A stretch of 64,000 nucleotides of DNA from Monocercomonoides exilis PA203 (GCA_001643675.2 LSRY02000027.1:186001-250000); one strand, 5' to 3'; positions 1-64,000 are shown, counted from the first letter of the stretch. The notes: a model not told the origin generated them from the sequence alone. Program-made: numbers and translations.

Positions 1-1
1 A

Positions 2-1978
2 ACTGAAGATGAAAAGGAGGAGAGAGAAAAGGAAGAGCGAGAAGAGAAAGAAAGAAAGAAAGAACGGGAAAAGAAGAAAGAGAAAGAAGAAAAAGAGAAA
101 GAAGAAAAAGAGAAAGAAGAAAAAGAGAAAGAAGAAAAGGGAGATAAAGATGATAAAATTGATAAAGAGGAAAAGGAGAAAGAGGAGAAAGAACCAAAAA
201 GCAAAGAAATTAATGCGATGGATATTGAAGAGAAAGAAAGTGAAGTTAAAGAGGAAACAACTGAAAAGCCAACGGAAGTTGTTGATCAGCCACTTCCAGA
301 ATGGCTTTCAACATTACTGCGCCAACCAGATCCTCCAACTCCATATTTATTTGACTTTAGCTCTCAGACAATAGAATCTGATCCATTTTCAGCGCTTCCA
401 TCAAATGCACTAGCAACTTCAATTCCTGCATCATCAACTGGATTGTTTTCCCCCACTCATCCTCATGCAGCTAAAAATGCTGCAAAAATGAAGTTTATGA
501 TACCACTTTCTTCATTAACAGACGACCAATTAAGATTTTTAGAGCAACAAGCTGTCAACATAACTATTGCTCTAAAAGCAATTAGAATTTTGAGAGATGG
601 GACTGAAGTGAACCACCTTGATGCCCCATTAAATTCTCTTCAAACTGACAACTCAAAGTCTGCATCTTCTTCTGCAAACATTAATGAAATAAAGAAAATC
701 GAAAATGAAGAAGGAAAGGAAGAATTTAAAACAATGACAACAAAAATTGAGCAAGCTTCGTGTCCACCATACCCGTCTTCAGACACATCATTGACACAGA
801 ATCAGCAAGTATTAGCTCCTAATGATGCAAGCTGTTCATCTCTCTCACCTCTTTCGCCTACAAGTTCAACTTTGAATGTAGAAAAATCTCAGTCCACTTC
901 TATTGAAAATAGTCAAGGTATAGTCAATGAAACTTCATCATCTTCTTCAACCATTTCACAAATTTCAGCGAATCCAACTCATTCTTCTCTCTCACAACCA
1001 TTACAAGAACAAACAAAATCAAACAAAAACGAAACTTCAAAAGATGCATTTTCTTCATTTGGACGAACTACGCATGTTGCAGCTCCTTATGTCAATCCAG
1101 CATTCCTTCATCCGCTTTCATTGGCATATCCAACAATTACCACTCCTCAATATTCGGCATCTTCATCAGACGCAGATTCAGCTAATTCTTCGAATGCATC
1201 ATCAAGTATTCTACCTACTCCTTTCATTCATCCTGCACTTCTCGAATCCTACTCACTTCCTCCGCTTCCAGAGATAACTCACACTCCTTTTGTGCTTCCA
1301 TCGAGCATTATCCAGTCAGCACCAATTTCTTCCCCTCTCTCACCAACTCCAAGCGTAGCATCCACCGCAACACAGCAAAATGTCTCCATCACCAGATCCA
1401 CTTCAACCACTTCGACTTCAACAACTTCATCACATACAGCAGCACATAAACGCAAAGTTTCTGTCGCTGAAGAAACAGCAAAGAACAGAATCAAAAAGAA
1501 GAAGAAGGCAAAGATTTCCAGCTCTTCATCAGCTGATATTTGGGAGGCTGTCTCACCAAAAGAATCGGCTATCTCGCTTCAGGAGAAAAAGAAGATAAAT
1601 CGATTGAGAGAACTGAGAACAAGACGTAGAGAGAGGATGAGACGAAGGAATATGGGAGAGCAAGTGAGCGAGACCGATGAAGAGGAACGAAGAGAGTTTG
1701 AAGAACTGGCAAAAGGGGAGGATAAAGCAAAAGGAATGAAGGGAAATCCAGTAGAGCTGATATCTGAAGATAAAGACCATAATCAGGCAAATCCAATAAT
1801 TGTACCAGAAACACCTATGGAAATTATAAAAGTTGAAAAAGATGATGAACAAAAGATGGAAATAGAAAAGCCAGATGATAGCGAAGATATTTCCAGTCCA
1901 GAAACTGAAGAAGCTCCAGAGCCACTTCAAGAATTACCTCACACGGAAAACGAAGACAAAAAAGAATTACTTAACTAG
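2..1978 (+). CDS. 3' part of a low-complexity (E/K-, S/P-rich) protein with basic NLS-like patches; 5'-truncated by the window edge
   Basis: The frame of ORF 218..1978 stays open back to position 2 (TEDEKEEREKEE...) and ends in TAG. No recognisable domain. Confidence 0.75.
   Translation, partial: TEDEKEEREKEEREEKERKKEREKKKEKEEKEKEEKEKEEKEKEEKGDKDDKIDKEEKEKEEKEPKSKEINAMDIEEKESEVKEETTEKPTEVVDQPLPEWLSTLLRQPDPPTPYLFDFSSQTIESDPFSALPSNALATSIPASSTGLFSPTHPHAAKNAAKMKFMIPLSSLTDDQLRFLEQQAVNITIALKAIRILRDGTEVNHLDAPLNSLQTDNSKSASSSANINEIKKIENEEGKEEFKTMTTKIEQASCPPYPSSDTSLTQNQQVLAPNDASCSSLSPLSPTSSTLNVEKSQSTSIENSQGIVNETSSSSSTISQISANPTHSSLSQPLQEQTKSNKNETSKDAFSSFGRTTHVAAPYVNPAFLHPLSLAYPTITTPQYSASSSDADSANSSNASSSILPTPFIHPALLESYSLPPLPEITHTPFVLPSSIIQSAPISSPLSPTPSVASTATQQNVSITRSTSTTSTSTTSSHTAAHKRKVSVAEETAKNRIKKKKKAKISSSSSADIWEAVSPKESAISLQEKKKINRLRELRTRRRERMRRRNMGEQVSETDEEERREFEELAKGEDKAKGMKGNPVELISEDKDHNQANPIIVPETPMEIIKVEKDDEQKMEIEKPDDSEDISSPETEEAPEPLQELPHTENEDKKELLN
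76..138 (+). repeat. Coding 15-bp tandem repeat (aaagagaaagaagaa, about 4 copies; KEKEE)
   Basis: Read directly from the sequence. Confidence 0.8.
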
Positions 1979-2434
1979 AATCAGCCACTACAAATCAATT
2001 GCATTTCATTTCGGGGAGAAATAGAGTTTTGAATATTATCTTAATTATAAATCAAAAGTAGTTTCTGCCTGCTCTTATCTGCTAACACTTCATTTAAATG
2101 AATTTCTTCAATACAGAAAGCAAAGTTTTTTTCAATGAAATTGAAAGTTTTTTCTTGATAATTAAATTTAGTTTTATTTTTTATTTTTTTGTTGTTTTAC
2201 AAAGTTAACATTTTACAAAAGAAATAAAATCGATGCAATAAACGTCTTAATTTTTTATTCTAAAGTGATGATAAAAACACCTCATAAGCATGAGTATTCT
2301 TTTGGAATAACAAAAAATAAGATCAAAATTTGAAAACAAAATAAACAGAAATTCAACAAACAGCAAAACGAAAATATTCAATGAGCAATTTAATTTGTAA
2401 AAATCAATATTATTCGGGATATGATACTTTTTTT

Positions 2435-5400
2435 CTACTTTTGGTTTTCTTCTTTCTTTTTCTCATGGCTATTTGTTTTCTTTTTTCCATCTGAAGAATT
2501 TTCATCACAAATAGCATCTGTAATAGTTAGTATCACCGCATTTGCCGGGAAATGTGTAATAAATTCTCGTTTCATACCAAACAGTGTTGGCCTATCTGTT
2601 TGATTCTCCGAAAGTGAAATCCGAATAAATTCCAAATAATTAGACTTTTTCACGTGTTCTAAATTAGGCCTTTCTCCATTCACTATCTTCTGCCCAGCCA
2701 CCTCTGCCTCATACTCGCCAAATGGCACATCAAGCGTCAAACACTCCCACAGCATCATCCCGATCGAGAATGCAACTGATTCCTTTGTCGCTCCCATCTT
2801 CTTGTTCACCTGCAGCTCAGGTGCCTTCCACCTCAAACACTCTTTTTTGAAACTATCTTCATCTTCAAATGCTGATGAAGGAGGAGGCGAGTCGGTGAAT
2901 CTCTCGCTCAGCACCGAAATGTTGGAGGACGAAGAAACAATGGTCAGTGAAGAGACGGATGATGAATCTGAGTCTGAGGAGCAGTCTGAGTGGAGGGCAA
3001 TGCAGATCACCATGTGTTCTGAGAACAGCACAATGTGAGGACTGAGATTGGCCAAAGAGGAAAGTTCATTTTCCATTTCGTCAAAGGAGTGAAGAGCAAG
3101 ATTAGCCACCCAGAACAGGATTTGGGCAGCTGTCATCTCTCTCTCCTTAAGAGTGCCAATAGCCATCTCCTTCTTGGCATTCCTCCCATGCAACAGCATG
3201 AACAGAGAATCCCTCAAATCCACAATCAGCTTCTCATGAGGGGATGAGCATGCCATCGCATCCACCAGGTTCGACATGGATGAAGTGGTGGGGCACAGAT
3301 CCTCTCCACATATAAAAGAAGAATCTGAATCAGTCGTTGAAGTGGTGGAAGTTGATGAAATGGATGGAGAAGGTGTTCTTTTCCTTGTCTCTTCTTCTTC
3401 AACCTTTTCCAATGCCCATTCTGGGATCTTGTCTGAGTCTCTCCCCAGAATGTATTCAGTTGAACCACACTCGCTCAGCAAATGCTCTGAAGATTCTGAA
3501 TGTTCCATTGTTTTCTCATATACCCTCTTCTTTATCCTCTCTTCATTCTTCTTTTCTGCCTCCCTCTCCGCTCTTCTCCACTGCTCTTCTGGAGACATCT
3601 CCATCGTAACCATTTCAAATGCCTTTGGATCCTTCCTAACTGTATCATTCACAATCTCCTCGAGTTCTTCTGTTCGTTCTTTGGCTTTCCTCCATCGGAC
3701 AGCAAGTGCAATGCAGATAATGAAAACTAAAAGAAATAGCACAGCAAATAATATTAATGTTACAATTTTCCAGTCAGTATTATTGATATTCCCTTTTGAT
3801 ACGTTTGCTCCTTCACTATTTGCAAATGTTCGATTTTTCAAAATCCATTTATTTGTTTCGCTTGGAGAAGATGATTGACCATACAAAATCGAAGCTGACA
3901 CTTCTGTTTCCTCGGATGCAGAAGAAATAACCTTCAAAGGGATTGAAATATTTACCTCATTCTCAGAAATGTAACCTTCTTCAGAAAAATAATAAGTTTC
4001 GTATAAAAATGCATCTCCAATCGCTGAGCATATGCGCAAAGAAATATTACAAGGAAGAAGGAGAATTCCTGTGATCAACAAGCGTAAATCATCTTCAACA
4101 TCTTCTGTCTGAATAGAACGAATTGCTGGAATAAAAAACACAGATGATCTTTCTGAGGCAATTCCTTTCAAAGTGCATCCTTCATTCAAAAACCAGAGTG
4201 AAGAATTCTTCTCCTGTCCATCTCCTCCCTTTAAACTCACAACATTCAGCTCTGCTCCTTCATCACAAATAACATTTCTTCTCGGAGATGGATAACCATC
4301 TATCAAAATCTTATTATTAGAAAATTCACTTTTTTCAACTGAAAGGCTTCCACCTGTGATAGACAAGCCTCCTTTAAAAGAATTCATAAACATAGAGTCT
4401 TTAATTGAAATTGAACTTTTGTCTAAATCAATTATTGAGCCATTCCAATGGCAAATATCATTCATATATCCGTTTCCTTTCTTTCCTGTTGATACATCCA
4501 ATTCCACTCCATCAAACAAGCAAGATTCAATGCTTCCATTTTTGCATGATGATAATGCTATTGTATATCCTTTATCCAATGTCGAACAACACTTTTCAAA
4601 AGTGCAATTTAAAAGCTTCAGTTCCAGCGCATTTGGTTGTGAAGACAAAATGGAAGAATGGCTACTATTGCAAGAGACGTTCAAAAATGAACATAGTGCA
4701 GCTGAGAAATTGTGAAAAGGAGAACCACTTTCATTTGTCTTGCTTTCTGAAAGATCAAAATTATAAATTGAAGATGACTTCAGAGTAACGTCTGATGCGA
4801 ATAACTTTTCGATCTCAAGTCTACAACTGTCAGCTAAATTGAAAACAGATGGCTGACTTGATAAAGAAGTCAAATTAACTTGTGATATTTTGATGGAAGA
4901 ATGAAAGCCCATTATCGCAGGATTTTCGAGAAACAATAACTCAGAAATCTGACAATCGCTAATGGAAACAGAACTTCTTCTTGAAAATACAATTCCAAAA
5001 GGCAATTCTGATAGAGACGCAGGATCAGATGCTGAAAATGAGCAGCGACTAATGCTTAAAACTCCTGAGTCGATAGTTAAAAGTGTTTCATGTGCCGAAT
5101 CGGAATCTGCTTCAAATGCGAATGCCAAAAGAACTAATTCAACGGTTTCATGGCAAATAATTACGGAAGATCTTGAAGCAGAAATTGATGACTCAACTTG
5201 AACAATAGCCGAAGTGTAGCTGCGGGATGTGAAGGTCAAATCGCCTAGATCAAATTCTGTATTGATTGCAACTTCATTTATCACAACAAGCTGACTCTTG
5301 TAATCGAAAGTCAAATGAGTTGATGCATATTGGACAGTTCTGCACGGAAGTGACTGAGTGCCACACTTTTTGTTGTCTTCATTTGCAGTTGTGCTGTCAG

Positions 5401-8400
5401 TTGAGATAAAAATGATATCAGACTGGTGAATCACAATAAATTCCATCAGATTGACGGGCTCTGAATTATATTCAACTTCATCTATCCCATAAATAGCATT
5501 AAAGCTATTGTAATGAGTTTCTCTTAATTCAAAGCGAAATTGTGTCTCGTTAATCTGTGTCTTTATATTGAAGCATGCAACAAAGATATCACGACCAATT
5601 TTAGCAGCATTGGAGCTAAATGTCATATTTCTGAACAAAAAGTTTAGATCCCCAGTGAGAGACGAGGTGAGATATACACCTCCACCTCTTCCTTGAGAAG
5701 TGGAGCAACTGCATTGTTCAACGGAAGAATTCACCAAAACGAAACTACTTCCTCTTGTCAGTACGTTTTTAATAACTCCTCCTGAAAGCGAAGTACTTGA
5801 ACGGACGTCATTGAAAATAGTATTACTTATTTGTGTAACTGAAGGATTTGCTTTTTCAGCACTGAGTACGCAAGGTACACTGTCTTGACTATTAGCAGAA
5901 TTTATTACAGATGCATTTATCATCAAGGAAGAAGATACAGAATTTTTTAACAGATTTCTTCCATCTGGCAAGAAATACTCAATAATACTTCCATCAGTTA
6001 TGTTGATCATTGAAATTTGCAGCTTTTCAATATTCGCAACACAGTTTGAACGAGTAACAATAACGCTTTTTCCGAAATTGGCTTGCTCAATAAATAGTTC
6101 GTTAACAAATAGTTCACCTTCCTTAAGTGAAACAAACGAGTAATTAGCAGGCGAAGTGGATGTAGAATTTGTGCACAAAGAGCAGGCCAAAAATGTTAAT
6201 AAGCCTTCTTTGCTCTCAATAATTGTTCCTTTTTCATTAAAAAAATTGCTTTCAATTGAAAAAGTGATTTGATTAAATGTAAGCTTTCCAGTGTTTGATA
6301 AGAAAACATCAGAATCTTCGTTCCTCTCATTCTTTTGAATGAATATAATTGCCCTCAACTTTTCTGATAACTCAACTGCGGATGATTGAATCAAATAATC
6401 TGATAAAACATATGAGTCTTCCAAAGTTGTTGATACTGAAAGACTCATCTCCTTTTCTGCTGCAATCTGATTCATTCTCTGATATCCTGTCCAAAACGAG
6501 TTGCATGGGTCATTGCGGCTCCCGCATCTCAGCACATCAAATCCTAATGAAGAAACGTAAATCAACGAAGAAGTATATGATATTAGAAAGCGTAAGAGAT
6601 CTGTTTCGTTAAAAGTTCCGTCTTTCCCCGCAAAAAGTGCTGAATCATTGCCATAAGACTCAAAAGGAAAAAGAAATGATTGGTTTGTGACGGTTTTGTT
6701 CAAAGAAAATGATGAGACAAATAAACATTTTCCAACCTTAGCATTGTTTGAATCTTGAACAATACTGTCCAACACAAAAGGAAGCAATAGTGATGACTGA
6801 GTGCAATCCAAATATAAAAAGCCTCCTTTTCCGTTTGATAAAGATGCTTCGCATTTATTTGCAGTTGTATTCTTGATTAATAATGAAGATGAATCTGACA
6901 GAGAAACTTTCAATGCTCCTCCTTCTTCAATAGGTGTTTTCACACTCGAAAAAGAACAGTTTTCAATGTTTGCCTGGCAAGATGCCTGAAAAGGTGTATG
7001 AGTAAACGACATCAAAGAAATAGTTGTTTTGTTGAGAATGAGAGAACTGCCACTTGCAGAAAGAAGCGAATATTTCACTTGCTCCATTGAATTTTCCTGG
7101 AAAATACAATTCTGAAATGAAATTGAAGCTTCTTGACCTGATGTTGAAACAAGTGAGTTACGATCAGTATTGAACTTTGATGGAAGGATAAAAGCGATTG
7201 AATCAAAAATCAAAAATTCAGAAGTCATAATAATGGATTTCCCAGAGTTGTCTGATATTTCTTGAGAAATAGTTAAATTTGCTCTTTGTGGAAACGAAAT
7301 TGACTGAATTGTGAAAGAAGAAAGATCATAACAATCTTTTAATTGTACTTCCGCATTAATCCAAAGAATGATATTCTCATCTTTCTGAATATTTTGATAG
7401 CCTCTCCAGAAAGAAGCGCAAGGGTAAGTTCTGCTTCCGCATCCAACCATATCGAATCCAATTGAAGACACAAACACTTCTGAGCTGAGATATTGAACAA
7501 GAAATAGCAAAAGATTATGATATCCTTCTTTAAAATATGATGCATCCTGCCCCATCAAATCTAAATTTTCGCCTTCAACCTCATTTGTGAAATTTAAAAG
7601 AAATCGTTTGGTGTCAATAGAAGCATTCAGGTCTGTTCCAAAAAAGAAAATGTCTCTTCCAACAGAAGCAATGTTTGATTTCATTTTCAACTCCGAGAAA
7701 AGATATGTTGTGCTTATCTCTGTAACAAGATTGAGAAAAATTCCTCCTCCCTTTCCATTTGTGAGGCCTGCTTTACACTCTTCAATTGTCGAATTACTGA
7801 TTTCAAATGCTCCATTCATATCAATTTCGATATGAAAGGCTCCCCCATCCATTCGAAGTGAAGTGAAATTTTCAAAAGTGCAATTATCATTAATATTCGC
7901 AGAAGTTGATCCCAAAAAAGTTAGAGATGATAAGTCTGAATTGACGTTACGGAAAGTCGAATTTTGCATTGAAACTGTTCCACTTTCAGCTCGAATAATC
8001 CCCTTTTCGCTTCCAAAAGAAAAACCTTCAAGCAAAACCTTGTCTAATTGAAAAGATCCTCCATTGATTTGTGCAATCCACAAGTTGATTGGATCATTCA
8101 AATTATCGTCTCCCATAAATGTGCAGTTTGTAATTGAGCATTGACCAGAAAAGATTGAAAATAGCTCTTCGTGTGCCACTGAATCATCTATTGTGAATGC
8201 CAATTGACGGATGTTGTAAAACAGTTTGTCATTTCCATTCAGCACAAAATGAGCATCTCTTTCGATGGCTACATTCAGTTGGGTTGTCCCTTTCCCTTGA
8301 ATGTTCAAGGATATGCTGCGGGCTATCTCAACATCAAGAAATGTGTTATCTGTTATCCTAAGAATATTTTGCGAATCCTTCATGATTTTGAATCCATGTC

Positions 8401-11400
8401 CAATATCTTTGCAAGGCAAAGGTTCAGTTCCACAGCCTTGTCCATTTGTATAATTCCCGTTAACAAAGACAATATTTTCTCCTTCAGGAAACAAAAATGC
8501 AAGAATAGAAATATTAATTGCAGGTGTTGACGAATTATCATAAACCCAAAATCGATCTTCATCAAAATCTTCTTCGATTGATCCTTCCCAAAAAGATGGG
8601 TTTAGCATGACGCTTGGCTCCTGGCATTGTAAGTATATGTCTTTTCCTATATTTGCCTTATTATTAACAAAAGTATCTGCTTTTATTCCATATTTCGCAT
8701 TAACACTTGACAAAGTGAGATGGATGCCTCCTCCTTGACCATCTGGCGTTTCTTCAACTGAACTTTCATTGATTGTGCTCTTGATAAATGAAAATGTTCC
8801 TCCACTTTCTGTTATCACTTTGACACTTCCTCCTTTCCCATTATCGTCCAAACAAGAGATAAGTGTAAATGAGCAGTTTTTGGCTTCAAACACCTTTTCA
8901 TCTCCAATATTCCCATTTACAACACAACCATTGCCATTTTCTCTTGTTAGCTGAGAATATGTGTTGTTATTCATTGTCACTGATGCTTTCTCATCAATTG
9001 TAAGCATTGGACTATTTGCATATTTCGAATCGGACACAGTAGAATTTTCAAAGCTAATACCACTTTCATTAGACACAGAAATCAACCCACGCAAATGCGA
9101 GCTTGTCACATTCACCCATTTGATATCTTTCATTGTCCCTTTAGTCAATCTGCCAGAGAATACAAAGATTGAAGCAGTCGCAAATGCAATGTCATTTGAG
9201 GTAAAATTCTTTATTTCAACGTTTCCATTGGAAGTCATCAAGAAAGAATACGAAGGATTCACCAAAGAGGCAGTGATAACACAATTTGCAATTGTTAATG
9301 TGCTTTCTGAACATAAAAGAAAACTTTTTCTTGGAACATTAAAAGATTGAGGAAGTGAATAAACGATTCCGTCAAATGTGACTTGAACTTTTGTTTCAAT
9401 CAAAGCGTCTCCTTCACCAATCCCTCCTTCAAGAACTTCAATTGGCTCAGAAGAAAGAGATGCTATCGAAATAGGTTTGGCTGAAAGCAAGAGATGATCT
9501 AAAAATGAAAAAGATTGTAAAAGCTGTATAGATGCGTTTGATGAAGGAAAACGTGCTTCTGCAGCAAATGGGATTGTCAAACAGGGAAAATCTTTGAAAC
9601 CACATTGAGAATAATCCATTCCTCCATTGCCAACAACACAAGGTGAATAAAACGTTCTGAGGAACAGCACAAGTGGAACAGGAGATGACCTATAATTCTC
9701 TTCGGTTCCCATAAACTCATCAAGGTCAGGCTGATCATCAACGTTTATTTTCATCTGAAATGCAAATTTTGAAGAATGAACAAGTTTTTGAAGAGAGCCA
9801 CATTCAAGAAAGATATTCTTCCCACCATTTATGGCCACGTTAGCTGCTTCGCCAGATCCAAAAGAGAGCGTTCTGAGAACAAAATTAGCTGCTTGTTCTG
9901 CGCATATCAACATTAATGCCCCACCATATCCTCCTTTTGAGTTATCTTCTTTCGCAGCACATTTCTCAAATGACGTAATAGAATCATTGTTTCCTATTTT
10001 CAGTTGTGCGTTTCCTGAAAGAGAAACATATGCACCTCCGCCACAACCTTTCATTGCTTGGCAGCTGTCAAACGTATTATTGGGCATAAAAATTGACTGG
10101 CCTGAGTCAAGCAGTGCATTAACTGCACCTCCATTTCCTTCTCTTCTCCAAAGTCCATCGAATGTGCATTCAGAAATATTCAATGAATGCCCATTCAGAT
10201 CACAAATAGCAGGGCAATTTGTTGCTGAATTATCAATGAAAGATGAGCCCTGGATGGAAAATGTGCCTGTTGAAGTGTAGTATATAATTCCTTTATCATC
10301 AGGCCCCTTAACTGAAGAAAAAATGCAAGAATCAACAGAAGATGAAGCTTCATTAATGAGCTCAATGAAAGGAAAAGAAGAGAATGTCAATCCATCGATA
10401 TTTAAACCAGTGAGGCAAAATAGTCCTCCAGTTACAACAGCAAAAGCATATTGTATTTGGTTTGGAGCTGAAGTTGCAACTGTGCATTCATCAATAGTTA
10501 AAGTGCCTGATGATGAAAAAAAGAGGCTATTGCATCGTTGGAATGAATTTGGAAGAGCAAACATAAGTAATTTGAAGGTGGATGTAACACTGTTTTTAAT
10601 CAGCCCTTCCAAATTATCAACTGGATTCGACGATACAGTAAATTTTGATTGAACATCATTTGCTAAAAACGAATAGCTTCCAGTTGAAAGTGACAATTCC
10701 CCAAAAAGTTCAGCTTTCAGAACAATAACGCAGTTCAAACCTTGTGCAGCATTCCACCGATCGAATGCATAGTCAATTGTAACGCATGGCGCATCATTAT
10801 AACCACATCTCTCAAAATCAAATTTGTTTAATCCTCCAACAGTGATGGGAGATGGGTTTTGTCGAAGATATGTCACTAACGGAATGCAATAAGTTTCGTT
10901 ATTATTTTCGTATCCATTAAGTTCAGTGATCACATCCGTGTTAGGAGAAAATCCAAATGTTTCTTTGTTCACAATTTTTGAGAAATTGGTTGCCCGAAGA
11001 AATAAATTCGTTCCTGTTCGATTAGCAGAGCAATCAATAAATTGAATTGAATTCAGTTTTAAATTTTCAAACGATTTTACAAGATTTAAATATATTCCTC
11101 CTCCAAAACCTCCAATGGCAGATGTCATTTGAGCCTTACATGCATTAAATATGACATTCTTTGTTTCTCCAATACGCAGAATGCTTCCAGCTTCCATCGA
11201 AAGAGCAATTCCTCCTCCATTTCCTTGAGAGCAAATCCCTCCAATTTCATTATCATCAATTTTTATTATTTGTTGTGATCCAGCTGTGCCAGATATTACA
11301 GCTCCGTTTCCGGAACTCAAAACAATTCCTGAAAATGTGTTGTTACTAATCTCACTCTCAAGTGCTCTGTCTATCTCTATCAAAGATCGAGTTCCATTCA

Positions 11401-14400
11401 TCTCGGATATAAATGAAGTATTTGTAACGGTTAAATAAGAATTGGATTCAAGAAGTATCAAGCTTGAATAACCACTTGGAATAATATTTAATGCTTGAGT
11501 AGAATAAACACTCAGATGGGATGTACTTCCTATGCAATGAACAAATGGAGCGTTTGAAAATGAAAGAGATTCAGCTGTAACACGTAATACTATTAAGCTT
11601 CCTTTTTCAACTTTTGCAAAAGAAAAAGGAACAGAAGTAACATCAACATCTCCTTTTATTGTGCATTCTTTGATTGTGCATTTTGCGGAATCTTCTTGCA
11701 GATAGAATGCAGTTGTCTGAGTTGAGAATAGCCGCGCTTGTAAAAGAAATGTAATTGAGCTGAAATCAGTCACGCAATTAATTGTCATCACTCCAACAGA
11801 AGCAATATCACAACCAATCCAATGAACAGCAGATTCTTGGTCCTTTCCAACAAAAGAAATATCACTTAATTCAGAGAGAGAAAGTGTTTCGTTCATATGA
11901 TAATCAGAATCAAACGAAATAGATTTGTACTGGGCTTGCTGAGAAAGCGAGTATAAAATGGTTTGACATTTGAACGCTGCAAATCCACACGCAACTATAT
12001 CGTTCCCATCTTCTCCGACACTAATTTTATCTTCTCTGCTTTTTAAGATGTACAGAAGAGGAATTGCGGTTGATGGAGTTGCACCATCAATTCCCATTGC
12101 CTCCTCTTCCGTAAATGTAGAAGAAAAATAAGTAATAGTTTCGTTTGTAATGCTTTTCAAAAGTGAAGGAGATGAGACAAACAAATCTCTTCCATATAGA
12201 GCATTATTATTGGTAAATGATGGATTTATAATTGAAAAATCAACAATTGCCTCTCTCAAATTCAAATATATTCCTCCTCCATTCCCAGACTGTGCTGTGC
12301 ATTGACTCAATTCCGTAAAAGCGCTCAATCCTCCAAAAGAAAAATGACATCCTGAACCAAGAGTTAATGCAATTCCTCCTCCATTGCCGTTTGTGCTTGA
12401 ACAGTTCTCAATACTCACATTAGCTATTTCGAATCGTTCACCAGAAATAAGTTCATACGAAAATATTGGACCATCTCCTTTCTCTCGGACAATATTTTTA
12501 ATATATGCTCCATTAAAAACTAATTGAGTGCTCTTAGAAAGTGTAAATAATGAGCATTCGTCGAATGTGATTGAATGAATATTACAATCCTCCAGGAGCG
12601 CTTTTCCATCTTCCAACTGAAAAAAAGGTGTATAAAAAGCATCATTTGATGTTGAAGCAGTCACATTGCAATGAAAAAGATGAAGACTGCCATATGATTC
12701 ATTTATGGTGATTAATGAAGCACTTTTTGAAAGGATTTGATCGTGACATATTGTTATGTCTTCCACTGAAAGTGATCCATATCCAATTGAAACAAATGAT
12801 TTAGATGAAGTATTTGATTTTATTGTGACTGTTTGGATGTTGTCAGCTTTTCGGATGTTCACAGCACGCCCGATAATATCAATTTTGTTCTCGATGATGT
12901 TCTCTGAACAAATGAGAATTGCTTCATGGCGATGACTAACCCACTGAGAAAGGCTAAATTGGATTGATTTGCATTCATCCCCTATATTTCCACAATTAAA
13001 ATGATCTCCATCGGTTTTTGAATGATTGACGTAAATAGGATCGTTCACAGTTGGCACGTCCGGAAGCCATTCGCTTCTGTCTGTTGAACCCAAAGCGACT
13101 CTTTTATTGCTCTGTGAAGATGAAAATGAACAAATGAACCAATCAATGGATGCAATCAATTCAGAACCTTCTTTAAAAATAATGTCTGTTCCATTGTCTT
13201 CAGATGCAATGTTATTATCAAAGAAACAAAAATGAATCAAGCATCGTGCTTTCCCGCTTGGACGTGTCCATGTTATTGCTCCTCCTGTTTTGTATGCAAA
13301 ATTGTTTTCGAATAAGCAATCAAAAAACCTATCTTCACCTCTCATATCAGCAATATGAAAAGCTCCAGAATAACATGTTTCTGCTCTATTACTTTTAAAT
13401 ATGCTATTAACAAATGTGGACCCTTGATGCATCTCTAAATTTAGTGCTCCTCCAGCATAACCACAAATACAAGAATCAAAACAACATTGATCGAATTCGC
13501 CAGTTCCAAAAAATAAAGTTAATCCGGCTCCAAAAACATCATTAAGGATATTTGTTTTGATTAACTTGCAACATGAAAAATTGTCTCTTTTCAGATAACA
13601 ATTCTGAGTTGACTCCGAATAAATTGCACCACCTCTGCTCGAATATTTATCGGAAGTTCCGGTGCAATTCGTAAAAGTGCTATCTTTAACTAACAAAGAA
13701 GCTGTTCCAGTTATACGAATTGCTCCTCCACTCCTATCTGTTGAAGTTATATTTTCAAATCTGCATGACTGAAAAGATACAGAACCTTCTGAAAATGATC
13801 CCAATGGAACTGAATAATTTTGTTTTACATAAATCGTTTTTGATCTTAAAAATGAAGAATTAAATGAGTGAAAACCATTTCCCATTTCTGCACAGATAAC
13901 GGTTCCATCAAAAGGATTGGCGCAATCAGATAGTTCACAATTAATTAAGCAGCTTTCTTGTTTATATGACTTTGAGCGAACAAGTGCTTCGTGAAAGTTT
14001 CGAGCGCTTTGAGTTGTATTCAAGAAAAAACAATCAATTACAGTTGTTGAAATGTATTCGCTCGCAATTAGTGGAGAACAAGAGTTGATAACTATATGTT
14101 CAAATGCTGAATGTGAAATTCTAACTGTATTTATATTTGATGGAAGTTGATCCATTTCAACGAGTGTTGGACAAATACTTGTGATTTTAGGTAATATTAA
14201 AGTCAGATTTGAAAAGCATACATGTCCTGATGATAGCAAAACTGGATTTTTAAAAACTTTGAAAGATATTTGAAAACAGCAACATCGAACAGATGTTTCT
14301 GATGCATGATTGAGCATTGCAATATTTTTTCCTTCTTCTTGAAAAAAGTTGCAGAAAGAAAAAGAAACTGAAGAATTTCTCTCAGAAAATAAAGAAGAAA

Positions 14401-14638
14401 TAAAAGCATTCATAAATGAAATGTTGTCGTTGTTTGGTAATCCTTTCAATAAATTTCCGCTATGTGCTTTCTTTCGTTCAATAAAAGAAATTTTGTAAGG
14501 ATTTTCAAAAAAATTAATGTGCTGAACAGCTTCCCCTTCACTATCCTTGGAAACTTGCTCATAAATTTCACAAGTGTTGAAAATAACAAAAAAGAACGTG
14601 TAACGAAACATTATCAAGAAAAAATTCAAGAAAAACAT
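2435..14638 (-). CDS. Giant type-I membrane protein: repeated Pmp-like beta-helix ectodomain (GGAI / FxxN / FxxC), single TM helix, cytoplasmic degenerate TK/TKL-like pseudokinase
   Basis: Uninterrupted 4067-aa ORF with a hydrophobic N-terminus and 8 CGxxxxxC-capped modules carrying GGAI/GGGI motifs. TM IVTLILFAVLFLLVFIICIALAV followed by RWRK. Kinase C-lobe motifs LRWKAPE..SVAFSIGMMLWECLT..PF..GERP are present; GxGxxG, HRD and DFG are not seen. Confidence 0.85.
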   Translation of the reverse strand: MFFLNFFLIMFRYTFFFVIFNTCEIYEQVSKDSEGEAVQHINFFENPYKISFIERKKAHSGNLLKGLPNNDNISFMNAFISSLFSERNSSVSFSFCNFFQEEGKNIAMLNHASETSVRCCCFQISFKVFKNPVLLSSGHVCFSNLTLILPKITSICPTLVEMDQLPSNINTVRISHSAFEHIVINSCSPLIASEYISTTVIDCFFLNTTQSARNFHEALVRSKSYKQESCLINCELSDCANPFDGTVICAEMGNGFHSFNSSFLRSKTIYVKQNYSVPLGSFSEGSVSFQSCRFENITSTDRSGGAIRITGTASLLVKDSTFTNCTGTSDKYSSRGGAIYSESTQNCYLKRDNFSCCKLIKTNILNDVFGAGLTLFFGTGEFDQCCFDSCICGYAGGALNLEMHQGSTFVNSIFKSNRAETCYSGAFHIADMRGEDRFFDCLFENNFAYKTGGAITWTRPSGKARCLIHFCFFDNNIASEDNGTDIIFKEGSELIASIDWFICSFSSSQSNKRVALGSTDRSEWLPDVPTVNDPIYVNHSKTDGDHFNCGNIGDECKSIQFSLSQWVSHRHEAILICSENIIENKIDIIGRAVNIRKADNIQTVTIKSNTSSKSFVSIGYGSLSVEDITICHDQILSKSASLITINESYGSLHLFHCNVTASTSNDAFYTPFFQLEDGKALLEDCNIHSITFDECSLFTLSKSTQLVFNGAYIKNIVREKGDGPIFSYELISGERFEIANVSIENCSSTNGNGGGIALTLGSGCHFSFGGLSAFTELSQCTAQSGNGGGIYLNLREAIVDFSIINPSFTNNNALYGRDLFVSSPSLLKSITNETITYFSSTFTEEEAMGIDGATPSTAIPLLYILKSREDKISVGEDGNDIVACGFAAFKCQTILYSLSQQAQYKSISFDSDYHMNETLSLSELSDISFVGKDQESAVHWIGCDIASVGVMTINCVTDFSSITFLLQARLFSTQTTAFYLQEDSAKCTIKECTIKGDVDVTSVPFSFAKVEKGSLIVLRVTAESLSFSNAPFVHCIGSTSHLSVYSTQALNIIPSGYSSLILLESNSYLTVTNTSFISEMNGTRSLIEIDRALESEISNNTFSGIVLSSGNGAVISGTAGSQQIIKIDDNEIGGICSQGNGGGIALSMEAGSILRIGETKNVIFNACKAQMTSAIGGFGGGIYLNLVKSFENLKLNSIQFIDCSANRTGTNLFLRATNFSKIVNKETFGFSPNTDVITELNGYENNNETYCIPLVTYLRQNPSPITVGGLNKFDFERCGYNDAPCVTIDYAFDRWNAAQGLNCVIVLKAELFGELSLSTGSYSFLANDVQSKFTVSSNPVDNLEGLIKNSVTSTFKLLMFALPNSFQRCNSLFFSSSGTLTIDECTVATSAPNQIQYAFAVVTGGLFCLTGLNIDGLTFSSFPFIELINEASSSVDSCIFSSVKGPDDKGIIYYTSTGTFSIQGSSFIDNSATNCPAICDLNGHSLNISECTFDGLWRREGNGGAVNALLDSGQSIFMPNNTFDSCQAMKGCGGGAYVSLSGNAQLKIGNNDSITSFEKCAAKEDNSKGGYGGALMLICAEQAANFVLRTLSFGSGEAANVAINGGKNIFLECGSLQKLVHSSKFAFQMKINVDDQPDLDEFMGTEENYRSSPVPLVLFLRTFYSPCVVGNGGMDYSQCGFKDFPCLTIPFAAEARFPSSNASIQLLQSFSFLDHLLLSAKPISIASLSSEPIEVLEGGIGEGDALIETKVQVTFDGIVYSLPQSFNVPRKSFLLCSESTLTIANCVITASLVNPSYSFLMTSNGNVEIKNFTSNDIAFATASIFVFSGRLTKGTMKDIKWVNVTSSHLRGLISVSNESGISFENSTVSDSKYANSPMLTIDEKASVTMNNNTYSQLTRENGNGCVVNGNIGDEKVFEAKNCSFTLISCLDDNGKGGSVKVITESGGTFSFIKSTINESSVEETPDGQGGGIHLTLSSVNAKYGIKADTFVNNKANIGKDIYLQCQEPSVMLNPSFWEGSIEEDFDEDRFWVYDNSSTPAINISILAFLFPEGENIVFVNGNYTNGQGCGTEPLPCKDIGHGFKIMKDSQNILRITDNTFLDVEIARSISLNIQGKGTTQLNVAIERDAHFVLNGNDKLFYNIRQLAFTIDDSVAHEELFSIFSGQCSITNCTFMGDDNLNDPINLWIAQINGGSFQLDKVLLEGFSFGSEKGIIRAESGTVSMQNSTFRNVNSDLSSLTFLGSTSANINDNCTFENFTSLRMDGGAFHIEIDMNGAFEISNSTIEECKAGLTNGKGGGIFLNLVTEISTTYLFSELKMKSNIASVGRDIFFFGTDLNASIDTKRFLLNFTNEVEGENLDLMGQDASYFKEGYHNLLLFLVQYLSSEVFVSSIGFDMVGCGSRTYPCASFWRGYQNIQKDENIILWINAEVQLKDCYDLSSFTIQSISFPQRANLTISQEISDNSGKSIIMTSEFLIFDSIAFILPSKFNTDRNSLVSTSGQEASISFQNCIFQENSMEQVKYSLLSASGSSLILNKTTISLMSFTHTPFQASCQANIENCSFSSVKTPIEEGGALKVSLSDSSSLLIKNTTANKCEASLSNGKGGFLYLDCTQSSLLLPFVLDSIVQDSNNAKVGKCLFVSSFSLNKTVTNQSFLFPFESYGNDSALFAGKDGTFNETDLLRFLISYTSSLIYVSSLGFDVLRCGSRNDPCNSFWTGYQRMNQIAAEKEMSLSVSTTLEDSYVLSDYLIQSSAVELSEKLRAIIFIQKNERNEDSDVFLSNTGKLTFNQITFSIESNFFNEKGTIIESKEGLLTFLACSLCTNSTSTSPANYSFVSLKEGELFVNELFIEQANFGKSVIVTRSNCVANIEKLQISMINITDGSIIEYFLPDGRNLLKNSVSSSLMINASVINSANSQDSVPCVLSAEKANPSVTQISNTIFNDVRSSTSLSGGVIKNVLTRGSSFVLVNSSVEQCSCSTSQGRGGGVYLTSSLTGDLNFLFRNMTFSSNAAKIGRDIFVACFNIKTQINETQFRFELRETHYNSFNAIYGIDEVEYNSEPVNLMEFIVIHQSDIIFISTDSTTANEDNKKCGTQSLPCRTVQYASTHLTFDYKSQLVVINEVAINTEFDLGDLTFTSRSYTSAIVQVESSISASRSSVIICHETVELVLLAFAFEADSDSAHETLLTIDSGVLSISRCSFSASDPASLSELPFGIVFSRRSSVSISDCQISELLFLENPAIMGFHSSIKISQVNLTSLSSQPSVFNLADSCRLEIEKLFASDVTLKSSSIYNFDLSESKTNESGSPFHNFSAALCSFLNVSCNSSHSSILSSQPNALELKLLNCTFEKCCSTLDKGYTIALSSCKNGSIESCLFDGVELDVSTGKKGNGYMNDICHWNGSIIDLDKSSISIKDSMFMNSFKGGLSITGGSLSVEKSEFSNNKILIDGYPSPRRNVICDEGAELNVVSLKGGDGQEKNSSLWFLNEGCTLKGIASERSSVFFIPAIRSIQTEDVEDDLRLLITGILLLPCNISLRICSAIGDAFLYETYYFSEEGYISENEVNISIPLKVISSASEETEVSASILYGQSSSPSETNKWILKNRTFANSEGANVSKGNINNTDWKIVTLILFAVLFLLVFIICIALAVRWRKAKERTEELEEIVNDTVRKDPKAFEMVTMEMSPEEQWRRAEREAEKKNEERIKKRVYEKTMEHSESSEHLLSECGSTEYILGRDSDKIPEWALEKVEEEETRKRTPSPSISSTSTTSTTDSDSSFICGEDLCPTTSSMSNLVDAMACSSPHEKLIVDLRDSLFMLLHGRNAKKEMAIGTLKEREMTAAQILFWVANLALHSFDEMENELSSLANLSPHIVLFSEHMVICIALHSDCSSDSDSSSVSSLTIVSSSSNISVLSERFTDSPPPSSAFEDEDSFKKECLRWKAPELQVNKKMGATKESVAFSIGMMLWECLTLDVPFGEYEAEVAGQKIVNGERPNLEHVKKSNYLEFIRISLSENQTDRPTLFGMKREFITHFPANAVILTITDAICDENSSDGKKKTNSHEKKKEENQK

Positions 14639-14735
14639 TGAACGAAAGTTTCTCAGACAAAAAATATGGGCTACGACAAAAATTTAAAAAAAAATGAGAC
14701 ACTTTTGTGAAATGAAAATAAAGATTTATTTTGTT

Positions 14736-15800
14736 TTATTCAATGGGAGAAGCAATTTCCATCGAGACCTGCATTTTTTGTTGTTGTGGAGAAGGTGAAC
14801 CAAAAAATCCAGGTGATTGAACAGATGAAACGAGATCAGCTTCTCCAAATCCAAATTCATTTTCCATTAATTGTCTTTCTTCTTCTTCGTCTTCTATCCA
14901 TTCTGGAAGTTTTACGCCTTTTGCCTAGTTTGGAAATAGAAAATTAAGTTTTTATTTATAAGAATCAAAGAGGATGAAATGAAAATGGAAAATCAAACTT
15001 TTGCACGTCTTTTGATCTCTTCGAGTTTCGCTTCTTCTAAGCGCACAAGTTTCCTCTGTCTTTCAATGTTTTCTTTCATCTTTTGAGCGCGGGCTCGCTT
15101 TTTCTCTTTGTCTTCGAGATCTTCATCTTGTTGAATAAGTTGAGCTTGAAGTGAGTTTGTTTGCCTAGAAAGAGAAAGAAGTTGTAGATGAAGCGCAAGA
15201 AAATCAACAGCCGTTCTTTCACTTGTGTGTTCGTGTTCTATTTTGAAAATAAAAACGTCATTGTTTTGAATAATATTTCAGCAAACCTAAATCGGCTTCC
15301 AATTTACTTGCGAGAAGAGTAAGTCTATTTTCAAGTTCCGCAACTTCTTCCTTTGCCAATTCCAAAGAACGTTCAGATCGTTTTTTTGCTTCCTCAAATT
15401 TTGACGCTTCAATCTTTGCTGCCCTTTCTGCTTTTATATAATTTGCCAAGTTTGGTTCTCCTCCTTCATAAATTTGGCGAAGTCTTTTTATTTCTCTATC
15501 TTTAATTGCTTGCATAGTCATAGCTTCCTGGTCCGCAGCTGCACAATGAGATATTTTATCTTTCAATTCAATGACAGTCTGTTTCAATTTTAATATTTGC
15601 TGTCGATCATATTCTGTAGCTTCTATTAATTCTTGCTGCTTAGAATTCGCAGCTAGCAGTCGATCTAATTCTTTTTGACATGCTATCTTATCAGCCTCTA
15701 ATTTTTTTGTTGCCTCATCAATCTCACGGAATTGATCTTCAAGTTCATGGAAAACTTCATGTACACTTGTAGAAAATTGTGAATATTCTTGTTTTGACAT
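14736..15800 (-). CDS. Coiled-coil protein, 3 exons, unknown function
   Basis: MSKQEYSQF...KLEADL|EHEHTSERTAV...KRRAK|AKGVKLPEW...ASPIE*, joined through two short GT-AG introns (~15240-15286 and ~14948-14997). Heptad-rich E/K/Q/L composition. Confidence 0.7.
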
Positions 15801-15921
15801 CTGATAAATCAAATAAAACCAAATACAAAAATTTGTTGATCTTTATCCATATTAATGAAATTGACACAAATACGATCAAGAAAAGCAAAAACGGTAAATT
15901 CAGATCTGATCTCAAGAATTC

Positions 15922-16574
15922 ATGAAGCGTATGCGGCTTTAATAAAGATGATAGCTCATAGAAAAAATTTATTCTTGATTTAAAATGAATTAATTTAATT
16001 TTTGTGCGTGTATGTTGAATTTCATAGTTTGCAAACCAGGTCAAATCGCGATTGTTCTTGCTGGAAGAAACAAAGGACGTAGAGTTGTGTGCCTTAAAAA
16101 TCTTAAGAATGGATTAATTCTGTGCACTGGTTTGAAATTTTTTGTTTTTCAATTTTAACCTTCTGACTTTGTTTGATTAATGAATTTTTATTTGAATCTA
16201 CGTTTTTTTCTTGATTATATCTTTATTTTGCAGGTCCTTATAAGCTCAATGGTGTTCCACTTCGACGTTTTAATCGCGCATATCTTATTCTCACAAAAAC
16301 TCGTGTGAACGTTTCAAAAGTTGACCTTTCAGGAGTAAGAGAAGATATGTTCAGAAAGAAGAAACTTCGCTTCAAGAAAGCACATAAGGATGATTTTACT
16401 CAAAAGAAGCAAAGAGCACGTAACACAAAGAGAACTAAGGAATTGCTTGCCCTTCAAAAGACAATTGATAAGCCTTTGATGCAATCAATTAGAAAAATTC
16501 CTCGTATGCAGGGATATCTGAAATCGTTCTTTACACTCACAAACACACAACGCCCACACATGATGAGATTTTAA
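15922..16574 (+). CDS. RPL6: 60S ribosomal protein L6 (eL6), 3 exons
   Basis: Spliced product MKL|CKPGQIAIVLAGRNKGRRVVCLKNLKNGLILCT|GPYKLNGVPLRRFN...YLKSFFTLTNTQRPHMMRF matches the eL6 KOW region and C-terminus. Introns 15929-16027 and 16130-16233. The 7-nt first exon is inferred from phase. Confidence 0.9.
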
Positions 16575-16783
16575 ATTGGAAATTGTTCCATTCTCTCATT
16601 TCTTCAGTATTTTTTTTGGTTATGATGAACGATTACACCAGCAAGACGTTTATTCAATTCATTATTTACACAAGTTATTTTTTAAAAAACAATTCATGCA
16701 AGGCAAGTGAGAAAAGTTTCGTATGTATATAAACAAAACATCAAAATAAAAATCAAAAAAAAAATGTAGTGGTATGAAACATA

Positions 16784-18380
16784 TCAACGCTTTGTGGGCT
16801 TCACTTTTTTAGGTTCAACATGGCATCTTCGGCCATCTATAACAACAAACGGGAGTTCTGCAAGCGCTCTGAGTTTTTCTTGCATATTCTCAAACTCCAC
16901 AAAAGCTATTCCTCGATTCCTCACGAATCCTTCGCCTCTCATGATAGGCATAGTGACCTGACTGACTTGATAATCTCCGAATGCTTCATCCACCATTTCT
17001 GGTGTAGCATCCTCAGAAATGTTTCTCACTGCAACCGTCAGATAATCGTTGAGATGTGGTATTGAAGAAGAAGTCTGAGATGATTCGAGGGGAGAAGAAG
17101 TGGTTTGACTTGATGTTGAGGAGGAAGATGGGTATGGCGATGTGGATGATTGGCGTAGTGCTTTTGAGCCAGGGGTAGAATAAGTATCTAGAGATTGCGG
17201 GGTTGTTTTTCCAGAAAGTTTTTTTTTGCTTCTTTTTTTTCGAGAGCGCGGTGCTGGGGCCTGTGGTTGCTTCGGGAATGCAGTTGACTGTGCAGATGTC
17301 TGAAACGGAATTTCTTTCTTTAAAGACCTCAGCATTGCCAAATTTGCAAAGGTCACTTCGAGCTCTGTATCTCCAAACATTTCCTTATCTATCATCTGCA
17401 ACGCCCGTAATGCCGTCGGGTAGGAATCCATTCCTATGATAGCAAAATTCGTCTTTTCTGGCATTTTTGTATATATTTCTATGTTTGTTCTTCAAAGAAC
17501 ATTTTGACGGGAAAATTGTTTGAATGATTTTTCGTCGCACAACAATAATCAATAAAATTATTTGAATTCATTAAAATGAAAAATAAAAATCCAACTAAAA
17601 TTCAAACATTTCTCCATATGCTCCGAAAAGATCTCGAATTGCCTGAATGCTCATTGTATCTGGAAAATTATGTAGATGAAGACATCGATCGCTATTTTCT
17701 GGAACCAAAGGTTGATGTCCTTTTCCTTCATGTGTTTGATTAACAAATCCATAATCTGCAGCTAATTCTTGCCCTTCGCATTTGTACCTGTGAAGAGTTC
17801 GAACAACATTTGCAGCATCTTCTTCATTTTTCATTTCTGCAAAAACTATTTTTGATGACGACGAAGATAATGCAGATTTTGGCATGGAAAAATCAACGCT
17901 TTAAAATAAATCATTTTCATTTAATTAATAATAATTATTAAAAATATAATTTTTAGCAAACATTTCTCCAAAATTTTCAAGAAGAATTCTTATATCCTTT
18001 AATGTATATTTTGAGGGGAAATTACGGACTGTAACTTTTGTTTTGCTTCTTATTCTCCCATCAAAAACTACGTTTATATTTAAATCGCCAATCAATTTTT
18101 TGTCCAATGCTTCAATTGCTTTTGTTGCATGTTCAACTGAATCCATTTGAACGTAAAATACATTTGATTTCTTGTGATGTGAATCACCCTTTCCAAGATT
18201 CATTCTAAAAATGAATGTTTAATACGAATTCTCTTTTTAAATAAAATCAAGAGATGCATACACATCGCCAAATTCAGAAAAAAGTTTAAGAATATCATCT
18301 TTCGTTATTTTAGGATCAACATCGCGAACATAAATATATTCGCTGGGAGGTGGATCTTTTTTTGTTTCGCTCTCCGCCAT
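16784..18380 (-). CDS. Multi-RRM RNA-binding protein (4 RRMs, 4 exons)
   Basis: RNP2/RNP1-like motifs IYVRDVD, VTVRNFP, LHLHNFP, VAVRNIS...RGIAFVEF across ORF pieces 17925-18203, 17595-17885, 16784-17464 plus a first exon starting MAESETKK at 18380. Confidence 0.8.
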
Positions 18381-18741
18381 AGAAACGCGCGAATTGCAGT
18401 TATCTAATTGTTTTGATCATAATAAATAACAGAATATTTTTTGAAATGAAAAATTGGTATTTCGAATTTAATATTCTTTTTGGAATATCATTTCTTCCTT
18501 AAAAAATCAGAATTTTCATAGAAAATAACGAGACCCACAATATATTTGCTTTGAACTTTGTTATGATATTTTTTGATGAAGATGATCTTCGCGCGCAAGA
18601 AAAAAAAAAGAAAAAGAAAAAGAAGAAATGTTTGAATTTTTGAAATTACTTTTGGGAAGGTTGTGAATATCTTCCATTTGGATTTTAATTTGAATAAATT
18701 ATTTTTTGATTCGAATAGCTCAAGCTTTTTTGAGACATGAA

Positions 18742-20424
18742 ATGGAAGCTCCAGGATCCATTGAATATGAGCCTCAAATTGTAGATGAAGATGAAATTGA
18801 AAAGAGATTAATACTTCAAGCTTATGAAAATTTTGATTTAGCAAAGAATTCAACTAATCCTGTTGAAGATATATCAAATCAAATCAAAAAAATTACAGAC
18901 ATTGATTTATCGCATGTTTCAACGCTAAAGCCTGCTCAAGATCTTTCTCCTCCGAGAAGGTCGAATGTGACAAATAGAAATGATAATCAAGATCTTTCTC
19001 CAGAAAGACGAAAACCATCTGCATCTTCGGCTTCTTCAAAAGAGCATAAGCATCGTCACCATGAATCCAGAAGCTCTCGGCATAGGCACCATCGCAGTCA
19101 TCAAAGGCATCATAAACATAGATCAAGAAAGAATAGTAGAAGCACTTCAAAGGATAGTGTGGACAAAATGTATGAGAAACAATATAAATTAGAGGGAAGC
19201 AAACGATCTCATTCACATGAGGCTGCGAAACATAGCAAAAAAAAGAAAACATTAAATGAAGAAAAGCATAAAGTTTCATTCAGAAGAGAAGAATTGTCAT
19301 CTGAAGGAAGTGGTACAGAAAGCGAAGAAATCGCGTCTAATTCTTCAAACACTTCAGAGGCAGATGATGACGACTCCAGCACTGAAAGAGGAACAGTTTG
19401 CGCACATCTTTGAAATTTATTTGATTTTTTTTTAATTGCTTCATTTTGAATAAAAATTGAAATTTCAGTTCAATGAAGAAGATTACAAAATCATTGGAAA
19501 GGGTCAAAAAGCTGTTGTTCGAGACGAAAAGACAGGAAAAGTTGTGGGAGATGTAGAAACAACAGTGAAAAAGGAAAGAGAGAAAGAAGAAAGGATGAAG
19601 CAAATCAAAGAGATGCTTAATCGAGGCAAAGTCCAAATGCAACAAGAGGTTTCGATATTTTATTTTCTTTTCATATCCATCAATATAACATATGCGCATT
19701 CCACAACGTATTTTGTAAACTGTTTATCGGATTAACTAATAAATTTTTCTCTATTGTTCCTTCGTTTAATTTTTCTTCAGAAAGAAAAGGAGAAAAGGCT
19801 GGAAGAACTGAAATATGCCCCGTTTGCAAGGAGCCTCAACGACAAAGAGTATCTTGATGAAATGGAACAGGAAATTATCGATGACGATCCAATGAAGGAT
19901 TATTTTGTATGACAAAAATTCTTTTTTCTTTTGATTTTTTTATTTTTTTGATTGTATGTTTCAATTTCCAACTTTTATTTGCAGGCCGAAAAGGAAGAAA
20001 AGAAACGAAAAGGAAAATCTTCATCCAAACACAAGAAAAATCGTTCTGGAGAATCAGCCGAAGAGCACCCCTCAGATTCATTGTCCTCTTCATCTTCTTC
20101 TTCGATAAAGCCTAAATACACTGGACCTCCTGCGCCTCCAAATAGATTTGGCATTCTTCCTGGGCATCTTTGGTTTGTTCATAATATTCAAATATTTTTA
20201 AAGTTTTTTTCAAATCTCCAATTTATTATTGAAACCTCTTTTTTTATAATGTTATCCTGCATACCTCTTTATTTTTGATGATTACTGGATTTTTTTACAA
20301 TCACTGGTATTTCAGGGATGGCAGAGATCGTAGCAATGGATTTGAAGCACGCTTGTTTGAGGCAAAGAGTGAGAGGGCATTGAAGAATCAAAAGTTGTTG
20401 ATGGGGAGCATGATCGATTTTTGA
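18742..20424 (+). CDS. BUD13: Pre-mRNA splicing/RES complex factor BUD13/Cwc26, multi-exon
   Basis: QDLSPPRR and QDLSPERR repeats; YAPFARSLND...DDPMK; C-terminal PPNRFGILPGHLW|DGRDRSNGFE signature; TGA at 20422-20424. Start codon uncertain. Confidence 0.88.
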
Positions 20425-21279
20425 GCGATTTGGAAGAAGGAAGTGTTGTACAAGTTTCATCTTCATTATGCAATCGTATCTGCCCTTCTGATAAAGCGAC
20501 TTTTCATTGCGTTGTTTCTTATGAACAATTGAAAATCGCCATTGTTGTTAGCAACAACTTGATGTGGCTGCCAATTGGTGTTTCGTCGTAAAAAGGAACT
20601 GTGTTTTGCACTTGGTACATTCGTGCTTCTGTTGAAACGAACATATGAACAGCAATAGAAGACAATTTTATCTGCTTCTCTTTTGTAAATTGTGTGAGGG
20701 GGAAAAAAAAAGAATTGCAAACGGGAATAAAATTTATTTTGCCATTCAATGCGATGTTTGATTTCATCACACTTAACATTAAAAGGATATCAAAAATCAA
20801 AAAGAAATATTTTATTTTGTTTTATTTAATGAATGGGCTAAAGGAAAAAAAAAAAAAGATATTAAACATAAATAATGGATATGCAAATTAAAATGCAGTA
20901 TTAGCAATGAGAGGAAAAAGTCCATAATTAAAAGAAATACAAAAGGAAATGACAACAATAGACAAACAAAACGCAGAACTTATAGAAATATTGTCAATGT
21001 CACATACAACCTCAAATGCAAACATTATAATTGTTGCACAGAAACAAAATTGTAATGGAATAACTCAAAAAAACAAGACAAAAGCGAATTGAAATCATAT
21101 TCATATTCAATGCAAATAATAACAATTAAACTCCTTTCGTTATTCAACTTTCATTTCAACAAACGCTTTCATTTCCGTTCTTGTTCTTTTCATCATCTTG
21201 AGCAAATTTCATGTGTTATTCTACTGACCCTTTTTTCCTCTTCACTCTGCGCTGCAAATATGCAAAGGAGTGAATTCCC

Positions 21280-23567
21280 CTACATCACCTGATCCATCTG
21301 TATTCTCTTCTCAATCTGACTCTGCTTCACAGGCGTCTCCTCAAACAGCTGCAGAAGTGACAGCAGCTCAATTCGAGTGTTGAGCCCAGCTCCTCTCACA
21401 TAAAACTTGTTCACCTGCGGGATGTTGCAGATCCGAACAGGAAGAGGCACCTCGTTGCGGAAGAACTGCGCCTCTTTCGTGTTCATGTTGATCTCAATGC
21501 GAGCTATGTCTCCTGACTCAAATCCTTCAAGTTGCTCGCTTTTCGTGCCTATTTGCAGTTGGCCACTGAAATAATATTCAATTTTTTTTTTCAATAAAAA
21601 TATTAAGAAATGAAGAAATCATTATTAAAAAACAATAAAAGAAATAATATATTATTCTTTAAGCACACTTGTTGTGATAAGCCACAGTCGACTTCTTCAG
21701 CTGATCCTCTGGCAAGTCTTCGTCCAGCTCTGCCATTCCAAACCCGAACTCAACAACAGAATCAGACAGGAGCATTGACGCCTTCCACTCCACAGACACC
21801 ACACCCTCCAGCATCACATGGTCGAGGAGCACACTCGTCTCTCTCTTCTTCAGCCACGTCAGCGCCTTCCCTTCGCAGAGCACAACACTTGCGTCTCTAA
21901 GCTCAAACTGCACTTGCGGAATGAGATCGGTGATGGACAGCGAGAGCTCCGCCATTCCTGCATCGTCTGCCTCTGACAGCGCTGATGAAGACGCCTTCTT
22001 GCCTTTCAAGTCGAGCCACGTGTAATCCTTCGACAGTGCAGCACCCCGAACTTGTTTGGTGGGTGCAAGGCTTTCGTCCTCCTCCAGCTTCTTCAGCTGC
22101 GAACGGGAGACAGCAGAAGTAAACGGTACAAAGGCAGGTGTCGAAGTGAGAGGCTTTTTAGCAGATCCTTCGGTAGATGCTATGGCTGTTCCGAGAGAAG
22201 GAAGCGGCACATTGTCATTGCCAAGCAACGAAAGCACTGGAGAATCACAGATTGGCACAGTAACGGCCTTCTTTTTTGAAGTTGGCGGGCGAGAAAATTG
22301 GAGAGAAAAGTCATTGGATTGTGGTTGTGTGCTTATTGAAGAAGATGATGATGAGGAAGAGGAGGATGATGAAGAAGAAGGTGTTGAAGAAGGAGAAGGA
22401 GAAGGAGAAGATGTCGTACCTGCTGATGGTCCACTTGAAGGCGAAGGCTTAAAAACATGGCTTGGTGGAGGTTGTGTCTGTGGATTAGCAACAGGTTGAA
22501 AAGCAGGAGGCAGCATGGGAGCAATGTTGGAAGTGTTTGAAGGAGGTGGCCCCATTCCCGCCATGAAAGGTTGGTTAACTGGTCTAATTACGGGTTGAGG
22601 ATATTGAGGTGAGTAATACGAATATTGAGGATACTGCTGCGGGGGTAATGCAGGAATTTGGGGTGGCATGTAAGAGATTATTTGTGGCTGATTTGGTAGA
22701 ACTTGTTGTCCAGGAATAATCATATTTCCGCTGACAACCTGAGGCTGCTGTTGCAACCACGAAGAATTTTTGCTCTTTTCTTTCAAATGTTCTAATTGTT
22801 TTTTCGTATCTTTTGTTAATGTTTCTACATCTCCTCGCATTGAATTGAATTGTTTTGCAAATTGTTTTTGCTCATCTCTAATTTGACTTAAAGAAATTTT
22901 AATTTCTGAAATTTGTTTAATTGCTGTTTCCCTCAGTGAAATTATAGAATCAAAAAGCTTTGAAAGAAGATCCTCGTTCACTTCTTTTTCATTTTGATTA
23001 TCAGTTTTCAAAGAAGTCATGCAATGTTCAGGTTCTTGGGAGTGCGCACTTTGAAGTTTTGAAGAGCATGTGTTTTCTGTATTATCTGCAGATTTTGGAG
23101 TGTTGCTTTCATTTGCTTCAGAAACATTCTGTTTCGTTTCTGTATTTCTTGGGTTACTCTTCCAGAAATTTGAAAAATACTTCATCACACGAGTTGCAAA
23201 ATCTTCCGCATATTCTTCTGTTGTGTCTAACACTAATAGAACATCATTTTTAAGCTGTTCAAAACAATTTTTTTCAACGTATTTCAAATAAAAAGTTTCG
23301 GGAGTGGATGAAAGTCTTGCAATTTGCCTTAGATTTTCTTCACCTAAAAATGAAAGATTTAACTCCGTATCTTTCCACCATGTTGCGATTGTTTCATTTT
23401 CATTGCCTTCGTCCATTAACCACAAAAATTTTTTCTGATCTGATTGAGTGATGAAATAATGCACTTATGGAAATATAAATTTCAGTGTTCAGTTTTCATT
23501 GATAAATATTTAATATTATAGAAAAACAGGAAGTCTTTAATTCTGGAAAAACTAAAATAACGAACAT
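21280..23567 (-). CDS. Hypothetical protein: coiled coil, Q/P/S-rich linker, C-terminal SPRY/B30.2-like beta domain; 3 exons
   Basis: Inferred first exon MFVILVFPELKTS| (23567-23528) splices in phase into ORF 21659-23464. Last exon GFESGDIARIEINMNTKEAQFFRNEVPLPVRICNIP resembles SPRY C-terminal strands. Confidence 0.65.
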
Positions 23568-23630
23568 TTTTAAAACGTATTTATTATATAAAAGATCAAA
23601 TTTGTTAAGTTATATTAAAATATATAAGAA

Positions 23631-24541
23631 ATGGCTACAAGTGTGTAAATTGAAATTTTCATTTTTATTTGATGACTTTTGTAAGGAGTGCAATTTGAAA
23701 ATAGCAGTGAAGTTGGAGTTTTTGCAAAATTGACAAGCAAGTATTGCATTACGCCTCAGGGAAATCCTCAATTTTATTCAGTGTTTGAAGGAGAACTTTC
23801 TGACCATATCCCTGTTATTCAAGCTACTTTCGCAGGAACTAAAATTTTAGGAAGATTGTGTGTTGGTATGCTTTTGATATATTTAAAGTGTTGAAATTTT
23901 AATTTTATTTTGCAAACAATTGAAAAGGAAATGCAAAAGGATTGCTTGTTCCTCACACCACTACTGATGCTGAGATAGCTCATTTGCGATCTTCTTTGCC
24001 AGATTCTGTTGTTGTTCAACGACTTGAGGAAAAATTATCTGCACTTGGAAATATTATTGCATGCAATGATCATGTAGCGCTTTTACATCCTGATGCAGAT
24101 GCTGTGTGTTGATTATGTTGCATTATATAGCTTTTTTATTTCTCTGTTCTTTTTAAATATTTTTCATGAAAGGCCACTGAAGAAGCTATTAAAGATGTGC
24201 TTGATGTTGATGTATTCAGGCAGTCCATTGCTGGGCACACTCTCGTTGGTTCGTATTGTCATTTTACAAATCAGGGAGGACTTGTTCATCCTATGGCCCC
24301 TATTAAAGAGCTGGAAGAATTATCAAATCTTCTCGAAATTCCTCTTGTTGCTGGTACACTTAACAGAGGATCTGATGTGATTGGTGCTGGAATGGTTGCA
24401 AATGATTGGAGTTGTTTTGTTGGATTAGAAACAACTTCAACTGAGCTTTCCGTTATTGAGCGAATCTTCAGACTGAATGAGGTTGCTCCACTTGCGATTG
24501 CAGCAGATCTTCGAAGAGAGATTGGAGAAGAAATGATATAA
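23631..24541 (+). CDS. EIF6: Eukaryotic translation initiation factor 6, 4 exons
   Basis: MATR|[12 protein letters not shown]...GRLCVG|NAKGLLVP...[20 protein letters not shown]...[21 protein letters not shown]...[10 protein letters not shown]; 10-nt first exon, intron 23641-23685. Confidence 0.97.
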
Positions 24542-24939
24542 TTGAAGTGTTTTTTAAGAATTTAAATGAGTCAATAGGTTCATAGCATAAGCAAAAATAA
24601 TTTATGCGTTGGAAAAGAATTAAAGATATATAATTTTTATATAGCTTTGATAAAGACAGAAAGTAATATTCTTTTTCGACCATATTATTTTAAGATAATT
24701 TTTAAGATCAACACGTTTTTATCTTTTATTTCCTCATATCATTTTAAAATCTAATATTCTAAATATAAGTGTTGAATAATAAGAAACAATCTTATTTGCC
24801 TCTTTTTAATTTTATGAAATTATTTTCTTTTATTTTTTGTTAACAAATTAGAAATTCATTAGCTGGCACTCTGAAACAATATACATATCAGTAGTTTTTT
24901 ATTATAGAAAATGTTCTAAATTGCAAAAATTGAAACTTC

Positions 24940-26105
24940 AAATGGGGGAAAATATGAACATTCAAGCATTTTTTTCACAAGGCATTGAAAAATAGCTTCA
25001 CTCATAACTTTATTTCGCTTTCTCAGATTTCAAAATAAATTTGATTTTCATATCCGTAAACAGGCATCGTTGGAATCAAAACATAAAGTTTTCCAACATT
25101 ACACGAATGTCAAAAAATGTACTCATTTTTATTGTGTTTTTTGATATGAAAAAGTTAATGAAAAGTGCATAATTTTTCAATGAAAATGTCTGAAGCAAAA
25201 TATTTAACCCTATATGGGGGAAAATATGAGACTTCAAGCTTTTTCATTGAAAATTTTTGCACATCAGATGAGCTTTTTTAGATTAAAAAACACTACAAAA
25301 ATTTGTTTATTTTTTGAAAAGCATGTGAGGTCACAAAACTTTTTAGTGTTTCATCGATGATGTTTGTTCACAGAAATGAAAATCTAATTTATTTTGAAAT
25401 CTGTTAAAGTTTAATAATTTTATGAGCGAAGCAATTATTTAGTGCTTTGTGCAAAAAAGGCTTGAAAGTCCGTATTTTTCCCCATATCGGTTCTCAAAAT
25501 TCTTAAATAAATACGTGCACAACTTTAAAATCGAGAAAGCTGATAAAAGAATGATGAATTGAGAAGTTACAGAAGAAGAGAATGTTTAAGGAAGATTGCT
25601 TCGATTACTGGAATTTTCCTTTTGAGACCATCAATTGCAAAATGAACAACATTCTGAGTTTATTGGTAATATTGTTCAGATGTTTCGAACAGTGATTAGT
25701 TTTCTCACAGAAATAGGGTTAAATGCAATGACTTGTGAAGGAATACCTGATACGATCTGTTGAAGACAAATTCTTGTCAGGAAGACGGCAAGTGGAGTAT
25801 ATCCTGGTACCAAGGTTATCCCACCCACTATTTATATCATTTTCATTTCTGAAATTTCTTCAAGGGTTAACCCAAACCCTCATTTTGCTCGGCAAAACCC
25901 TTGACCATCACACTATCCAATATGAAATTGTTTAACTCGTCAAAACCCTAAAACCTAAAAAGCACGATAAGAATATTTTACAGAATATCAATAATTAAGG
26001 GAGTTGATCATGTGGTACCAGTATCTTCTCCATTTGCCTATGAGCGAAGCAATTTTTCAATACTTTGTGCAAGAAAAGCTTGAAAGTCCGTATTTTCCCC
26101 CAATT
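24940..26105. mobile_element. Cluster of degenerate MITE-like ends: two left ends (~24941-25008, ~25208-25250) and two right ends (~25421-25492, ~26039-26105)
   Basis: A ~65-bp motif atgggggaaaatatg..ttcaagc..cacaag.cattgaaaaatagcttcactcata and its reverse complement tatgagcgaagcaatt..tgtgcaa..gcttgaaagtccgtattttcccc occur in inverted orientation. One left end reads TTAA-CCCTATATGGGGG. Confidence 0.65.
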
Positions 26106-27490
26106 GAGAAAATATGGAGCGAAATATTTTGCTCAATAATTTTTGTTCCATTCTTCTCTTTCAAATATTTTTCTCTAATTTTAAAATTCTTCTGTAATTA
26201 TTTGCATAGTTTCGGTTGATTTATAATGAAGCGATTGTAGAAAAAGTTTTGAACAATTCCCAGTTTTTTTCAAAATTGGAAAAATTTTGCCCCATATTCC
26301 AAAAAAAATAGATATAATTTTTTGATTATAAAATTCAATATATTTCATTCCACCCAACATTCACAAAATAGTCTGCTATGTTCAACGATAAATCAGATAA
26401 AAACATTTCATTGAAAAAATAAAATGTTTTATGGAAACTTGTGATGATATCTTCGTATCCTTCTTCTTCCATTTTGTCAAACATCATTTTTGAAATCGCT
26501 TCATATGCTTCCTTGTGTATTTTTCCACTAAATCTTTTTGAAATTCCCAAACAGAACCCCAAGCAATCCCATGCAAGTTTATCTGAAAATGAAAACAGAT
26601 GAAGTTCACTCACAAACAAATCAATTGCTCCGCCTTTCAGCAAATACACAACACATGCACTTTCATTTTGCACTATTGCTTGAAAAAGATCAATGCACTG
26701 TCTAAATATTACTCTTTCATTCTTTTTTGTTGCTTCACACAGACTAGCAAGGCAACAAATCAGTCCAACACTTTCATCAGTCCACATTTTGCACACCCAA
26801 AAATAAGAATCTAATACATTGATCCATCTCATTAATGTCACGAATTCGTTTGTATCTTTTTCTCCTTTTTCTTCTCTCTTCTTCCATTCTATGCATTTTA
26901 TCAAAGCTTCTAATTCTTTGGTTGCTTCTCTTGAAAAATGAAGTTTATTTACAATCACACTTGTCAAACTTTCGTCTTTGAAGAGTTGTGTGATCAAAAA
27001 CTTCCAAGCTGATTGATATGCAATACGTGTCATGTTTCTATGCTCTTGATGATATTCGATGATTTCTATAATCTTTTTCAAATACAGATCTTTTTTGATT
27101 TTCTCAACAAAAAATGCAAAATTCAATGATGAGTATGCTAATATTTATGTTAAACCTTTGAAGAGTATATGCAACTCAAAGCCAATAAAGCCATTTCCAC
27201 TTCTTTCCGATCTCCCTCGTTTTTTTCTTTCCTTAATGCAACCTTCAGAAGGCAAGGAACACAGATTGAAAGCAATTCTGGAGAATAATAGCGGTTTAGA
27301 AAAAGATAACATCCACAAAGATCAACAAGAAGCTTTTCATCCTTTTCAAATTTCTTCTTCTTTTCTTCAATTATCATCTTTTCAAACCTTGTACAAAGCA
27401 AAGTATTTTTAAAACATGAGTCGAACATACAATTCAATGAGTTGAAACATCCCATATGCTTCAGCAATAAATTAGCATTTTCCAAAGATA

Positions 27491-27899
27491 CCATGGGTGC
27501 TTAACCCGCACCCTGGTGCCAAACCCGCCCCCTGCAAATTTCTTGAAAATAGAGATATTTATTTTTGCTTGTCACAGTTGTTCATTGATAGTGAATTTGA
27601 TTGAAACTTATTCAAAAAAATTATATATTTTATTTTTTTATAAAAAGACTTTCAGAAAAATGGATTTATAATATTTTAATTTGGAAAAGAACTTTATCTA
27701 TATTTACTGAAAAAGAAAAAAAGAAGAGTTCAAAAAATATGCACACGCTTGTTTGTTAATGTGTTTTCAAATATCTTTATTAGTTTTTTGGATTTGAATT
27801 ATTCAGCAACAAATTTCGCTTTTTAATTTATTGATCAATTCCATTAAAATGTGAAAAACGAATCGAAAGTTCAGTAGCTGCATTGATAGAGGTTTGTGA
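27491..27899 (+). repeat. Left terminal inverted repeat (409 bp)
   Basis: Starts CCATGGGTGCTTAACCCGCACCCTGGTGCCAAACCCGCCCCCTGC; identical to the right TIR. Confidence 0.97.
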
Positions 27900-29284
27900 A
27901 AATTGTTTCAAATGATTTACTATTACAGCTTTGTATTATTTATGTTATTACTTATTATTTTGTTTTATAACTCATCTGTTTTTTAATTTGAATTATTTAA
28001 TAAATTTATTCTCTTATTAATTTGTTTTGAATATTTAATATTTGATAAATTGTTTCCATGGTTTAGATGTTATAACTTATTTATTGTTGATGTTGGTCAA
28101 GTTCCAATATTTTTCTTTTGTGAGTTTTGGTGATACGAATTTTTTTTGACGATTATTTTTGGTTATTTTATTGTTTTCAAAATTGTTATTTACGTTCTGC
28201 GTATAAATGTTGTTGCACATATGAATGTTTTATTCACTTGTCACAAAGATGTCAGATTTGCAAATTATGAGCTTTTTGTTTTTAATGATATTTTCTTTAC
28301 AAAACTGTTGTTTTCAGAATGGCTATTTTTTAACAATGATTGTGATGGAATACATTTAATCTTTGATTTTGTATTCATTTTATAATCAAGTTATATTTAA
28401 CCTGAACTGTCGTATTCAAGAGATTAATCTCACTGACAAAAATTAAAATACTTTTTTCAATAAGGATGATAACTGAAAAAAAATATAATTAGAAGAAAAA
28501 TAAATTAGTCATTCATCGATATAACTATAAAAATGTGAAAAAATTTCCAAAATGTTATAAAAATAGTTCAATTTGAAAATTAGCTCACAATTTTCATGAA
28601 AATACGTTTATCCTTGGAAACAAATATTTTTTGCAAATCATTATTAAAGAATAATAATTATGAAATTGTTTCAAGAAATTTGAATGATATGATTAGACTG
28701 TCTTCGCTTATCAAAAGCAATTTTTTACAAAAAAAGGAATTGAAAAGTGCTCTTAAATACAAGTGAAATGAGAAGAAAGGCATGTGAACTGACAGATGAA
28801 AATATGTTTTATAAAGAAAATTACAATTTTCAAATAAAAAATCTGCATTTGGTTCAACGCAGTCACATTCGTTTGCATGATCACATATTTTTAAGGAAAT
28901 TTATAAATTTGGAAAAAACATGGAATTTGAAATAATTCACATGATAAATACTTTCAACAAGTTAATGATAATATGAAATTTTGATGATAATATTGAAAGT
29001 TGCAGAATGTTTCCTGATCAGTGAAAAACAACAATTCGAAATTTGATTTCAAAAACATAAAAATAATTAAATGAATTTAAAATAAAAGTGTTTGAAAATT
29101 ATGAAAATAATTATCTTCATTTAAAAAAAGTTATTAAAAAAGACAAAATACATTTCTATCGCCAATCAAATATAAATGTACCACAAATCAATCAAAGTTA
29201 TCGTATACATCGATTATAACATTAAATAATCAACATTTTATATAATAAAAGCAAGTTTTCATTGAAAAACACTTGAAACAATTC

Positions 29285-29693
29285 TCACAAACCTCTATCA
29301 ATGCAGCTACTGAACTTTCGATTCGTTTTTCACATTTTAATGGAATTGATCAATAAATTAAAAAGCGAAATTTGTTGCTGAATAATTCAAATCCAAAAAA
29401 CTAATAAAGATATTTGAAAACACATTAACAAACAAGCGTGTGCATATTTTTTGAACTCTTCTTTTTTTCTTTTTCAGTAAATATAGATAAAGTTCTTTTC
29501 CAAATTAAAATATTATAAATCCATTTTTCTGAAAGTCTTTTTATAAAAAAATAAAATATATAATTTTTTTGAATAAGTTTCAATCAAATTCACTATCAAT
29601 GAACAACTGTGACAAGCAAAAATAAATATCTCTATTTTCAAGAAATTTGCAGGGGGCGGGTTTGGCACCAGGGTGCGGGTTAAGCACCCATGG
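29285..29693 (-). repeat. Right terminal inverted repeat (409 bp)
   Basis: Ends ...GGGTGCGGGTTAAGCACCCATGG followed by TA. Confidence 0.97.
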
Positions 29694-30899
29694 TAATTTC
29701 TTTTCTTCAATCATTTCGTAGATTTTGTTGAAATTCTTTGTTGTGAATATAGAATAAAGTTCTTCATTGTCCATCTCATCCATAGCTTTGTTCGTTTCTT
29801 CGATTTTCTGTTTCTGCACTTCGTAATCACAATTTCCAAGTTCATTAAACAGTTCTTCGAAAACAATGAAAATAGAAAAATAAAAATCATCAGAAATTCA
29901 AATGCAACAACAATTGCAAACCAGAAAACTTATTTTCGAATTTCATGTTCTTCTATTTTTTGTGAAATATTATGTTCAGAAAACATTGAATGTTTACCAT
30001 TTTCATAAAAAATTTACAACAAAGATAGCATAATTTGGAAATGAAATTTTAAAACAGAATTTCAATATTAGTACTCATACAATTATTTTAGATGTTGATA
30101 TTTTGTTTTGATTTGTAACTTCAAACAAAACCAACTGTTTTTAAAATTCTTTTTTGCAATGGAATATTTGATCTTGATTTTGAAAAATCCAAAATAAACT
30201 ATTCACATACTGAGATAACGATAAAAAAAATTGTACGACACGGCAATTCTGGTATCAGTTTTACGAGAGCAATATGGAACAATTATTCAAAGATCGTGAA
30301 ACAATATATTGTTCAAATTATCAATCTTTTCTTTGCAGATAAACAGCGAGGAAGAGAGCTGGACGTTGAGATTCATACATGAGAGAGAATAATAAACAAA
30401 AATTGATATTTAACTCGTGTTTCATTGGAATAAGTGGTAAATGCATATTTATTAAAGAGTCGATTGGACCAATATGAGAAAGTCAGAAAAGAGCACATAA
30501 ATGAAGGGAAAGAATATAAATGGATCTTTATTAGAACTTATTAGAAAGAAGATCGATAATCAAGCGTTATTAGTGATATTCAAGAAATTGACAGGATGGA
30601 AAGGATGTAATATTTGCTAAAATTGGATAAAGAAGAGGAAAATGAAGGGCGTTTGAAGTCAAAAAATTCGAAAAAAATGTTTCTTATAAAACAATCAGTT
30701 ATACTTGCATTTTTGAAAACAAGAAACTCTCTCATTGCTCTTTTATAGGGAACGTAGATTGTAGTTTTTATATTTTTTATTTTATTTTATTTTTTGAAAA
30801 CTAAATTATCAACAAATGAAATGCAGATGATTTGGCTTTTCCAATTATGAGGACTTATAAGTGGTAGAACTTGCATTTGTTAAAATTTATCTATTCCAA

Positions 30900-31200
30900 A
30901 TGTGTTTGTCGCATGGTTATGAGCAATAATTTCATTCAAGTTCTCATGTTTCATCTTCTCGAAACTATATGAACATGCATAATATTTATCTATCTTCTTT
31001 CTACTCCTTCTTTATGTTCCTCTGTATCTTCTTCATGCTCTTCTTCTTGATTCTCATAATCATTATTAAAGAAAGATTAAAATCATCTCCAAGATTTTCT
31101 TGATCGTAATTATCTTTTAATAAATGTCAAATATCTCATTCAGACATGAGACAAACAAAACATGAAAGCTCTTGTTGGATGACATGTTCATTGACTGTTG
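30900..31200 (-). pseudogene. Possible decayed coding fragment (RKSWR*F*SFFNNDYENQEEEHEEDTEEHKE)
   Basis: Coding-like acidic stretch broken by stop codons; family not identified. Confidence 0.3.
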
Positions 31201-32219
31201 GATTTCCAAATGAAATCCGTTCTTGAATTGAATATTTCCCGTTTTTAACTATATTTTAATGTAATTCAAAGATACAACTTTGAATTGATGACGTGCAAAA
31301 TTAATTCTCATGCAGCTTATAAACACACTAATTGATATAAACATTTTAATCAGATTTGATTTTAATAATTATTCTTATTGGTTTATTAAGAAAATGATAA
31401 TAAATACAGGTTTTTTTTCATAACGATTAATTACTGGCTGTGAGGAAAAAATGAACTGAATAAAAAAATTGAATTTCATAAAAATAAGTGACAACTAATA
31501 TTTTATTTTTAGAGAAATATTTTATCAAAATTCTACTGCGAATTTTTTATTGTTATTGCAAAACTTAATTTGCATTTTCACTCTGAAACATCTCCTTCCT
31601 GTAAAACAAATATGCAATTTGTTGTTTTCAAACAAACTTACAATAATAAAAGCTTTCACTTTCGCAAAACAAATTCGTAACAATCGTTATTCCTTTGAAT
31701 TCTTGAAACTTTATGTAAAATGCTACAATCAAATATCTATAAAATTCTTTCAAAACAAATAAAAAAATAATTAATTTTACAAAGAAACGACAGTATCACA
31801 ATTAGTTGTCTTTCAACCCATATGAACCATCATCTCGTTTGCAGACACTCGAAAAAAAAATGTAATTCATAAAAAATACTCGTAACCCCAAATTATAACA
31901 CAAAAAAGAAAATATATTGTAAACACTCAACAAATTAGTAAATAAATATGAATAAATTAAAATCAAATCACAAAATGAAATAAAGCAAACATATGAACAA
32001 CAAAAATTGAAGTGTAAAAAAGCGGAAAATTCAAAGGAAATAAATTTGATATACATAAACAAGTCAACTTCACTCTTGTATTTTGAACTACTTTTCACAC
32101 ATTACAGCGATAAAATTATTATTTAAGCATAATTCTTCTTTTGAATGTCTCAATATTCAACATTTGAAACACATTTCTTTTTGACATTTCAATCAACAAT
32201 TTTCTTGTATACAACTCTT

Positions 32220-35200
32220 TCATAAAGAGGCAGCAGTAGAAATGCCTTCTAATGCCTTGTTTCCTTCGCTCTTTCCAGTCAGATCGAGTTTTTCACTGCA
32301 AGAATGAGACGAGTCAAGAGATGGGGAGTTCTTCACTGGAGTCGAAGCACCAGCCACACAGCCAGAAAAGGAGAGAAACAGAAGAGAAGACGAAGAAGAA
32401 GGAGGAGGTGTTGAAGAAGAAGAGAAAGGAGAAGACGACGACGAAACAGAAGGCAGCGATGAAGAGAGTGAAACATCTGTTTTCTGTTCGCCTTGACCAG
32501 AAGAAGTGCTTGAGCTATTAGAATGACGAGAAGAACGATGCACATCAGACGATTCTGGAAAGAGCACATTCCGATAAGATCCATCAACAGATGAAAGTGT
32601 CATTTTTGGATCAACCTCTTCATTTTGTGCATGTTGTTCCGTATTCTCTTTGGAGGTGCTGTGAGAAGAATGCAATCTGCCATCTTGTTTGACATCACAT
32701 GCCCTGCTGTTCTTCATCTGAGAGTTCATCAATTCTAAACATGACTCAATCTTGCGGTGGAGATAGAGCACTTCCTTCTGAAGCTGCTGCTGCTGAAGAA
32801 CCAAAGAGACAAGAACACTCGACGAGATGGTTGTGTATTGCTGTGCTTGTGGAAAGGAACTACACTCAAAGTGAGTTGCAGAAGAAGAGACTCCAACAGG
32901 AAGAGGAAGAGGAAGAGGAAGAGTATTATGAATAGGAATAGGAATATGAGGAGGAGGAGGAGGAGGAGGTGGTGGTGGTAGAGGCAAAGAACGATTTAAT
33001 TGATTTGAACGAGAAGATGGAAGAGAAGGAGGAGGAGGAGGAGAAGGCAAATGAGGTAGAAACGAGAGAAAAGGAAGTGGCAGCTTGGGAGGTGGAACAG
33101 AAAAACTAACAGAAGAAGACGACTTTGATGAAAGAGAATCATTTAAATTGCAGCTGGATGTGCTGCTCAAAAATGTATTCACATTTTTATTCGCACCAAA
33201 TGCTGAAATTTGAGGGAATGATTTTGAGTCTGCTGTTGTGTTAGTTGCAGAATTAGACGTAGACACCGACGAGGAAAGAGAAGATTGCACTTCTCGTTCT
33301 TTTTGTCTGTCAGAACTTGAAGTCTTTTCTTGACACAGATTGTTTGCTTTAAGTGTGTCACTTTGAGAAAAGCAGAGATTTGACAAAGAATCAGAACAGA
33401 TGCAATTAGAGGCAGCATTTCTATTGTCAGATGGAATGATGCTATTTGCAGGAGGATGATGAAGTGGATGAGAGGAATGATCAACAAAAGCATTCGAAGA
33501 GTTACATCTTTTGGATGTGTCAGATGACAATCTCTTGTTGATTGAAGAAGTGTCTCTTTCAGACGAAGATAAATTAGTTGAATGAGAGGCAGATGATAAT
33601 GACATAAAATTTGTGGATGCAGATGAAGATGGTAATGAAGACGACAGCGCAGATAATGATGAAGACGAAGGAGGAGGCAGAGGAGGAAGTCCAAGTGACG
33701 AAAGATTGCAAAGCTGCTTTGAGCTTATCAAACTTTGCTGCGTGTTATTTAAAGGCATTTGGTGCGACATTTTTGACTCAGAAGATGAAGAAGCCAACTG
33801 AATTTGCTGCTTTTGCTGTGGAGGGGGCGGAAGGAACAGAGGCAGAGCTGATGGAAATATATTAGCCTCAGCAGAAGGAATACGTACAGAATGTCCCAAA
33901 GAAACTGATTTTTGATTAATTTCAGTTGATGGACTGTGTTGATTCTGAGAAGGAGAAGACTTTATGATTGAAGATGGCTTCATATCCGCCTTTTGTGTGA
34001 ACTGTTGATTTTCTTTGCAATTTAGTTGGTTGGTTGTTGTGGATGTGGAATGAGTCAAAGTTATTCTATCCAATTTTTGACTGACCGCTGGTAATGTTTC
34101 TTTTTCTTCATCTTTTTCTTTTCCCTTTTCTTTTTCTTTCGGAGGTACACTCACAAAATCTGCAGACATAGTCAATTGCGATGAAGTTGTATTATCAGTC
34201 TCAATTGCAATGTGTGGATTAATTATTCCTATTGTCTTTTTATTCATCGGAGGAGCAGATGCATTCATTTGGAATCGAGTTGAGTCAGCCACTGCTGTTG
34301 ACACAGGATTAGAACTGTGAGATGTCAGAAGAGACTGACTGAGAGAATTCTGCTGCACAAGAGACGCCTCTTCTGCTGTCTTGTTGCTGACAGTCGATAA
34401 CACAGAGGAAGAAATAGACTGCTCCAAACGAGGTGAAATGTTTGTGGATTTGGCAGAGTCCTTTTTGGTTATGAGTTTGGTTGATGCTCCAGAAGAATAA
34501 AGCGAAGAGGCAGAAGAAGAAGATGATGATGATGAAGACGAATGATTTAATGACGAGAACAGTTTAGAGGGAGAAAAAGAATTTTGAAGCGATGGTACTG
34601 GAGTTGCTGAAGCGGTTGAAGATGAAGGAGAAGATGCACTATTAATTGTAAAGCTGCTTTTTTGCTTCTCACAAGGAGATGCAACTTTCAAAGGACTTGA
34701 AAAATCATTTGTTAATACATGATTGGGGCTGCAGTATATCGTATATATTCGCTTCTTAAATTTCGAAAAAAGCGTTAAATCCACATATAGATTCCATTTC
34801 ATTTTCATAAAAAATTGTAACTCTAAATAGCACAGCTCCTTGACATGAACTCCTCCCTTTGAAGCATAAAATGTATTTGGATAATATTTATCATCATAAT
34901 ATTTTATTGCCAATAAAACGCTAAAAATATTTCAATAATGATAACAATGCAAAAAATCCATAAACCATTTTGAAAGATCAAACCTTGCAAGATATGCCCG
35001 ATGAATACTTCTTTCATTAATTCTCATAATTTTTGCCTTCTTTATTTGTTCAAGATAATAAGCAGCCAAAGCAAAACAAACTGGATTGCAGACAAAATTT
35101 TTCATAAGCCTATTTTCAAACGAAAATATGAAAATAAAAAATTGCAAAAATATGCATACATTTGCAAATATTGACTGATATTTAGTGAAGGAGGATTAAT

Positions 35201-35329
35201 TGTAACGAAGGTTTGATCCTCTGGGCAAGTATCTTGAAAGTTCTCGTTGTCTTTAACAATGGCTGTTAAATAGCAGGATACTGTGTAATACGTTTCAAGA
35301 AATAAATTTTCGCATGGCTTCACTTCCAT
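32220..35329 (-). CDS. P/U-type (Pho80-like) cyclin with long Ser/Pro-rich C-terminal tail, 3 exons
   Basis: PSLNISQYLQ|RLMKNFVCNPVCFALAAYYLEQI...SIHRAYLA|SVLLAIKYYDDKYYPNTFYASKGGVHVKELCYLELQFFMKMKWNLYVD is the cyclin-P/U box. Confidence 0.88.
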
Positions 35330-35509
35330 CTCATTTGGACTCTAAAATATCAGAAAAAAACAAGAAAAAAAAAATCTGATTCAAATTATTCTTTATGGGA
35401 AATTGAAGAAAAAACCTATAAAAATTTTTGTTGGTGAATACTCTTTATTTATTCATGGAGATGTGAATATATGCAACTTCAACTTCATTAGAATGGGTTG
35501 GAAAAAAAT

Positions 35510-36367
35510 ATGAAAAATCACAAAAATCAACAGCAATCTTCAGCAAAATCTGGAAACAAATATTACCCTAAAAGGAACAAGTATATAGCAACACTATGCA
35601 CAGCGGTTACATGTGGAATAAATGTGTCTTCATTCTTATCATAATAGTGTTAATAGTTTTGTAAATGACGGCTTTTTCGTTCAAAGATTGCATCTATTTT
35701 CCCCAGATTTATTGAATATTTTCCTCAAGAAATTGCATACGAGTTTTGGACAGATTGGATTTGGTGCGGATTGATAACTTTTGTCACACTATTTTTGTGT
35801 GTTATTCTTTGGATAAAGGTTATTAAAAAACAAGAAATTGTGAAGCATATACCAACTTTCAAGTTTGCTATAATTTAAAAATATTTTTGGATGAATTTAT
35901 ACTATTACTGCAAAATTTTGATTTTTTTTTAAAAAAAGGTACGTCTATGTTTTGCTTGCCTTTTTACTGATTGTTCAATGTTGTGCAAATCGCACAAAAG
36001 CAGCGTGGTTTTTGCTATATCTCGTATGAAGATTATTATCTCATTCCATTTCATTATTTATCTTCATCTGAAATTCTTAGTTACCGAGTTTTGGATTTTA
36101 TGTTCTTTATCAAGCATTTCTACGAGTTAGGCATCCTGAACGCTATAAAATTGTATGCAACATTCATTTGCATTCGACTAAATATATTATTGACAATAAT
36201 TTTGTTTTCAAAAGGATGATGAAGAATTAAGAAAGGAAGACGAAGCATTTGCTGAACATCAACGAAAATGGAACGCCCAACATTCAACGAGAAGAGTACG
36301 TACAACTACTTCTATTACAGACAAGCCATACAGAAAGAATAGATCATTGCCAAAAACAAAAAAATGA
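35510..36367 (+). CDS. TMEM208/SND2 (DUF788)-like small membrane protein, 5 exons, 199 aa
   Basis: Exons 35510-35623, 35687-35862, 35939-36023, 36081-36152 and 36215-36367 join in phase via GT-AG introns. Hydrophobic segments, AWFLLYLLPSFGFYVLYQ, and a charged C-terminal tail. Confidence 0.7.
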
Positions 36368-36839
36368 TTTGAAAGACGAAAAACAAATACAAAATGAATC
36401 AAAAAAGTTGTTCGAAATGAAATAGAAATAGTTAAAAATTGACAAAGAACAATGACTTTGCAATTTTATTGAACGAAATGTTTAAAGAATTTCGTGCTTT
36501 AACGAAGATTACTCAAATTATTACTCCTGCAAAATAGCCAATTTAAGAAATTATGTCTAATTTCTGAGAAGTTCTGTTGTAATTGATCTTTCATTTCAAA
36601 GAACATATTGTTTATTTCCAAGAATTTGATATTTTGAATCACATTTCAAAAAGAATATTGCATTTGATTTGAGTTAATGAATATAAGAATCAATCTTTCT
36701 CATTCTTTTCGAGCTTTATGGGGAAAAAAATTCCCATGTGACGAACATTTTTTCATCTGCATTATGAATATTTATTTTATTGGTATAAGCAAAAGTTTTT
36801 CAAATGAATACCCATTACATAATTTTTAGATTTACGTTT

Positions 36840-39610
<2,771 letters not shown>

Positions 39611-39840
39611 AAACCAAAAAGAATAAGCAGCATTTTGTTGCTAAAGTATTTTTATTCAATAATTTTTTTATTTAGTTATTTTTTCTTTTTCAATGAAAAT
39701 TGTTAAGCGTTTATGATTGGTGGAAGATGTGGTTGTTGTGATCTGAACATTATTTGTTGAATTTTTTTGGCTTATTTACACTTTTATTTTGAATTTTATT
39801 CTTTTTGCATTAAAAGACATAAATTTACGCATCTTTTTTA

Positions 39841-44754
<4,914 letters not shown>

Positions 44755-45266
44755 AGAAAGAATTTGCATCGTAGTGTTTATTACGATTTATTAAATTATC
44801 TTTTTCTTTTCTTTATTTTTTTACAAGATTGTTTTTGCTTATTTTATATGGTTTGGATTTGTTTTTTATTTGAGATTTCTTGTCCACAAGTGAAAGTTTT
44901 TACGATTCTCATATCACAAATTCGATTTAATTCCTTTCAATGATTTAATTTATTTATTTATTTATTTATTTTTGAAAAACATGAAACATCAAATCATTTT
45001 AATCTTCTCAATACATCATGATTTAATTGAGACGCAAAAATTTGTGATACGTGGAGCTTCAAATGAATCATCAACGTTTCAATTAATGAAGACTTCACAC
45101 CAATTTTGATTTAAACGCTAAGGTCAAAACAGATCTGATTCATTTTCATCTCTAATTTAAGCCTTTTGGTGATCCAGCTTTACTGTTATTTCTTCCTTTA
45201 GTTCATAACAGTCTCTGAATCTATACTTTTCTCGTCCTTTTAGTACGTTGATAACTACGCGAACTT

Positions 45267-45963
45267 TCATAATACTGTGCAGAAACTGTACGGCTTATCA
45301 ATCTCCATTACGAACATAAAGGCATCCCCGTATCTCCCGTTTCCAAATTTATACAAAGCACTATTTCAGAAACAAATAATTCACAACACAATAATCCAAA
45401 ACAACGCTCATTTTTAAAGATAATAGTGCACAAACCGTATTGGATGAGATTGAATAAAACCACATTTTTTATAAAATTTAATTGCTGCATCATTCGCAAC
45501 TGATGCGTGAAGATAGATCAAAACTGTATTTTTTTGTTGAATGCAATCAACAATAACCAAATCCATTAATTTTTTTGCTAATCCCTGACGACGTAATTCT
45601 TTTCGTACCCCTAGCAACAATATATGAAAAGCAGTATCGTAATGATCACCCCATCCCCTCTTTCGTTTAGTCATGCTCCACGCAGGTTGCTGAATAATTT
45701 TTTGTGAAATTTTTTGAGAAAAAATAATTCCAATCATTTCAAACTTCAACTTGAACTCCGTACTCAAATTGTCCTAACATTAGCGCAAGAATTTTATTGC
45801 CTTTTGTAACAATAGCTTTTGTTTGATATTTCCCAGGATAACGACAAATTTGATAAGAAAATTCAGGGGGATATTTAACAGGAAACCATTCATCAAAAAG
45901 TTTTATAATCTGCTCTTCATCCCCTCTTTGAAGAGGACGAATAATTGATTCTTCAACATCCAT
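45267..45963 (-). CDS. NAA60/NAA50-like GNAT N-terminal acetyltransferase ending in CTVL, 3 exons
   Basis: FDEWFPVKYP; HILLLGVRKELRRQGLA (acetyl-CoA motif); IYLHASVANDAAIKFYKKCGF...PIR|ALYKFGNGRYGDAFMFVMEIDKPYSFCTVL*. Confidence 0.85.
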
Positions 45964-47158
45964 TTTTGTAAAGGAAATCTTTGATAAATAGTTCAAAAAC
46001 AGTCTGTACCAAAAAAATATTGATCATCCCATGCTTATTAAAAATGACAAAGTTAATTTTTAATTATATAAATGAATAATGAATAAAAAACTTGATTTCA
46101 CGTTGAAAATGAAGTTATTGCTATTTTTATGGTATAGGCATGTTCCACATTGTTTATTGTTTGTTGCTCAAAAGTTCATTTACAGATTTTGCTGTTATTT
46201 AATCTCATATTCTTTCATTATCATTCTCACTCGAATAAGGTCCAATAAGAGAATGTTCTTGTTATAATCTTTGGACGCCAATTTGAATTTTTAATGATAA
46301 CTTATGGATTCATGTTTATTTCATGCAGTGTCTATTTTTAACAAATTGAACTTGTTTCTTTAAACATATGTTTATTTTATCCTCTGAACGGGTATTAAAC
46401 TGTTTTATAAGCGCATTTCACTTCAAAATCTCAGAATAAATTGGAATATTGATTTATGAATGTTGTACTTATTTCATTATTCTTTATTTTCATTAAATTT
46501 TTATGGATAAAATGAGGAAATATCTCATTGATCATGCTTTGGAATCAAGAAAATATGTATTTTCATTTCTCGTTAATCGAAAGTGTCAACACAAATGTTT
46601 ATAATTTTTTTTATTTAGTCTCTAAACACATCAAAATTAACAAAAAATTAAAAAACTTTCATTGTGATGAAAAATCAAAGTTTTGAAAGCAAAATTATAA
46701 GTACATAATCTTTCTTTAAACATATAAATCATATCTTTCAATAATAAATCCAATACTTAAGGAAAATCAAATGAAGAAGTTATAATGTTGTTTTCAACAC
46801 ATGAAAAGCATATGAAGGATATATTCTATAATGAAATGATAGAAAAAATTGCTTATTTAAAGATTGCACAAAATAAAAGTTAATTTTGAAACTCATTTAT
46901 TTTGAAAAAAAAAAAAAAAAAAGATAGAAAGAAAGAAATAAATTAATAAATAAAAATCAATAAAAATAAAATTAAATAAAAAAACAAAATTAAAATCATT
47001 TTTGATAACAATGCAACTTTCAAAAAACAAAGAAAATACAAAAATATCGATTCAGAGAATTGATCAACCCTTGAGAAAATTGATAAATTCGCATTTTTAT
47101 TTTGCAATGTAGAACTTTAAAGTTTTTGCAATTCTTGCCTTAGTATTTTTATTGAGCA

Positions 47159-48040
47159 ATGTCTTTTTCTATTATTATATTAATTAATTTGATTTATTTG
47201 CAGTTTGCTTTCGATTCGATTGTTCAGTCAATAAATCATGATCCTTCTTCAACATGGATTGCTACCGAGACTAAATACTCAAAACTACCTCGACATTTGC
47301 TAAAATCCATGTTTAATCAAGATATTGTGAAAGATTTGCTCTCTCCTATTCAAATATCTACATATCTAAATGAAAATGAAGAAAAGAATTTTGATAGTCG
47401 TGAAAAATGGCCTGATGCTATCAAACCGCTGAAGCACCAAGAGAACTGCAGCGCATGCTGGGCTATTGCTGGAGCATCTGTTTTGTCAGATCGCTTCAGA
47501 ATCTCAAAATGTGATATTGGTGAATTATCACCTCAAGACTTGCTATCTTGCGATAAGCTTGATCACGGCTGCTATGGAGGAACTCCATTGCATGTATGGT
47601 CTTGGCTTTCTACAAAGGGAATTGCTACAGAGGAATGTTTTCCGTATGTTAGTGGTAATGGAACTGTTCCAGAATGTTCGAATAAATGTCAAGATAAAAA
47701 GAAAGCTGTACGCTACAAAGCAAGATCAGCAGCAATTATCCCACCACAATTCATCATTTCTGACTTAATGGCGAATGGCCCACAAGAAGCCGCGTTTTTA
47801 GTTTTTGATGACTTCCTTAGATATTCGAAAGGTGTTTACAAACACAAGAAAGGAGAACTTCTTGGAGCGCATTCAGTGAAATTAATTGGCTTTGGAATAG
47901 AAAAAGGAACAAAGTATTGGTTGATGGCTAATTCTTGGGGAGAAGAATGGGGAGAGGGAGGATTTTTCAAAATTAGAAGAGGGAAAAACGAGTGTGGCGT
48001 TGAATCAATGGTCTTTGCCGGGACGCCTCAATGCGATTAA
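47159..48040 (+). CDS. Cathepsin B-like papain-family (C1A) cysteine protease, intronless
   Basis: Signal peptide; FDSREKWP; QENCSACWA (catalytic Cys); GAHSVKLIGFG (His); YWLMANSWG (Asn); RGKNECGVE. Confidence 0.95.
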   Translation: MSFSIIILINLIYLQFAFDSIVQSINHDPSSTWIATETKYSKLPRHLLKSMFNQDIVKDLLSPIQISTYLNENEEKNFDSREKWPDAIKPLKHQENCSACWAIAGASVLSDRFRISKCDIGELSPQDLLSCDKLDHGCYGGTPLHVWSWLSTKGIATEECFPYVSGNGTVPECSNKCQDKKKAVRYKARSAAIIPPQFIISDLMANGPQEAAFLVFDDFLRYSKGVYKHKKGELLGAHSVKLIGFGIEKGTKYWLMANSWGEEWGEGGFFKIRRGKNECGVESMVFAGTPQCD

Positions 48041-48050
48041 CATGATTATT

Positions 48051-48071
48051 CCCCCCCCCCCCCCCCCCCCC
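48051..48071 (+). repeat. C21 homopolymer between convergent 3' ends
   Basis: Read directly; begins 11 nt after the cathepsin stop codon. Confidence 0.9.
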
Positions 48072-48264
48072 TTTGTATTTCTTTGTTTTTGATGTGATCA
48101 AGCACTTCATCTTTGATTTTGTTCGTTTGTGTTTCGATTGTAATCAACAGTTGAAAATAATTTTCATCATAAATAACACACAAATTTTATCTACATGAAA
48201 CTTTAAAAGCAAAAAAAGAACAAACAAATAAATTCAACAAAAAATGTGATGTGTTGTGAAATGT

Positions 48265-49164
48265 TCATTTTCTTTGAATTGGCTTGATATTCATTGAAGG
48301 AAAAACTGGAGGAGGAGATAATGAAGATGGAAGTGCTTGCTCAGCAGAAAAACGAGACGATGAAGAAGGTTGAGAAGAAGATGCTTGCGATGAAGAAGCT
48401 TTAATTGGTGGTCTTCTTGACTTTTGAGATTGTTGCATAACTTCAGTCACAACTTGCTGTCGAGTATCTCCTAGATCCCCTTCAGGCTTTGGATCTAAAG
48501 CGCGAAAGATCTCCATGCTTTTAGTAAGAAATGCGCGGTGCATATTCACTTCAATACTCCCAAGATTATCAAGTTGTATTAGTTCGTGTTCCTCTGATAG
48601 TTTTGAAAGTTCACTTTCTAATTTTCCTTTTCTGACCATCTCTATATCGGCTACGAGACTTCTAATTGTGTCTGCATTTTGAAAATCGTCGTGTGCTGCT
48701 GATAAAAGAAGATGAGCCACTTCAGAATAGTAGAAAGGAAGTGGCATAAAAGTTGGTGTTGTCCTTTCATGCTGTAGTACATCCTGCAGATATCCTAAAT
48801 ATCGAAATTATAATAAAAAATTGAAACAGATAATAGAATGTCACCTGCGTTCATCCACCCAGGAAGACAAATAACGCATTCTTTTCTATCTTTAAAATGA
48901 AGCGCAACCCACAAAGGAACAGTTGTCTTATTTGGAGGTTCAAATGGGCCTATCGTTCCCTTACATAAAAAACAAGGAAATCAGCAAGTGCATGAGAATA
49001 CATTCATAAATCAAAATAAATCTTAAAAATTCATAACAAACAGTTATTGTTTTGAATTCCTCAAGTCTAATTGTTGGTATGATATCTACAATTTCTTCTT
49101 CTGCAATGAATTCTAATTCAGCTGTATCCAAAGAAATAAAATCCTTGAAATCAGAGCATATCAT
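48265..49164 (-). CDS. PSF2: GINS complex subunit Psf2, 3 exons, with S/P-rich C-terminal extension
   Basis: ELEFIAEEEIVDIIP...|GTIGPFEPPNKTTVPLWVALHFKDRKECVICLPGWM...|MPLPFYYSEVAHLLL...DDFQNADTIRSLVADIEMVRKGKL. Confidence 0.92.
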
Positions 49165-49528
49165 TACTAAAATTAAAAATTTGATCAACCAGCAACCACT
49201 ATATAATAAAATAATTTTCGTTTCGATTTATAATTTCTTCTAATATATTTCCTTCATAATTGAAATTCAAAATGATAGTTTCAGAAAAAAACTAAAAGTT
49301 GAAATATTATTTATTTTTTATTTGATTAGTTCACATATTTTTTTATTTTTCCCTTGTATGACGGATAGCAACGCATCAAGTGTGGATGCTTATTATTAAT
49401 TTTATAGATAACGTATTAATATGATGTTGTAATACTGTTTTTGTTTGCTGATGCAAAATAGTTTTATCAAATTCATACCATGAAAAGATTTCGAATTCTT
49501 TTTTGCGTTTACTGAGTTTTTTCCCAAG

Positions 49529-52500
49529 GTCGTCATTTAAAGAATTCTACAGAGTACTCGAGTCAGATCTTTCTTGCGGCTTTTATCGTTGTTCAAATTT
49601 GCATCAAAAAAAAATTCTTCAGCCAATGTTTCACTGCAGAACATGCAGTAAAAAAAAACAACCAATTTGTGCGGTATATTATAAATTAATTTACTAAGAA
49701 ATAATTTTTGAAAAAATCTTTCCTTTAAAGTTGTGTGCAGTTATTTGCCATGAATATCATGAAATAGCTTTTGCTGGAATTGAAGATTCTGAAGCAGTTT
49801 GATTTTCTCTCACCGGAGAATGATTTTTTTATATTTAAATTTTTTTCCTCAAATTTTCTTGACAAAAAGTGTTGTTGTTCGAATTGTCTTGGACATTGCT
49901 TTATTTCAAACGAAGGAGATGGCTTGAAAGCACCTTTCGCCGAACGAGACAGACAAATAAGCTTAACAACAAATTGCATTTACGTTGAGCCAATGTTTGA
50001 TTTTATTTGTTTTCGAAATTTAATGAATATCTTTTCAAATATCATTGATCAGTATTTTGATTGGTTTCTTAGAAGCTAATTCGACTTTCAAGCAGCTTCC
50101 AAGGCCATTAAGAGAAAAAACACTTTCAACTTCCACATATTCAATGCATTCGCTTTCGTTCAATCCGTTTTCAAGCAAGTTTTTATCAAAAGTTTTGCTT
50201 CACACTTCTTCACAAACTCCTAACGTCGTTCCAAAACGAAAGCATTGTGCCATGTCTGATGCATCATCCTTCCTTAGCCATCCTCTTTACACTTCTTTTT
50301 TCAAGCGCTTTTCATCCTTTCCTCTTCCATCAAGCTGTACTCTCCAACTGTCTCCTCATCCAATCCACCAGCCGTCCTTCTCATGTGCCACATGCCGAAT
50401 ACAAGGTGGCTTGTGCTTGTCGTGCGTCGCAAACTGCCATTTTGGGCACAAAACAAGTCTTCAGCTGGCACATGCCTGCTTTGCGTGTGTGTGCGGAGAC
50501 GAATACGGAGAGGGTTCCAAGTGCAGCTGCGGGGCGAGCGTGAACGTTGCGTCTCTTGACGAGGCACGTGTCATCAAGCCTATCAGTTTGCAATCGCTGT
50601 TTGCTTCTTCTGATGATGAAGGTGGGCATTCATCAAAGCTACTTCATCCTCCAGCATCATCATCATCATCATCATCATCTTCTTCTTCTCCTTCTCCTTC
50701 TTCATTTCTCTCCATATATTCATCAAAATACTATCACGATGCTCACAAATCGAAAACACTGACGTCAATTCAAGGAATGCAGAACACGTTTAATTCTCCG
50801 TTTATTCCTCATCCGTCTTCTGTTTGGATGGAAATAGCACTCGGCGGTTGGAAAGCTGAGCAAACAAGAGAAAGATTGAAAAGAGAAAAGGAGCTTATTA
50901 ATGATAGCAAAGGTGGTATTGAAACCAGACAGAAAAATGAAATGTTTGATGACGGAAGAGGTGGTATGGAAAATAAAGAAGAAGAAGAAGAAGAAGACGA
51001 TTCCAGAGAGCAGATAGATGAAGAAGGAAGAGACTTGTGTGAAGGCCGAACGATTGTGTTCAAAGAAATAGAGCGTCGAATGAAGCCCTATCTGAACCAA
51101 GTTCTCGGCTATCCCCAGCTCTACAGCTTGATTGCTGGAGAAAGCACACAGCAGAAGCAGATAGAAGCCTATGAACGCGACCCGTCTGTATATGAGCCGA
51201 GCTTTCTGCAGCTCATTCAGCTTGTGGGGATGTACGACCTCTCCCGAAAAGATGGTTTGGGAGTGCGTTTGAAAGAGGAGGCAGACGAGTCATACAGAAG
51301 ACACCAGGGCGAAGGACATCACCCGCCGCCTCTGTCGAATGCGATGGCAACTCCTTTTCTGTCTTCCACTATTCATCCAGTTGGACTGTATGTGTTGTTC
51401 CACACACACCGCACATCATTCGTGGGGACGCATTCGATTTCGTCGGCTTTTCCTCGTCTTCCTTCACACAGGCATTTGATGAGCAACTGCTGGTGGGATG
51501 TGGGAGAGTCCAATATCGGCAAGCACGCTCGACTTAAAGAAGAGCAGAAGCGGAAAAGGAGAATTCGAAAGTTAATTCTGGAAACACAAAAGAACTTGCC
51601 AAAGAAAATAAAGCAATTGAGTGCAGATCCTTCTGCAAGTGATGAATCATCTTCCACAGCAATCGAATCAATGCGAGAAAAAGAAGATGACACAACATGC
51701 CATTCATTTGCATTCAAAGAGTATTTCTATCCAACACCGCCAACCGATCCTGCCCAGCCTTCTTTCACTTCCCTTCTTCCTCTGCCTCTGCCTCCAAGCT
51801 GCTGCCCTTCCACTCCAAAGCCCCGCCAGGCCTTTCTCTGCGCCTCTTGTACAGGAAACCTCCTCAGCGGACTTATTTGCAGAGAATGTGCCTCAACGTG
51901 CCATTTCAGCCATTCAGTCATTTGCATCGGCTTTGTTGCCTTTGAGTGTGCGTGCTGCACCCGCAAAGGAGGAAACGCTGAAAACTGGTTCAAAAGAATC
52001 AGCAGAGAATTGCATTTGGAAAATTCATCGAAGAATGGCATGCAACCAGAACAGAAAGGAAGCCATCAGAGCGGAATTCGATCATATTCAGAGGAAGACA
52101 GACACAGAAATCAAAAGAAGGATTCGAGAAGAGCAAAAAGGAAAGATAACAGCAACGACTCTGAAGAAGATGATGACAATTCTTCTTCCTCTGAAGAAGA
52201 GAGGCAGCGAATGAAGGAGGAAGAGGAAGAGAAGATGAAGAAGAAGTCAGGTGGCAATTGGTGTTGCTTGCTGCAGAACGGAGCAGCAAATGAACTGTGG
52301 ATGCTGTTTGAGGAGCGAAGGCGTTGTGTGATTGAGTGGATGAAGGACGAAGCGGAGTGGACACGGCAGATGCACAAGCTGAGGATGATCGAAGACTCAA
52401 AGGAAGACAAGGAAGAGGGATCATTCACACAACAGACAAGACAGAGCCGGCAATTCAGCAGAACGACTTATCCTGTCCCTTATCCACCAGTCAGCCTGCA

Positions 52501-55500
52501 AAGATTGTATCAAACATCCTTTTCGCTCCATTCTCTGTTCTTCTTTGCCTGTGCTGCGTCTCAGCTGGATATTGTGTCCTTCTTCGTGTCTGACCCTCTC
52601 TTTGATGTCAACACTGGGATTGCCACAGCCACCCACAAAGCAACACCGCTCTGGGCAGCGTGTGCGTGTGGTGCAAGAGACGTGGCGGAGATGCTGCTGA
52701 CTCGGACTGATCTGCATGTGAACGAAGGGCTGTGGGAAAAGCGGGAGTTTCTCAACCAGATTGTGCACGAGTCGCCTCTTTATGCAGCAATTGCAAGAGG
52801 AAAGCATGAGATTGTGCAGCTTCTGCTTTCTGCTCTTCCTCTGAGCCCCTTTTTGAGAGAGGCATATTTACCTCGCTTTTCCCCAACTGCTGCATGGCCC
52901 ATGATCGATGTATGTGATTGTGTCCGCAGCGAGCGTCTGAAGCACGTGATGTCCTGCTTCTCCCAGCTGCAGAATGAAGGAGATTCCGAAGGAAATAACA
53001 GCACTGGCACAGAATTGGAAGGAAAACGAAGAGACAAGCTTTCTGAATGTTTTATTATTGACAGCCCACTTCGACGCAGACTGTGGAAAGCAGCGTCAAA
53101 AGGAATTTCTCCGCTCCTATTTCTCCGAGACGAAAAGATAAAGAAAGAGAAACGCGAGAGAAATTTATTGATGAGTGAGATTGGTGAAGAAGAAGGTGAA
53201 ATTAGCAATAATTTTGAGTATATCGTGTGCGAAGGCACACATCCTGATCCATCTTCGTCTGACAAATGCAGACAAATTGACATCGATGGCTGGATAGACA
53301 AAAGCCTCGCAAACACCAGCCAAGACTTTTGCTGCGATGAAGAGATGTGTGTGAAGCAAGTGAAGAGCATCGGAAACGAAAGAGAGGGAAACGGAGCTTA
53401 TTTTGCAGGAGGCATTTTCATTCCGCAGCTGCAGCAACATCCAATCTTATCAGATAAACGGGCGATTAATATGAATTGTGGGTACCGCATGTTTTTCATC
53501 ACTCAGCCACCGCTCTCCAGAGAGATGGAGACAGGAAACCTTCAACTTCCTGTTCCAGAATCCTGTTTGGAACACATTGTGATTGCTTATCCTCAATTAT
53601 TATTATCATCATCTTCATCTTCATCTTCATCTTCGTCGTCATCATCTTCTTTTTCTTCTTTAAATTCTTCTTCTTTTTCTTCTTTAACTTCTTCTTCTTT
53701 TTCTTCTTCTTCTTCTCGATATTCAACTGCAAATTCATCCATTTCAAATACAAGTATAACAAAAAGTGACAATTCTGAAGAATCACACAAGAAGCAAAAC
53801 ATGAGACTTGTATCTGTTCCGAAGATTTCCCCGCAAACAATCAGTTTGTTGGATAGCCTTTCTAGTGAGCTGTCCTTAGAGTTCCGCTATCTTTCGTCTG
53901 TGCTTTCATCCAGAGTGCCAAAAACAACAAACACGTTGGGCGTGCCGTCATTCGCAGCCAAAAAAAAGAAGTTTGTAGGCGATGTGGAATCCAAATTCTC
54001 AACGAGTATTACCTATTCAAACCGCGCGACGAGGCCAATCACCTTTCGCATAGGCAGCAACATTGTCGATGTGCCAAGTGTTCTGGTGAACACCACTTCC
54101 AACAACAACAGCAGCAGCAGCAGCAACAACAACAACAGCAACAACAGCAACTCAGCCAAAAAACAGACACTCAGCGTTGGGAATTGTCTTTTCCGCCGCT
54201 CGACAGAAATGCCACAGAGCACATCGCTGAAAATTCGCAGCAACATTTCAAATAACACTGCCCCGCCATTCTCAGGCGAGCGCCGAGTGTTTCCGTTAAT
54301 CCAAGACGACACGTCACTCTCAGACTTCAAAAGGAAAGCAGACGTGAAGAAAGAGCTGGAGGCCCTGCAGAAGGACAGCTCTGATCTGCGTTATTGGAAT
54401 CTCGAAATGTGTTTTGCCAAACACAAACGCATCCGAAAAGAGCAAATTGACATGCACGCCGTTCGGATGCTGAACGAGAGCCAAAGAGAAGAGGCGATGC
54501 TGCTGGAAGCTGCAGCATTTTTGGAGCTGAGGGAATATTTGATGAAGATGATGTTCAGACAAATGAAGTATCCACCGAAAATTGCTGAAATAACTGCGAT
54601 GCTGAGAAAGTGGCTGTTCATGAAGCTGAATAAACACACATTCTTAAGAGAAGCCAGAAGGAGCAAAATGACATCAGCAATGAAACGCAAATCTGGCTGT
54701 CACAACATCACAAATGGGAGCTGTGGTGGAAGCGAATCGTTGGAATCGAAAGAACAAGAGCTGATGAAGATGTTTGCAGAATATGATCCGATTCCTCGGC
54801 CGAAGTGTTGGATCAACGATCCACAAGAGCTTTTCTTTGACGGAACCACTTTTGCGGAAGAAATGAGGCTTGGCGAAGAACGAGAGAAAAGAAAGAGGTA
54901 TGCACAGACGGTGCGCCAGATGGAGAATGAGAACGAATATGATGTGTTTATTCCCATTCCACCAGGAGTTGAATGGTATGGCCCAACAGGAACAGCCAAC
55001 ACAGCACAAAATGCAGAGGAAGGAGAAAGCAGAACAGGAAATTCTGCAGCAGCCAGTGCTCACAAGCATTTTGTCGAGCAAGCAAGAAAATGGTGGGCGA
55101 AGATTGAATATCTTGTGCTTCAGATTTGTGGATCGGACGAGGAAAGAAGAGAGCGCGTTAAAGCAATGCAGAAGTTGTACATGCAGAAGTTTCTTGATGG
55201 AATTCACTCTTCTGCTGTTTCTGGTTCTTCTTCCTCTTCCTCTTCCTCTTCCTCTTCCTCATCATCATCATCATCATCTTTATCTTCCTCTACTCTATCA
55301 TCTCCCTCTTCCAATTCAAGAAATTTTCAATCAAATCATTTTGCGCAAAACTTATTTTATCCTTTGACTGACTTGCAACCCAATAAAGCAACAGATTCTT
55401 CTTCTGATGTAAGCATAAACTATCACTCAACCAGTAAAACAAGAACAGATACAAGTTCAGAGCAACGCAACGCTAATGACTCATCTTCAGAAAACTTGTC

Positions 55501-58500
55501 TGATTCAGTCGATTCAGCCGACACTGATAGGTTGGCATGGCTGCTAGATGAAATAGGTGTTCTTCTTAATAAAGCTAAGTCGATGGTTGCTGAAAAACCT
55601 GATGATATGGATGACATCATTCGCAAAGCATATTTTTTGCTGATTGAAGAATGGAGCAATGCTTCATTCAGCGATGAAAATAGAGAAAATATTCAGAATG
55701 AAAAAGAGATGAAAACAAGAGAAAGCAATGAAAATGATAGCAGCGAAGGAACTGCTGGATTCAAAGAATTGTCTCAGCAACTTAGCAATTCGCTTAGCGA
55801 TGAAGATAAGATGATTCTGAGATATCTTCTTCGAACAGGTTTTAACACTGAAAAGGACAAAACAGCAGCTTTTTCAAGTGAATTGTCACAAAACATATAT
55901 TCCAAAGCAGTTGTGTTGCCTTCTGTGCAATCCAGAAAAGTGTCCAGGTTTATTGATGCTCTTTCACCTTCTCATCGACGCAATGGTACATTGTCATTTG
56001 AGCCTCATCGCATCATTGATGGTCTTTTTTCTTCTGAAGCTCCATTGCACTCTGTTAATTCAGTTAATGCATATTATTTCCTGACACCGATTGACAGCAC
56101 AAATAGTTTGAATTCAACTTCTGTGTCATCAAATGCTGTTCAGACAGACAATCAAACAACTTCTTTTGGGGAAACGCAGCTTTCTCCAAATACATCTTTT
56201 CAACAAGGTGCATTGCCAATTGAGCGCTTCCTTCCTTTGGATTATTCGGCACAACACTCGTCAACATCGTTTTTCCTTCCGCGTCAAGCAAACAGTTGCA
56301 ATAATCTGATTTCTTCTTCTCTCCGCTCAGCAATTGACTCCCCATTCACTGTCTCTTCATTCTCAGAAACTAATCCATTTGGATGGTGCCTTTTTGATGA
56401 GCAGGAAGATGACAATGAAGCAGAAGAGGAAGAAATGGAGAAAGAGCAACAAATTGACAGAGATAACGAAATAGAAAGGAAAGAAAATGATGCTATATTG
56501 CACTGTTCTGATTCTAGCATTGAAGAAGAAGATGCTGATGAAGAAGATGAAACATTCAGAAGACCATTGCTTTCAACATCTTTGTTCTGCATTGTTGCAC
56601 ACGATGTGAAAATACCAAACGAATCCCACAAAGCAGAATCACACGAAGATACAAGCTCAGACAGTTTCTCATCAGAAATGGTTTTGGATGTGTATCTTGT
56701 ACCGCCCATGCACAACATAAAGGACGCAGCTCCTGCTCTTCAGCTTCCCGTGTTTGAGTCAAGCAGCTCGTTCATTGCGTGCTATTCGCGTGATAAGATC
56801 ACTGTCGATACACCAACATATTTGTTGAGCATTCTGAAGCAGATCCAAAATATCCACTTTTTGTCAACTTTCTTTGAATCTGCACTTTTACATGACAAAA
56901 ACAAGATTTTTGGACAAAATCCATTCAGCAACGCTAGGTTTAAGCCTTTTGTGTCTCCTGAGTATGAGGAAGCTTCCACAGCAGAGTATTCAACATCCTT
57001 TGTGCCTCAGTCCAACGTCCCGCCATTTGCATACTCTTTGGCGTGTCTGAACACTTATCCATTCACTGCCACTTCAGCTGCTGATCCTCTGCTTCTTTCA
57101 CAGCTCAATGCGCGTGCAATGAAGAACGGATACCTTTTGCCTGAGCCACCAATCAGCGCAGCTGTATTGCACAGTCACTGGTTCATGCAGTATGTGACCA
57201 TTCCTGCTTTCTACAAGAAAAACAACTTGAATTCTTCATTTTCGCATAATACAGAGGTGGAAAACTTTATATCAGATGACGTTGTTCTAACAAGCGACAG
57301 CGTTACCAATAACTTGCCTATTGCTTCATTGAATACATATTATCCAAGCACAAATAATACAATAGGTGGGAAGTTGTATTTAAGCCAAGATATGATCGAG
57401 CAACTGAAACTCGATTTGTCTGGTGCAATTGAAAAAGATGTTGGAGATCCGTATCCAAATCTGTCAGTGACAAAGATGCCGCTCTATGGCTCCATGCCAG
57501 CATCTGATAATGAGATTGTTCAATACTCAACTGAACATAAGAAGAATGACTCAATTCCTGTGATTCCGCTCAGAGTAGATCTGCCTGTGTTCACCATTCC
57601 TCCGCTCTTTGCAGCTGTGGCAGAGGGCGACTGGAGGACTGTGCGGATGCTGCGTGTGTGTGACGAGATGAGCAGAGAAGACAACAGTTCGTCTACATGT
57701 GAGATATCCTCCTCGTCCTGTACTCACAAGCAAATCAATCTGCGAAACGAATGCGAAGTGCGCAGTTGGCAGCAGATGTGGAAAGAAAAGATGGAGTCTG
57801 ACTCGGATGGAAGCGCATTAAACGGAAATGAAGAGCTCGGGGCAATGGCTAGAGGCTTGATGAGCAATGAAAGTGAAGAGAATGAAATTGGAAAGGAGAA
57901 TATAACACTTCAGATAGTAGGCAAACATTCCGATGAAGCAAAAAGAAGATCTACGAAATCTAATGAAAGCAATGAAGATGAGTCTTCATCTGAGGCATCT
58001 GATAGAGATGAAGAAGACTCCATATCTGCCTATGAAGAGTCATCATCTTCAGATGACTCATACTATCAGAATCCTCTTCCTCCTTTCGTAACTCTCAGAG
58101 ATTATGCTTCTTCAGCATCAGAATTCCCATTGATCCATGCTGTTGCTGATGATAATAACTTCTGGCTCCAAAATCAAACGGAGGATGGGTTATATTGCGA
58201 AATCAAAAGATTCATAGGTGATGGCAACTTAGCAGACTCATCAATGCTACATGTCTTGGATGATACTTCTTTGTGTTCTTTAGCTGATTCTTTGTCTGAT
58301 TCTGCAGAAGATAATAGAAGGCCTTCTTCAGTTTCAGATTTTTCTTTTCATGTTGATGCCAACATACGCACGCTTGGTCGTTCTCCTTTGTTCCATGCTG
58401 TGGAGATGGGATATGAAAGGTGTGTTGAAGAGCTATTGCAGATCGAAGATATTGACATAAATGAGTGGAAGGGGAAGAGCAAGATGCGCAGAAAACCAGT

Positions 58501-61500
58501 CACAAAGGATGGACTTGAATGGGATGGAGCTGAACAGACACTTCGAAGCGACGGGAAGAAGGAGACGGTAAGCAAGTGCCCTCACCAAATCAACAATCCA
58601 GATACAGAAAATGCTAATACATATACAACTCCGTATCTTTCAGTTCTGCTCAGAGAGGCATTAATAGGCAGCACATTTACAGTCACGAGGCAAAGCATGC
58701 CACCGCTTGCACTTGCTATTTTGAAGGGGAACACTCGAATTGCTGCACGTCTTTTGAACCACAAGAAAAGAAGCACTAAGAATTCAACAAAAATGGAAGA
58801 AACATTTCTGCAAATGGAAGGAACTTGTTTTGATGATAGAAGTGATGGTTGTAACTTCGACATTGATCTGCATCGTGTGTTCTATGAATGCTCCGAAGCA
58901 ACCTTTTTAACGCCTTTCCGGATGGCAAAGGGACTCAACAGAAAAACGATTCTTTCGATGATGAAGCAAAGAGATGATGAGATGAATCACAAATCAGATG
59001 AACTTTCATTGCTTTCTGCTGAGAACAACAGAATGCTGAATAAGAAGAGAAGCCTTTTGCGTCCTGTTAATATTACAAGTGAAGATGAGAAACAGATTAT
59101 CATTCATTCGCTTGTGAATTTATACATTAGTCATCATAAAAGGCACTCTCAAGCGAAGCTGCCATCAGAATCAGCTTCTTCAGTCTCATCTTCATTTATT
59201 TCTCGTTCTGCTGCTTTTCTGGCTCCTTTGATGCTTGATATTGTGTCATGGATAACAACACAGACAAAGATTGCCTCATTCAATTTGTTTATAAAGCAAA
59301 ATTCAAAAGGCTCAGAAATTGTCTCTGATGTTCTTCCTCCGAATGTTTATCCTTCTGAAAATCCTCTTCTTCATTCTCCGCACAACATCCTCCTCTTCCC
59401 TCTTCTTTATTTGCCAATTATTCCTCGTTCTTCGACTGTATTTAATGAAGCTTCTTCTTATTCATCTTCATCTTCTGCATTAAGTGATATACCTCAAATG
59501 GTGTCATTGTTTTATGTTTTGGTCTTAAAGAACCGTTCCATTTTCTCGCGTGTCATATCTTCTGGCTCTCTTCCTCTTGTTGAATGGATGTTTTCTGTTC
59601 TTTCTGTGCAAACGTTTTCTTCGCTGGAAATACCAACAACGACAAATCTTCTGCAAAGCATTGGCGTGACAGAGAATGACTTAGAGAGGCTATGTAAAGT
59701 TTGTGCAACTGAAGCTGATTCAGACAAGACAAATAATCAAAATGAAGAATTATCCGATGAAAAAATGGGCAAAATGTTTTGCTCTTGTTCTGAAGATGAA
59801 GAAAAAGAATCTCAGAAATGCTGCTCTTCAGATAACTTGTCATTACAGTGTTCTTCTTCTTCTTCTTCGGCTGCATCTCCTTCTTCTGCCTTTTTAATTC
59901 CTCGTTCTCAATTCTTCACAGATCCATCAAGTTGTGATGTGGAGCTGCCTTTTTACGAGCCATCATTTACTCAAATTACTGATGCAAATGCTCACAGAAA
60001 AAGAAAGATCAAAGTTGAAGTTGCAAAACAAACAAAAGTGAAACACGGTTCATTTGAATTTTTAGATTTACTAACATTGTCTTTTAATTCAGCCTTAACT
60101 TCAGCACAAACTGAACCATCGCCGTATCTCTTCGACATTCCATTGTCTTTATTCAACCCAAATGATGGAAATATGCCATTATTATGCTCAATTATTTCTA
60201 ACTTTAGTTCAGAAGAAGATGCTTGGCCAGCAGAATGTTTTACTTCTGCATGTTTGTCTTCATCTGCATCATCATCATCATCATCATCATCATCAACTTC
60301 TTCTTCTTCTTCTTTTTCTTCTTCTTCATTGATTTCATCTCATTTATCATGTTCTTCGGCATACATAATTAGATGTTTCGAGCTATTTTTACTAACATTT
60401 TGGAGGGGTTCATCTGTGTCTGGAAATCAATCATGTCTTGATTGGAGTCAAAGAACGAGCAGCGGTGGAACAATTCTCCATTTCTGTGCTTTGACAGGCT
60501 CAGCTTGTGTGTTGCAATTTCTTCTTTCTCTTTTGTTGGCTCATTCGAAATCAAATGAATCCAAACAGCTATCTCACATGTCTCCTATCTTCTCTCCTGT
60601 TACTTCCAGCACTGCCTCTGCTACTCCAACGACTACTTCTTCAAACATAAAGGCATCAATCTTGCCTTTTAATGCATCTAAATATCAAACAGCAGCCAAT
60701 TTGCAGTTATCATATGATTCATATCTTTTGTCGAATGATGCAAAGCATTCTTTCGCTCATTCCATCTTTTCAGATTCCGACTTTTTCGAATCAGTCACAA
60801 GTGTTCACAACTTCTGTGTTGATTCTTCGAATTTATCTTTCATGGCAGCTGATCCGCTGTCCTCATCTCTTTCACACAACTTCACACAACAGCTGAAAGA
60901 CTCCTTAACAGACATGAATTCTGATCTGTCAATGAAGAGGCTGCTGTCTGTCATTGATGATGTTGATGCTTCACACATGTCATCATCATCTTCCTCTTCC
61001 TCTTCCTCCTCCTCTTCTTCTTCTTCTTCAAAACTGTTATCTATCTCTTCTTCGATCTCTTCCCCTTCTAATGATTCTTCTTCATTTGAAAACTTCAATA
61101 TGCATGCTGAATCCCAATCTGATAGCTTGTTTGCTTCACCTTATGTTGACTGCCATCTTCTTGCTCTCCAAGAATCACGCGCATTGCAGCGAAAGATGGA
61201 AGAAGAAGAGGAAATGGCATCACTGATAACAGAATCGCTGAATAAAGACATTCAAAAAAGAGAGAGAAAGTTGAATGAAATCATTGATCGATTATTGGAT
61301 GAAGAAATCCACAGAAAAATGGATTTAGTTAAAAATGACTTACCTCTCGATCACAAACAAGCTTTATCTAAAGAGGACTTTATGTGCATTCGGAAATCAG
61401 AAGGGGTTCAACCGCATCTTCTTTCCTCTCAGCTCACTGGTGTTTCATCGGCAATCAATTCCTCCAACATTCTTCCTATTCCTATTCCTATTCCGTCGCT

Positions 61501-62332
61501 CTCACTTCTGCCAGATGTAAATGCTCTCAATTTCCAAGGAGCATCTGCACTGGCTGTTGCTTGCTCTTTCCATAGACCCCAAATTGTGGCACTCCTTTTG
61601 GATCATCCGTCGATTGATGTGAATGCTGGAGGCGTTGAGGAGCTTGCATTTGGTACTGTTACTAAGTCATCATCAATTTCTTCTTCTTCTGATAGGACAG
61701 ATGAGACCACTCACAGATTGGGCATATGCACTCCATTGACTGTCATTTGCAGTGAAGGTGCTTGTTGCTGTGCTGAGTTAAACAAAGTTAGAACAATGAG
61801 GGCTCAATCTTTGGCAGCAAGCAGAAGTCAGACTGGTGCAAGTTCTGCAAGCACTTCATCTGTAGACTATAGCTCAGGATATGGTATTTCAGTCACACAA
61901 AGCAGTCCAAGTTCGAAGGCTGCAGGCACCACAATGTGCGAGTGCGAAGAAAGAAGGCTGAACGTGCTGGACATCCTTCTCAGCCATCCGCGTGGGAAAG
62001 TTCTGGACTTCAACAAAGGACTTCCACTTCTAATTGGGCTGAAAAGGCGTCACCCGAAAGAAGTCGAGAAAATACTCAGGTTCTGCCTCGAAAACAATTT
62101 GAATGTTGATGTCAATGCATCTGATGGAAGCGAGCACTTGTTGTACGTTGCGACTAAACAGGGGTACTCTTCGATTGTTTCACTACTCCTTTCTTTCCGT
62201 AACATTGACATTGGTAAGAAAACAAGCCCAAAAGCATATACTGCACTGCAAGCTGCGATATCGATGAACAACAATGAGATAGCTTCTCTTTTGCGTGGAA
62301 AAGAATCTTCATTTGCTCCCTCTGAGAAATAA
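49529..62332 (+). CDS. Giant (>4,100 aa) protein with three UBR-box-like zinc fingers and dispersed ankyrin repeats
   Basis: 4095-aa ORF 50045-62332 plus upstream exons (~49529-49673, 49731-49796, 49870-49994) that splice in phase. CxxC..CxxCxxxCHxxH..CxC occurs three times; about 9 ankyrin-like TPLxxA..G..VxxLL units. True start unresolved. Confidence 0.8.
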
Positions 62333-63372
62333 ACACATAAACATGGTTAGAAAGAGGACCAGATTTTGCTGCGTGGGATGTTATTTGTTAAATTTTATAA
62401 TGATTTTTGTTTTGTATTATCATTGTTACCACTTTATATTTTGCAACATGTTTTGATTGCTTTGTAATTGCTTTTGTGACTAAGAATTTGACTGGATTTT
62501 TGTGAATAATTTTGAATATAACAATTTTTCGGTTTAGGATTGTTTAAAGGATGCTTTAATTTAATTGGTTGAGTTGTCTTTCAAAAATATTTATTTAATT
62601 ATAAACTCAAACATTGAGCAGAAAAAAGAATTATACTTTTGACAGCCAAATGGAAGATTTATATTTGCGGAAATTTTTCATTTTTTCCTTGTTCGCTTCG
62701 AGTTTTATTGATGCATTCTTCGTTATCTTAATCTTTAATCATTTGAGTGAATTCTCTTTGGATGATTTATCTGAATTAAACATTTTCATCAGTTTCAGTT
62801 CTTTTATGTTTTCATTTTTCATTTCAACGTTTTGTTCAAATATTTATTCAAATTTTTCAAAAGTTATATTTCTTTAATTGGTAATCTAAAACAACTGGAT
62901 CCGTTTCAATGAAGCGAATTAATTCATAAGTATTTTTCAATTATTCATTAGCAGTTGCAAATCAGTTCGGAAAAATGCGAACATGATCTTGCAAACTTTT
63001 ACTAATTAATTTTTTAATTCAAAGGTCAATATCTTTCTAAATGCTGAAAGATAAAAAAGAAGAAGAAATGCTTTTCGTTCATTGGTAGTGGGGAAGACTT
63101 TTCATTTCAAATACTCAGAAGTTTGTTGAGAAATAAAATAACAAAAAAAAAGAAAACCATTTCAAAGCAACACAAACGCAACTAACTTTTCTTGAAGATG
63201 ACATTTTGTTAAAAATGAAATCAATAGAAGAAATCAACTATTAATTCCAACTGATTTTCATTCTTTTTTATTCAAGAATTTTGTTAAAATCACTTCAATT
63301 AAACGTCAACAAGAGAGATACATGGACGGAATGTGTGAGAGTGAAATAAAAATATGAAAAAGCTGATTATAT

Positions 63373-64000
63373 TCAAATGTTCACAAAATAATCTGCAATA
63401 TTTTTTGCAAGTCTAGAAAAATAGCAACTGTTTAAATAATCAAATTTTTTATGAAAGCTTGCAATGGCATCTTCGTATCCTTCTTCTTCCATCTTGTCTA
63501 GTGTCTCCTTTTTTATAACTTTTCTTTTCGCTTCATCTGTTTCATTAGCCATCTTACTCTTCAAACTTATTGAAGTTTCCAAAAAGAATCTCATGCAGCC
63601 ACATGAAATTTCATCATTCAAAGTTGATTGCTGAATTTCCCACAAAGCAAAACCAAAAGCGCCTCCTTTCAGAAAGTAATCTGCAATAACTGAAAGTTGT
63701 AATTGTCTCATCATCTCAGCGAAGATATCAAAGCACTTTTTCACAATTTCTGCATATGTGTCTCTTGCTGCCCAATACAGCCTTATTATGCATTCAATTA
63801 AATCAACGCATTCATTTTTATCGGATCTGCAATCACAAAAGTTAACGGAAATTAAACATTGCCATCTTTTTAAAATTCGAATTTCTTTTGTTTCTTTCTG
63901 TCCCTTTTCTTTCTTCCAATTCACGTATTTTGTCAACTCTTCTAGCTCGTTTGTTGCTTCTTTCACAAAACGCAGCTCGTTGACAACAGCACGTTTCAAA
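63373..64000 (-). CDS. 3' part of another member of the KMEEEGYED family (5'-truncated by the window edge)
   Basis: ELRFVKEATNELEEL...LKGGA...DKMEEEGYEDAIASFHKKF...NIADYFVNI* aligns with 26335-27126. Confidence 0.85.
   Translation of the reverse strand, partial: LKRAVVNELRFVKEATNELEELTKYVNWKKEKGQKETKEIRILKRWQCLISVNFCDCRSDKNECVDLIECIIRLYWAARDTYAEIVKKCFDIFAEMMRQLQLSVIADYFLKGGAFGFALWEIQQSTLNDEISCGCMRFFLETSISLKSKMANETDEAKRKVIKKETLDKMEEEGYEDAIASFHKKFDYLNSCYFSRLAKNIADYFVNI

What the first reader, a model, noticed from the sequence alone, without database searches (positions are those of the whole stretch)
27489..29695. 2.2-kb TA-inserting element with perfect 409-bp terminal inverted repeats, inserted into an exon
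Seen: TA-[CCATGGGTGC...GCACCCATGG]-TA; the two 409-bp arms match with no mismatch or indel; the ~1.39-kb core is AT-rich with no intact ORF. The pre-insertion site reconstructs exactly on the minus strand (aaa tTA tct ttg = K L S L), and the rest of the host gene still reads open. Known: TA duplication plus long TIRs is typical of IS630/Tc1/mariner elements (C. elegans Tc3 and Tc6, Euplotes Tec), but these termini are not the usual CAGT start. Inference: a recently mobilised non-autonomous member of a possibly undescribed long-TIR family, moved by an autonomous partner elsewhere in the genome.
Basis: partly seen in the sequence, partly recalled or inferred. Interest (0 to 1): 0.85.

Follow-up and report, generated by a model that had tools for sequence, protein, structure and literature searches.

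The report
Non-autonomous long-armed pogo transposon
This is a real 2.2-kb jumping element with no transposase of its own, one of about 20 copies in the protist Monocercomonoides exilis; it most likely borrows the enzyme of a pogo-type transposon with the same tips, and its two long arms match because they copy each other, which is not by itself a sign of youth.

Summary
Observation confirmed: TA, perfect 409-bp arms, a 1,385-bp non-coding core, TA, inside an exon that is otherwise open; two paralogs show one TA at the empty site. The genome is Monocercomonoides exilis. About 20 copies form three subfamilies (2,189-2,205 bp when uninterrupted, arms 409-500 bp); 75 of 79 ends are TA-flanked. 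The predicted autonomous partner exists: ~2.56-kb elements with the same terminal 42 bp but only ~44-bp TIRs, encoding a pogo-superfamily (Pfam DDE_1, DD35D, Fot-like) transposase; 8 have stop-free frames of 505 aa or more. So the mover is pogo, not Tc3/Tc6/Tec. Perfect arms are not a clock: in all 16 copies tested the two arms are sisters, 80 of 85 copy-private variants sit in both arms, yet cores differ by 6-30% from the nearest copy. Arm-to-arm gene conversion is the best explanation. The intact host frame separately suggests a fairly recent insertion. The closest precedent is Galileo 2-TIR elements. Earlier scan notes report homogenised arms and pogo-tipped fold-backs elsewhere in this genome (unchecked). 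No reads, Repbase or Dfam check was possible. Verdict: an undescribed family of a known kind.

The parts
27489..27490 (.). left TA target-site duplication
   Evidence: single TA at the empty site by paralog comparison
27491..27899 (+). left arm (409-bp TIR)
   Evidence: 0 mismatches to the right arm
27491..27533 (+). terminal segment shared with the pogo element; holds two 19-bp direct repeats (arm positions 6-24 and 25-43, 16/19 identical), the likely transposase-binding sites (inferred)
   Evidence: 42/42 identical to one end of the transposase element L048 and 41/42 to its other end
27900..29284 (.). 1,385-bp AT-rich non-coding core, homologous and colinear across the three subfamilies
   Evidence: no transposase remnant (tblastn; HMM --max, best E 2.2), no codon periodicity, no Rfam hit inside the core
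29285..29693 (-). right arm (409-bp TIR)
29694..29695 (.). right TA target-site duplication
29922..29946 (-). host gene exon 1 (MKFENKFS; modelled start)
   Evidence: intron at a matching place in paralog L004
29694..29854 (-). host gene exon 2, part before the insertion
27156..27488 (-). host gene exon 2, part after the insertion
   Evidence: 47-49% aa identity to paralogs
26335..27102 (-). host gene exon 3 to the stop codon; member of a very large M. exilis family with no Pfam domain

Best explanation
A non-autonomous cut-and-paste DNA transposon of Monocercomonoides exilis, moved in trans by a pogo-superfamily (Fot-like, DD35D) transposase. SHOWN: TA duplication; about 20 homologous copies at unrelated sites; no coding capacity; terminal 42 bp identical to those of ~2.56-kb elements that encode the transposase, 8 of them with stop-free frames. 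INFERRED: the transposase binds the two 19-bp repeats at each tip, cuts the element out and inserts it at a TA. This copy landed in exon 2 of one member of a huge gene family and probably inactivated it. SHOWN: the two arms of a copy evolve together (sisters in 16 of 16 copies; 80 of 85 private variants in both arms). INFERRED: this is arm-to-arm gene conversion by host homologous repair at the resident locus, working on any long, close inverted repeat. Tracts rarely reach the last bases next to the non-homologous flank. The ~44-bp TIRs of the autonomous partner are too short to be corrected. Occasional conversion from other copies makes arms mosaic. Identity and partner about 0.92 likely; in-place conversion about 0.75.
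For: Copies and sizes. TA: 75 of 79 ends, reversed-pattern control 0. Partner: L048 (DDE_1 E 1e-17); genome-wide transposase places fall inside the same termini (against 7 and 10); P0001, 610 aa, D187/D301/D337, spacing 35; fold matches Mos1, SETMAR and Sleeping Beauty. Concerted arms. Only 7 substitutions in 16 x 405 bp, against about 680 if arms had aged like the cores; 3 of the 5 events lie in the first 6 bp (P 3e-5). Short-TIR partners differ between their ends at 14 of about 357 bp (9 of 17 pairs), against 3 of 6,144 inside long arms. Interrupted copies have more diverged arms (11/1,453 against 7/6,480). L036 carries a subfamily-A tract in both arms.
Against: No transposition or binding assay. 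The arm beyond about 70 bp and the core show no similarity to the two partner copies in hand, so descent from the partner is not shown. Partner copies with differing ends may simply be older. The higher arm divergence of nested copies also fits greater age without in-place conversion.
Confidence: 0.72

Rival explanations
1. Same element and partner, but the arms are reset at the moment of transposition (one arm templated from the other during excision or gap repair), so arm divergence dates each insertion and most copies have hopped recently.
For: The host frame is still open, which is unlikely if the insertion were as old as the subfamily radiation (P 0.003 at 3.8% divergence, 0.065 at 1.9%). 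Nested, probably immobile copies have more diverged arms.
Against: Mutations after insertion should be spread evenly, but 3 of 5 events lie in the first 6 bp. Copies with altered tips (L002, L003) still have perfect interiors. No copy has a sibling closer than 6% in the core, so all 16 lineages would have had to hop without leaving a twin. Earlier scan notes report the same homogenisation in gene palindromes that do not transpose (not checked here).
Confidence: 0.15
2. The elements are real, but arm identity is inflated by assembly polishing (Nanopolish plus ten Pilon rounds) that mixed reads of the two arms.
For: Residual mismatches near unique flanks are also what mis-mapping would leave. 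No raw-read check was possible. One apparent copy (L045) is a contig-end fold-back that may be an artefact.
Against: With 2x300 reads (PMC8767320), every position of a 410-500-bp arm is within reach of unique flank or core, so anchored reads should win (my reasoning, not tested). The same assembly keeps interior arm differences in L007, L042, L035, C44 and C20.
Confidence: 0.08
3. The element is moved by another enzyme (a Tc1/mariner-like transposase or a Tec-like tyrosine recombinase), or by a long-TIR autonomous parent now lost, and the shared tips reflect old ancestry only.
For: Only the tips are shared with the pogo element; the origin of the core is unknown.
Against: 42/42 identity at the tip, the same TA target and the same tip variants in both classes. 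Of the 18 paired, not fold-back elements of 2.5-4.2 kb with these tips, 17 contain the pogo transposase match; one (C25) was not among the scored candidates.
Confidence: 0.05

Closest known systems
pogo superfamily, Fot/Fot-like family (Gao et al. 2020, PMC7386202); Aspergillus Tan1 (the NCBI name of P0001)
   Same: Partner transposase is Pfam DDE_1 with DD35D; TA TSD (50 Fot-like elements in that paper); 40-60-bp TIRs (their Type 2); length within 1.2-5.2 kb
   Different: Only 24-28% identical to the nearest non-oxymonad proteins. [quoted passage not shown] Long TIRs (their Type 4, 392-856 bp) were reported only from insect pogo elements; here they occur only on the non-autonomous partner.
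Galileo 2-TIR elements of Drosophila mojavensis (Marzo et al. 2013, PMC3573991)
   Same: Non-autonomous, 1.7-2.2 kb, long TIRs, 98-100% identity between the TIRs of one copy against 92-97% between copies, chimeric copies, conversion and NAHR proposed
   Different: Galileo is P superfamily with a 7-bp TSD; its 2-TIR copies are traceable deletion derivatives of very variable length. Here the TSD is TA, the core is unrelated to the partner and the length is nearly constant (2,189-2,205 bp).
MITEs derived from pogo elements (e.g. Arabidopsis Emigrant/Lemi1; from my own knowledge and ref. 37 of PMC7386202)
   Same: Non-autonomous elements that share only the tips and the TA target with a pogo element
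   Different: MITEs are usually under 600 bp and high-copy; this one is 2.2 kb with about 20 copies.
C. elegans Tc3/Tc6 and Euplotes Tec
   Same: TA duplication and long TIRs (Tec about 700 bp, PMC7325037; Tc3 and Tc6 from memory)
   Different: Tec encodes a DD34E transposase and a recombinase (PMC7325037); Tc3 is DD34E Tc1-type (memory). The partner here is DDE_1, DD35D.

Membership tests
IS630-Tc1-mariner (ITm) group, non-autonomous element | TA target-site duplication | tested here: met
   17 of 18 fetched copies have TA on both sides; 75 of 79 ends; one TA at the empty site in paralogs
IS630-Tc1-mariner (ITm) group, non-autonomous element | TIRs shared with a DDE/D transposase-coding element, no transposase of its own | tested here: met
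   42/42 terminal identity; no transposase remnant in any core
IS630-Tc1-mariner (ITm) group, non-autonomous element | actual mobilisation by that transposase | not testable with these tools
pogo superfamily (partner element) | DDE_1 catalytic domain with DDxD triad | tested here: met
   PF03184 E 7e-17, above the curated cut-off; D187, D301, D337; fold matches Mos1 and Sleeping Beauty
pogo superfamily (partner element) | N-terminal CENP-B/psq/Tc5-type HTH DNA-binding domain | tested here: inconclusive
   no Pfam HTH hit; weak colinear profile match to the HTH region of Tc5-HTH-positive homologs (prob 63%, E 7e-5); helical N-terminus in the model
Fot/Fot-like family | DD35D spacing | tested here: met
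   spacing 35; shared with Passer, so not diagnostic alone (PMC7386202)
Fot/Fot-like family | 40-60-bp TIR and TA, TAA or TAAA TSD | tested here: met
   L048: 44-bp TIR, TA/TA
Fot/Fot-like family | placement in the clade by phylogeny with reference transposases | not tested
   no named reference set in hand; nearest outside hits are 23-30% identical and mostly unnamed
MITE | under about 600 bp and high copy number | tested here: not met
   2.2 kb, about 20 copies
Tec / Tc3-like long-TIR autonomous elements | DD34E transposase (plus recombinase in Tec) inside long TIRs | tested here: not met
   long-TIR copies are non-coding; the partner is DD35D with short TIRs
Already catalogued repeat family (Repbase/Dfam) | match to a library consensus | not testable with these tools
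   no such library here; the genome paper gives class totals only (PMC8767320)

The most novel reading that the evidence does not exclude
The 2.2-kb length and the 400-500-bp arms are functional. The element would be an old, size-constrained parasite of the pogo system whose arms are rewritten from each other in every transposition cycle through a fold-back intermediate. That would be a TIR-resetting step, like LTR regeneration, not described for DDE cut-and-paste elements. It would explain why three subfamilies with cores diverged close to chance level keep the same length within 1%. Against it: cores change almost only by 1-bp indels (11 indel events against 234 variable sites), so constant length needs no selection, and residual mismatches cluster at the tips.
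Probability: 0.1. Interest if true: 0.65.

Novelty: new member of a known kind. Interest (0 to 1): 0.33.

Why it matters
It puts a name and a likely mover on one of the unclassified repeat families of the amitochondriate M. exilis (35% of that assembly is unclassified repeat, PMC8767320). It points to an oxymonad pogo lineage with several intact-looking transposases. Its general lesson is practical: in this genome TIR identity cannot date a DNA transposon insertion, and the long-arm versus short-TIR pair sharing the same tips is a natural control for measuring the length threshold and edge effect of inverted-repeat gene conversion. None of this is a new kind of system.

Tried and rejected
Core as a decayed transposase: tblastn and HMM --max negative. 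Core as a hidden gene: no codon periodicity, frameshifting 1-bp indels. RNA gene: nothing near an Rfam threshold. Element as a decayed full hairpin: the inner halves pair no better than shuffled controls. Long arm derived from one end of the partner: not significant beyond about 70 bp (z at most 2). A second intron in L048's transposase: rejected, it is a nested ~540-bp MITE. L045 as a copy with 948-bp arms: rejected, the repeat runs through the flanks. Empty site by paired flank searches: uninformative, lists cut at 40 of 560-970 candidates. Terminal motif in JGI metagenomes: 0 hits. PDB sequence search of P0001: none. Ploidy could not be confirmed from the papers searched.

Full report
OBSERVATION. 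The element is as described. From 27489 to 29695 the sequence equals its reverse complement for 411 bases including the flanking TAs, i.e. 409-bp arms with no mismatch, and the repeat does not extend outward. The core is 1,385 bp and 22% GC; no frame in the element is open for more than 83 aa. Removing the element and one TA gives IEEKKLSLENA on the minus strand. Paralogs in L047 and L004 have the same codons in register, so a single TA was duplicated. The host gene models as three exons (29946-29922, 29854-27156 interrupted, 27102-26335) with GT-AG introns and no other break. It belongs to a very large family: 560-970 candidates, best paralogs 73-82% identical, no Pfam domain.

ORGANISM. The assembly has 82,301,135 bases in 101 contigs. 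This matches the Monocercomonoides exilis assembly of PMC8767320, and the nearest proteins are named from that species. That paper gives repeat class totals only and names no such family in the passages read.

FAMILY. The element hits about 20 long-armed copies. Subfamily A has 9 (window, C43, C2, C20, C49, C9, C12, and interrupted copies on C8 and C91), B has 6 and C has 5. Uninterrupted copies are 2,189-2,205 bp with arms of 409-500 bp; the C44 copy is about 2,207 bp after removing a 12.4-kb insert. Cores are 90-94% identical within A (L007 about 70%), 78-93% within B, 87-91% within C, and near chance (about 50%) between subfamilies, but short colinear blocks (E down to 1e-19) show common descent. 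A 21-base tip pattern finds 79 ends, 75 preceded by TA, with a control of 0. Flanks are otherwise unrelated and often read ATA...TAT. The core has no transposase remnant, codon periodicity or RNA family.

THE MOVER. The same tips bound a second class of elements of about 2.56 kb, or longer when they carry nested inserts. The one held in full, L048 (C17:243047-246153), has a 44-bp TIR and TA on both sides, and encodes a DDE_1 transposase. Its ends match the window's first 42 bases at 42/42 and 41/42. A genome search places the 15 best transposase matches (77-100% identity) at sites with these tips. Eight have no stop in the match and open frames of 505-529 aa: C56, C10, C16, C24, C17:392k, C80 twice, C40. 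One database relative, P0002, has lost the third Asp, so not all are necessarily active. P0001 (610 aa, NCBI 'putative transposase Tan1') has D187, D301 and D337, i.e. DD35D. Its model matches Mos1, SETMAR and Sleeping Beauty transposases. By the criteria of Gao et al. 2020 (PMC7386202), DD35D, a 40-60-bp TIR and a TA target fit Fot-like pogo elements. The HTH domain is only weakly supported and no tree with references was built, so I file it as pogo superfamily, probably Fot-like. The genome holds many more pogo transposases at 43-63% identity, nearly all away from these tips. The shared tip holds two 19-bp direct repeats, the likely binding sites (inference from how ITm transposases bind sub-terminal repeats).

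THE ARMS ARE NOT A CLOCK. In a tree of 32 arms the left and right arm of a copy are identical or differ by 1-2 bases, and group together in all 16 copies. Of 85 sites private to one copy, 80 are in both arms. Arms differ at 7 bases in 16 x 405, whereas ageing at the rate of the cores would give about 680. Cut-and-paste does not regenerate TIRs (established knowledge), so one arm must be copied onto the other. Three observations favour conversion in place. First, 3 of the 5 residual events are in the first 6 bases (P 3e-5). Second, the short-TIR partners are not corrected: 9 of 17 pairs differ within 21 bases, 14 differences in about 357, against 4 of 20 long-armed pairs (P 0.04) and 3 in 6,144 inside long arms (my tally; tests). 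Third, interrupted or far-separated arms differ more (0.76% against 0.11%). L036 has a subfamily-A tract near arm positions 150-220 in both arms, i.e. conversion from another copy followed by arm-to-arm copying. Each point has a caveat: partners and nested copies may be older, and polishing could leave edge mismatches. I argue against an artefact from read length and from interior differences kept in five copies, but could not test it with reads.

AGE OF THIS INSERTION. Independently of the arms, I simulated decay of the 417 host codons with the family's own substitution spectrum. The chance of staying open is 0.55 at 0.4% divergence, 0.24 at 0.9%, 0.065 at 1.9% and 0.003 at 3.8%, the per-lineage depth of subfamily A. 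So this copy probably arrived after the subfamily radiated, provided the gene lost function on insertion. That is a loose bound, not proof of present activity.

COMPARISON AND NOVELTY. It works like a Galileo 2-TIR element: 1.7-2.2 kb, non-autonomous, 98-100% identity between a copy's own TIRs, chimeric copies, conversion proposed (PMC3573991). It is not a Galileo member (P superfamily, 7-bp TSD). It shares tips with its partner as pogo-derived MITEs do, but fails the MITE size and copy-number test. Long TIRs in pogo were reported only from insects; here they sit on the non-autonomous partner in an oxymonad. I found no description of the family, but Repbase and Dfam were out of reach. Earlier notes of this scan describe homogenised arms in other fold-backs and gene palindromes of this genome (unchecked). 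They fit a host-wide process, which lowers the case for an element-specific mechanism; I had reached the conversion reading before seeing them.

LIMITS. 

VERDICT. Real, well explained, an undescribed family of a known kind. Interest 0.33.

Noticed in passing
window 24942-25485: ~540-bp hairpin MITE-like element (arms about 74% identical, no spacer, G-run ends next to TA-rich sites). Relatives or halves occur in L005, L006, L035, L047, L048 and L049, including inside the transposase gene of L048. Its arms are not homogenised.
   Followed up: partly
L037 ~1650-1910, L044 ~1420-1670, L048 5' region: ~250-bp palindromic MITE with GGGT(G/C)ATTC-type ends nested in two long-armed copies and in the transposase element
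   Followed up: partly
L045 (C77:3100-6600): Fold-back with arms of at least 1.6 kb (99.8%) near a contig end, carrying the family tip on both arms; real palindrome or nanopore fold-back artefact
   Followed up: partly
L031 1732 to L032 4231 (C44): 12.4-kb insert with short imperfect inverted ends in the middle of a subfamily-C copy; it holds a 981-aa ORF (L031 4173-7118, -) with no Pfam hit
   Followed up: partly
L035 2971-5376 (C8): 2.4-kb TA-flanked element with 188-bp TIRs (98.9%) carrying host-gene-like ORFs (242 and 247 aa), inserted in the right arm of a subfamily-A copy; looks like a Pack-type element
   Followed up: no
L046 1093-3717 (C2:1827592-1830216): 900-bp-armed inverted repeat (98.9%) bounded by poly-T runs that holds inner parts of the family arm without its tips
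   Followed up: no
G000 C28:1044993-1047191: 2,199-bp element with the family tips on both ends that did not appear in the DNA search; perhaps a fourth subfamily; not fetched
   Followed up: no
G000: At least 100 further pogo-type transposase matches at 43-63% identity, several stop-free: a large oxymonad pogo radiation
   Followed up: no
window 2435-14638 (-) and 50045-62332 (+): Two single-frame ORFs of about 4,070-4,100 aa; not examined
   Followed up: no
window ~42900-43390: Long (TTTA)n microsatellite; also poly-T runs near 38050-38130 and 39415-39455
   Followed up: no
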